Below are positions 1 through 64,000 of a DNA stretch of 64,000 nucleotides, in pieces. This DNA comes from Cyanobacteriota bacterium (GTDB lineage Bacteria; Cyanobacteriota; Cyanobacteriia; PCC-6307; Cyanobiaceae): assembly GCA_046309395.1 (NCBI GenBank), contig JBKCPG010000120.1, forward strand, positions 10 through 64,009, written 5' to 3'. Within the stretch, counting starts at the first letter, position 1; every line of letters starts with the position of its first letter. A model generated the notes under the pieces. The model was not told the origin of the DNA and did no database searches. It worked only from the letters and a program-made list of their open reading frames with translations. The position numbers and the translations under genes are program-made.

Positions 1-9468: not shown

Positions 9469-9950
9469 CACAAACTCACCGTGCGCATGCGTGTGTAACT
9501 GAGTTTCAAGCTTTCAATCAGGAGATCCTCGCTTTTGGCACTCAGGCTGTTGACCTGCCAAGAGATCGGGAAAGCCTCGCTGAAGAGATAGGCGCTGGTA
9601 GGAACGGCCTGCTCCGAATAGATGGTGATCAGCACATCGGAGCGGATGAACCTGAAGTCGTTGAATGTCGCCTGGATCTGCTTGGTGAGCGGAGAGCCCA
9701 CCACCATGCCCCGCCTCAACTCCAGATCGCCATACTCGATTCCGGTGGGGATCAGCCGTTTGCTGAGCCTGGCGGCGGCGGAAAGATCCGGCTTGGTCGT
9801 GATGGTGGCTTGCAACCCCGACACCTCTTGGAAGCGAATGTCCACTGGGTTGGCGATGGTGCCTGAGGCAAAGAAAAACACACCAAACCTGTGGGTCATC
9901 GGCGGCGCCAACGCCGCGCTCAGGGATGGAGGTGGCAGGGGTGAGGCCAT
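9468..9950 (-). CDS. T4 gp19-like tube protein, Afp5-like
   Basis: HRFGVFF...DIRFQEVSGL...YGDLELRRG...AFPISWQV...IESLKLSY. Confidence 0.88.
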   Translation of the reverse strand: MASPLPPPSLSAALAPPMTHRFGVFFFASGTIANPVDIRFQEVSGLQATITTKPDLSAAARLSKRLIPTGIEYGDLELRRGMVVGSPLTKQIQATFNDFRFIRSDVLITIYSEQAVPTSAYLFSEAFPISWQVNSLSAKSEDLLIESLKLSYTRMRTVSL

Positions 9951-9958
9951 GGCGGTGC

Positions 9959-10399
9959 TTACAGGGGGTGCTTGATCGACCAGCCAGCGGCTCGGATCTC
10001 CAGGGTGTCGATGAACACCTCACCACCTTTGGCGTCCAGGCTGGCACCGGTCAATTTCACGGGAATCGCCCGATTCGCCTGCCAGGCCATCACCGCGCCC
10101 CCATCCGCCGCGCAGAGCTGCACCTGCAGCAGACGGGCGTCCCCCTCCCGCAGCCAGTCGTGCAGGGATGAATCCGCCGCCAACACGCCCTGTTGCAGGG
10201 TGAGCGTGGTGTACGCCTCCACACGGTAGAGGCCAATGGATTCCCCATCGAGGAAGGACAGACCATCTCGATAGGTGATGGCCTTGCGCTCCCAGACCAG
10301 GCCATCCACTTTGGAGAAGCGCATGGTGATGTGGTCGACCACCACGCGGTAGTTGTAGGCGACCAGTGGATAGGCCAACGACGCGAGAGGTGCCGCCAT
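9959..10399 (-). CDS. T4 gp19-like tube protein paralog 2
   Basis: YPLVAYNYRV...FSKVDGL...YRDG...LTLQQG...AIPVKLTGASLDAKGGEVFIDTLEI. Confidence 0.85.
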   Translation of the reverse strand: MAAPLASLAYPLVAYNYRVVVDHITMRFSKVDGLVWERKAITYRDGLSFLDGESIGLYRVEAYTTLTLQQGVLAADSSLHDWLREGDARLLQVQLCAADGGAVMAWQANRAIPVKLTGASLDAKGGEVFIDTLEIRAAGWSIKHPL

Positions 10400-10402
10400 C
10401 GA

Positions 10403-10873
10403 TCAACTTTCCTCCATGCTGATGAAATCCGCCTGAAGATCCAAGGTTTCGATGGCGGCGTCATTGCTCTTCGCGTCGAAGGTGGGTGCCGAGAGTTTGG
10501 TGGGAAAGGCATTGGTGGCCTTCCAGGACACCACCGGATCGCCCTTCTCGTCACAGAGGCGAATGAAGACGTCCCGTTTCTTCACCTGGTTGGTTTGCAC
10601 GGTTTGAATCCAGCCGTAGAGCATCTTGATGCTCACGCCTTTCACAAGGCCCTTCTTCAGACTGATGGTGGCGGCGGTGCGCTGGCCGGGGAAGTAGAGG
10701 GTGCGGGGACCGGCCTGAGTGCCCACAGGACTTTCTTTGTAGGTGCCAACCTCATAGCCGATCGTGAGGCCGGAAACCTCGGAAAAGGCGATGGCTTCGC
10801 TGTCGATCTCCACTCTGTAATTGTAGGCCGGCAGAGGGTATTCATTGCGAATGGTCTCGGGAGTGGTGGCCAT
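10403..10873 (-). CDS. T4 gp19-like inner tube protein (Afp1-like)
   Basis: YPLPAYNYRVEI...FSEVSGL...ISLKKG...NAFPTKLSAPTFDAKSNDAAIETLDL. Confidence 0.93.
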   Translation of the reverse strand: MATTPETIRNEYPLPAYNYRVEIDSEAIAFSEVSGLTIGYEVGTYKESPVGTQAGPRTLYFPGQRTAATISLKKGLVKGVSIKMLYGWIQTVQTNQVKKRDVFIRLCDEKGDPVVSWKATNAFPTKLSAPTFDAKSNDAAIETLDLQADFISMEES

Positions 10874-10931
10874 GGCGATGGGGGGGATGAAGGGGTCTGG
10901 AGATTGGGACGTAAACGATCAGGGGCGGGAC

Positions 10932-12419
10932 TCACTGGGCAAGCTTGTGGCTGAAACGCAAGATGATGAATTCCGCTGGTCGCACTGCGGCCAGGCCGAT
11001 CTCCACGATCAGGCGGCCATTAAGAATATCATCTTGGGTCATGGTTTTATTGAGGCCTACATTCACAAAATACGCGTCTTCAGCTTTTGTTCCCCTGAGA
11101 GCTCCTTTTTCCCAAAGGGTGTAGAGGTAGCTGTCAATCATTCCCTTCACCTTCAGCCATGTCGAGGTGTCGTTGGCTTCAAAGACGGCAAAGGCGGTGG
11201 CCTTCTTGACCGCCTCCTCAATGGTGATGAAGAGCCGGCGCACGGAAATGTACCGCCATTCATTGTCGTTGCCCGCCAGCGTCCGGGCCCCCCACACCAA
11301 GGTGCCCTTACCGGCGAAGGCGCGAATCGCGTTGATCGACTTGCCGGTGGTGGGATCAATGTTGAGCAGACCCTGCTGATCATCCGTCACTTGCACCGTT
11401 GGCCCGACCACAGCCTGCAAGCTCACGTTGGCGGGTGCTTTCCAGACGCCTCGGTCGCGATCCACGCTAGCGATCACGCCGGCGATGGCTGCGCTGGGCG
11501 GCAAAATCACCCGCTGCTCACCGAGGAGCTTCTTGATTTGGTTGTGGTGACTTGTTTGTGTTTGCGCCAGGGACGCCAGGGTGACGGTTGCCGCCTGACC
11601 GGTTGCGGCGGGTGGGGCGGGGGAGAGGCTGTCCCCACTCCCGCCACTCGCCGCGTTGGTCGGTTGAGCTGAGCCGCCGCCGCTGGGGCCGCTTGGGGCT
11701 GGCAAGCCCGTTATCTGGATCTTGTCCTCGGTGAACCGATGCCCAAGGGTGGTGAGCAGGTGGGGATAGAAGATCGCCCCACGATCGAGATTGGTCGCTC
11801 CCAAGGCGCCGCGAATGGCCTCCAGGTCCGCCGTTGTGAATCCCCGCAATCCGCTTGTCTTGGTATCCAGAATCACAAAACGGTCTTTCATCTTTGCGGC
11901 GTGGCTGAGGGCCTTCTGGCACAATTCGCCATAATCTCCATCCCCGAGCCGCGCGGCCTCGGGGATGATGACAAGGGTGGGCTCGTCATAGCGTTCGAGC
12001 GCGTCCACACCCTTCAGGAGATCAGCCTTCGCGGTGGAGGAACCAGCGACGCTGGCGGGGCCAACGGAGACCACATAGCAACGGCCACCACCATTGCGGA
12101 AGTACAAGTCGATGGCGTACCAGAGCACATTCTTGGGCTCCGAGAAACGCTCGAAGGACAGGTCTTCGAGCCCTGAAATGGAAAAGCTCTGGGTGGTCGC
12201 GTCAAAGGCCACTGTCCACTCGGCCGCTGGCGCGCGTCCAAACTTCTCCTCAAACTCGCGAAGAGAGTTGACGTCTTGCACCACAACTTCCCCCTCTTTC
12301 AAGTGGGTTTCCGTGGTGCCAATGAAGGCTGGGATCGCCGTGCTGATCTCGGCGACGGAAGGAGGAAGCGTGGAAATTTCCTCGACATAAACCCCGGGAG
12401 TGGCGTAGGCGGCAGACAT
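10932..12419 (-). CDS. Contractile tail sheath protein
   Basis: Start at MSAAYATPGVYVEE; RGVWKAPANV, SINAIRAF.GKGTLVWGARTLAGNDNEWRYISVRR, AAVRPAEFIILRF. Confidence 0.96.
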   Translation of the reverse strand: MSAAYATPGVYVEEISTLPPSVAEISTAIPAFIGTTETHLKEGEVVVQDVNSLREFEEKFGRAPAAEWTVAFDATTQSFSISGLEDLSFERFSEPKNVLWYAIDLYFRNGGGRCYVVSVGPASVAGSSTAKADLLKGVDALERYDEPTLVIIPEAARLGDGDYGELCQKALSHAAKMKDRFVILDTKTSGLRGFTTADLEAIRGALGATNLDRGAIFYPHLLTTLGHRFTEDKIQITGLPAPSGPSGGGSAQPTNAASGGSGDSLSPAPPAATGQAATVTLASLAQTQTSHHNQIKKLLGEQRVILPPSAAIAGVIASVDRDRGVWKAPANVSLQAVVGPTVQVTDDQQGLLNIDPTTGKSINAIRAFAGKGTLVWGARTLAGNDNEWRYISVRRLFITIEEAVKKATAFAVFEANDTSTWLKVKGMIDSYLYTLWEKGALRGTKAEDAYFVNVGLNKTMTQDDILNGRLIVEIGLAAVRPAEFIILRFSHKLAQ

Positions 12420-12482
12420 GGAATGGCGACGGTGGGGTGGGGCGGTGGCGATGGCGGCCAACGGAGACCGCGGAGCATCTCG

Positions 12483-13112
12483 TTACTGGTTCAGGGGCAG
12501 CCCCCGCGGTGGGGCGCGAAGGTGAAGGCTCTTTTGGAGCCGAGGTTCGATGACCTCCACCGGGGTGGGTTGATGCTTTGTGGCTGGCCCTAGGAACGTC
12601 AGGCAGTGAAGCCGATACAGAAGGGCGGGCTGCAGGGATGTTTTGAGGGCGCTCCAAATTTCATTCTGCTGCTGAAATGAGAGTGAGACCAATTCGCAGG
12701 TCAGGCGTCGTAGGCCGTTTGGGAGATCGTTGTCCGTCTCTGGGTCAAACAGGGGATGGGCCTGAAAAAAACCAATGACGTGTGACAACTGATTCCAGGC
12801 ATGGGCATGATCTTTGAACTTCGCGACAAACAGCAGCGAGATTTCCAGATGGATGTCCGGATGATGGCGCTCTACTCCACCTCCTTCTCCCGACGGTCGT
12901 TGATGTCGGTTGGCGTCCCTGAATTCGCGTTCTTCCCGCACGTTCACGACCACCATCCCGATGCTCCCCAGGGGGACGGTGAATGGATCCAGCTTGTCGC
13001 CCTCCACAAACACCACCCGATCCGCTGTGCTGCCATCACTCTCCAGGGCGAGGGCTGAGCGCAGATGGGCGTCCACCCGTTTGCGCAGATAGACCAGGGC
13101 GGAGCCAATCAT
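12483..13112 (-). CDS. DUF4255 / Pvc16-like tube-sheath terminator (cap)
   Basis: Start at MIGSALVYL; VVNVREERE, LLFVA, VIGFFQAHPLF, LVSLSFQQQNEIWSAL...PALLY. Confidence 0.88.
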   Translation of the reverse strand: MIGSALVYLRKRVDAHLRSALALESDGSTADRVVFVEGDKLDPFTVPLGSIGMVVVNVREEREFRDANRHQRPSGEGGGVERHHPDIHLEISLLFVAKFKDHAHAWNQLSHVIGFFQAHPLFDPETDNDLPNGLRRLTCELVSLSFQQQNEIWSALKTSLQPALLYRLHCLTFLGPATKHQPTPVEVIEPRLQKSLHLRAPPRGLPLNQ

Positions 13113-13408
13113 GAGCTTGAGGTCGGGCCGCCATCTCTGGGCGGACTCTCGCCCTTCGCCGGATGGATGGACCACCTCATCGGTTGTGTCCCCCTTCTCT
13201 CGCCGAGCGCCTGTCTCTCGCGCTCAAAGCGCCCTTGAACTCTCGTGGAGCCTGGAGGCAGCCTGAGGGATTCTTCATCGCTCAAGAGACTTGAGACTCA
13301 CCCTAGACATCCGCCCAGGCTCCCTCCTCTCTCTTCGTGATTCTTCATTGGTGGCGTTCTCCACCGCCGGACCAACCACGCCCCGAGACCGGGCCGGCTG
13401 GCCTGGCT

Positions 13409-14275
13409 TTACCCCACCAGCAACCGGTACGCGGCGTCGATTCGGCGGAAGGCCTCCACATTGCCCCCCAGGTCGGGGTGATGGGCTTTGGCCAGGCGCC
13501 AGTAGGCCCGCTTGATGGCTTGAGGGGTGGCGCCGCCCTCCAAGCCCAGCAAGCGCAGCGCCTCCCGCCTGCGGGGATCCAACGGGTCGCCGGTTTCCCT
13601 CGAGCCGGCGGCGCTCCCCGCCCCGCCGTCGCTGGGGCTTCCGGCCCCCGGAGTCTTCGACCCTCGCCCCGAGGACTCCTCGCCAGCCTGGCTGTGGTTT
13701 TCGGTGCGGGTGCCGCGCCGGGGCCCCTGCCCCGGTCCCCGCTGGCGCTCCTGTTGGCGCTCCAATCGCCGCGCCCGCTGGCGCAGTTCCTCCACCACCC
13801 GCAGGGGCTCCTCACTGAGCCACTCGATCGCCCGGGGCCCGTAGAGGGCGAAGGCGGCCCGCACCGCCCAGCGGCCTCGGCTGTGGGGACCCCGCAGGAC
13901 GGCCCCCAGCTCGGCACCGAGTCCAGGGGCCTGGCGATCCAGTTCCTCCTCCAGCGTGAGGGTGGGGTCCCACCAGTGGCGGCGCAGCTCCTCCACCACC
14001 CCCCGCAGGCCACCGGGTGGCCCCACCCGCAGGGAGCCCCAGGCGGGATGGCGGGCCATGGCCTCACACCACCGTTCCACCCCCTCGACGCTGAGGCCCG
14101 CGGCAGGGCTGGTGGTCACCCGGTGCTGGCCACCAGAGCGCCGCCCTTCGAGCAGCTGGCGCAGGGCCCGCACCTCCCGCCGCAGGGCCTCGTTCTCCGC
14201 CAGCAGGGCGTCCACGTTGGCGGTGATCGGCCGGCTTCCTGGAGAGGTCCGCCAGTGGCGGGGATCAAAACCCAT
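13409..14275 (-). CDS. Class C J-domain protein (C-terminal DnaJ domain, N-terminal coiled coil)
   Basis: ALRLLGL...[28 protein letters not shown] with intact HPD. Confidence 0.88.
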
Positions 14276-14445
14276 CAGGGTCGAGGAGCCGAGCGCCGCC
14301 TATTGTGGCCCCACTGGCTAGCGCCCCCGAGGGACGGCTGGTGGAGGGATTGCCCCCAACGTGCCCTCGGGCGCGGTTGGCGGGTTCGCGCCCCGCGCCC
14401 ATTCCCGCTAAAAACTCACCCCTGTCGTCCTCAGAATCCCTCCCC

Positions 14446-15159
14446 ATGGATCTCTCCCAGCCCCGCACCCAGGCCAACCTCGAAGCCGCCTTCGGGGGAG
14501 AGAGCATGGCCAATCGCAAATACCTCTTTTTTGCCGACGTGGCGAAAACCCTGGGGGACGCCGACCTCGCCCGATTGTTTCGCGACACCGCGGCTCAAGA
14601 GACGGAGCACGCCTTTGCCCACTTCCGTCTGTTGCATCCCGAACTGGTGATCGACAACCCCAAGGCCCTCAGCGCTGAAGAGAAGCGGAAGGTGTTGGCC
14701 CGCTGCCTGGAGCTGGCGATTGAAGGGGAAACCTACGAGTACACCACCATGTACCCGGAGTTCGCCTCCCAAGCCCGGGCCGATCGAGATGGAGAGGCCG
14801 CCGCCGAGTTTGTGGCCCAGGAAGACGAGGCGAGGGAGCACGCGGCGATCTTCCGCCGCGCCGCCAGCAACTTTGGCTTTCTCGCGCCGATTGAGCGGCA
14901 CCACGCGGAGCGCTACGGCGTCGCCTTGGATGCCCTGCGGGGCAAGGGCAGCGCCGGTGAGGCGGACACCCCGGTGGCGGGGAAATGGATCTGCAAGGTG
15001 TGTTCGATGATCTACGACCCGGCCGTGGGCGACCCGGAATCGGGCATCGCCCCGGGCACCCCGTTTGAGGCCATCCCCGACACCTGGGTTTGCCCCATCT
15101 GCGGCACCCGCAAGGCCAACTTCATCCCCTATCGGGAGCCCCAGCTGGAGGCGGCCTGA
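14446..15159 (+). CDS. Rubrerythrin with C-terminal rubredoxin domain
   Basis: [30 protein letters not shown] diiron ligands; CKVC...WVCPICG rubredoxin. Confidence 0.92.
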
Positions 15160-15174
15160 GGCGGGGCGCCGCCC

Positions 15175-16095
15175 TCACCCCAGCTCCAGGCAGGCCAGGC
15201 CGTACACATCCGCCAGCGTCACCCTCGGGGCCGGGCCCCGATACATGCGGAGCGTGTGGCTGAGGGGGGCGAACCCCAAGGCTTCCAGCACCCGCCCCGC
15301 CCCGGGATTGGCGCCGGGCACATCGATCAGCGCCGTTCCTGGCTGGCGCTGGAGCAAGCCCTCCAGCAGGGCCTGGGCCGCGTCGGGGCCATCGGCCACC
15401 AGGGGGCCGATTCGCCACCCTTCCCCCTCTTTCAGCAGGCAGGGGCGAATCCGGCCAAAGCCATGGCACGTGCCCGCCTGATCCATCAGGGCATGCACCG
15501 TTCCCGCCGGATGGTGGAGCCACTGGCGCAGGACGTGGGGGCGGGGGGAAGGCTCCCGCTGGGCATCAAAGCGCTGCACCGACCCTTCCGGGATGGCGGC
15601 CCCCTCCAGCAGACACCAGGGGCTCAGGGGCCGGGAGGTGGCGGAGGGCGCCAACTCCTCCGGCCTGGACGGCCAGGGCGGCGGAATGGCGATGTCGCGA
15701 TCCCCGGGCCGCCACCAACGGGTGGTGGGGGAGGCCGGCGCGAACCCCCAACTGGCGTAATCCTCCACCCGATCCAGGGCGGCCTCCAGGCCCACACAAG
15801 GCACATCCGCCAGATGGCCCAGGGCGTGGCTCCAAAGCGCCAGGCCGTAACCCTTCCCCCTGTGCTCTGGCACCACGAGAAAGAGGCCAATGAAGCCGTA
15901 GGCGGCGTTGTAGCGCACGCCGGCGACGCAGCCCACAGGCTCCGGCCCGAGCCAGCCCACCCAAAGACCTTGCCGATCGGTCTGGCGGTAGATGGCCACA
16001 TCGCCCAGCCCGGGGGTGAAGCCCTCTCGCCGCGCCCAGCCGGTCACGGTGGGGATGTCGCCAGGGGTGAGGGGGCGGATCGAGAGGGGAGTCAA
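15175..16095 (-). CDS. GNAT N-acetyltransferase (two-domain, YitH-like)
   Basis: FIGLFLVVPEHRGKGYGLALW acetyl-CoA motif; probable TTG start overlapping the NYN stop. Confidence 0.85.
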   Translation of the reverse strand: MTPLSIRPLTPGDIPTVTGWARREGFTPGLGDVAIYRQTDRQGLWVGWLGPEPVGCVAGVRYNAAYGFIGLFLVVPEHRGKGYGLALWSHALGHLADVPCVGLEAALDRVEDYASWGFAPASPTTRWWRPGDRDIAIPPPWPSRPEELAPSATSRPLSPWCLLEGAAIPEGSVQRFDAQREPSPRPHVLRQWLHHPAGTVHALMDQAGTCHGFGRIRPCLLKEGEGWRIGPLVADGPDAAQALLEGLLQRQPGTALIDVPGANPGAGRVLEALGFAPLSHTLRMYRGPAPRVTLADVYGLACLELG

Positions 16096-16631
16096 GGCTC
16101 CTTGTCGATCGCCGGATGGAGATCTTCCAGCCAAATCACATTATCCGCGTACGACTGGAGATCGGTGGACAGGTTGTCCTGGGACCCGCAGATCCATACT
16201 TCTTTGTGCAGCTCCGATTTGACATAGGAGATCGCGTCCTCGAAGTCTCCGTCCCCCGCGCAAAGAAGCAGCCGGTCGTACACCCCTTGGGCCGCCATCT
16301 TGACAATCAGTGTCGCGATGCCGACGTCCACTCCTTTCTGCACCTCGCGAACAGAGTCGGTTCCACAGTGTTGGCAGGTGATGTGGAGATCCTTCAACCG
16401 ATACAGTTGCACTCGGATCTTGGGGCCCCGGGGAGGCGCCGATTTCAGCCAGGTGTGGAAGCCGTTCTGGGCATCGGAAGAGGGATCCCGGGTGGAGTTG
16501 AGGTAATAGGCCTCATAGAACGGATCCCCATTCAGCCGCACCAACTCCGATTTGAGTTTGAGGTAGTCGAATGGTCGGCTCCGCCCGTGGTTGAACAGGT
16601 AGGCGCCGTCAATGATCCAGACGGTTCTCAT
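16092..16631 (-). CDS. NYN/LabA-like (PIN-fold) domain protein
   Basis: IIDGAY, QKGVDVGIA, AGDGDFEDA acidic motifs; CQHC insert. Confidence 0.88.
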   Translation of the reverse strand: MRTVWIIDGAYLFNHGRSRPFDYLKLKSELVRLNGDPFYEAYYLNSTRDPSSDAQNGFHTWLKSAPPRGPKIRVQLYRLKDLHITCQHCGTDSVREVQKGVDVGIATLIVKMAAQGVYDRLLLCAGDGDFEDAISYVKSELHKEVWICGSQDNLSTDLQSYADNVIWLEDLHPAIDKEP

Positions 16632-16645
16632 CGCTTCATCCTCCC

Positions 16646-18889
16646 TCACCGCCCTCGCACCAGCACCGGCACCCGCTTGAAGGCGGGTGTGCCGCTCTCG
16701 GCGTCGATCACCGCCCGCATCAACACGTTGGCCTCGGGGTAGAACATCAGCCCCGCGCCGCGGCGGATCGAGCCAGGGATCACCTCAATCCCGTCCAGCT
16801 CCCCCGCCTCGCCTCGCACCCGCACCCGCTGATGGGCCACCAGGCCACTGGCGGTGATGTCGGTGGGGTTCATCAGGATCGTGTGGCGATGCGGCATGCC
16901 GCGATAGCTGTCGCCCGCTTTGTAGACAACGGTGTTGTGCTGGCCGTAGCTTCGGGCGGTGATCAGGCTCAGCACCAATCCAGGTTCCCCTGGGGCCAAC
17001 CCCCCGAAATGGTCGGCCTCCGGCAGCCCCAGCTCCGGTAGCGGAGTGACCACCAGCTGGGCCCGACCGCTCTCCGTGGCGAAGCGGGGTTCGGGAAAGA
17101 CCCGGCCGCCCACCTCGAATTCGCGATGGCTTTCGTCGATGTCCCCGATGGCCTCGTAGCCGGGCACCGTGCGGGCGATCAGCTCCCTCACGTAGACGGG
17201 ATCCCGCAGACGGCGCCAGTCGATCGGCGTCTCGCCATGCAGACGGTGAGCCAACTCGGCGAGGAAATCCACCTCGCTGATGAGCAGGCCGCTCCGCAGG
17301 TGGGTGGTGCCTGGTTCGTTGAGTCGCACCCAGTTGTTGCCGGATTCCACGGTCGTGCGGTGCGGCGTCTCAAACCGGTTGAACACCGGCAGCAGCAGGG
17401 TTTGGCGGGCGCCCAGACCGTGGAAATGGCCCGTGTTGGCTTTGGTGGCCAGATAGATGATGGTGTCGATCGCGCCCAGGGCGTGCTGGGCCTGGCCGCT
17501 GTCGGGATTGGCGCCGTAGAGGTTGCCCCCCAGGCAGAGCAGCGTGTCCACCTCTCCGCGGTGGGCGGCCTCGATCAGGGCGCGGGTGTCGTAGCCCGGC
17601 ACTCGGCTGAGGGGCTTGTTCAGCAGCCGCTCCAGGGCCCGCCGCATGGGTTCACGGAGCCGGACCGTCACCCCCATGGATCCGAAGCCCTGCACGTTGG
17701 AGTGGCCGCGGATGGGCATCGTGCCCGCCCCGGGCCGGCCCACGTTGCCCGTGAGCACGGCCGTGTTGGCGATGGCCCGCACGTTGCTGGTGCCGTTGGC
17801 GTGGTGCGTGATGCCCATGGCCCAGGCGAACACCACGGCGCGGCACGCGGCCAGTCGGGCGGCGGTGTGCTCAAGTTCCTCGCGGCTCAGGCCGCAACAG
17901 CGGGTGATCGCTTCCCAGCTGGTGGCCTCAATCTGGGTGATCAGTTCCCGCCAGCCCTCAGCGTGGGCCTTCACAAAGTCCCAGGCGATGGCGCCCCGCT
18001 CCAACAGCGCCTTCTGGATCCCCAGAAACACCGCCACGTCGGAGCCGGGCACCGGCTGGAGAAACAGCGAGGCGATGTCGCTGCCGCCGCCCAGCATCGA
18101 GCGAATCGGAAAGGCCGGCGAGCCAAATTTCAGCAGACCCGCCTCCAACACGGGGTTGATCACAATCACCGTGCCGCCCCGTTCCCGCAGGCGGATGAGC
18201 TCATTCATCAGCCGGGGATGATTGGCTGGCGCGTTGGAGCCCACCAGCACCACCCCATCGGCTTGGTGGAGGCTGTCCAGATTCACCATGGAGGTGCCGC
18301 TGCCAAACGCCTTGCCCAAGCCCACGGTGGAGGGGGAGTGGCAAAGGTCGGAGCAGTCGGCGAGGTTGTTGGAGCCCAGGGCCCTCAGCAGCAGTTGCAG
18401 CAAAAAAGCCGCCTCATTGGAGGAGCGGCCTGAGCTGTAGGAGGCCACCCGCTCGGCGGGCGGGGCGCGAAAGGCCTCGGCGGTGAGGGCCTGGGCCTCC
18501 TCCCAATCAAGGGGTTCATAGTGCGCGCCGCCCTCCCGCAGGATCAGGGGCCGATCCAGCCGGCCGAGCCGGTCGCAGTCGGCGGAGCTGAGCTGTCGCA
18601 GCTCCGCCGCGGTCCGCCCGGCGAACACCTCGGAGGGCACCGCCGGCTGAAGTTCGGCGCTGATGGCCTCCACGCTTTTGAGGCAGCGCTGCAAGGGTTC
18701 CCCCAGTTCATCGCGGAAGCCGCCGTTTTGGCCGCCGGTGCCCCAGGCGCAGGAGAGGCAGGCGCTTTGGTGAGTGAGCGTTCGCCAGAGGCGGGGGCCG
18801 GTGGGGGAGACGGTGGCGCGGGCCCAGCCGTCGATTAGGGGCCAGCCGCCGCCCGCGGTGGCGTCCTCCGGGCTGGGATCGGCGGGCAT
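16646..18889 (-). CDS. FdhF/YdeP family molybdopterin oxidoreductase
   Basis: CLSCAW, SSGRSSNEAAFL, NNLADCSDLCHSPS, PIRGHSNVQG, C-terminal molydopterin-binding ITARSYGQHNT...FYPEAN; start set at MPADPSPE. Confidence 0.9.
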   Translation of the reverse strand: MPADPSPEDATAGGGWPLIDGWARATVSPTGPRLWRTLTHQSACLSCAWGTGGQNGGFRDELGEPLQRCLKSVEAISAELQPAVPSEVFAGRTAAELRQLSSADCDRLGRLDRPLILREGGAHYEPLDWEEAQALTAEAFRAPPAERVASYSSGRSSNEAAFLLQLLLRALGSNNLADCSDLCHSPSTVGLGKAFGSGTSMVNLDSLHQADGVVLVGSNAPANHPRLMNELIRLRERGGTVIVINPVLEAGLLKFGSPAFPIRSMLGGGSDIASLFLQPVPGSDVAVFLGIQKALLERGAIAWDFVKAHAEGWRELITQIEATSWEAITRCCGLSREELEHTAARLAACRAVVFAWAMGITHHANGTSNVRAIANTAVLTGNVGRPGAGTMPIRGHSNVQGFGSMGVTVRLREPMRRALERLLNKPLSRVPGYDTRALIEAAHRGEVDTLLCLGGNLYGANPDSGQAQHALGAIDTIIYLATKANTGHFHGLGARQTLLLPVFNRFETPHRTTVESGNNWVRLNEPGTTHLRSGLLISEVDFLAELAHRLHGETPIDWRRLRDPVYVRELIARTVPGYEAIGDIDESHREFEVGGRVFPEPRFATESGRAQLVVTPLPELGLPEADHFGGLAPGEPGLVLSLITARSYGQHNTVVYKAGDSYRGMPHRHTILMNPTDITASGLVAHQRVRVRGEAGELDGIEVIPGSIRRGAGLMFYPEANVLMRAVIDAESGTPAFKRVPVLVRGR

Positions 18890-19042
18890 GGATGGCGAGC
18901 AGTCGGTGGGCTCATTCAAGCGAGATGTCCGAAGCGTTGGGGGAAAGCGATCTCCGCCTGGCGAGGCCAAAAAACTCGCTTTCACGGTGATTACAATTTA
19001 ACCGCGCGGGTATTGGTGTAGGGAATTTGCCAATAGAATCCC

Positions 19043-20719
19043 TTGCGCACCCAAAATGTTGGCTTGCTGATTCCCCGACTCTTCTCGTCCGCGACGTTCT
19101 GGGGCCTCCTCATCGGCGCCAATGTCCTTGTCCTCAAGGTCGCCGCCCAGGAGGTCTCCCCCGCCGTCCGACCCGTTCGTCCCGCTGAGGCCGAAGTCGC
19201 CGCCTGGTTTGAGCGGAACCGCGATCGCCCCACAAGGATCAGGGCCTTTGTGCAACGCATGCCCAAGGGGGGAGATATTCACTCCCATCTGAGCGGAGCC
19301 GTGTATGCCGAACACTATTTGAATTGGGCCGCGGCTGATGGGTTTTGTGTCGACCCATCCGGCCCGGCGTTGGTGCAACCGAGTGGCTGCGGGACCAACC
19401 CCAGGTATTTCCCCGCCTCAGATCTGTTTAAAAAAACCTCCACCTATGATGCGTTGATCAATCTGTGGTCCACTCGTAATCTTGCCTTCGCCGGCCGTTC
19501 CGGCCACGACAGATTCTTTGAGGCATTTGCGGGCTTCGAGCTGATTTCCTCCTCCCTCTCACGTCAAGATGACATGGTGGCCGAGGTTGCCAATCGTGCC
19601 GCCTCGCAGCATATTTCCTATTTGGAGTTGCTGCTGACGGTGAAGGGCGGCGAGGCGCGACAGCTGGGGCGCTCTGTGGGTTGGACGGGGAATTTCGCTG
19701 AATCGCGTCAGCGGTTGCTCGACTCGGGCCTGATGAATTTGGTGGCCCAGGGTCGCCAGGATCTCGACACCATCAACCGTGAACTGGCGCGCGCATTGCG
19801 CTGTGGAACGCCTGAGGCTCAGCCTGGCTGTGGGGTGACGGTTCGTTTTCTGCAGCAGACGGTTCGCACGCGCCAGCCTGAGGAAGTGTTCGCTCAATTG
19901 GTCTATGCCTTTGAGCTGGCCAAGGCCTCCCCCAGCGTGGTTGGCATCAATTTGGTCGCGCCTGAAGACAACCCTGTGGCATTGCGTGATTATACATTGC
20001 AGATGAAAATGATTCAATTTCTTAAGGCGCGACATCCTGAGGTGAAGGTGTCCCTCCATGCGGGGGAATTGAATCTTGGTTTGGTCCCTCCCGAGGATTT
20101 GCGCTTCCACATCCGTCAGGCGGTTGAACTTGCCCAAGCCAGCCGCATTGGTCATGGAGCCGGCATCATGTTTGAAGATCAGCCTTTCCAGCTGATGGAA
20201 GCCATGCGTCGTCGGGGCGTGCTCGTTGAAATCTGTCTCACCAGCAATGAGGTGATTCTGAATATGAAGGGCGATCAGCACCCCTTTCTTGATTACAAGC
20301 AAGCCGGGGTGCCCATGGCGCTCGCCTCCGATGATGAAGGCATCTCCCGCGTTGACCTCAGCAATGAGTACCTGTTGGCCGCGACGCGTTACGACTTGGG
20401 GTATTCCGAGTTGAAAGATTTAGCGCGCAACAGCTTGGAATATAGTTTTCTCCAGGGGGAAAGCCTGTGGCAATCCCCAGCCTATGCCAGCATCAAGCCC
20501 GTTTGCGCTGAGGACATTCCCGGCCAAGAACGCCTCTCCCCCCGCTGCGCCAACTTCCTGGCGGTCAATGATCGCGCCAAGGTCCAATGGACACTGGAGA
20601 GCAAGTTCGCCGCCTTTGAGGCGACGCCCAGCTTCCGCTCCCCAGGCGCGACGCGACGGCGTCTGGCGGCGCCAACGCGGCCCGACCAGCGCTGCGTCGT
20701 TCGCTGCCCCGACCGGTGA
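19043..20719 (+). CDS. Adenosine/AMP deaminase family protein with N-terminal signal-like segment
   Basis: MPKGGDIHSHLSG, LHAGEL, RIGHG, EICLTSN, ASDDEG motifs; hydrophobic N-terminus ending VAAQE; TTG start. Confidence 0.88.
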   Translation: MRTQNVGLLIPRLFSSATFWGLLIGANVLVLKVAAQEVSPAVRPVRPAEAEVAAWFERNRDRPTRIRAFVQRMPKGGDIHSHLSGAVYAEHYLNWAAADGFCVDPSGPALVQPSGCGTNPRYFPASDLFKKTSTYDALINLWSTRNLAFAGRSGHDRFFEAFAGFELISSSLSRQDDMVAEVANRAASQHISYLELLLTVKGGEARQLGRSVGWTGNFAESRQRLLDSGLMNLVAQGRQDLDTINRELARALRCGTPEAQPGCGVTVRFLQQTVRTRQPEEVFAQLVYAFELAKASPSVVGINLVAPEDNPVALRDYTLQMKMIQFLKARHPEVKVSLHAGELNLGLVPPEDLRFHIRQAVELAQASRIGHGAGIMFEDQPFQLMEAMRRRGVLVEICLTSNEVILNMKGDQHPFLDYKQAGVPMALASDDEGISRVDLSNEYLLAATRYDLGYSELKDLARNSLEYSFLQGESLWQSPAYASIKPVCAEDIPGQERLSPRCANFLAVNDRAKVQWTLESKFAAFEATPSFRSPGATRRRLAAPTRPDQRCVVRCPDR

Positions 20720-20739
20720 GGCCCATCCCGCCCGCCGAC

Positions 20740-21285
20740 TCATGCCCCCGCGGGTGGATCCGGCGATTCCCGCAGCCTGGGGAGCAGCCGCGCCAGGTTG
20801 CATGGCTGGGTCTCGGCGTTGAGTTGGGCTCCGATCAGCCGATCCCAGGCCGTTTCCACCGCGTCGAGGGAGCCTGGCAGCACGAAGATCAGCGTGCCGT
20901 TGGCCACCCCGGCCAGACAGCGACTCTGCAGGGCGCTGGTGCCAATCGTCTCGAAGGAGAGCACCCGAAACAGCTCTCCGAAGCCCTCGATGGTCTTGTC
21001 GAGCAGGGGGGCCACCGCCTCTGGGGTGCCATCGCGGCCGGTCAGGCCCGTGCCGCCGCTGCTGATCACCACCCGCACCTCCGGATCGGCGATCCAGCGG
21101 CTCACCTCGGCGCGGATGCGGTAACGGTCGTCGGGCACGATCACCCGTTCCCGCAGGTGATGCCCCGCGGCCTCCAGTCGCACCCGAAGGGCGTCGCCGG
21201 AGTGGTCGTCGGCCAGGGTGCGGGTGTCCGACACCGTGAGCAGGGCAATGGCGAGGGACACAGGGGACGGCGGGGCTGGAGCCAT
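20740..21285 (-). CDS. moaB: Molybdenum cofactor biosynthesis protein B
   Basis: LTVSDTR...DDHSG, SSGGTGLTGRDGTPEA, GFGELFR, LPGS. Confidence 0.93.
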   Translation of the reverse strand: MAPAPPSPVSLAIALLTVSDTRTLADDHSGDALRVRLEAAGHHLRERVIVPDDRYRIRAEVSRWIADPEVRVVISSGGTGLTGRDGTPEAVAPLLDKTIEGFGELFRVLSFETIGTSALQSRCLAGVANGTLIFVLPGSLDAVETAWDRLIGAQLNAETQPCNLARLLPRLRESPDPPAGA

Positions 21286-21338
21286 TGTGGGCGCGGCATG
21301 CCCTTAGGCCCCAAACTGGTGTGCGGCCACGGAAGCCA

Positions 21339-21677
21339 ATGCCCTCTCTGGATCCCTCACAGCGCCAGGCCCCACCCGTCGCCACCGTGCGGGTTCGACT
21401 GTTCGCCTCCCTGCGCGAGGCCATGGGCTGGAGCGAGCGGCTGGTGATCCCGGCGGCCCCGCGGCCCACCCCCCTGACCCTCTGGGAGGAGCTCGGTCTG
21501 GCCATCGCCTGGTCCGACACCACCGGAGCCCCCGCCGCACCTGGTCCCCCCGATCCCCATGGCGTTCGCCTTCCGGGGGGATTGCGGGTGGCGATCAACC
21601 AGCGGTTTTCCCCAGCCGATACGCCCCTGGCCGATGGGGATGAGCTGGCGTTTCTCCCGCCGATCTCCGGTGGCTGA
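21339..21677 (+). CDS. moaD: Molybdopterin synthase sulfur carrier
   Basis: VRLFASLRE...VAINQ...GDELAFLPPISGG C-terminus. Confidence 0.92.
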   Translation: MPSLDPSQRQAPPVATVRVRLFASLREAMGWSERLVIPAAPRPTPLTLWEELGLAIAWSDTTGAPAAPGPPDPHGVRLPGGLRVAINQRFSPADTPLADGDELAFLPPISGG

Positions 21678-22179
21678 CCCTGGCCTCCCTCGGATCGGTC
21701 GACCCTCCCAACCTGGCGTGGAGGTGAGCCTGCATCCCCACCCCTTCGCCCCCTTGTCGCTGGTGGAGGAGTGGCAGGCCCTCCTCCCTTTCACCCCCGA
21801 TGCCCCCCCCGCCGCCACCAGCCTCTTCATCGGCCGCGTGCGCGGCACCACGGTGGCGGGCCTGCCGCTGGAGGCCCTGGAACTGGAGCACTACCCCGGC
21901 ATGAGTGAGTCTCAGCTGCTGGAGCTGGCCCGGGCCAGCGCCGAGCGCCATGGGGTGGTGGCCGTGCGGGTGGCGCACCGGGTGGGTCGGATGATCCCTG
22001 GGGAGGCCATTGTGGTGGTGGCTGTGCTGGCCGACCGGCGCGGTCCGGCCCAGCGCTGCTCGCGGGAGCTGCTGGAGGCCCTCAAGCACGACGCCCCTTT
22101 TTGGAAACGGGAATGGAGCGAAGGGCTTGGCGCCTGGGTGCCGGGCAACACGCCCTTAGGCGAGGAAGAGGCGGACTGA
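21670..22179 (+). CDS. moaE: Molybdopterin synthase catalytic subunit
   Basis: FIGRVR, LELEHYPGM, HRVG, LKHDAPFWKRE; GTG start overlapping the moaD end is inferred. Confidence 0.92.
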   Translation: MADPGLPRIGRPSQPGVEVSLHPHPFAPLSLVEEWQALLPFTPDAPPAATSLFIGRVRGTTVAGLPLEALELEHYPGMSESQLLELARASAERHGVVAVRVAHRVGRMIPGEAIVVVAVLADRRGPAQRCSRELLEALKHDAPFWKREWSEGLGAWVPGNTPLGEEEAD

Positions 22180-22192
22180 GCCAAGCCCAACC

Positions 22193-23434
22193 TCAGAACA
22201 GCGGCAGCCTCAGGAGCTGGGCCCACAGCCACTGGCCCGCCTCCAGGGAGGTCTCCTCGGCGGGGATCTCCAGGAGCAGGTCGGCGCCCCGCAGCGAACC
22301 GATGCGGGAGGAGGCCTGGCTGCCCTCGATGCGCGCCACCAGTTCGCCCCCCTCGCCCACCACCAGCTGGGCCCGGGCCAGCTCCGGCCGCCCCGCCGCT
22401 CGCCGCATCGGGGTTTCAAGCCGCACTCGGATCCGGAGCGGGAGCTGGGGCTCAGAGCCCTCCAGGGCCTGCAGCGCCGGCCAGAGGAGCTGGAGGGCCG
22501 TGATCGCCGCCGCCACGGGGTTGCCTGGCAGTCCGAAAAACGGCTTGCCCCCCAGTTGTCCGAAGGCAAAGGGCCGTCCCGGCTTGAGAAAGAGCTTCCA
22601 GAAGGTCACGTGCCCCCGTCGGGCCACCAGCGGCCGAATCCAGTCCGCATCGCCCGAGGACACCCCGCCTGTGCTCACCACCACATCACAGCGCTCGGCC
22701 AGGTCGTCCAGGACCCGCTCCAACTCCGCCGGCTGATCGGCCACCACCCATCGCTCCGCCACCGGAAACCCCAGTCGGGCCAACAGGGCCTCCAGCAGGG
22801 TGCCATTGCTCTCCCAGACGCGACCGGGACCCCTGGGCTCGCCAGCGGGCACCAGTTCATCGCCGCTGATCAACAGCCCCACCCGCGGCCGGGGGCGCAC
22901 CGCCAGCGCGGCCACGCCACCGCTGGCCAGCCTGGCCAGATCGGCTGGGCCCAGCCGCGCTCCCGGGTGGAGCAGCACCTCTCCGGGGGCCGCTTCCTCG
23001 TCGGGGGGACGGATCCAGGCGTTCGATCCGATCTCGCCGCTGAGCAGAAGGGTGGCGTCGTCCCGGCTGATCAGCTCCTGGGGCACAACGCGGTTGGCCA
23101 TCTCCGGCAAGGGGGCTCCCGTCAGGATGCGCACGGCTTCTCCGGGGCCCAGTTCCCCGGTGAACGGGGCGCCAGGGGCGGCAAGGCCCACCAGCCGCCA
23201 CTGGCTGCCCGGGGGCGGTGGCGCCTCGCCGCTGATGGCATAGCCGTCCATGATCGAGGCTCGAAAACCCGGCACCGCCTCGCTGGCCTGGCAACGTTCG
23301 GCACTCACCCGTCCCAGACAGGCCGCCAAAGGAAGCCGTTCGCTGCCCACCAGAGGAGTGAGGGCGTCCAGCACCCGCCTCCGGGCCTCGTCCAGCGGCA
23401 ATCCCTCACGGGGGAAGGGTTCCGCCATCACCAA
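22193..23434 (-). CDS. moeA: Molybdopterin molybdenumtransferase
   Basis: SIMDGYA, AVRILTGAP, SGDEL, STGGVSSGDAD, KPGRP, GLPGNP. Confidence 0.95.
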   Translation of the reverse strand: MVMAEPFPREGLPLDEARRRVLDALTPLVGSERLPLAACLGRVSAERCQASEAVPGFRASIMDGYAISGEAPPPPGSQWRLVGLAAPGAPFTGELGPGEAVRILTGAPLPEMANRVVPQELISRDDATLLLSGEIGSNAWIRPPDEEAAPGEVLLHPGARLGPADLARLASGGVAALAVRPRPRVGLLISGDELVPAGEPRGPGRVWESNGTLLEALLARLGFPVAERWVVADQPAELERVLDDLAERCDVVVSTGGVSSGDADWIRPLVARRGHVTFWKLFLKPGRPFAFGQLGGKPFFGLPGNPVAAAITALQLLWPALQALEGSEPQLPLRIRVRLETPMRRAAGRPELARAQLVVGEGGELVARIEGSQASSRIGSLRGADLLLEIPAEETSLEAGQWLWAQLLRLPLF

Positions 23435-23595
23435 GGCCTAAGGCTGGGGGCCGAGGGGTATCGGGGCCGGGAGAGCGGGCCTCGGGAGAGGGCGGACATC
23501 TGGGGGGAATGACGAAGACGTTTGGTAGGATCTTAAGGAGATGAATCCGGCGTTACAGCGCCCAATGAGTTGAGCGTTCCAAGATTGTCCATTGA

Positions 23596-24459
23596 ATGTC
23601 TGAGATAAGCCTTTTTGCCTTTGGCTTTTATCCCAACAGTCGAAATGCGTCGGCGAGTCGTGTCAGACGCCTCAACTGGCGGCTGAAGCGCTTCAAGCAA
23701 AAGATTTTTCACCGTCACAATTTTGGTGATTTTTTATCCTATCATCTTGTCGCCGCCCTCTCTCAGTCCAGGGTTCGAATTGCCCAGCAAGAGGAGCGGG
23801 GAAAATTGCTTGCCATTGGCAGCATTCTTTGGTCACTCCAAGATCAGGATGTGATTTGGGGATCGGGAGCCCACCGTGAAAACCAAGTGCCCAGCCGCTC
23901 CATCGCCAGTTGCCATGCGGTGCGCGGACCGTTGACGTTGCGTGAGTTGAAACGGGCGGGATCTGTGTCGACGGATCGCGAGCCCCTGTTCTTCGATCCC
24001 GCGATCCTTCTTCCCCTTCTCCATCCAAATCTGAAGTCACCCCTGAAAATCAAGGGACAGACATCGATTGTCCCCCATTATACAGATACGCAAAAAGTGA
24101 AGGATTGGCTGAAGGAAACTGATCAGGCCATTTCCATCATTGATCCCATGGACCATCCTTTGAAAGTGGCCCAAAAAATCGCCCAATCCGAGAGGGTCGT
24201 GTCTTCCTCTCTCCATGGCATCATTTTGGCCGATGCCTTCAATGTGCCTGTTGTTCCTTTGCGATTGGCGGGCAACAGAGAGCCAGAGTTTAAATATGTG
24301 GATTATTATGAGGGCTCGGGGCGCTCCGCTCCTCGCTTTTCCATGGATCTTCGGGAAGCTTTGGATCGAGATCCTCCGGCCTTCCAATACGCGGAGCGGG
24401 ATCTGGTTCGGTTCCTTCGCAGTTTTCCCTACCCGATGAAGGCCATCCCCGGCATCTGA
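23596..24459 (+). CDS. Polysaccharide pyruvyl transferase family protein
   Basis: NFGDFLS, AIGSIL, WGSG, VRGPLT, DPAILL, SSSLHGIILADAFNVP. Confidence 0.88.
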   Translation: MSEISLFAFGFYPNSRNASASRVRRLNWRLKRFKQKIFHRHNFGDFLSYHLVAALSQSRVRIAQQEERGKLLAIGSILWSLQDQDVIWGSGAHRENQVPSRSIASCHAVRGPLTLRELKRAGSVSTDREPLFFDPAILLPLLHPNLKSPLKIKGQTSIVPHYTDTQKVKDWLKETDQAISIIDPMDHPLKVAQKIAQSERVVSSSLHGIILADAFNVPVVPLRLAGNREPEFKYVDYYEGSGRSAPRFSMDLREALDRDPPAFQYAERDLVRFLRSFPYPMKAIPGI

Positions 24460-24469
24460 ACCCCGGCCT

Positions 24470-24991
24470 TTATTTCAAAGCGAGCGAGGTGGTGCCCTTC
24501 ATGGGATGGTGCCATACGCCGTGGCGTCCGCCTTGCTTCTCCCGAAGCCGCACCGGTCCAATGGTCATGGCGGGATCGGCGGCCTTGAGCATGTCGTAGA
24601 GGGTGAGCAGACCAATCTGCACAGCGGTGAGCGCTTCCATTTCCACACCGGTGGGTGCGGTGGTGCGGGCGCTGGCCACCAGGTGGAGGCCGCTGCCATC
24701 GGTGGCGGGCTCGATCGTCACCGACACCCCCGCCAAGGGCAGCGGGTGGCACAGGGGAATCAACTCCGAGGCGCGTTTGGCGCCCTGAATGGCCGCCACC
24801 CGTGCCACCGCGAGCACATCCCCCTTGGGGGCGAGCCCTCCCATCACCAGCGCGAGGGTGGTGGGGGCCATGGCGAGAAAGCCCTCGGCGGTGGCCTCCC
24901 GGGGGGTGGCGGGCCGGTCGGCCACGTCCACCATGCGGGCGGCGCCGTGTGAATCGAGGTGGGTGAGGGAAGGGGGCGAGGCGGAGTCCAT
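24470..24991 (-). CDS. moaC: Cyclic pyranopterin monophosphate synthase
   Basis: [40 protein letters not shown]. Confidence 0.95.
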
Positions 24992-25196
24992 GGGGGAAGG
25001 ATCGTGGACGGGAGATGTCAATCGCGCGGGCGGTGATGTTGTGTTGGCCACTCTCGCACCGCGGGCTTGCGCGGCGAGTCCTGTGAAGGATGGTCTGTCA
25101 GCATGTGTGGCAGATGCGTATCAATGTCGACGAAGAATCACTCCTGCCCCAGAAGTGATTGGAGGACTTGTGATAACATGATTTTATGATTCGGCC

Positions 25197-26846
25197 ATGG
25201 GAATGAGCCTTAAACCAGAGCACCAACATCATCACCACTATCATCACCAACATCATCACCATCAGCCACTTCATCCCCTGCTAAGAAAGGGCTGGCTTGG
25301 AATCGTCATCATTCTGTTTGTGATTTCCTATTTGATTCTCTTTGGCAGGATCGAATGGCCTGGCTTGCATGTGGATGCACCGATGTATAGCACCGCTTCG
25401 GTGAACGTGGCCCGCAATTTCGGCTGGCATTATGGGGGTTATACCGATCGTCTCCTGTGGAAGCCCGCTGGGCTGTACGACCATCATGGTGTCCTTCAGG
25501 TTATTCTCTATGGAAAGCTTCTGAAAACAGTTGATTGGCTGCGCTACAACGCGGCCAATACATTGATCAATGTCCTCACCTATCTGCTCTACACCTTCCT
25601 CCTCTCTCGCGTCTTTCGCCGCGGTTTGGGGTCGCCATCCTTGCCCCTCGCTAGTTGCGCCGCTCTCTTGCCAACCTTGCTTCAACTTGGCGTCCAGGGT
25701 CGTCCGGAGCATTTGATCACCCCGCTGATTGCTCTCCCCTATTTGGCCTACGAGCTCAGTGGCTCGGCCAAGCGGGCTTACTTGGCCAGTATTCCTATCG
25801 CTGCCCTCATTCTGTTGACGTCTCCCATGGTAGGGGTGATGTTTATCGGCCTGGTGGTTGTTCTCCTCTTGGCCCTCCATCCCCTGCGCAAGGCCCTCTT
25901 TCCCATTGCCCTGCTGGGGGGGGGGAGCACACTCTTGGCGGCCATCATCCTGTCCCTGGCAACACCCTTCAACTTGTTGGGATGGTTGAAGAATATGGCT
26001 AGTGCGTCCAAGTTATGGGTGGAGACCTTTCCACTGGAGGGCGTTCTTGCCGCCTACAAGAGTGATGTGCTGGGAGGCACGTTCCCTTCATTCGCGTGGA
26101 ACTGGTCCATTCTCTTCCTTGTCATCGTTATCATTTGCAGTCTTTTTGAACATCGAAGATGGCTGGCGCTCGCTCTGTTTGCTTTCCTTGGCTACTACAT
26201 TACAGATCGGGCTAGCGATTACAACTACATCGCATTTCTACCCCTTGCTTGGCTCGCGTTTTGCAATCTCCCGTTGACACATTCCCTCCCACCGTTGAAA
26301 TATCTTTCCAGCCGTGGACACCTGTCCCTGATCGTCATGATTACCGCCATTTATTTGGCTTGGTTTGGAACCTATGCGATCATCTCTACTTCGATTGCGC
26401 TCAGCCACACAGACGCCAGCCAGGCGCGCGCACTCCTTCAGCGGGAAATCGGCAAAGATCCACAGGTGAATGACGACAGTGCGGTGGCGTTTAAGTTTAT
26501 GCAGACTCCCTCCTTTGTGGTTTTGGGAGAGCCATTTGAAAACAAGGCGGCTCACTTTGTGGATAGTGCAGGCACTACCAAGGCGGTTTGCAACCCGGGT
26601 GAAATGCGTGAGTTCGAGCGAGTGTTTAATGTTAAATTCCGTTATTACATTCACCCATTGCACGTTTCATTCATCAATCAGGACAAATCAAAGTCTCCCC
26701 CCATGCCTCCCCAACTGTGTGTGGGCGGGGAGCGGTTTCAATTGTCGGGTGGGCCCTTCAATAAGAATGACACCCCGCTGGCGAGGTTTCTGCCCGGTCG
26801 ATTGAAGGATTATTATTCCTTTGCCCTCTATCGACGCGCGGTTTAG
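25197..26846 (+). CDS. Polytopic membrane protein, probable GT-C (ArnT/PMT-like) glycosyltransferase with N-terminal His tract
   Basis: About 10+ hydrophobic segments; acidic loop after TM1 (PGLHVDAPMY) as in GT-C enzymes; soluble C-terminal domain; adjacent to GT2/flippase operon. Confidence 0.6.
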   Translation: MGMSLKPEHQHHHHYHHQHHHHQPLHPLLRKGWLGIVIILFVISYLILFGRIEWPGLHVDAPMYSTASVNVARNFGWHYGGYTDRLLWKPAGLYDHHGVLQVILYGKLLKTVDWLRYNAANTLINVLTYLLYTFLLSRVFRRGLGSPSLPLASCAALLPTLLQLGVQGRPEHLITPLIALPYLAYELSGSAKRAYLASIPIAALILLTSPMVGVMFIGLVVVLLLALHPLRKALFPIALLGGGSTLLAAIILSLATPFNLLGWLKNMASASKLWVETFPLEGVLAAYKSDVLGGTFPSFAWNWSILFLVIVIICSLFEHRRWLALALFAFLGYYITDRASDYNYIAFLPLAWLAFCNLPLTHSLPPLKYLSSRGHLSLIVMITAIYLAWFGTYAIISTSIALSHTDASQARALLQREIGKDPQVNDDSAVAFKFMQTPSFVVLGEPFENKAAHFVDSAGTTKAVCNPGEMREFERVFNVKFRYYIHPLHVSFINQDKSKSPPMPPQLCVGGERFQLSGGPFNKNDTPLARFLPGRLKDYYSFALYRRAV

Positions 26847-26896
26847 CTGCCACGGTAAGTTCTGGTACGCCGCCAAAGTGTCGATCAGGTGGAGAC

Positions 26897-27724
26897 TCAG
26901 GGATTGAATCCACCTGTGCAGGCTTTTGCGAGACACTTAATCAGGGAAAGATTACCTTTAAAAGAGCTAATCTTGGTGGGAACTTCGCCTTCAGGATAGA
27001 TGCGGATCGCAGGATATTCAATGCATTTGTACTGGAGTTTGGGAAGGCGATAGGACAAATAGGCGAGCAATTCGTACGTGGAAAATTCTTCTCTAAAGAT
27101 CTGAACTCTCTCATCAAGCAGCGAGCGCGCACTATACGCCCTGAAGCCCTGCGTGGTATCTGTCCAGGGGAATCCTGAAGACAGCGCCAGCATGGGGGCA
27201 TGCATCAACCTGATGGCCAGGTAGCGCGACAAAGGTGTGTTTTCATGGCGCCCACCCTTGATGAAACGGGATGCCTGGACAAAGTCGTAGCCTTGATCAA
27301 TGGCCCGCACGAACTCTGGAATCGTGGCAGGGTCATCTTTGTCGTTGCCATCAATAGTGATGATTCCTCGATATCCATTGACCAGGGCAAAGGCATAAGC
27401 AACACGCAATTGCGCACTTAACTTTCCGGGGCCAAGTTTGGTGAGTAAACCGTGAACCCCGGAATCCAATAAAAACCGTTGCTCTAGGGATCCGTCTGTT
27501 GTTCCTCCATCCACAATAATGATGTCCGCAATCTCGTGAATTCGTGCGGTCCAAAGTCGCTTTACAAAATTTCGAATCCGGTTGCCCTCATTGATCACCG
27601 GGATAATTACACAATGCGGACTGGTTTTCCCTTCCCAGAAATCAACTCTGAACTCAGGAACCTTCCAATCAGGCTGGAACGCCTCGCGAATCGAGCTTTC
27701 CGTTGATGAAGGAGTGAAATCCAC
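26897..27724 (-). CDS. GT2 glycosyltransferase, Dpm1-like (polyprenyl-phosphate sugar synthase)
   Basis: IIPVINE, IIVDGGTTDG, TIDGNDKDDP, QASRF..GG, DTTQGFRAY. Confidence 0.88.
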   Translation of the reverse strand: MDFTPSSTESSIREAFQPDWKVPEFRVDFWEGKTSPHCVIIPVINEGNRIRNFVKRLWTARIHEIADIIIVDGGTTDGSLEQRFLLDSGVHGLLTKLGPGKLSAQLRVAYAFALVNGYRGIITIDGNDKDDPATIPEFVRAIDQGYDFVQASRFIKGGRHENTPLSRYLAIRLMHAPMLALSSGFPWTDTTQGFRAYSARSLLDERVQIFREEFSTYELLAYLSYRLPKLQYKCIEYPAIRIYPEGEVPTKISSFKGNLSLIKCLAKACTGGFNP

Positions 27725-27725
27725 G

Positions 27726-28082
27726 CTAGCGATAACCAGACATCAGGAGGACTACCCCTAGAATCATAAAGCCTAAGCCAAGCACCATTACAGGGCGCAA
27801 AGATTCCCCCAGAATCAACACGGATAACACCGCGACGGCCGCGATGGCTCCGGAAGTCAGCGTAGGGTGGGCGACATTCAGTGGAAAGTACCGTAATGCC
27901 AAAACATAAAGAACAAATGCTGAGCCATATAACGCAAGCCCAACCAACAGCGGCCAGTTGGTCAGAATCGCGAGGGGATGGCGTCCTGAGGGCAGTTGAT
28001 AAGGGGGCAACAGGCCGATCTTAATGAGTACGCTTGCGGAGGCATTTGAGGCAATCCCTAGCAACAACACCAACCATTTCAT
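27726..28082 (-). CDS. SMR/EamA-type 4-TM protein (ArnE/F-like flippase candidate)
   Basis: 118 aa, four TM helices, PLNVAHP and ILGE motifs; Asn at the position of EmrE Glu14. Confidence 0.8.
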   Translation of the reverse strand: MKWLVLLLGIASNASASVLIKIGLLPPYQLPSGRHPLAILTNWPLLVGLALYGSAFVLYVLALRYFPLNVAHPTLTSGAIAAVAVLSVLILGESLRPVMVLGLGFMILGVVLLMSGYR

Positions 28083-28915
28083 GGGTGAGCTTCCTTTTCA
28101 ACGCCAAGATAGTGATCTTTGGTGAAGCGGACAGACGCGGCAATGGTCTCAAGGGGAGCTGCCTCGGACGCGGTGAGCATTTCAATGGTGACAATCGCCT
28201 CAGGGAGATGGCTGGCAATCGCCGCTGAATTTGCCCGGTGGTCGCATTCGCCAAAACCTACAGGTTTGAGCTTCGGCTCACTTGCATGGACATGGCCAAT
28301 GATTGCTTGGTAGGTGGAGCAGATGAGCTCGGGGTTTTCCTGGTTCATGCACATCGAGCCCGTATCCAATTGCAACTTGAGATATGGATGATTCACTTCA
28401 GTCACCACAGCGGCTGTCTCCGGTGTGGTTGTCATAAAATTGGCACCATAATAGGAGGGGTTTGGTTCTAAACAGATGGTGACCCCGTAGGATTCGGCAA
28501 TCGTCGCAAGCTTCAAAAAAAACTCACAGGCCATCGCGAAAGCCGTACGATCATCCAGCCCTGTGCGATCCCGATTCTTGGGTGAGCCAAACACCAGACG
28601 CCTGGCATCTAACGCCTCACCAATCAAGCAAACAGAGGAAAAATGTAGCAGCATACGGTCCTGAACTTCCGTGGGGCCAAAAAGGTTTAACCCTTCAGTT
28701 CCAAAGAGAAGGGATTGCATTCCGGCAAATCGGATGCCTCTCTCCAGCCACCAGCTTTTGACAGCTTGACATACATTTAAATCGACCGCTTGGAAGTTCT
28801 TGATATATTTTCCAGGTGCCAGGTCAATCGTATCCACGTTCAAGCTTTGGAGAAGATCGGCAACCGCCGAGTCCTCCTTCACATCCCAGGCAATGTTGGA
28901 GATGGAGATTCTCAA
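28079..28915 (-). CDS. Xylose-isomerase-like TIM barrel (sugar phosphate isomerase/epimerase)
   Basis: SNIAW, LVFGSPKNR, CLEPNP, LQLDTGS, HVHASEP, TIEM. Confidence 0.85.
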   Translation of the reverse strand: MRISISNIAWDVKEDSAVADLLQSLNVDTIDLAPGKYIKNFQAVDLNVCQAVKSWWLERGIRFAGMQSLLFGTEGLNLFGPTEVQDRMLLHFSSVCLIGEALDARRLVFGSPKNRDRTGLDDRTAFAMACEFFLKLATIAESYGVTICLEPNPSYYGANFMTTTPETAAVVTEVNHPYLKLQLDTGSMCMNQENPELICSTYQAIIGHVHASEPKLKPVGFGECDHRANSAAIASHLPEAIVTIEMLTASEAAPLETIAASVRFTKDHYLGVEKEAHP

Positions 28916-29715
28916 GGTGATCGCTCCTCCGTTGTGGGCTCAGTTTGGGTGTAGGCCCGTGTGGCTTGAATGGTTTCGCGTTTGCTGTACTGATAGCGCC
29001 CTGACCCTCCAAAGCTGGATGCATAGACGGATTGAAAATCGTAGGCGGGGGGATGGGCCATGGCTTCGTTGGCAAAAGGTTTGCCAAATGCTTCTTCACT
29101 GAGTGTGCCCACACTGATCGGTTCGGCCGTCAGGTGAATGAGGTGATGCTGACTCAGGGCGAGGGCTTTCCTGATGTCCGACCATAGGTTAATCATTGGA
29201 TAAAATTGAAACACCGCTCGATGGTCAATTTTGTGAAGGTCATTGTTGTGGTGAAGATCATAAATCACGTTTTTCCTTAGTCCTGGGCCGACCAGGCCTG
29301 GCAATCGCACAATCAGCGAGGAGGGAAACTGTGCCTCGACAAATTCTTCAAGTCTCCGGCGATGGAGTCCGTAAGGGTGGAGGTTCTCCGTCTCTACTGT
29401 TGATAACTCATCCACATTCACTGGATGGTTGAACACATCCACAGTGCTGATCAGGACAAATTGCTCGGCTGTAATTGTTGACAGGATGGCCATTAGTCTT
29501 TCAATTCCAGCCCAATCCTCCTCTGGTTGCTGATTGGCAACCCACTTTTTGGCGGGAGCCCCTGCGCAAATCACCAAATCTAAATCTAATCCACTGATTG
29601 TATCAATATCACTGGAGCGATAGAGGTGGGTGAAAGAATGCTGTTTCTTAAGTGTGGAACCCACAAAACCTGAATGCCCGATCAGAGCATGTGACTGGAC
29701 AAGAGATGATGTCAT
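28912..29715 (-). CDS. NAD(P)-dependent epimerase/dehydratase-like protein
   Basis: LIGHSGFVGSTL Rossmann motif, LISTVDV, YGLHR, IVRLPGLVG. Confidence 0.8.
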   Translation of the reverse strand: MTSSLVQSHALIGHSGFVGSTLKKQHSFTHLYRSSDIDTISGLDLDLVICAGAPAKKWVANQQPEEDWAGIERLMAILSTITAEQFVLISTVDVFNHPVNVDELSTVETENLHPYGLHRRRLEEFVEAQFPSSLIVRLPGLVGPGLRKNVIYDLHHNNDLHKIDHRAVFQFYPMINLWSDIRKALALSQHHLIHLTAEPISVGTLSEEAFGKPFANEAMAHPPAYDFQSVYASSFGGSGRYQYSKRETIQATRAYTQTEPTTEERSP

Positions 29716-30833
29716 GATTGCCCCATCACCAGTGAGTCTATGCTTTCAAGGATATCATAGATGTTGTCAATCTTGCTTCCTAGGATGGAATACATTCCTT
29801 TGATGCGTGAATCTTCTCTAAAAAGAATCGGCCGCCCATCGTCCGTCTCATTCTTGGTCAACACCGTTTTGATCTCAAACAGGGATTCCGCATGATGGCT
29901 CTTGGCGAGCGAGGGAAGGTATCGGCAGGCGTCACGCAACATCCGATCGACTCTGCTTTCACAGGGATAAGCATTGAGAATGTCGTAGGGAGAGAGGCCG
30001 TATTGATCTTTCCAATTGCTGTGAGGTGTGTAGCGTACGTGGGAGAGACTGTGTAAGCCACGAGCTGGAAAAGGCATCACAGAGAAGAATGGACCATCCA
30101 TGACTGTAATGCCAATACCAGCGAGAACTTCTGGTGGTTCGATGAGGCAGAGTTCGGCAATCTCATGCTTCAATTCAAACCCTGCTGTGTTCTCTGGCTC
30201 GCTTAGTTGGCCAAGGCCGCTATAGGTGCAGTTGAAGACCAGCGGTGTCCGCACGGAAAAGCTTTCCCCAGTATGGCTGACGACCTCCAGGTCGATCTCT
30301 CCCCTCTCGCCCTCCTTGCTACGCACAACTCTATGGCCAAGAAAGATGTCGATTGCAGCCTTCTGTAGCTCCCTGCCCATCCACTCCCTGAGGCGTTCCG
30401 CGTCGAACGCATACTCCTCAACTTTGAAAACCTTTTGAATCAATGCGGGATTGAATAGCCGCACAACATCCTCTTCCGCCTCGCATACCGGAGCCTCAAT
30501 CTGACTGCAAAAACGTAAAAACTGTGCCCCTGTGACCTTTGAGTTTTTCCCGGCCAAGGCATAATATTTCCTGAAATCACTCTTCACGCAGCAGTCCCAA
30601 TCTCTGCCAAAGCGACCGAAGTTTGCGTGACTGCGGTAAGCGGTTGTAAAACTACGCGGGTAGTGATAACCATTGTGCACTCGGGCTTGATTGGCATAGG
30701 AAGCCCTTCCCAGCAGAATTGGGCCCTGCTCATAAACAGACACATCGGGAATTCTCTTGACTTGTTTGAGATAGAGCGCGATGGCACAGCCGTAAAATCC
30801 GCCACCTACCACGCAGGCTTGCTTGAAAGTCAT
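29712..30833 (-). CDS. FAD-dependent oxidoreductase (DAO/L2HGDH-like)
   Basis: VVGGGFYG dinucleotide motif, ASYANQARVHNGYHYPRS, TVMDGPFFS, SKIDNIYD. Confidence 0.87.
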   Translation of the reverse strand: MTFKQACVVGGGFYGCAIALYLKQVKRIPDVSVYEQGPILLGRASYANQARVHNGYHYPRSFTTAYRSHANFGRFGRDWDCCVKSDFRKYYALAGKNSKVTGAQFLRFCSQIEAPVCEAEEDVVRLFNPALIQKVFKVEEYAFDAERLREWMGRELQKAAIDIFLGHRVVRSKEGERGEIDLEVVSHTGESFSVRTPLVFNCTYSGLGQLSEPENTAGFELKHEIAELCLIEPPEVLAGIGITVMDGPFFSVMPFPARGLHSLSHVRYTPHSNWKDQYGLSPYDILNAYPCESRVDRMLRDACRYLPSLAKSHHAESLFEIKTVLTKNETDDGRPILFREDSRIKGMYSILGSKIDNIYDILESIDSLVMGQS

Positions 30834-30845
30834 CTCAAAATGAAG

Positions 30846-31943
30846 TCATGAGAAAGATGACGTATTCCTTTGGATCTTTGTGTTGGCACCTTGATCCACC
30901 TCGATATTAAGTCGTTCTTTGCGAGTTAGCCTGGCAGAAGTAAACTCGTCGGCAATGTAATACGAAGGCCCAGAGTTTGTCTTTCTGGAGATCTCCAGCA
31001 CATACTCAGACATGATCATCAAGACCAGCGAAATAAGAAAAAACATCGCTGACTGTTGCATAGATAGGCTCACCCAGCCCGGAGCGACATCTTTCTTGAA
31101 TGCCCAAATTAAAATAATATAAATAGAGTACAGAATGCTTAAGAGGGCGCAAAATGCCGAAAGAAGCGTCGCAAATCTCATGGGCAAACTTGTGGACGAG
31201 GTCACCAGCCTGATCCCCCGGGGGATGCTTTGACGAAGATTGATATTGGGCCTGTAGTCTGGGCTGGCGGCTAGGGTAATTAATGTGCGTCTGAAGCCCG
31301 TTGAGGACCCCAAATTACGAAACTTGATCTGTGGATCTGGGTACTGCAAGAGATGGCTAACGATGCGCCGGCTGATGGCGATAAATGAGGTGGAATAAGA
31401 GTCGATCGCCATTCCGGTTGTCAGGCGTATGGCTATTCCGAATGCTCGATAAAGAACGAGATTTGGATGTTTCGCTTTCCTGGGTAATGGAGACTTTCGT
31501 GTAAAGACGACGTCATAGCCTTCGCTGGCTGTGCGAACCAATTCTTCGAGAAAAGCCAGGTCCCCTTGGCGCCAATCCAGGCAAGCCACCAGATCTCCTA
31601 AGCTGTTCTCTATGCCAACCCAGCGCGCTGTCAGGTCGTCAACATGGCCCGCAAGAGAAAAGACTTGCAAATTGGCCATCCCTTGCTCAGAGGTGAGCTG
31701 ATGGAGAATTTCCAGGGTCTCATCGGTTGAACCGTTGTCAACAATGATGATTTCGTAATCGCTGACGAGATGGGCCACGCATTCAGAGAGTTGCGTGAGC
31801 CAAGAGTCAATCTCCAGTGCCTGATTCTGTACCGTTACAACAACGCTCAACATCAAGGGCAGTTTCTTATTGATTTTATGGCTGTCTAGTTGAGGAGTCG
31901 CTTCGGCTTTGGGTTGCATATTGCTGGTATCGAGGTCTTGCAA
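30846..31943 (-). CDS. GT2 glycosyltransferase, GtrB/ArnC-like with two C-terminal TM helices
   Basis: YEIIIVDNGSTDET, GYDVV, C-terminal TM pair with PGWVSL...SEYV; start may be the later Met (MQPKAE). Confidence 0.83.
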   Translation of the reverse strand: MQDLDTSNMQPKAEATPQLDSHKINKKLPLMLSVVVTVQNQALEIDSWLTQLSECVAHLVSDYEIIIVDNGSTDETLEILHQLTSEQGMANLQVFSLAGHVDDLTARWVGIENSLGDLVACLDWRQGDLAFLEELVRTASEGYDVVFTRKSPLPRKAKHPNLVLYRAFGIAIRLTTGMAIDSYSTSFIAISRRIVSHLLQYPDPQIKFRNLGSSTGFRRTLITLAASPDYRPNINLRQSIPRGIRLVTSSTSLPMRFATLLSAFCALLSILYSIYIILIWAFKKDVAPGWVSLSMQQSAMFFLISLVLMIMSEYVLEISRKTNSGPSYYIADEFTSARLTRKERLNIEVDQGANTKIQRNTSSFS

Positions 31944-31996
31944 GCCCTGGCCACTCTACACGGAGTGCCCAGTGCTAAGCCCGCGGCTCTCGCTCC

Positions 31997-33157
31997 TCAC
32001 CCTCCGGAGCGCCCCTTGACGGCAACCACCAATCTCAGGATTCGCTCAGCCGCGTCGGCGAGAAGAGGACGGGTTTGGGCCATCGCGCTGGTCAGATCCA
32101 TAGGGCCGGGGACCAGGGAATGCAGGCTGCTCACGCCGATTCCGTGGAGGTCGCCCGAGCCGGCACCGATTTCTCCCGCGATCACCACCACTGGCACGCC
32201 CGCGGCGGCGGCGGCACGCGCCACTCCGCTGATGGTTTTGCCCCGCGCCGTTTGCCCGTCCACCCGTCCCTCGCCGGTGAAGACCAGATCGGCCCCGCTG
32301 AGGGCTTCCATGAAGCCGCTGGCGCTCAGCACCAGCTCGATCCCTGGGCGTGTCTCCGCGTTGCTCAGGGCCATCAACATGGCCCCCATGCCCCCGGCGG
32401 CCCCGGCGCCAGGCCGATCCCGCACCCGCCGCCCCGTGGCCTCTTCCAGCAGAGCCACCAAATGGGCCAGACCCGCTTCCAGCTCCGCCACCATCGCGGC
32501 CGTGGCCCCTTTTTGCGGGCCATAGATCGCCGTGGCGCCCTCGGGCCCCAACAAGGGATTGTCGACATCGCTGGCCACCTCCAGCTCGCAGGCGGCCAGG
32601 CCTGGATGCAGGCCCGTGAGGTCGAGGGCCGCCACTTGCCCCAGCTGGCCGCCGCCCATGGGCTCGTCGATGGGCTGGCCATCGGCCCTTAGAAACCGCA
32701 CCCCTAGGGCCTGGGCCATGCCAGCGCCCAGATCATTGGTGGCCGAGCCGCCGATGCCCAGGATTAGCCGCCGGGCTCCGGCGTCGAGGGCGGTCGCGAT
32801 GAGCTCGCCCGTGCCATGGCTGGTGGTTTGGAGCGGATCACGCCGCTCTGGGCTCACCAGCGGCAGCCCCGAGGCGCTGGCCATCTCCAGCACCGCCCGG
32901 TCCGCCCCCAGCCAACCCAGCTGGCCCTCCACCCGGGCCTTCTCCGCTGGCAGTGGGCCGCACACCATCACCTTCTGAAGCCAGCCGCCGGTGGCGGCCA
33001 CCAGCGCCTCGGTGGTGCCCTCTCCACCATCGGCCAGGGGGATGGGGCGGAGTTCGGCCTCTGGCACCACCCGCCGGATCCCCTCCGCCATGGCCTGGCA
33101 TGCCTGGGGGGCGCTGAGGGAGCCTTTGTAGGAATCCGGGGCCAGGACAAGTCGCAT
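31997..33157 (-). CDS. glxK: Glycerate kinase
   Basis: APDSYKGSLSA, PLADGGEGT, EMASASGL, GIGGSATNDLG, GAAGGMG, TGEGRVDGQT..GK. Confidence 0.94.
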   Translation of the reverse strand: MRLVLAPDSYKGSLSAPQACQAMAEGIRRVVPEAELRPIPLADGGEGTTEALVAATGGWLQKVMVCGPLPAEKARVEGQLGWLGADRAVLEMASASGLPLVSPERRDPLQTTSHGTGELIATALDAGARRLILGIGGSATNDLGAGMAQALGVRFLRADGQPIDEPMGGGQLGQVAALDLTGLHPGLAACELEVASDVDNPLLGPEGATAIYGPQKGATAAMVAELEAGLAHLVALLEEATGRRVRDRPGAGAAGGMGAMLMALSNAETRPGIELVLSASGFMEALSGADLVFTGEGRVDGQTARGKTISGVARAAAAAGVPVVVIAGEIGAGSGDLHGIGVSSLHSLVPGPMDLTSAMAQTRPLLADAAERILRLVVAVKGRSGG

Positions 33158-33329
33158 GGGCTTTAGGCCGCACCCTCCCCCCGCCCCGCCGCCCGCTCCG
33201 CTGGGACGGGCCTCGAAGGGAGCACGGGCGCTTGGGGCTGGGACGGCATGGCCTGCTCTCGACCGAATCTCCTTTCAGGATGACCCAAACCACGCCCTTT
33301 GGCAGGCTGGTGCAGGCGTCCCCTTCCCC

Positions 33330-34685
33330 ATGGCACTTCTGGTGTGGCCCCGCTGGGGCTTCCTCCACGTCCCCCGCCGGTCCCCTGGCCCCGGGTGTCG
33401 TCCTCGCCCATGGTCATTGGCCCTGCTCTGGCCCGCCATTCCCGCTCTGGTGGGTACGGGACCCATCGTCGGCCAGGATCCACAGGGATTTTCCCCACGG
33501 GTGATCGAGCGGCGCGCCGAGACCCGTGAGGTGGGGGGCGTCACCGTCAGCGTGGCCAGCCTGAGCGACGCGGAGGCCCACCAACTGGTGGGGTTTGATC
33601 TGGCGAGGGCCAACATCCAACCGGTGTGGGTGCGGGTGCGCAACAGCGACGACAGCCGTTACTACATTCCACCGATCACCATCGACAACGACTATTTCTC
33701 CCCCCTGGAGGTGGCCTGGCAGGGGCACCGCTTCTTGGATCCCACTGGCAACGCCCGTCTCGACGCCCGCCTGCGGGGGCTGGATCTGCCGGAGTCGGTG
33801 GATCCCGGCGGCACCATCAGCGGCTATGTGTTCACCAACCGGGATGAGGGCATCAAATACGCCGATGTGGAGCTGGTGGCCCCGGGACGGCGGAGGGTGC
33901 GCCGCCTCTCGTTTCTCACCCGGGTGCCCGGGCTGCGGACGGATTTTCAGCGGGTGAATTGGGAGCATCTGCTGAAGCCCGGCCGGATGACGGCGCTCAC
34001 CGAAGCCCAGCTCAAAACCTGGCTGGAGTCTCTTCCCTGCTGCACCCTGGGCGGGGATCGCCGCACCCCCGCCGATCCGCTCAACATCGTGCTCATTGGC
34101 CCGGCCGAGGCCGTGTTCCCACCCCTGGCCCGGCGCGGGTGGCATGTCACCCAAACCCTCTCGGCGGAATCGATCTGGCAAACCATCACCTCCTCCCTCT
34201 TTGGCCACCGCTACCGCTATGCCCCGGTGTCGCCCCTCTATGTGTTTGGCCGTCCGCAGGATCTGGCTTTGCAGAAGGGACGCGGCGATGTCAACCAGCG
34301 CAACCACATGCGGCTTTGGCTGGCGCCGGTGACGGTGAGCGGCACACCGGTATGGGTGGGCCAGATCAGCCGCGACATTGGCGTCCGTCTCACCCGCAAG
34401 ACCATCACCACTCACAAGATCGACCCTTCCGTGGATGAAACTCGCTGGTATTTGATGCAAGACCTCTATTTCTCGGAGGGCTTGGAGCGCTTTGGTTTTG
34501 TCACGGGGGTGGGCGCGGCCCCTCCGGAGCGGCCCCGCTTCAACTACACCGGCGACCCTTACGAGACCGATGGCCTGCGCGCCGTGCTGTGGATGTCCGC
34601 CAAGCCCGTGAGCTACCACCGGGTGGCCACCCAGTGGCCGCCGCCGAGGGGGCCTGCGCCGGGCACCAGGCGACTCAGTCCTTAG
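33330..34685 (+). CDS. Exported protein with LssY-like C-terminal domain
   Basis: Hydrophobic N-terminus; PADPLNIVLIG, RYAPVSPLYVFGRPQDLA, RNHMRLW, HKIDPSVDETR; start inferred at MALLVW. Confidence 0.75.
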   Translation: MALLVWPRWGFLHVPRRSPGPGCRPRPWSLALLWPAIPALVGTGPIVGQDPQGFSPRVIERRAETREVGGVTVSVASLSDAEAHQLVGFDLARANIQPVWVRVRNSDDSRYYIPPITIDNDYFSPLEVAWQGHRFLDPTGNARLDARLRGLDLPESVDPGGTISGYVFTNRDEGIKYADVELVAPGRRRVRRLSFLTRVPGLRTDFQRVNWEHLLKPGRMTALTEAQLKTWLESLPCCTLGGDRRTPADPLNIVLIGPAEAVFPPLARRGWHVTQTLSAESIWQTITSSLFGHRYRYAPVSPLYVFGRPQDLALQKGRGDVNQRNHMRLWLAPVTVSGTPVWVGQISRDIGVRLTRKTITTHKIDPSVDETRWYLMQDLYFSEGLERFGFVTGVGAAPPERPRFNYTGDPYETDGLRAVLWMSAKPVSYHRVATQWPPPRGPAPGTRRLSP

Positions 34686-36823
34686 GGTTGCTCGTGCTCC
34701 GAGTGCTCCTCGGACTCCACCACCTCCCAGATTGGAATCTCCCCTTGGCCCTTCACGGTGACGGGGGGTAGAGCCTTGAAGGTGTAAAGCCCGCGCAAGG
34801 TCTCCACGATGGGGGACGACACCTGGATCACATTGTGCTTGGGGGAGTCGTTGATGCCGCGGGCGATGTGGATGGTTTGGCCCCAGATGTCAAACGAGAG
34901 CCGCTCGCCCCGCACCACACCAGTGGTGAGGGGCCCCGCGTGCAAGCTGATGTCGAGGAAGAGGCGCACGTTGTGTTTCCGGTTGAAGCCCCGCATGACT
35001 CGCAGCATGGCTAAGCCGCAATCCACGGCGCGCTTTTCATGGTCGACGCGCAGCCGCGACAGGCCACTGACGGCCAGATAGGTGGTGCCCACATCCTGGA
35101 GTTTTTCCACATCAAAGCGTTTCACGGTGTCATCCAGCGCGATGGTGAGTTCGTTGAGCAGACGCATCGAGCGTTCGTCGGAAAGGCTTTGGGAGAGATC
35201 ATTCCAGCCCTCGATTTCAGCGAAGAGCACGGTGACATTGGGATGGGATTCGGCAACGGCTTTGGCCCCCTCCCCAAGGCGTGAAGCGGCGCTGCCGGGG
35301 AGAATACTGAGCAGGAGTCGTTGGTTTTCCTCCACCTGCCGCTGGAGCGACCGCTCCCGCTCATCGAGTCTGTTCGACATGGTGTTGAAGGCGGTGGCCA
35401 GATCGCCGAACTCGTCATTAGCGGCCACTGGAATCTGGACGTTGTAGTCGCCTGAGCTGATTTTTTCGGTGGCGGCCAGCAAGTGGCGAACGGGCCGAAT
35501 GAAGGCCCGCGCCATCCACAGGGTGAGGAAGGCCAAGGCCGGAATCAACAGGGTCGCCAGCAAGAGCAGGTTGCGGGTCAAACTGCCAACGCCGCTGAAG
35601 AGTTCAGCCTCATCAATCTCGGCGAGCAAGCCCCACTCCATGGGGCCAAATTGGATGGGTTGATAGGAGGCGACAACGGGAATGCCCCGGTAATCCCTGT
35701 AGGTGGTGGTGCCGGTTTTCCCCGCCAAAGCATTCAGGGCCCCGACGGTTTTCACGGGTTGCACCAAAATGGGGGTGCCATTCTGTCGAATGGCTTCAAC
35801 TTTACTTTGGGAAAGTCCGGCTTTCTGGGCGATTTTAAGATATTGTTTCGGACTCTCCAGGAAAAATCTTGGCGAGGAGCGAAAGGTGGTGTCCTGGCCG
35901 ACGAGGTAGGTCTCGCCACTGGCGCCCATGCCCACCTCTCGCCATTTGCGATTGGAAGTCATCAGGTTGTCGATGCGCTTGTTGGTGAGCTGAAAGATCA
36001 AGGCGCCGATGAAGTTGTCGCCATCAAACACGGACGTTCCCACTAACATGGTGGGCCTGCCTAAGCTGGGGGCGTAATTGGAAAAATCACTGAAAGTGAT
36101 AAAAAATGGATCTTTCGATTTCTTGATGGCTTGGAACACCTTGGCGGCTGCCGAGTTGGCGTAGGGGCCTGTAAGGAGATTGGTGCCCAGGTCGTCTTCT
36201 TTGGATGTGTTGTAGACAATATTTCCCGTCTTGATATCGGCAAGCATGATGTCTTGATAGTCAAAAAGTTGTGCCAGGCGGGCAAAGCGCTCATGATAGT
36301 CCTGATGCACGCCAGTCCAGGCGCTGCCGTCTTTTGCGTCCACCATGGAGGTCGAATCAGTTTTGGCGGTGGTGCCGCTTGAGACGATGTAGTGGTATTT
36401 GATATAGCGCTCGCTGGCTCGGTCGGGGCTATTCGTAATCATCCCTGGATCGCTGGTATTGTCCTTTTTTAGCTTGGGGATGAACTGGGTATCGTAATAT
36501 GCTCGTAGCTGTTTTTTCTGCGCTTCGTTAATGTCCGGAAGTTGATTGAAGGCGTCAGTGAACCGCTTTGCGGCATCCACGGTCATGCGGGCTTCTGAGA
36601 GGGTCATCACATGGTTCCCCAGGCGTTCCACATACTCACTCAAGGCGACCGCCTGGCTGCCGCGCATGGCGGTGAGCCGTTCGTAGCCCGTTTCAGACAG
36701 CAGGTGGCGCGCCACGCCAAAGCTCAAAAAGCCCGTGAACAATAGGCTCACCAGGCTGGCCGAGAGCACCAGGGCGATGAGCTTGGATTGCACCCCAAAT
36801 GTCCGAAAGAAGTTCTTGAGCAT
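34682..36823 (-). CDS. Membrane sensor-HAMP-class III nucleotide cyclase-like protein (catalytically degenerate), paralog A
   Basis: Two TMs around a large extracytoplasmic Cache-like domain, HAMP (DEFGDLATAFNTM), cyclase fold VTVLFAEI/FDIWGQT; start set by alignment with paralog B. Confidence 0.88.
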   Translation of the reverse strand: MLKNFFRTFGVQSKLIALVLSASLVSLLFTGFLSFGVARHLLSETGYERLTAMRGSQAVALSEYVERLGNHVMTLSEARMTVDAAKRFTDAFNQLPDINEAQKKQLRAYYDTQFIPKLKKDNTSDPGMITNSPDRASERYIKYHYIVSSGTTAKTDSTSMVDAKDGSAWTGVHQDYHERFARLAQLFDYQDIMLADIKTGNIVYNTSKEDDLGTNLLTGPYANSAAAKVFQAIKKSKDPFFITFSDFSNYAPSLGRPTMLVGTSVFDGDNFIGALIFQLTNKRIDNLMTSNRKWREVGMGASGETYLVGQDTTFRSSPRFFLESPKQYLKIAQKAGLSQSKVEAIRQNGTPILVQPVKTVGALNALAGKTGTTTYRDYRGIPVVASYQPIQFGPMEWGLLAEIDEAELFSGVGSLTRNLLLLATLLIPALAFLTLWMARAFIRPVRHLLAATEKISSGDYNVQIPVAANDEFGDLATAFNTMSNRLDERERSLQRQVEENQRLLLSILPGSAASRLGEGAKAVAESHPNVTVLFAEIEGWNDLSQSLSDERSMRLLNELTIALDDTVKRFDVEKLQDVGTTYLAVSGLSRLRVDHEKRAVDCGLAMLRVMRGFNRKHNVRLFLDISLHAGPLTTGVVRGERLSFDIWGQTIHIARGINDSPKHNVIQVSSPIVETLRGLYTFKALPPVTVKGQGEIPIWEVVESEEHSEHEQP

Positions 36824-36849
36824 GGTTTGAGCGGGGGGCTTGAGGCCGA

Positions 36850-38337
36850 TCACGTGGCGCTCGGAAGTTTTGCTCCCGTCGCGCCTTGTTGGAGTGCCGC
36901 GATGGCTCGTTGTCGGATGTCGGTGACGCCTTTCAGATCCCTCGCGAGACGGGGATGGTCATCTAGGAGGGCGGCCAGGTTTTTCCCTTCAATCACCATC
37001 ACCCGCACATCGGTTGCCGCTCGCACGGTGGTATCGGCGACGCGGTTGTGCAGGAGGATCACTTTCTCTCCAAAACATTCACCCGCGCACAGGATGCCTA
37101 AGGACGCTGGAGCGTGGCCCGGTTGGTTCAGGAAGACCTCCGCCTCGCCTTCGAGAATGAGTTGCAGGCCGGTGAGGGGAGTGCCCTGCTGAAGCACCAC
37201 TTCGCCCATGGCGTAGTCCCGCACCAGGGAGATGGTCGCCAGCCGTTCGAGATCGGCCGCGGGCAACACCGCGAAGGCGGAGTCGCGAAGAACCCGCAGA
37301 CGCTCCTTTTGCCTCCCCGCTGGCTGGCTGACGGCGGGCTCGCTGTAGGGGATGGAGATCCGCGTTGGGTAGGGAATGGTGAGGCCTTCGCGTCGAGCGA
37401 CGTACCAGACACGTCGCATCAGCTCGTCAGCCAGTCCACCTGCCTGCCCAAAGCTGGGGCAAGCAAACTTCAAAACATAGCTGATGGAAGAATCGTTAAA
37501 GCTGACCAGTTCGGCTGAGGGTGGCGGATCGTTGAGGACGCCCTCAATCTCTTGCACCGTCTCTTCCAGCATCTCCTTGACCGCGTTGGGAGGATCATTC
37601 AGGGAGAAGTTGATATGGATCGATTGGATGTAGCCCTCTGTCGGTCTGCTCATGTTGGTGAAGCTGGTTTTCCCCAGCTCCGAGTTGGGCACCACCACCA
37701 GATCATCATCCCCGGTGAGCAGGTGCACGGCACGCCAATTCACCTCCACCACCCGGCCCGCTTTGCCGTTCACTTCCACCCAGTCGCCAAGGCGAATGGG
37801 CTGCTCAAACAACAGGGCCACCCCGGAAAAGATGTTGCCCAGGCTGTCTTGCAGGGCTAAGCCCAACACCAGCGATCCCACTCCCAGGGCCGTGAGGAAC
37901 CCCCCCAGGTCGGCCCCCCACACGGTGGAGAGCACGATCGATGAGCCCAGCAGCACCAGAATGAAGCGTCCCAGATCCCGGAACAGTTGGGGCACTTTGG
38001 CCTGCCAGCTTCCCTGGGAGGCGCCCTCGAAAAGAACGCTGTTGAGGAGGGTGAGCGCCCCATAGATCAGGCTGATCCACAGCAGGGTTTCCGCGATCCG
38101 CACCTGCACGGTGCCCCGTCCCAGGCCGATCACCTCCGCCAGCAGCACGAAGAGGGTGAGGGAGGGGATCACCCAGTTGCGCAGGATGCGCACCGCGGGG
38201 AGGAACGGATGGCGGCGGCGCTGGAGGCGACGGGTGGCCTCGCTGAGCAGCACCATGGCGATCGGGAAGCCAAAGATGAGCGCCGATACCCAACCCAGCT
38301 GGCCAGCGGTGATCGCGGAGGACACGACAGGGTTCAT
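36850..38337 (-). CDS. MscS-family mechanosensitive channel with C-terminal cNMP-binding-like domain
   Basis: GVGSLVLGLALQDSLGNIFSG, GDWVEV, VVEVNWRA, VPNS; C-terminal GECFGE...TVRA. Confidence 0.92.
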   Translation of the reverse strand: MNPVVSSAITAGQLGWVSALIFGFPIAMVLLSEATRRLQRRRHPFLPAVRILRNWVIPSLTLFVLLAEVIGLGRGTVQVRIAETLLWISLIYGALTLLNSVLFEGASQGSWQAKVPQLFRDLGRFILVLLGSSIVLSTVWGADLGGFLTALGVGSLVLGLALQDSLGNIFSGVALLFEQPIRLGDWVEVNGKAGRVVEVNWRAVHLLTGDDDLVVVPNSELGKTSFTNMSRPTEGYIQSIHINFSLNDPPNAVKEMLEETVQEIEGVLNDPPPSAELVSFNDSSISYVLKFACPSFGQAGGLADELMRRVWYVARREGLTIPYPTRISIPYSEPAVSQPAGRQKERLRVLRDSAFAVLPAADLERLATISLVRDYAMGEVVLQQGTPLTGLQLILEGEAEVFLNQPGHAPASLGILCAGECFGEKVILLHNRVADTTVRAATDVRVMVIEGKNLAALLDDHPRLARDLKGVTDIRQRAIAALQQGATGAKLPSAT

Positions 38338-40526
38338 CGGGAGGAGGCCTCCTTTGGCTGAGAGTGCTCCCCATCGCTTGGGTGTTCAACCACCCCTTCC
38401 ACCTCCCAGATGGGGATCTCTCCATGGCCCTTGATGGGGATGGCCAGGAGAGGCCTGAAGCGATAGAGCCCACGCAAGGCCTCGGCGATGGGTGCGGAGA
38501 CCTGGATCACGTTGCGCTTCGGGGATTCGTGAACGCCGCGGGCGATGTTGATGGTTTGGCCCCAGATGTCGAAGGAGAGCCGTTCGCCACTCATCACGCC
38601 GGTGGTGAGGGGGCCCGCGTGGACACCAATGTCGAGACTGATGTTCACGCCGTGGGCCTGATTGAAGCGCTTCATCAGCCCCAGCATGGCCAATGCGCAA
38701 TCCACAGCCCGCTTCTCATGGTCGATGCGGGGACGGGATAGGCCACTGACGGCGAGGTAAGACGAGCCCACATCCTGTAGTTTTTCCACATCAAATCGTT
38801 CCGCGCAGTCATCCAGGGCGCTGGTGAGTTCATTGAGCAAGGCGATGGATTCCTCCACGGGACGGTTTTGGGCCAGGTCATTCCACCCCTCAATTTCCGC
38901 GAAAAGCACGGAAACGCTGGGATGGGTTTCGGCGATGGCCGAGGCCCCCTGTTTCATGCGGGAGGCCGCGCTGCCAGGCAGGATGCTCCGCAGCAACCTG
39001 TCGTTTTCCTCCACCTGATGCCTCAGGGTGTCTTCCCTCTCCCCGAGCTTGTCGGACATGGTGTTGAAGGCCGTGGCGAGATCGCCGAATTCGTCATCGG
39101 CCGCCACGGGGATTTGGATTTGGTAATCGCCTGAGCCGATCTTCTCGGTGGCATCCAGAAGGCGCCGGATCGGCCGAATGAAGGCCCGGGCGATCCACAG
39201 CGTCAAGAAAGTGAGGGCGGGGATCAAAACGGCCGCGAGGAGGAGAAGGTCGCGGGCCAGGCGGCGGATGCCGCTGAACAACTCGGCTTGATTGATCTTG
39301 GCGATCAAGCCCCACTCAAAAGGGCCAAAGCGAATGGGTTGATAGGAGGCGACAGAGGGAACCCCCTTGTAATCGGTGTAGTGGATCGTGCCGGTACGTC
39401 CCGCCAGGGAATTGGCTGCGGCCTGGGTTTTGACGGGCTGCACCAACACTGGCGTGCCGGTTCTTCGGATCTCCTCGATCTTTTTTTCAGAGAGCCCGTT
39501 TCTTTTGGCAATCTCTAGATATTGTTTTGGGTTTTCAAGAAATGTTCTGGGTGAGGAACGGAAGAGGCTGTCTTCTCCCACAAGGAAAGTTTCGCCGCTG
39601 AGTCCCATTCCCACCTCTTTCCATCTGCGATTCGCTGTCATCAAATTGTCGATTTTCTCGTTGCTGAGCTGGAAGATCAAGGCCCCCACAAATTCTTCAC
39701 CATCGAACACGGTTGTTCCCACAAACATTGTGGGCTTGCCAAAGCTAGGCTTGTATTGTTCGAAGTCGCTGAAAGTAATAAAGAAGGGATCTTTCGACTT
39801 TTTCACCTCCCGAAACACTTTGGCCTCGGCCGACTCCGCATAGGGGCCGGTGAGAAGATTCGTCCCCAGGTCGTCTTCTTTGCTAATATTGTAAACAACA
39901 TTGCCGGTTTTGATGTCGACGAACACGATGTCTTGATAGCCAAACAGCTCAGCCAGGCGTGAAAAGCGGCGGTGGTATTCCTTGTGCACGCCGCTCCAGG
40001 TGCTGCCGTCGTTGGCGTCCTCCGCCGCCCTCCGTATTGTGCTTGCGTTGGCGGTAGGCTCTTTGCTTCCGCCACCTGTGTTCTTCACATTGTAATGGTA
40101 TTTGAGATAGCGCTCTGCTGAGCGCTCGGGAATGTATGTGGCGGCCTTTGGTTCGCCAGGCATCTTTTGCCTGAGTTTGGGAATAAAGTCGGTTTCGTAG
40201 TACCTCTTCAGCTGGCCTAGCTGGGTTTCGTTGATCGCGGGGAGTTGGTTGTAGGCCTGGGTGAAACGCTTGATGCCGTCAATTGTCATGCGCGTCTCAG
40301 ACAGGGTCATCACATGATCTGAGAGCTGCTCCACATAATCTTTGACCCCTTCCGCCCGCGCGTTGCGCAAGGTGTTGAGCCGTTGGTAGCCCGCATCCGC
40401 CAGCAGGTGTCGCGCCACGCCAAAACTCAGCAGCCCGGTCAACAGCAAGCTCACCAGGCTGGCCGTGAGCACCAGGCTGACCAGCTTGGATTGCACCCCA
40501 AAATTTCGCCAAAATCTTCTCAGCAT
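38334..40526 (-). CDS. Membrane sensor-HAMP-class III nucleotide cyclase-like protein (catalytically degenerate), paralog B
   Basis: Same architecture as paralog A and clearly similar along its length (FGVQSKL, KEDDLGTNLLTGPYA, KDPFFITFSDF). Confidence 0.88.
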   Translation of the reverse strand: MLRRFWRNFGVQSKLVSLVLTASLVSLLLTGLLSFGVARHLLADAGYQRLNTLRNARAEGVKDYVEQLSDHVMTLSETRMTIDGIKRFTQAYNQLPAINETQLGQLKRYYETDFIPKLRQKMPGEPKAATYIPERSAERYLKYHYNVKNTGGGSKEPTANASTIRRAAEDANDGSTWSGVHKEYHRRFSRLAELFGYQDIVFVDIKTGNVVYNISKEDDLGTNLLTGPYAESAEAKVFREVKKSKDPFFITFSDFEQYKPSFGKPTMFVGTTVFDGEEFVGALIFQLSNEKIDNLMTANRRWKEVGMGLSGETFLVGEDSLFRSSPRTFLENPKQYLEIAKRNGLSEKKIEEIRRTGTPVLVQPVKTQAAANSLAGRTGTIHYTDYKGVPSVASYQPIRFGPFEWGLIAKINQAELFSGIRRLARDLLLLAAVLIPALTFLTLWIARAFIRPIRRLLDATEKIGSGDYQIQIPVAADDEFGDLATAFNTMSDKLGEREDTLRHQVEENDRLLRSILPGSAASRMKQGASAIAETHPSVSVLFAEIEGWNDLAQNRPVEESIALLNELTSALDDCAERFDVEKLQDVGSSYLAVSGLSRPRIDHEKRAVDCALAMLGLMKRFNQAHGVNISLDIGVHAGPLTTGVMSGERLSFDIWGQTINIARGVHESPKRNVIQVSAPIAEALRGLYRFRPLLAIPIKGHGEIPIWEVEGVVEHPSDGEHSQPKEASSR

Positions 40527-40657
40527 GTGGTGCGTCGGCTGGGGAATTCCCGTGCATCACAGAGTGTGGCCCGACGGGCTTCCCTCTGGTGGTTGTCTAA
40601 AAAGAAATGCACAAACCCGTCGGGCTCCCGTTCCCGGGAGGGAGCCCTGGCCAGCGC

Positions 40658-41455
40658 CTAGTCGACGGCGTGGGCGTGGCGGCGGAAGAGAAAGTCCATG
40701 GCGTGGTTCCGGAGTTGGCCGTACCGGGGATCCTCTTGGATCGCCTCGTACACTCGTGGCCGAGGGAAGGGCACCTCCAGGATCTCACCGATGGTGGCGG
40801 CAGGTCCGTTGGTCATCATCACGATCCGATCCGCCAGGAAGAGGGCTTCATCGATGTCGTGGGTGATCATCAGCACGGTGGGCTTTCGCTCCCGCCAGAT
40901 CGCCAGCAATTCTTCCTGGAGCTCCTCCTTGGTGATGGCATCGAGGGCCCCGAAGGGCTCATCCAGCACGAGCACGGCGGGCTGTACAGCCAGGGCCCGG
41001 GCAATGGCCACCCGTTGCTTCATGCCCCCGGAAATCTGCCCCGGGCGCTTCTCGGCCGCATCCGTGAGGTGCACCATCTCCAGGTGGTGGTTCACCACCT
41101 GGCGCCGCCGCGACCCATCCAGCTCCGGCCGGGCCGCCTTCACGGCCAGCTCCACGTTTTGGCGCACCGTTTGCCAGGGAAGCAGGGAGTAGTTCTGAAA
41201 CACCACCATGCGATCGGGGCCGGGTTTTTCGATCGGCCGCCCTTCCAGGGTGACCCGTCCGCTGCTGGGCTCCAAAAAGCCGCTCACCATGTTGAGCAGG
41301 GTGCTCTTGCCACAGCCGGAGTGGCCAATCACGCAGACGAACTCCCCCTGGCCCACCCGCAAGTTGACATCCCGCAGGGCTTCATAGCCCCCCCGTCGGG
41401 TGTGAAACACTTGGCCGACGTCGGCGAATTCCAGAAACGCCTGGCTACCGCTCAT
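40658..41455 (-). CDS. nrtD: Nitrate/nitrite ABC transporter ATPase
   Basis: GHSGCGKST, ISGGMKQR, LDEPFGALD; start at MSGSQAFLEF. Confidence 0.9.
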   Translation of the reverse strand: MSGSQAFLEFADVGQVFHTRRGGYEALRDVNLRVGQGEFVCVIGHSGCGKSTLLNMVSGFLEPSSGRVTLEGRPIEKPGPDRMVVFQNYSLLPWQTVRQNVELAVKAARPELDGSRRRQVVNHHLEMVHLTDAAEKRPGQISGGMKQRVAIARALAVQPAVLVLDEPFGALDAITKEELQEELLAIWRERKPTVLMITHDIDEALFLADRIVMMTNGPAATIGEILEVPFPRPRVYEAIQEDPRYGQLRNHAMDFLFRRHAHAVD

Positions 41456-41456
41456 C

Positions 41457-43502
41457 TCAATCGCTCCCGGTGGAAGAAAGGGACACCGACTCCCGGGTCC
41501 GGGGATAGGCCACCAGCGCCACGGGGGGCTCGGGGGCGCCGGGCAGGGCCCGCAGGTAAGCCAGGGGATCATCCTGGTGGAAGGGGATTCCGTCGGCCAG
41601 GGCGAAGGGGCGCCGATCTGGCCGCAGCACGGGATAACCCGCCGCTTCCAGGGCGCGGTCGCAAAGGTCGGGCCGGTACACCTGGGACAGGATCTCCAGC
41701 CGATTGCTCGGGAAGGGACACCATCCCCAGCGGCTGAACTGGCTCAGGATCCAGGCCCCCTCGGCCCGGTTGGGAATGTGAGCCCGATCGGTGTGGTAGC
41801 GGTTGAAGGCCAACAGCTGCCGGGGCGGGTCTCCCGTGCCGGTGTCGAATTGGCGGCCCAGGGCGATGGCGGCCCGGGTGCCGAGCCACTGGGGTTGGCT
41901 GAGCACCCGCGTGAGCTCTGGACGTTTGGCCCCGTCATCACAGCGTTCCGCCGCCCGCATCAGGCCCACGCAGAGGGCCTCCAGGGCGTCGCCATGGCGT
42001 TCAGCCCAGTTTTCGGAGCAGGTGAGCACCTTCTCCGGATGGCCGCTCCAGATGTCCAGGTCGGTGGCCAGCACAAAGCCTTGCCTGTCCTCCACCGCTT
42101 CGGCCACCCGGTAGCGGCCGGCGATGAAGCTGTCGATTCGTTCGCCCCGCAGGGCGCCATGCATCGCCAGGGGGGAGAGGGCCACAAAGGTCGCCCGCTC
42201 CTCCGGATCCAGGCCTCCCGCGGCCAGCCAATGCCGCAGGAGCAGTTCAGCGATGCCGTGGCGCTGGGGCACGCCGATCCGCAATCGCTCGCCGCGCCCC
42301 CTGAGGTACCGACTGAGGCTCTCGCGATCCCTCACCCCCTCGCTGAGCAAGGAGCGGGCCAGGCAGAGGGCATTGCCGTTGCGGCTCACGGTCATGGGCG
42401 TGATGGCGGGCCAAGGCCCCTGTCCATTGAGCCCAAGGGCGAGGGCAAGAGGGGTGGTGGCGGCCGTGATGGCTCCATCCAGCTCCCCGCTCACGAGTTT
42501 CTCCTCAAGCCGCTCCCAGCTGGCGAAGGTCACCGGAACCACCTCCAGCCGGCTGGTGTCGAAAAGGTTGTCGGCCAGTGCCAGGGCCAGCGGCGCGATG
42601 TCCAGCCCCGGGATAACCCCCAACCGCACCGTGGTGGCCCCGCTGGTCCGCGCAGGCCCAGTGAGGACAGGGGGGGCGGACGAGCGGGCCATGTCCTTCT
42701 CCCGCTCAGCCCGTCGCTGGCGCAGCCGCCTCTGTTGCTGCAGGAATCCGATGAGCTCCGTGCGGAGCTGGTAATAGGTGGGGTGGTCCATCACCTCAAG
42801 CCGATGGCGAGGACGGGGGATGGGTACCTCCAGGATTTGGCCGATCTGGGCTTCCGGGCCGTTGGTGAGCATCACCACCCGATCCGAGAGCAGCAGGGCC
42901 TCATCCACATCATGGGTCACCATCACCGTGGTCACCCCCGACTCCTGACAAATGCCCATCAGCTGTTCCTGCAGGTTGCCGCGGGTGAGGGCATCGAGGG
43001 CGCCGAAGGGCTCGTCCAGCAGCAGCAGGCGGGGCCGGATGGCGAGGGCGCGGGCGATGGCCACCCGCTGCTTCATCCCCCCGGACAACTCACTGGGCAG
43101 CTTGTCGGCCGCTGGACCCAAACCCACCATGGCGATGGCTTGATCCACGGTGGCCCGCCGCTCGGAGGCACTTTTATGACCCATCACCCGGTTCACCGCC
43201 AGGGCGATGTTTTGGCGCACGTTCTGCCAGGGCAGCAGGGAATAGTTCTGGAACACCACCATGCGATCCGGCCCCGGTTCCGTGACCTCGCGCCCATCCA
43301 TCAAGATGCCGCCGCCGCTGGCCTGGGTCAGGCCCGCCATCAAGTTGAGCAGGGTGCTCTTGCCACAACCGGAGTGGCCGATCAAGGAGACAAATTCGCC
43401 CTCTGCGATTTCCAGGTCGATATCCTTGAGGGCCACATAGCGGCCACCGTCCACCAAGGGAAACACCTGGGTGACATCGTCAACCGTGAGGAACGCCGCC
43501 AT
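41457..43502 (-). CDS. nrtC: Nitrate/nitrite ABC transporter ATPase with C-terminal regulatory domain
   Basis: ATPase domain plus NrtA-like C-terminal domain (SRNGNAL, HPEKVL); start at MAAFLTVDD. Confidence 0.92.
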   Translation of the reverse strand: MAAFLTVDDVTQVFPLVDGGRYVALKDIDLEIAEGEFVSLIGHSGCGKSTLLNLMAGLTQASGGGILMDGREVTEPGPDRMVVFQNYSLLPWQNVRQNIALAVNRVMGHKSASERRATVDQAIAMVGLGPAADKLPSELSGGMKQRVAIARALAIRPRLLLLDEPFGALDALTRGNLQEQLMGICQESGVTTVMVTHDVDEALLLSDRVVMLTNGPEAQIGQILEVPIPRPRHRLEVMDHPTYYQLRTELIGFLQQQRRLRQRRAEREKDMARSSAPPVLTGPARTSGATTVRLGVIPGLDIAPLALALADNLFDTSRLEVVPVTFASWERLEEKLVSGELDGAITAATTPLALALGLNGQGPWPAITPMTVSRNGNALCLARSLLSEGVRDRESLSRYLRGRGERLRIGVPQRHGIAELLLRHWLAAGGLDPEERATFVALSPLAMHGALRGERIDSFIAGRYRVAEAVEDRQGFVLATDLDIWSGHPEKVLTCSENWAERHGDALEALCVGLMRAAERCDDGAKRPELTRVLSQPQWLGTRAAIALGRQFDTGTGDPPRQLLAFNRYHTDRAHIPNRAEGAWILSQFSRWGWCPFPSNRLEILSQVYRPDLCDRALEAAGYPVLRPDRRPFALADGIPFHQDDPLAYLRALPGAPEPPVALVAYPRTRESVSLSSTGSD

Positions 43503-43503
43503 G

Positions 43504-44346
43504 TCAGTTCGACCCCCGGGCGACTCGGCGACCCACCCAGGCCACCAACCTGTCGAGGGCCAAACCCACCAGACCCACGTAGAGAATCGCCAGGATGATT
43601 TGGCTGGAACTTGAATCCCCACCGGCGTTGTACGCGTCCCAGATGAAGTAGCCAATGCCTCCATCGGCCTTGAGCATCTCGGCGGCCACGATGGCCAGCC
43701 ATGCCAGGCCCACGGCGATCCTCAACCCGGTGAACACATAGGGGACGGTGGCCGGAATCACGATGTTGCGGATGTATTCACCTTTGCGCAGCCGCAACAC
43801 ACGCGCCACGTTGGTGTAGTCCTGGGGAATTTCCCGGATGCCCACGGCCGTGTTGATGATGATCGGCCAGATGGCGGTGATGAAAATCACAAAGATCGCC
43901 GAGATGTTCGCGTCTTGGAACACCATCAGGGAGATCGGGAACCAGGCCAGGGGAGGCACAGTGCGTAGCACCTGAATGATGGGGTCGAGGCCTTTGCCAA
44001 GGAAACGACTCAGGCCCAACAGCCCGCCGATGCTGACGCCCGCCAGGGCGGCCAGGCCATAGCCCAGGGCCACGCGCCGCAGGGAGATCAGGATCTGCCA
44101 ACCCAATCCTTTACTGGTGCCACCGTTGTCAAAAAACGGCTGGCTGATGTAGGGATTCCAGGTGTCAGCCACCACATTGATCGGCCCGGGTAGCCGGGAC
44201 ACCCCCAGCAGCAGGGAGAGGATCTGCCAAACCACCAGAAAGCCGCCGATACAGATGAGGTAAGGCAACAGGAGACGTAGGCCGGGCTGAAGGAAGCCCG
44301 CACGGTTGGCCGCCCGCTGCCGGGCCGCGGGGGAGGTGAGGGCCAT
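43504..44346 (-). CDS. nrtB: Nitrate/nitrite ABC transporter permease
   Basis: KGLGWQILISL, LRTVPPLAW, IWPIIINTA, TGLRIAVGLAWLAIVAAEM. Confidence 0.93.
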   Translation of the reverse strand: MALTSPAARQRAANRAGFLQPGLRLLLPYLICIGGFLVVWQILSLLLGVSRLPGPINVVADTWNPYISQPFFDNGGTSKGLGWQILISLRRVALGYGLAALAGVSIGGLLGLSRFLGKGLDPIIQVLRTVPPLAWFPISLMVFQDANISAIFVIFITAIWPIIINTAVGIREIPQDYTNVARVLRLRKGEYIRNIVIPATVPYVFTGLRIAVGLAWLAIVAAEMLKADGGIGYFIWDAYNAGGDSSSSQIILAILYVGLVGLALDRLVAWVGRRVARGSN

Positions 44347-44348
44347 TG

Positions 44349-45668
44349 TCAGCTCAGGGCCTTGATCTTCAGGCCATCGAGATAGGCCTTGGGATTTTCA
44401 GGGTCGAACACCACGCCGTCGAAAAAGGTTTCCTTCCCGCGGGAATCGCTGGCGGGGATCGCCGCCTTCTGGCCGATGGCCTCGGCCGCCGCCTTCCACA
44501 GGTCGGCCCGATTCACCTTGTTCACCAGGGCATTGATGTCGGTGCTGGCCGGCAGATACCCCCACCGCATGTCTTCCGTCACAAACCAGGCGTCATGGCT
44601 CTTGAACGGGAAGGAGGAGTTTTCCCGCCAGAACCTCATGGCGAAGGGACTGTCTTTCACGACACGGCCATCGCCGTAGTCGACAGTGCCAGCCAACCGG
44701 GGCTTGATGTCGTCAACGTTTGCCTTGATGTACTTGTCTTGGGAAATGATCGCGCACATTTCGTCGAGATTGGCCGGATCGTCGCACCACATCTGAGCCT
44801 CTTGCACCGCCATCAGCAGGGCTAGAGCCGCCTTCGGGTGCTTGTCCACCCAGTCCGCCCGCATCGAGAACGCCTTTTCGGGATGAAACTTCCAGACCTC
44901 CCCAGTTTGGGCGGCGGTGTAGCCAAGTTTTTTGTTCACGAGCCGCTGGTTCCATGGCTCCCCGACGCAGAAGGTGTCCATGGTGCCGGTCTGCATGTTG
45001 GCCACCATCTGGGGCGGCGGGACCACCACCAGATCGGCTTCGTTGTTGGGGTCGATGCCGTTGGCCGCCAGCCAGTAGCGCATCCAGAGGTCGTGAGTGC
45101 CACCGGGAAAGGTGACGGCCGCCTTGAATTTCTTTCCCTTCGCTTTGGCGGCGTCCACCACTTTTCTTAAGCCGGCGGCGTTGTTGATCGTGAGCTTGTC
45201 ACCCAGAAAATCCTTCGACACCGAGAATGCTTGCCCTTGGGTGTTGAGCCGAGCCAGGGTGTACATCGGCAGGGGCTGTTTGCTCTTGGTGATTTTTCCG
45301 GCCGCAAGCAGCAAGGGCATCGGCGACAGGATGTGGGCACCATCAATGCCGCCCTTTTCACTTCCCAGCTCAAGGTTGTCGCGGGTGACGGCCCAGGAGG
45401 TTTGCTTCATCACCTTCACCTCGGGCATCCCGTGCTTGGCGAAGAAGCCCTTCTCCTTGGCGATGATCACCGGAGCGGAGTCGGTGAGGGCAATGAAGCC
45501 CAAGGTGGCGCCCTTCACCTCCGTGTCTCCGGTTCCGGCTCCCGCGGGCACGCTCTCCTTCTTTTCAGCGGTGGCGGGGGGCTTGCCTCCGCAGGCGGCC
45601 AACACCACGCTGCCCACGGCCGTGCTGGCGGCGGTGAGCAGAAAACGGCGACGGGAAAAGGAGGCCAT
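44349..45668 (-). CDS. nrtA: Nitrate/nitrite-binding lipoprotein
   Basis: SRRRFL...LAAC lipobox; GFIALTD, TFPGGTHDLW, CVGEPWN, HPEK. Closely resembles S. elongatus NrtA as I recall it; context near nirA. Confidence 0.93.
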   Translation of the reverse strand: MASFSRRRFLLTAASTAVGSVVLAACGGKPPATAEKKESVPAGAGTGDTEVKGATLGFIALTDSAPVIIAKEKGFFAKHGMPEVKVMKQTSWAVTRDNLELGSEKGGIDGAHILSPMPLLLAAGKITKSKQPLPMYTLARLNTQGQAFSVSKDFLGDKLTINNAAGLRKVVDAAKAKGKKFKAAVTFPGGTHDLWMRYWLAANGIDPNNEADLVVVPPPQMVANMQTGTMDTFCVGEPWNQRLVNKKLGYTAAQTGEVWKFHPEKAFSMRADWVDKHPKAALALLMAVQEAQMWCDDPANLDEMCAIISQDKYIKANVDDIKPRLAGTVDYGDGRVVKDSPFAMRFWRENSSFPFKSHDAWFVTEDMRWGYLPASTDINALVNKVNRADLWKAAAEAIGQKAAIPASDSRGKETFFDGVVFDPENPKAYLDGLKIKALS

Positions 45669-45996
45669 AACCTGGGCTGAATGCTGGGGATGGAGGGTGA
45701 GGGCGTGTCACATCGACGACCACCAGCCAGGCGAAGCCTCCACCGCCGACTCTGGCGGAAAGGACGCGTCGTGGTGGGCGCGTTGAAAACGATCGGGATA
45801 AAAGATCGTTTCCCGCGATGGTGACTGAGCCTTGGAGAGGATCAGAATGGATTTCGGCCACCGGACGATGGGAGAGCGGGCCGGGGCTGAATCGGCGTGC
45901 TCCAATAAAGAAGCGCACTTAAAAATTTGGGTTGGCGCGCAGGCTGACCAACCGCATTACTCAACCATCCGCCCGCCCGGGGCAATGTCGCATCAG

Positions 45997-46509
45997 CTAC
46001 GAAACGGAGGGTTGGGGGGGTGGGGCCAGCAGGCCGAATTCCTCCAGGGCCCTGGGGAGGTTGCGGTGCTCATGCCCAGGGTGGCTCAGCTTGACCAGGG
46101 CGAACCGTTGCAGTTCGTCGAGGGAGTGCCAGGCCTCAGCTCGCGGCGCCAGCCCTAGCTGTCGGCAGGACGCCATCACCGACTCTGGGAGCGACTCCCC
46201 CTGCCGCCAATCGGCTTCGGTCGTGGGATGCAGGGACTGGGCTGGCCCATGGGGCAGGCCGCGGCTGCGCTCCAGCAGCCAGTGGCGCATCCCCCGCAGG
46301 GAGTCCCCATCGTCGGGCCATGCGAGGAGCCGCCGTCGCTCCTCCTCGCTGAGACCGTGCCAATGCGCGAGCTTGAGTTTCACGCCCGCCAGGTCGAGTT
46401 TGCGGCGCACGGCCATCGGCAGGCATCGCAGATCCCCGGCGAAGTCGGCTTCAAAGCGGAACACCCTGCTGGCCTGGCCTCCCGGGGAGGGCTCGGCGGA
46501 CTGATTCAT
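45997..46509 (-). CDS. narM: Nitrate reductase-associated protein
   Basis: FRFEADFAGDLRCLPMAVRRKLDLAGVKLKL.HW, LQRFALVKLSHPGHEHRNLPRALEEF. Confidence 0.82.
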   Translation of the reverse strand: MNQSAEPSPGGQASRVFRFEADFAGDLRCLPMAVRRKLDLAGVKLKLAHWHGLSEEERRRLLAWPDDGDSLRGMRHWLLERSRGLPHGPAQSLHPTTEADWRQGESLPESVMASCRQLGLAPRAEAWHSLDELQRFALVKLSHPGHEHRNLPRALEEFGLLAPPPQPSVS

Positions 46510-47570
46510 GACGCCAACGCCCGCCGCAGGCGTTCGCCGGCTTGGGCCAATAACAGGGCCCGGGCTTGCTCCAAGCCCCCCTGAAGACTGGTGAATCGAT
46601 CGCTCTGCCAGAGAAGGCAGCCCAAGTTCCAGAGCAGGGCCTCGGCCAAGGGTCCCTCCCCCCGCAGGGCCTCCAGGGCGTGCTCCCGCCACCTGTCCAG
46701 GCTTTCCCAGGACACCTCCGGGGCCGTGATGCCATGGTCGCGAGGGTGAAGCAGCAGCCGCTCGGTGTGGTCACCCCGCAGCCGAGCGGCGATGCCCGCC
46801 CGGGTGGTGGGCAGATCGGTGGATCCTTCCAGCCCTTTGATGGTGAGCACGTCGGTCTCACCGTTGGCCCGCAAGGCCTGCCAGGCCCGTTGTTCCGTGG
46901 GGGGGTGGACGAAGCCGCTCACCAGCAGGCGTTCGCCCCGGTGGGGCGTCCAGAGCAATTCCAGGCTGGCCACCGGAGGCCGTTTGCCGATCAGGTCGCG
47001 GGTGCGCACCAATCCTTCCGCGGCGGGAAAATGCAGGGGTTGGTGGGTCAGGGCCAGGTTGTGGTGATCGAGCTTCTGTTGGAGAACCTCCAGGCTCAGC
47101 TCCCGCCACGGGATGCCAAGGGCGAGGAAGAGTTCCGCCAGGGTCACCCCGTACTTCACGGGCATGGGCCCACCGCCGTGCAGCACCACTGGCAGCCCCT
47201 CCGCCGCCAGGGTGAGGGCCACCAGCGGCAACAAGGGGGCGGTGCGGCCGCGACCGTCGTAGGGAACCCCGAAACAGAGGGCCCTCCGACCCGGGGTCGA
47301 GAGGGTGGGTCCTAGGGCCTGGTAGGTGTCGAGCATGCCAGTGAGCTCTTCCGGGGAAGGCCTGCGGATGCGGTGGGCGATCAGAAACGCCCCGATCTGG
47401 GCTGGGTCCAGGGTTCCCGAGAGCATGAGGGCCATGGCCTCGCCCGCCTCTTGACGGCTCAGGCCAGTGCTGGTGTGCTCCCCGCTGCCCACCTTGCCGA
47501 TCAGCTCGCGGAACCGGGCCTGCTGGGGGCCCAACTCCGTCAAGTGTCGCGCCCGTCGATCGGGTGTCAC
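46506..47570 (-). CDS. Anthranilate phosphoribosyltransferase-like (TrpD/YbiB-like) protein of cyanobacterial nir clusters
   Basis: KVGSGEHTS.GL, QIGAFLIAHRI, YDGR, LHGG..MPVKYG, IGKRPP, KGLEGS; GTG start inferred. Confidence 0.85.
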   Translation of the reverse strand: MTPDRRARHLTELGPQQARFRELIGKVGSGEHTSTGLSRQEAGEAMALMLSGTLDPAQIGAFLIAHRIRRPSPEELTGMLDTYQALGPTLSTPGRRALCFGVPYDGRGRTAPLLPLVALTLAAEGLPVVLHGGGPMPVKYGVTLAELFLALGIPWRELSLEVLQQKLDHHNLALTHQPLHFPAAEGLVRTRDLIGKRPPVASLELLWTPHRGERLLVSGFVHPPTEQRAWQALRANGETDVLTIKGLEGSTDLPTTRAGIAARLRGDHTERLLLHPRDHGITAPEVSWESLDRWREHALEALRGEGPLAEALLWNLGCLLWQSDRFTSLQGGLEQARALLLAQAGERLRRALAS

Positions 47571-47602
47571 CTCCGGATCCCCTTCCGCTGGCGCGGTGTT
47601 TT

Positions 47603-47644
47603 GTAGCGGTTGTAACAAGAGAATGGCTTTCCTTGGTGCACATT
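47603..47644 (+). promoter_or_regulatory. NtcA-like box and -10-like hexamer upstream of nirA
   Basis: TGTA-GCGGTTGT-AACA (GTA-N8-AAC at 47603-47616) followed exactly 22 nt later by CACATT. Confidence 0.7.
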
Positions 47645-47710
47645 CTTAACGGAGAGCGGTCAACCGTTGTCGGTCGTCCACCGCGGCGGACTTTTCCACG
47701 CAACCGCTCC

Positions 47711-49279
47711 ATGGCTTCCTCCCCATCCTCCCCAACGGAGGCTCCTCGCAACAAGATCGAGCAAGCGAAGGTTGAGCTTTGCGGTCTGGAGCTCGAACCC
47801 CGCCTTGGTGAGCTGGCGGCGGCCGGGTGGGAAACCCTTGACGAGGCCACTCTCACCATCCATTTGAAGTGGCTGGGCATTTTCTTTCGCCCGGTCACTC
47901 CCGGGCGCTTCATGGTGCGGCTGCGCCTGCCCAACGGCCTGATCCACGCCCACCAATTGGAGGTCCTTGCCGATGTGGTCGACCGTTGCGGTGACCATGG
48001 GAGCGCGGACATCACCACCCGGCAAAACCTGCAATTGCGCGGCCTGCTGCTGGAGGACATGCCGCCACTGATGAACGAACTGGAACGGGTGGGCCTCACC
48101 AGCCGCCAATCCGGCCACGACAACCCCCGCAACGTCACCGGCAACCCACTGGCGGGCCTGGACCCGGAGGAATTCGTCGACACCCGCCCCCTCGTCCAAG
48201 CGATCCAGGACGCGCTTCTCGGACCGGAGGGTCCCCGCAACCTGCCCCGCAAATTCAACGTCGCCGTGGGGGGCGCCCCCGACAGCTTTTTGCTGCACAA
48301 CGACCTGGCCTTTCTGCCGGCCTTCCATGGGGAGGAGCTGGGCTTCACCGTCATGGTGGGTGGATTCTTTTCCGGCCAGCGCAACGAATTGGCCATCCCC
48401 CTGGGTCTCTGGATGCCGGCCTCCGTCTTGCCAGGGTTCACCTTGGCTGTATTGAGGCATTACGAGCGAGCGGGGGATCGGGCTGTCCGCACCCGGACCC
48501 GGCTGATGTACCTCATTGACGCCCTGGGCCTGGACGCCTATCGGGAGGCGGTTCTGGAGAGTCACAGAGCGCTGCGGGGGGCGGAGGAGGCCGCTTTGAC
48601 GCGGCCCCACGACGGCCGCCATCTGGTCTGCCGTCCGCCCCGCGATGTGTGCGGCGTTCATGCTCAACAACAGCCGGGGTTGAGCTGGGTGGGTCTGAAT
48701 GTGCCGCTGGGCCGTCTGGACGCCGCGGCCATGGCCGACCTGGCCCACCTGGCCCGCTCCTACGGGTCGGGGGAGTTGCGGCTCACCGAGAGTCAAAACG
48801 TGGTGATCGCCCATGTGCCCGCCGAGCGGATGGAGCCTCTGCTGGCGGAGCTGGCCACCCCGGAACGGCGCCAAGCCTTCCGCCTCCATCCCGGCCCCCT
48901 GATGGCGGAGGCCGTGAGCTGCACCGGCAACCGCTACTGCTCTTTTGCCTTGATTCCCACCAAAAGCACCGCCCAAGCGGTGGTGGAGGAGCTGGAGCGG
49001 CGTCTGGATCTCCCCCACCCAGTTCGCACCCACTGGACAGGCTGCCCCAATGCCTGCGGTCAGCCCTACATGGGCCAGATCGGACTCATGGGGGCCAAGG
49101 CGCGGCTCGACGGAGCCATGGTGGAGGCGGCCAAGATCTTTTTGGGGGGCTCCATGGGAGCCGATCCCCGCCTGGCCGAACCCCACCACAAAGGCGTCCC
49201 CCTGGAGCGGCTCACGGACGCGATGGAGACCCTGCTGGTGGAGCGCTTCGGTGCCACACGCCGGACTCCTTCCGCGTGA
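47711..49279 (+). CDS. nirA: Ferredoxin-nitrite reductase
   Basis: NKIEQAK, FMVRLRLPNG, DITTRQNLQ, NLPRKFN, SCTGNRYC and HWTGCPNACGQ siroheme/4Fe-4S motifs. Confidence 0.96.
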   Translation: MASSPSSPTEAPRNKIEQAKVELCGLELEPRLGELAAAGWETLDEATLTIHLKWLGIFFRPVTPGRFMVRLRLPNGLIHAHQLEVLADVVDRCGDHGSADITTRQNLQLRGLLLEDMPPLMNELERVGLTSRQSGHDNPRNVTGNPLAGLDPEEFVDTRPLVQAIQDALLGPEGPRNLPRKFNVAVGGAPDSFLLHNDLAFLPAFHGEELGFTVMVGGFFSGQRNELAIPLGLWMPASVLPGFTLAVLRHYERAGDRAVRTRTRLMYLIDALGLDAYREAVLESHRALRGAEEAALTRPHDGRHLVCRPPRDVCGVHAQQQPGLSWVGLNVPLGRLDAAAMADLAHLARSYGSGELRLTESQNVVIAHVPAERMEPLLAELATPERRQAFRLHPGPLMAEAVSCTGNRYCSFALIPTKSTAQAVVEELERRLDLPHPVRTHWTGCPNACGQPYMGQIGLMGAKARLDGAMVEAAKIFLGGSMGADPRLAEPHHKGVPLERLTDAMETLLVERFGATRRTPSA

Positions 49280-49640
49280 GGGGCCCCCACTTCGGAGTCC
49301 ACCAGCCGCGCCGATGGGGGATCTGGCTCTGAAGATGTCTTTCGTCCACCCGACTCATCTCCTCGGAGTCGGCATGGTCGGCCACCCCATAGAGCAGGTT
49401 GATGACGCGATCAGGATCCAGCTCCAGGGCCGCGGCCTCTTGCCAGAGGGCGTGGGCTCTGGCCTCGTCAGCCCGGGCGAATTGGGCTTCGGCCAACTGG
49501 CGGGTGAGCAGGAACACCAGTTGTCGGGTCTTCAAGTCGGAAAAACTCGGTCCTGCCTGGGGGGCCTTCGGAGCGGGCCTTCGCCTCGGGGGTGTTTTCT
49601 CCACAGGTCGCCCTCCTGGAGCAAAGCGTTTGCCCCTCAC
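49212..49640 (-). CDS. Hypothetical protein, convergent with and overlapping the nirA 3' end
   Basis: Helical core KTRQLVFLLTRQL...WQEAAALELDPDRVINLLY; both termini uncertain. Confidence 0.55.
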   Translation of the reverse strand: MRGKRFAPGGRPVEKTPPRRRPAPKAPQAGPSFSDLKTRQLVFLLTRQLAEAQFARADEARAHALWQEAAALELDPDRVINLLYGVADHADSEEMSRVDERHLQSQIPHRRGWWTPKWGPLTRKESGVWHRSAPPAGSPSRP

Positions 49641-49683
49641 TTTGGGAAGGGCTTCCGTACTCCTTCCCTTTTCGCCATGAAAT

Positions 49684-49697
49684 GTATAGCTTGCTAC
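49684..49697. promoter_or_regulatory. NtcA box (perfect GTA-N8-TAC)
   Basis: TGTATAGCTTGCTACA in the divergent intergenic region upstream of the HEAT-CbiX/cobA genes. Confidence 0.75.
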
Positions 49698-49747
49698 AAA
49701 TCAAGGCCAGGAGAGGGGTGCCCGCCCGCTCTCCGCGGGAATTTGCC

Positions 49748-51067
49748 ATGGTGAGGGTTCAGCCCGTCCTCGCCGCCGTGGCTCCTCCTTCAGGCTCCCC
49801 CGCCGACGTGGTGGCCCAGCTTCCCGAGATCGGCAGCCCTGAGCGTTGGCCCTGGCTGCAACGCCTGCGTCGCCAGGCCCACCTCCCCCTGGAGCCCTGG
49901 CTGCGGGCGGTGGAAGCGGGCCAGCTCACGCCCCAGCCCGACCTGATGGCGGCCCTCGACACCCATCTCGACGGACCGGCGATGGCGCGCCTGTTGCGCT
50001 GGTGGCTCCACAGCGTGCCCCGGGATCCCTCCCTCCCCCCTCTGTTGGTGCCCCGGCGTGGCCCCGAGGGTTTGGAGGTCCTGCGCCAGGCCTGCGCCGC
50101 CAGAGCCAGAGCCACCGCCTCCGATCATGAGTGCTTGGTGGCCCTGCTGCCGCTTTTGGGCCACCAGCGGGACCCAGAGGATTTCCCCTTGGTGCGCCGC
50201 CTGGCCTTGGAGCCCGGACCGTCGCGGCTGCGCCAGGCCGCCCTCGAGGGCCTGTGCCGGGGATTGGGAGCTTGGCCTTTGCGGCCCTTGCGTCAGACCC
50301 TGGTGGGCCTGGCCGCGGATCTCCATGCCCCCCTGGCGGCGTCGGCCGTCGATGCCCTGGCCCGATTGCCGGGGGCCCGCCCCTCGCTCCGCGCTCTGGC
50401 CCGCCAGCCACTGGATCCAGCGGTCGCCGCCCGATTGGAGCGGCGTGTGCGAGGGCTACCGCCGGCCCCCCTCGTGCTGCTCAGCCATGGCCGGGCGGGG
50501 GGGGAGGTGCCGCCGGAACGCCGGGCGCGCGCCATGGAGTTGGGCGAGCGTCGGGGGGCGCCGGTGCTCCTGGAAACGCTGACGGCCGCGCCGCCCCCCC
50601 CGCCATCCCCTTCGGCCACCCCCATCACCGTGGTGCCCCTGTTCCTGCTCCCCGGCGGCCATGTGCGATCAGATGTGCCCGAGCGCCTGCGCCGTTGGCG
50701 GGCCGCGGGAGCGGTGCGGGCGCTCCCCTTCCTCGGGGCTTGGCCGGCTTGGCAGGCCAGCTTGGCGATAGAGGTGAGGCGCCTGGCGGCCCGGGGAAGC
50801 GACGCCATTCCCCTGCTTGTGCACCATCCTGTGGAAGGTCTTCTCCCCCAGCGCTATCTGGCCCACCTCTCCTCCTTCTGTGGCGCTCGCTGCCTTGCCT
50901 TTGCCTCCTCGTCCGCCTTGTCGCCAGCTCTCGCGGAGCCAGCCCTGCCCCTGGCCTTGGCCTCCAGTCGCCTCACCGACGCCCAGGGCACCTGGCTAGG
51001 TCCCCCCTTGCTCGCCCGCCCCAAGTTGCGCGCCGTGCTGCTTCAGCTTTTGGAGGACCTGCCATGA
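49748..51067 (+). CDS. HEAT-like repeat domain fused to CbiX/SirB-type sirohydrochlorin chelatase
   Basis: LRQAALEGL/LAASAVDALARL helical repeats, then LLSHGR and PLFLLPGGHVRSDVP chelatase motifs; upstream of cobA. Confidence 0.75.
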   Translation: MVRVQPVLAAVAPPSGSPADVVAQLPEIGSPERWPWLQRLRRQAHLPLEPWLRAVEAGQLTPQPDLMAALDTHLDGPAMARLLRWWLHSVPRDPSLPPLLVPRRGPEGLEVLRQACAARARATASDHECLVALLPLLGHQRDPEDFPLVRRLALEPGPSRLRQAALEGLCRGLGAWPLRPLRQTLVGLAADLHAPLAASAVDALARLPGARPSLRALARQPLDPAVAARLERRVRGLPPAPLVLLSHGRAGGEVPPERRARAMELGERRGAPVLLETLTAAPPPPPSPSATPITVVPLFLLPGGHVRSDVPERLRRWRAAGAVRALPFLGAWPAWQASLAIEVRRLAARGSDAIPLLVHHPVEGLLPQRYLAHLSSFCGARCLAFASSSALSPALAEPALPLALASSRLTDAQGTWLGPPLLARPKLRAVLLQLLEDLP

Positions 51068-51867
51068 GCCATGGCCTTGGCGACCCTCCGGCGCCCTATG
51101 GCACGGTGTTTCTGGTGGGGGCGGGCCCTGGAGACCCTGAGCTGCTCACGGTGAAGGCCCATCGCTTGTTGAGCTCCTGCGATGCCCTGGTGTACGACTC
51201 CCTCGTGCCCCAGGCTCTGCTTGATCTGGTGCCTGAGGGCTGTGAGTGCCGGTTCGTGGGGAAGCGGCGGGGCCACCATTCCGTTCCCCAACCCAACATC
51301 AACAGCGTTTTGGTGGAGCTGGCCCAGTCCCATCGGCGGGTGGTGCGGCTCAAGGGAGGGGATCCTTTCCTCTTCGGTCGGGGGGGGGAGGAGGCGGCCC
51401 ATTTGGTGGCCCGGGGGATTCCGGTGGAAGTGGTGCCAGGAGTGACGGCTGGGATCGCCGCTCCGGCCTACGCCGGTATCCCGGTCACCCACCGGCGGGC
51501 GGGCTCCAGCGTCACCTTTGTGACGGGTCACGAGGAGATCGACAAGGGCAGGCCTGGCGTGGACTGGCGCGGGCTGGCTCGCAGCAGTGATGGCTTGGTG
51601 ATTTACATGGGCTTGCACAATCTTCGCCGCATCTGCGAGGAGTTGCTCGAGGGGGGCTTGGCCCCCTCCACCCCGGCCGCGGCGATTCAGCAGGGCACTG
51701 TGCTGGGTCAACGCATCTTGTTGGCCCCCCTGGACGCTTTGGCTGAACAGGTGGAGAACGCCTCCATGGCGTCTCCCGCGATCATCGTGATCGGCGCGGT
51801 GGTGGCCCAGAGGGTCGCCGCCTGCGCTCCTCCGCCCGCGCCGGTGGTGATGCCCATTCCCCTGTGA
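51064..51867 (+). CDS. cobA: Uroporphyrinogen-III C-methyltransferase (siroheme branch)
   Basis: VFLVGAGPGDPELLT, YDSLV, VVRLKGGDPFLFGRGGEE, VPGVTA. Confidence 0.95.
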   Translation: MSHGLGDPPAPYGTVFLVGAGPGDPELLTVKAHRLLSSCDALVYDSLVPQALLDLVPEGCECRFVGKRRGHHSVPQPNINSVLVELAQSHRRVVRLKGGDPFLFGRGGEEAAHLVARGIPVEVVPGVTAGIAAPAYAGIPVTHRRAGSSVTFVTGHEEIDKGRPGVDWRGLARSSDGLVIYMGLHNLRRICEELLEGGLAPSTPAAAIQQGTVLGQRILLAPLDALAEQVENASMASPAIIVIGAVVAQRVAACAPPPAPVVMPIPL

Positions 51868-52040
51868 GCCCGCTTATCGAACTGCCCGTTCGTTTCATCG
51901 TTTTGTAACGAAGCTCACTTAACCGGTGGAGGTGGTTCGTTTCACTAGTTCATTCAGACCGCTTTCCAGCGCCCTGCCCGCTTCTGTCGCGGCCCGTTCT
52001 CCCCTTCCGCCACCGCCTGATTCCCGCCCGCCCGTCCATC

Positions 52041-52613
52041 ATGACCGCCACGCTGCCGAACCGACCACCCCGACACCAAGCTGTTCCGATGCCCGATCGC
52101 ACCGAGCAAGATCAGAGCCCCCCCAGGCCAGCGCCGATGTTTGAGCTGATCCCCTACGAGAAGTTTCGCGATACCCCTTCCGTGCGGTTTTTCGACATCA
52201 CGGTCCCCACGTCCAACGCGAGGGATTTGGTGGTGCATAGCGGGCCCGCGATCAGTCCTCCCAACGATCCAGAGACGGGTGCCTGGCAGTTTTATCTCCA
52301 TCCCCACCAGGAAGACAACTTGCTCGCCATGCATGGCGGCCGTACGTTTTACCTCGTGAATTTGGGCTGGAATTACCCCTATCACATTGTCCGGCTCGAT
52401 TGTGGCGGCGACATTCTCCGCATCCCTCCGGGCACCTTCCACCGCTCTGTGTCTGATCCAGACGGTTCCCTCGTGCTGAACCAAGCGGTGCGGGAAGAGG
52501 GCGCGAGCGTGGTGCGGGAGTTTCGTGTGTACAACAGCTCCCGCATTCCCCGTCTCTTCGCGGTTACCTCAAAAACAGCTCCACTCCCCAAGCTGCACGG
52601 ACTCAACTGGTGA
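52041..52613 (+). CDS. Conserved cyanobacterial cupin-fold protein
   Basis: FYLHPHQEDNL and LRIPPGTFHRS cupin motifs; start could be 52041, 52089 or MFELIP. Confidence 0.75.
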   Translation: MTATLPNRPPRHQAVPMPDRTEQDQSPPRPAPMFELIPYEKFRDTPSVRFFDITVPTSNARDLVVHSGPAISPPNDPETGAWQFYLHPHQEDNLLAMHGGRTFYLVNLGWNYPYHIVRLDCGGDILRIPPGTFHRSVSDPDGSLVLNQAVREEGASVVREFRVYNSSRIPRLFAVTSKTAPLPKLHGLNW

Positions 52614-54717
52614 GTCCGAGGTCTTCCAGCCGGAGATCCAGGGTGACCGCGTCGGGATGGTCGCGCCCGCCCCAGGCCTGGTCTGGGACCGGCTCACCTG
52701 GATCCCCGGGAAGCGGAGCCACCGGCAGAAAGCGATGGCCACTGTCCGAGAGCTCATAGGCCTCCACTCCCGAGGGCCCTCCCACCACCAGCCGCAAAGG
52801 CCAATGGGGAGGAATGCCTGGATGGAGGCAGGGGTAGAGCCGCTGAAGGCGATAGCGAACCGCCAGCGGGGTGGAGGGATCGGGGTCCAGCGGCAGTGTT
52901 CGTCCCCGCAGCGCGATCCAGCATTGGGCACGGAAGGCACGGTTGGCCCTCACCTCAAAGCGACGGAGGGAGCCATCCACAAACCGACTGGTGAATCCCC
53001 CCTCGCGGGGGAAGTCGCAGATGAGGGGCCAGGGTTCCAAGGATGGTCGCAACTCAAGAGTGGGAGCGTCCCCATCCGCCATCGGGGCTCCCTTCCACTC
53101 CAGCAGAGGGGGGAATCGCCAGGACCAGAGGTCTCGGAAAGGCTCAGGGTCGAGGGCGAAGTTGGCCTCGGCCAGGTCGGCCAGTACCGCTTCCAGATCG
53201 GCCCAGAGCTGGCTTGGCAACAGACAACGATCATGCAGGGCAGGCCCCCACGGGCGCAGGCGGCCGGGGCGATGGGCTGGATCGAGTAGGTAGGCCGCCA
53301 GGCTGCTCCAGAGGAGGGCGATGGCTTGCGTCCACGCCAGTTTGGGCAGACTCTCCAGAGCCCGGAACTCAATGAGGCCTAGGCAGCCCGCCGGGGTGCC
53401 GGGATTCCAAAACTTGTCAAAACTGATTTCGCTGCGGTGGTTGTTGCCGCTGCGATCCGCGTGGAGGTGGCGAAGGGTTTCACCGATCAAGGCTCGGTAG
53501 TCGCCCCACGGTTCCGTGGAGGGGTGCTCCTCCGCCCGCTCCAGCTGGCGGTAAGCCAGCTCCAAATCAAAAATGGAGCCCGCGGCCTCGTCGGGTCGGG
53601 GGGCCTGGGAGGCTGGGCCGACGCTGGAGCCGGTGAAGAGATAGCTCAGGCTGGGATGGTGCTGCCAATAGCGCAGCATTCCGGCCAGCCAGGCGGGCCG
53701 CGCAAAGAATGGATTGGCGGCCAGGCTCGGGCCGCCCCACAGAAGGTGGTTGCCCCCCCCTGTCCCCTCCTGGCCGCCATGGTCGGCTTCCTTCCAGGAG
53801 CGCAACCCCACCTGCTCAGCGGCGGTCTCGATGTGCACGAGCCACTGGGAATACTCGCTCCATCCGTCGCACACCGGCAGGTTGATCTCCAGCACGCCGG
53901 GATCCGCGGTCAGCCCCAGCACCTGCCAATGGTCGTCGCAGTCGCTGGGCAGCATCCCGCTCAGTCGGGGTTCGCTGAGTCCCTCCAGGCTGGCGGACAC
54001 CGCCTGGAGGAGCGACTCCATGGGGGCACGCAGCAGGGGGGGGAGGAACAGCTCCCACCCTCCCGGTTCCACCTCCAGGGTGAGCACCTGGCGGGGGATG
54101 TCCGGCGGGAAGTGGGCCAGGGGAAGCCGCAAACCAGCCGGCCCGGGCGCGCCACTGAGCTCCCGAAGCTCATCGGCCAGGGGCCAGGCACCGGCCTGCC
54201 AGACCCAATCCTCGGAATCCTCCGTTCCGGAAGGTTCCGAGGCGGTGAGCGGCGCGGCCCACACGTGTCGCTCGCCATCCAGGGGATCACGCAGCGGCAG
54301 GGGCCGGAGCTTCACCCCCAGGTGGACTCCCAACCGTTCCAGCCAGGCGATGGCTTGCTCGGGTCGCGGGGGTGTGAGCGACGGAGGTGCCGGCCGGCCC
54401 TCCTGAGGGGTGACGAGGGGGGAGCCATCGGTACGGACGAGCAGCCGCAGGGCCCAGCGGGGGTTCACTTCACCGGCGTAGAGCTTGCCGGGGCAATACA
54501 GCAGGGTGCCGCCTGGCCACACCGTCCGCTGAAATACCTCCGCCAGGCGTCTGGCGATGGGCAATTTGGTGGGGCCATCCGCCGTGATGGTCCATTCCGA
54601 ACCCTCAGGATTCACGGGAACCAGGGTGGGCTCACCCCCCAAGGTGAGCTGGATTCCCTCGGCGGAGAAACGCTCGCGCACCTGTTCAGCCAGGGTTTCC
54701 ATCCAGGGGGTCATCAA
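52603..54717 (-). CDS. DUF2126 putative amidoligase (lacking the N-terminal transglutaminase module)
   Basis: LTLGGEPT, LTADPGVLEINLP, GTGGGNH, HPSLSYLF, GPASQAPRPDE, GNNHRSEISFDKF, GLIEFRA. Confidence 0.85.
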   Translation of the reverse strand: MMTPWMETLAEQVRERFSAEGIQLTLGGEPTLVPVNPEGSEWTITADGPTKLPIARRLAEVFQRTVWPGGTLLYCPGKLYAGEVNPRWALRLLVRTDGSPLVTPQEGRPAPPSLTPPRPEQAIAWLERLGVHLGVKLRPLPLRDPLDGERHVWAAPLTASEPSGTEDSEDWVWQAGAWPLADELRELSGAPGPAGLRLPLAHFPPDIPRQVLTLEVEPGGWELFLPPLLRAPMESLLQAVSASLEGLSEPRLSGMLPSDCDDHWQVLGLTADPGVLEINLPVCDGWSEYSQWLVHIETAAEQVGLRSWKEADHGGQEGTGGGNHLLWGGPSLAANPFFARPAWLAGMLRYWQHHPSLSYLFTGSSVGPASQAPRPDEAAGSIFDLELAYRQLERAEEHPSTEPWGDYRALIGETLRHLHADRSGNNHRSEISFDKFWNPGTPAGCLGLIEFRALESLPKLAWTQAIALLWSSLAAYLLDPAHRPGRLRPWGPALHDRCLLPSQLWADLEAVLADLAEANFALDPEPFRDLWSWRFPPLLEWKGAPMADGDAPTLELRPSLEPWPLICDFPREGGFTSRFVDGSLRRFEVRANRAFRAQCWIALRGRTLPLDPDPSTPLAVRYRLQRLYPCLHPGIPPHWPLRLVVGGPSGVEAYELSDSGHRFLPVAPLPGDPGEPVPDQAWGGRDHPDAVTLDLRLEDLGLTS

Positions 54718-54738
54718 TTGGGCCTGACGCTCAAGGGA

Positions 54739-57180
54739 TCATCCACCAGCGGAGGGGCGGAGGTGGGGTTGACGGCTGCCGCGGGTGACGGGTACGGGCT
54801 CCACCTTCCAGATGCGCTCGGCGTAGTCACGAATGGAGCGATCGGAGGAGAAGAAGCCACAGCGGGCAGTGTTGAGAGCCGACATCTGGGTCCAGCGTTT
54901 CCGATCACGCCAGGCTTCATCCACATCGTTTTGCGCGCGGCGGTAGTCGCTGATGTCGGCCATCACGCGGAAAGGATCGCTGCCGCAGAGATTCGACAGC
55001 AGGGGATGGAAGAGTTCCCGATCCCCCTCACTGAAATGGCCTGACCCGATCAGATCAATCGCTTCTCGGGTGAGGGGCTCGTTTTCCAGCCAGGGGATGG
55101 GATGGTAGCCGCCGCGGTTGAGGGCGGCCAATTGCTCGGCCGTGTGGCCGAAAAGGAAGAAGTTGTCGCCGCCCACCCGATCGCGGATCTCAATGTTGGC
55201 GCCATCCAGGGTGCCAATGGTCAAGGCGCCATTTAGAGCCATCTTCATGTTGCCCGTGCCGGAGGCTTCCATCCCGGCGGTGGAGATCTGTTCAGAGAGA
55301 TCCACGGCGGGGTAGATGCGATGGCCCAGGCTTACGCTGAAATTCGGTAGAAACACCACCCGCAGCCGACCGTCCATGGCAGGATCAATGTTCACGATGT
55401 CGGCGATGCCCACGATCAAGCGGATGATCAACTTGGCCATGGCGTACCCTGGCGCGGCCTTGCCGCCAAACACCACCGTGCGGGGTGGCAAATCCTCACC
55501 AGCCCGCAGTCGCAGATAACGCTCCACCAGTTGGAGGGCCGCCAGGTGTTGACGCTTGTATTCGTGAATGCGTTTGACCTGCACATCAAACAGGCTGGCG
55601 GGATCGACGAGCACCCCCGTCTGTTGGCGAATGGTTTGGGCGAGACGCTCTTTGGCAAGGGCACGCACCGATTGCCAGCTCTCCAAAAAGGAGGGATCTT
55701 GCACCAGTGGTTCCAGTCGGGAGAGCTGATCCAGATCGCTTCGCCAGCCATCGCCGATGCTGGCGTCGAGCAGGGAGGCCAGGTGGGGGTTGGAGACGGC
55801 CAGCCAGCGTCGGGGCGTGACGCCATTGGTGATGTTGCAGAACCGCTCCGGCCAGATCTGGGCAAAGTCGTGAAAGAGGTGTTGTTTGAGCAACTGGCTG
55901 TGGAGCTCCGCCACCCCATTCACCTGGTGGCTCCCCACCACGGCCAAATGGGCCATGCGCACCTTGCGGTGCGGCCCCTCTTGGATGAGGGAGAGCTTCT
56001 CGAGAATCTCTGGCTTGCCGGGATAGCGCAAGCGCACCATGCGCAGAAAACGCGCGTTGATCTCGAAAATGATTTCCAGCTGTCGCGGTAACAGTTGCTG
56101 AAACAGTTCCAATCCCCAGCATTCCAGGGCTTCGGGGAGCAGGGTGTGGTTGGTGTAGCTGATGCTCTCGGTGGTGATGCCCCAGGCCGTATCCCAGTCG
56201 ACCCCATGCTGATCCATCAACAGGCGCATCAGCTCAGCCACGGCGATGGCCGGGTGGGTGTCGTTGAGCTGCACAGCGAATTTCTTGTGAAAGTCTTTGA
56301 CGCTCATGCCCTGCCCCTTGAGGATGCGGAACATGTCTTGCAGGGAACAGGAGACAAAGAAAATCTGTTGGCTCAATCGCAGCCGCTTTCCCTGCTCCAT
56401 CTCGTCGTTGGGATAGAGCACCTTGGAAAGGGTTTCCGACTGCACCTTGTGCAGTACGGCCCGGGTGTAGTCGCCCGCGTTGAACGACGCGAAGTCAAAT
56501 TCCTCCGGGGCATGGGCTGACCACAACCGCAGGGTGTTGGCGGTTCCCACCCCGTATCCCAGGATGGGGGTGTCGTAGGCGACCCCCACCACGGTTTGTC
56601 CCCCGATGACCACCGGGTAGCTCCACTCCGGTCGGATCACTTCCCAGGGATTGCCGCGCGCCAGCCAGGGATCCGTGCTTTCCACCTGCCCGGCGGGGCC
56701 GATCTGCTGGCGAAAGATGCCAAATTCATAGCGGATGCCGTAGCCGATGGCGGGTAGCTCCAGTGTGGCCATCGACTCTTGGAAGCAGGCCGCCAGTCGT
56801 CCCAGACCCCCATTCCCCAGTCCCGGTTCCGGTTCCTCGGCGATGAGCTGCTCCAGCGACAACCCCAATTCCTCGCAGGCGGCCTCGGCTTCCTTGTGAA
56901 GGCCGAGATTCACCAGATTGTTTTCCAGGTGGGGGCCGAGGAGGTACTCCGCTGAGAGATAGATCGCCGTGCGCACATGCTGATTGGTGTACGTCTCAGC
57001 GGTGTCTACCCAACTGGCGAGAAGCCGGTCGCGCACCGCCAGAGCCAGGCAGAGGTAATGGTCGTGGACGGTGGCTAGGGCAGGGGCCTTGGCCTGGCTG
57101 GAGAAGAGGTGCCGGCGCATGTCCGCCGCCAGGGGGTTGGCGGAGGGTACGGATGGGGAGAACGTCGAGGAGGAGACCAT
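54739..57180 (-). CDS. glgP: Glycogen/starch phosphorylase
   Basis: GLGNGGLGRLAACF, QLNDTHP, YTNHTLLPEALE, NGVTPRRW, QVKRIHEYKRQ, PLP-lysine EASGTGNMK. Confidence 0.97.
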   Translation of the reverse strand: MVSSSTFSPSVPSANPLAADMRRHLFSSQAKAPALATVHDHYLCLALAVRDRLLASWVDTAETYTNQHVRTAIYLSAEYLLGPHLENNLVNLGLHKEAEAACEELGLSLEQLIAEEPEPGLGNGGLGRLAACFQESMATLELPAIGYGIRYEFGIFRQQIGPAGQVESTDPWLARGNPWEVIRPEWSYPVVIGGQTVVGVAYDTPILGYGVGTANTLRLWSAHAPEEFDFASFNAGDYTRAVLHKVQSETLSKVLYPNDEMEQGKRLRLSQQIFFVSCSLQDMFRILKGQGMSVKDFHKKFAVQLNDTHPAIAVAELMRLLMDQHGVDWDTAWGITTESISYTNHTLLPEALECWGLELFQQLLPRQLEIIFEINARFLRMVRLRYPGKPEILEKLSLIQEGPHRKVRMAHLAVVGSHQVNGVAELHSQLLKQHLFHDFAQIWPERFCNITNGVTPRRWLAVSNPHLASLLDASIGDGWRSDLDQLSRLEPLVQDPSFLESWQSVRALAKERLAQTIRQQTGVLVDPASLFDVQVKRIHEYKRQHLAALQLVERYLRLRAGEDLPPRTVVFGGKAAPGYAMAKLIIRLIVGIADIVNIDPAMDGRLRVVFLPNFSVSLGHRIYPAVDLSEQISTAGMEASGTGNMKMALNGALTIGTLDGANIEIRDRVGGDNFFLFGHTAEQLAALNRGGYHPIPWLENEPLTREAIDLIGSGHFSEGDRELFHPLLSNLCGSDPFRVMADISDYRRAQNDVDEAWRDRKRWTQMSALNTARCGFFSSDRSIRDYAERIWKVEPVPVTRGSRQPHLRPSAGG

Positions 57181-57245
57181 GTGCCGGGCGGACCCAAATC
57201 TGCCACTGTCATGGCGGAGCGTGTCGACCGTCGCTGAAACATTGG

Positions 57246-64000: not shown

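What the first reader, a model, noticed from the sequence alone, without database searches (positions are those of the whole stretch)
34682..40526. Two pseudo-cyclases flanking an MscS channel: a probably nucleotide-independent sensor-channel system
Against the class III consensus, both paralogs have the first metal Asp as Glu (LFAEI). The KIKTIGD loop reads KLQDVGT or KLQDVGS, losing the substrate Lys and the second metal Asp. The N-x3-R transition-state motif reads HIARG or NIARG. Both lack the same residues, so a heterodimer cannot complement. They keep large extracytoplasmic sensor domains and HAMP and are translationally coupled to the channel. From memory, M. tuberculosis Rv2435c/Rv2434c is a similar single cyclase-like/MscS-cNMP pair of unknown function (to be verified). 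Inference: ligand-sensing receptors that gate the channel through protein contact, with two paralogs giving two inputs or a heterodimer.
Basis: partly seen in the sequence, partly recalled or inferred. Interest (0 to 1): 0.72.

Follow-up and report, generated by a model that had tools for sequence, protein, structure and literature searches.

The report
Dead-cyclase receptors paired with MscS channel
A freshwater cyanobacterium encodes an MscS-type channel between two membrane receptors whose "cyclase" domains have lost their catalytic residues. The channel's cyclic-nucleotide-binding domain has also lost its key arginine, so this widespread gene pair (also found in mycobacteria) probably signals by direct protein contact, not by cAMP.

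Summary
Three minus-strand genes fill 34682-40526: cycA (dCache-HAMP-cyclase homology domain), an MscS channel with a C-terminal cNMP-binding fold, and cycB (68% identical to cycA). Both cyclase domains read E / Q / S or T / D / N or H / G at the six class III catalytic positions, so a heterodimer cannot complement.

This is not private to the window. In 69 of 76 informative genome loci from several phyla, and in a Mycobacterium, the same receptor gene sits directly upstream of the same channel type. None of 67 distinct channel-linked cyclase domains keeps all six catalytic residues, and only 2 keep the second metal Asp. Yet the domain is under purifying selection (dN/dS 0.14-0.23).

The channel's phosphate-binding cassette also lacks the canonical Arg (Ala here, Ser in most relatives). 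A sister clade of MscS-cNMP channels with a canonical cassette never has this receptor neighbour (0 of 37); where it has a cyclase nearby, that cyclase is fully canonical.

Best reading: a ligand-sensing receptor coupled to the channel without a messenger. Physical contact, ligand and lack of activity are inferred, not shown. A few relatives keep five of six residues, and an Arg lies two residues upstream in the cassette, so residual nucleotide signalling is not excluded.

The parts
38334..40526 (-). cycA: receptor pseudo-cyclase, 730 aa (TM1, periplasmic dCache, TM2, HAMP, signalling helix, cyclase homology domain)
   Evidence: ORF and translation; Pfam; homologs P0001-P0120
39267..40406 (-). 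cycA periplasmic sensor (residues 41-420): double-Cache fold with an extra helical insertion of about 100 aa
   Evidence: AlphaFold2 pLDDT 92. Foldseek best hits are dCache ligand-binding domains Mlp24, CtaA, PctA, McpH
39045..39197 (-). cycA HAMP domain
   Evidence: Pfam PF00672, E 1.5e-16
38403..38933 (-). cycA cyclase homology domain. Hexad reads E544 / Q584 / S588 / D653 / N660 / G664, with Arg at 663. Motifs: LFAEIEGW 38883-38906, KLQDVGS 38763-38783, FDIWGQTINIARG 38535-38573
   Evidence: Alignment to AC5 C1/C2; coordinates checked; dN/dS 0.14-0.23
38334..38337 (-). ATGA overlap of cycA stop with channel start; AGGAGG lies 8 nt upstream
   Evidence: Sequence
36850..38337 (-). MscS-type channel, 495 aa, about five TM helices by eye, with a C-terminal cNMP-binding-fold domain
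   Evidence: Pfam and NCBIfam; homologs P0121-P0240
36955..37221 (-). Channel cNMP-binding-fold domain (Pfam stretch, residues 373-461)
   Evidence: Pfam E 2.7e-14; AlphaFold2 pLDDT 92.7 with best Foldseek hits PKG CNB-B, CRP, GlxR
37018..37083 (-). Non-canonical phosphate-binding cassette GECFGEKVILLHNRVADTTVRA. Ala434-Asp435 replace Arg-Ser/Thr; an Arg (R432) lies two residues upstream
   Evidence: Register confirmed by canonical relatives whose Arg falls in the Ala434 column
34682..36853 (-). cycB: paralogous receptor pseudo-cyclase (723 aa from the GTG; the likely ATG start is at 36823). Hexad reads E / Q / T / D / H / G. Motifs: 35204-35227, 35084-35104, 34856-34894
40527..40657 (-). 131-nt spacer between nrtD and cycA; probable promoter or read-through region
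   Evidence: Sequence. A metatranscriptome contig covers 40526-40759 (weak evidence)

Best explanation
This is a three-gene operon of a freshwater Cyanobium-like picocyanobacterium. It is an expanded copy of a deep, multi-phylum two-gene module, of the type of mycobacterial Rv2435c/Rv2434c. The module consists of a dCache-HAMP receptor ending in a cyclase homology domain (CHD), followed by an MscS-type channel ending in a cNMP-binding fold.

In this module the CHD has lost the residues needed to make cAMP or cGMP. The channel's binding fold has lost the Arg that holds the cyclic phosphate.

The most likely mechanism is as follows. A periplasmic ligand binds the dCache domain. The signal passes through HAMP and the signalling helix to the CHD dimer. 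The CHD dimer then acts as an output domain, not an enzyme, and contacts the channel (most plausibly its cNMP-binding-like domains) to open or close it. The two paralogous receptors would give two ligand inputs or form a heterodimer.

Shown: architecture, residue losses, purifying selection, conserved adjacency and the cycA-channel overlap.
Inferred: lack of activity, physical contact, direction of control and the ligand.
For: Architecture and residues.

Family-wide degeneracy:
- 0 of 67 distinct channel-linked CHDs keep all six catalytic residues.
- The second metal Asp is kept in 2 of 67, the transition-state Arg in 14 of 67.
- Catalytic columns rank 81-162 of 173 in conservation, apart from the substrate-defining Asp (45th), although the CHD is the best-conserved of the soluble domains.
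- CHD dN/dS is 0.14-0.23, like the other domains.
- The signalling helix (ENDRLL..LP) is nearly invariant.

Adjacency:
- The receptor gene lies immediately upstream on the same strand in 69 of 76 informative genome loci. These come from Cyanobacteria, Planctomycetota, Verrucomicrobiota, Bacteroidota, Bdellovibrionota and Proteobacteria.
- The same holds in a Mycobacterium, with a 4-nt overlap, and in two channels only 33% identical to the window's.

Channel cassette:
- It lacks Arg in all 75 locus channels and all 120 closest homologs.
- The mycobacterial one also lacks the Glu.

Contrast clade:
- MscS-cNMP channels with canonical GEPR[ST]A form a separate clade.
- None has the receptor neighbour: 0 of 5 look-ups and 0 of 32 metagenome loci.
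- The CHD proteins found near 11 of them carry the complete catalytic set.
Against: No experiment or complex model shows contact. An MscS heptamer and a CHD dimer do not match in symmetry.

Six relatives lack only the second metal Asp (DKSDNR). L098 and L103 keep both metal Asp, Lys, Asp and Asn and lack only the Arg. Catalysis may therefore survive in parts of the family, while their channels already have the altered cassette.

The window's channel keeps FGE and has R432 two residues before the canonical Arg site, conserved in its subclade. A shifted binding mode is possible.

The family was named 'cyclic nucleotide gated' by its discoverers (Caldwell 2010, cited in PMC13591265). I could not read that paper.

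The canonical and non-canonical channels are two deep clades. The association with the receptor therefore reflects one or a few ancient events, not many independent ones.
Confidence: 0.5

Rival explanations
1. Local cyclic-nucleotide signalling persists. The CHDs keep weak or unorthodox activity, or pair with a catalytically complete cyclase encoded elsewhere. The channel binds the product through an altered cassette, with R432 taking the place of the canonical Arg.
For: The CHD fold, the substrate Asp (FDIWG) and the KG.G motif are kept. Some relatives have five of six catalytic residues. FGE and a nearby Arg are kept in the window's cassette. The channel family was published as cNMP-gated (citation), and genome papers annotate it as cAMP-regulated (PMC7522525).
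Against: Both window paralogs lack a carboxylate at the second metal site, and also lack the Lys and a correctly placed Arg. Catalytic columns drift freely across the family. R432 is not conserved outside the picocyanobacterial subclade, and the Ser/Thr position is acidic (Asp or Glu), which should repel a phosphate. No other cyclase or cNMP-binding gene lies in the 64-kb window.
Confidence: 0.2
2. The cNMP-binding fold has been re-tuned to another small ligand (a metabolite), as in some CRP/FNR relatives, or is held by an intrinsic ligand. The pseudo-cyclases are accessory regulators, or nucleotide (ATP) sensors, and are not the primary gate.
For: The fold is intact and predicted with confidence. 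Ser plus Asp, Glu or Pro at the Arg-Ser/Thr positions is itself conserved, which suggests a selected pocket and not a decayed one. Seven loci carry the same channel type without a receptor neighbour.
Against: About 90% adjacency and overlapping genes argue for an obligate partnership. No candidate ligand can be named from the data.
Confidence: 0.15
3. This is an ordinary osmotic safety valve with two decaying, functionless cyclase genes next to it.
For: The MscS core motifs are fully conserved.
Against: dN/dS is 0.11-0.23 for all receptor domains that could be scored. The ORFs are intact and conserved across phyla. The review states that bCNG channels did not protect E. coli against hypo-osmotic shock.
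Confidence: 0.04
4. This is a Pycsar-like anti-phage system: a cyclase plus a membrane effector with a cNMP-binding domain.
For: There are weak PADLOC hits to PycC (30.9 and 17.6 bits) and to Pycsar effector cNMP-binding domains (23.5 bits or less).
Against: The scores reflect shared domains only. The cyclases are periplasm-sensing membrane receptors without catalytic residues. The locus has stable chromosomal synteny (nrt operon on one side, LssY_C and glycerate kinase on the other) in related genomes.
Confidence: 0.01

Closest known systems
Mycobacterial Rv2435c / Rv2434c-type gene pair
   Same: Same two-gene module. A receptor of about 728 aa (dCache-HAMP-cyclase) overlaps by 4 nt an MscS + cNMP_binding protein of about 470 aa (L081). 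The receptors are 32-34% identical over the full length. The catalytic positions are also degenerate (FADIVGL / VRTLHNGYLA / NLAYQ), as is the cassette. Rv2435c is reported to carry a dCache domain (PMC4822843).
   Different: The window has a second receptor gene downstream of the channel. Different residues are substituted: the first metal Asp is kept in mycobacteria, and the cassette Glu is lost there. H37Rv itself was not examined here; a Mycobacterium sp. assembly was.
bCNG channels (bacterial 'cyclic nucleotide gated' MscS-like channels; Caldwell et al. 2010)
   Same: An MscS-like pore domain plus a C-terminal cNMP-binding domain, mostly cyanobacterial. They give no osmotic protection in E. 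coli, and the role of nucleotides in gating is unresolved (review PMC13591265).
   Different: The window's channel and its whole clade lack the phosphate-binding Arg. A separate clade has the canonical cassette. I could not check which clade the tested channels belong to.
Mammalian adenylyl cyclase C2 domain (and the inactive IIC2 homodimer)
   Same: The motif is C2-like, with Ser in place of the second metal Asp: EKLQDVGSSYLAVSGL versus EKIKTIGSTYMAASGL. A dimer of such domains has no complete active site (established knowledge of class III cyclases).
   Different: C2 keeps Lys, Asn and Arg and is completed by C1. Here no C1-like partner is encoded, and Lys and Arg are also lost.
Cyclic-nucleotide-binding homology domains of KCNH (EAG/ERG) channels
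   Same: A channel-attached cNMP-binding fold that lacks the key Arg and does not use cyclic nucleotides (PMC5806680).
   Different: The channel superfamily is unrelated (voltage-gated K+ versus MscS). No intrinsic ligand has been shown here.
Receptor pseudokinases and other pseudoenzyme receptors
   Same: The catalytic fold is kept under selection, the catalytic residues are lost, and output is presumed to go through protein contacts.
   Different: The fold is different, and the analogy is functional only.

Membership tests
Catalytically competent class III nucleotidyl cyclase | Cyclase homology domain fold | tested here: met
   Pfam PF00211, E 7e-34 and 2e-29. PDB hits to AC5, AC9 and mycobacterial Cya.
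Catalytically competent class III nucleotidyl cyclase | Two metal-binding Asp | tested here: not met
   Glu at the first site and Ser or Thr at the second, in both paralogs.
Catalytically competent class III nucleotidyl cyclase | Substrate-defining Lys (or Glu) and Asp (or Cys/Thr) | tested here: not met
   Lys is Gln; the Asp of FDIWG is kept.
Catalytically competent class III nucleotidyl cyclase | Transition-state Asn-x3-Arg | tested here: not met
   NIARG in cycA and HIARG in cycB. The Arg is one position early, and Gly sits at N+4.
Catalytically competent class III nucleotidyl cyclase | cAMP or cGMP synthesis | not testable with these tools
   Needs an enzyme assay or cya- complementation.
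MscS-family channel | Pore helix and beta-domain motifs | tested here: met
   PF00924, E 6.6e-21. NCBIfam MscK, MscS and MscM stretches. GLALQD..GN..SG is invariant in the family.
Cyclic-nucleotide-gated MscS-like channel (bCNG in the literal sense) | C-terminal cNMP-binding fold | tested here: met
   PF00027, E 2.7e-14. AlphaFold2 plus Foldseek hits to PKG CNB-B and CRP.
Cyclic-nucleotide-gated MscS-like channel (bCNG in the literal sense) | Phosphate-binding cassette with Gly-Glu ... Arg-Ser/Thr-Ala | tested here: not met
   Gly-Glu is kept, but Ala-Asp sits at the Arg-Ser/Thr positions. The register is fixed by canonical relatives.
Cyclic-nucleotide-gated MscS-like channel (bCNG in the literal sense) | Gating by cAMP or cGMP | not testable with these tools
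   Needs binding assays and patch clamp.
Rv2435c/Rv2434c-type receptor + channel module | A dCache-HAMP-CHD gene immediately upstream of, and on the same strand as, an MscS-cNMP gene | tested here: met
   Window; 69 of 76 genome loci; Mycobacterium.
dCache_1 extracytoplasmic sensor | Double PAS-like fold between two TM helices | tested here: met
   Pfam scores of 44.5 and 45.8 bits against a cut-off of 45. Model pLDDT 92 with dCache ligand-binding domains as best hits.
dCache_1 amino-acid sensor subclass | Y..R.WY...Y...D ligand motif (recalled from Gumerov et al. 2022) | tested here: inconclusive
   No R-x-W-Y motif was seen by eye in the distal module. No profile for the subclass was available.
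Pycsar anti-phage system | A PycC cyclase with catalytic residues plus a cNMP-activated effector, in a defence context | tested here: not met
   Only weak domain-level PADLOC hits. The catalytic residues are absent. The synteny is that of a housekeeping locus.

The most novel reading that the evidence does not exclude
A complete second-messenger pathway (receptor cyclase, then cNMP, then cNMP-binding channel) has been short-circuited into a hard-wired, messenger-free receptor-channel complex. The cyclase fold and the cNMP-binding fold survive only as protein-protein coupling modules. This arrangement would be conserved across at least seven bacterial phyla, including the uncharacterised Rv2435c/Rv2434c-type pair of mycobacteria.
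Probability: 0.4. Interest if true: 0.8.

Novelty: new variant of a known kind. Interest (0 to 1): 0.68.

Why it matters
The channel family is known as 'cyclic nucleotide gated', and its cyclase neighbours are annotated as adenylate cyclases that feed it. If the receptor cannot make a nucleotide and the channel cannot hold one, three things follow.

First, the annotation of this whole receptor-linked channel clade is misleading. So are counts of 'adenylate cyclases' that include its receptors, among them those of Mycobacterium.

Second, the module would be a clear case of an enzyme-messenger-receptor chain collapsing into a direct relay.

Third, it offers a testable answer to the open question of what gates these MscS-like channels, which do not behave as osmotic valves.

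The split into a canonical clade and a receptor-bound clade gives experimenters matched positive and negative controls.

Tried and rejected
- **Pycsar-like defence.** PADLOC gave only weak domain-level hits, so I rejected it.
- **Natural fusion as proof of contact.** L068 has one ORF joining receptor residues 2-497 to channel residues 65-489. The junction puts a cytoplasmic HAMP directly before a helix that normally runs from outside to inside. It is therefore more likely a deletion or assembly artefact.
- **Literature.** I found no accessible text on the activity of Rv2435c. The body of PMC2447327 is not held, and the two bCNG primary papers are not held either.
- **Expression.** One metatranscriptome gave short contigs on the channel and across the nrtD-cycA spacer only. 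This is too thin for an operon map.
- **Other cyclase or cNMP-binding genes in the window.** There are none.
- **Promoter and terminator scan of the locus.** The results were not above shuffled expectation.
- **Ligand class of the dCache domain.** The fold search confirms the fold but not a ligand.
- **Fisher tests of the cassette-partner association**. These are not valid as independent evidence, because the two channel classes are two deep clades.
Full report
**What is there.** The interval 34682-40526 holds three consecutive minus-strand genes.
- cycA (38334-40526, 730 aa) and cycB (34682-36853, 723 aa) each contain a TM helix, a periplasmic region of about 380 aa, a second TM helix, a HAMP domain, a signalling helix and a class III cyclase homology domain (CHD). 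Pfam scores for Guanylate_cyc are E 7e-34 and 2e-29, and for HAMP about 1e-16.
- The middle gene (36850-38337, 495 aa) is an MscS-family channel with a C-terminal cNMP_binding domain (E 2.7e-14).
- The two receptors are 68% identical over 707 aa.
- The cycA stop and the channel start overlap as ATGA, with AGGAGG 8 nt upstream.
- The channel stop overlaps a GTG, but the ATG that aligns with Met1 of cycA lies 26 nt downstream at 36823.
- An AlphaFold2 model of the cycA periplasmic region is confident (pLDDT 92). It matches double-Cache ligand-binding domains such as Mlp24, CtaA, PctA and McpH, and carries an extra helical insertion of about 100 residues.

**Organism and context.** The closest named relatives are freshwater Cyanobium MAGs at 70-75% identity. 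Identical copies occur in JGI freshwater metagenomes and about 20 freshwater runs.
- Directly upstream on the same strand lies nrtABCD (40658-45668). A 131-nt spacer follows before cycA.
- Downstream lie a convergent LssY_C gene and glycerate kinase.
- The same context occurs in related genomes.

**Checking the catalytic residues.** HMMER alignment with mammalian AC5 C1 and C2 fixes the register. The table gives the residue at each catalytic position.

| Position | cycA | cycB |
|---|---|---|
| First metal Asp | Glu (LFAEIEGW) | Glu |
| Substrate Lys | Gln | Gln |
| Second metal Asp | Ser (KLQDVGS) | Thr (KLQDVGT) |
| Substrate Asp | kept (FDIWG) | kept |
| Transition-state Asn | kept | His |
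| Transition-state Arg | one residue early (NIARG) | one residue early (HIARG) |

The loop resembles the mammalian C2 motif EKIKTIGSTYMAASGL. Both paralogs lack the same functions, so a heterodimer cannot rebuild a site.

**This is a family property.** A scan of one genome per species with a channel alignment gave 80 loci.
- In 69 of 76 loci with enough flank, a full-length receptor of the same family lies immediately upstream on the same strand.
- The hosts include Cyanobacteria, Planctomycetota, Verrucomicrobiota, Bacteroidota, Bdellovibrionota and Proteobacteria.
Rv2435c is reported to carry a dCache domain (PMC4822843).

Among 67 distinct channel-linked CHDs:
- None has all six catalytic residues.
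- Six have five (D-K-S-D-N-R, lacking only the second metal Asp), and 46 have two or fewer.
- The second metal Asp survives in 2, the Arg in 14, the Asn in 26 and the Lys in 37.
- Five of the six catalytic columns rank 81st to 162nd of 173 CHD columns in conservation. The substrate-defining Asp ranks 45th.
- The CHD is nevertheless the best conserved of the soluble domains.

CHD dN/dS is 0.14-0.23, like the dCache and HAMP domains. The fold is therefore maintained by selection while the chemistry is not, which is the signature of a pseudoenzyme.

**The channel's nucleotide pocket.**
- The phosphate-binding cassette reads GECFGEKVILLHNRVADTTVRA.
- The best PDB match is the third cNMP-binding domain of Plasmodium PKG, which I recall from the literature to be the degenerate, non-binding one. 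In the alignment to a domain of that protein that carries the Arg-Ser-Ala motif, Ala434 falls at the phosphate Arg and Asp435 at the Ser/Thr.
- All 120 closest homologs and all 75 locus channels lack the Arg. Most have Ser there, followed by Asp, Glu or Pro.
- The mycobacterial channel also lacks the Glu.
- The fold itself is intact: pLDDT 92.7, with best matches PKG CNB-B, CRP and GlxR.

**A contrast clade.** A search of 1.8 billion representative proteins showed more distant MscS-cNMP channels with a textbook cassette, GEMxLLTGEPR[ST]ATV. Their Arg falls exactly in the Ala434 column.
- These form essentially one separate clade.
- None of five looked up has a cyclase neighbour.
- A metagenome scan seeded with them gave 71 canonical channels. 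Of the 32 with at least 2.3 kb of upstream flank, none has the dCache-HAMP-CHD receptor.
- Eleven of the 71 (nine of them among those 32) have a different CHD protein within 4 kb. In the ten whose sequence is complete, that CHD carries the complete catalytic set: FSDIRGFT, DKFVGDMVMA, YTVIGDAVNLGSRLE. The eleventh (L113) is cut off at the contig end.
- Of the non-canonical channels in the same scan, 6 of 7 informative loci carry the family receptor.
- Two distant non-canonical channels (33% identity to the window's) also have the receptor upstream, again with degenerate residues.

Because the two classes are two deep clades, this is one or a few ancient events, and my Fisher values are not independent statistics. 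The pattern is still clear. Channels that look able to bind cNMP stand alone or near real cyclases. Channels that do not look able to bind it are tied to a receptor that does not look able to make it.

**The second receptor.** The closest genomes (L001-L003) have only the upstream receptor. The window, L004 and L087 have receptor-channel-receptor. A neighbour-joining tree places cycB inside the picocyanobacterial clade, alongside several other paralog groups. The dCache domains are the most diverged part of the pair, at 65% identity against 81% for HAMP. This is compatible with different ligands but does not prove it.

**Mechanism.** I consider a messenger-free relay most likely (confidence 0.5). 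The ligand binds dCache, the signal passes through HAMP and the conserved signalling helix to the CHD dimer, and the dimer contacts the channel's cNMP-binding-like domains. Only the anatomy, the residue losses, the selection and the linkage are shown.

Caveats:
- Members such as L098 and L103 keep both metal Asp, Lys, Asp and Asn.
- The window's cassette keeps FGE and has an Arg two residues early, conserved in its subclade.
- The family was published as nucleotide-gated. A 2026 review says the role of nucleotides in gating is unknown and that the channels do not protect against osmotic shock (PMC13591265).
- Marine Synechococcus genome work annotates the same neighbourhood as cAMP synthesis next to a cAMP-regulated MscS (PMC7522525).

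**Rivals.**
- Residual local cNMP signalling (0.2).
- A re-tuned pocket for another ligand, with the receptors as accessory regulators (0.15).
- Decaying genes beside an ordinary valve (0.04; contradicted by dN/dS).
- Pycsar-like defence (0.01).

**Novelty.** The gene pair and the channel family are known. I did not find the following described in the literature I could reach: the systematic loss of catalytic residues in the linked receptors, the matching loss of the cassette Arg, and the contrast with a canonical stand-alone clade. I therefore rate it a new variant of a known kind.

Noticed in passing
window 40658-46692: A nitrate/nitrite ABC transporter operon nrtA-B-C-D (TIGR01183/TIGR01184) and a nitrate-reductase-associated protein lie directly upstream of cycA on the same strand. 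Only 131 nt separate nrtD from cycA. A GC-rich hairpin (GGCTCCC...GGGAGCC) follows the nrtD stop. One metatranscriptome contig runs from the nrtD 3' end to the cycA start codon.
   Followed up: partly
window about 24000-32000: GC drops from about 65-70% to about 50%. This stretch carries glycosyltransferase family 2 genes, a polysaccharide pyruvyl transferase, an epimerase, a FAD oxidoreductase and a xylose-isomerase-like TIM barrel. It is probably a horizontally acquired surface-polysaccharide island.
   Followed up: partly
window 33156-34685 (+): A 509-aa protein with an LssY_C domain converges on cycB, and the gene ends overlap by 4 nt. The same gene follows the module in L001-L003 and L087, so it is a conserved neighbour within this Cyanobium clade only.
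   Followed up: partly
L001-L003 about 3640-4675; L087 2279-3313; L094 6537-8435; L095 3845-5968: A PstS-like periplasmic binding protein gene (PBP_like_2) recurs next to the module. It lies immediately upstream of the receptor in close relatives. A 632-707 aa form lies immediately downstream of the channel in two distant lineages. It is absent from the window. It could be a co-receptor.
   Followed up: partly
L068 665-3406: A single 914-aa ORF joins receptor residues 2-497 (through HAMP) to channel residues 65-489, deleting the cyclase domain and the first channel helices. The topology is inconsistent, so it is likely a deletion, a pseudogene or a MAG artefact.
   Followed up: yes
cycA residues about 92-195 (window about 39942-40253): An extra helical subdomain of about 100 residues sits between the N-terminal stalk helix and the first PAS-like module of the dCache. 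It contains residues that are invariant out to Mycobacterium (Tyr110, Pro133, Tyr145, Asp173). It is specific to this family and its role is unknown.
   Followed up: no
L098 1732-3888; L103 1761-3926: These family-type receptors keep both metal Asp, Lys, Asp and Asn and lack only the transition-state Arg, yet their channels already have the Arg-less cassette. They are possibly the least decayed members and would be good experimental comparators.
   Followed up: partly
L138, L143, L150, L155, L164 (upstream, same strand); L116 (downstream): Canonical-cassette MscS-cNMP channels lie 1-2 kb from class IIIb-type cyclases with a complete catalytic set. These may be genuine cyclase-channel pairs that use cAMP.
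   Followed up: partly
L092/L093 817-4758: A 1313-aa TIR + TPR protein lies directly upstream of a canonical-cassette MscS-cNMP channel (P0294).
   Followed up: no
L049, L052, L056, L058, L059, L066, L073: Crocosphaera, Cyanothece and Hyella channels of the Arg-less type have no receptor gene within 4-7 kb upstream. Either the partner is encoded elsewhere or it has been lost.
   Followed up: no
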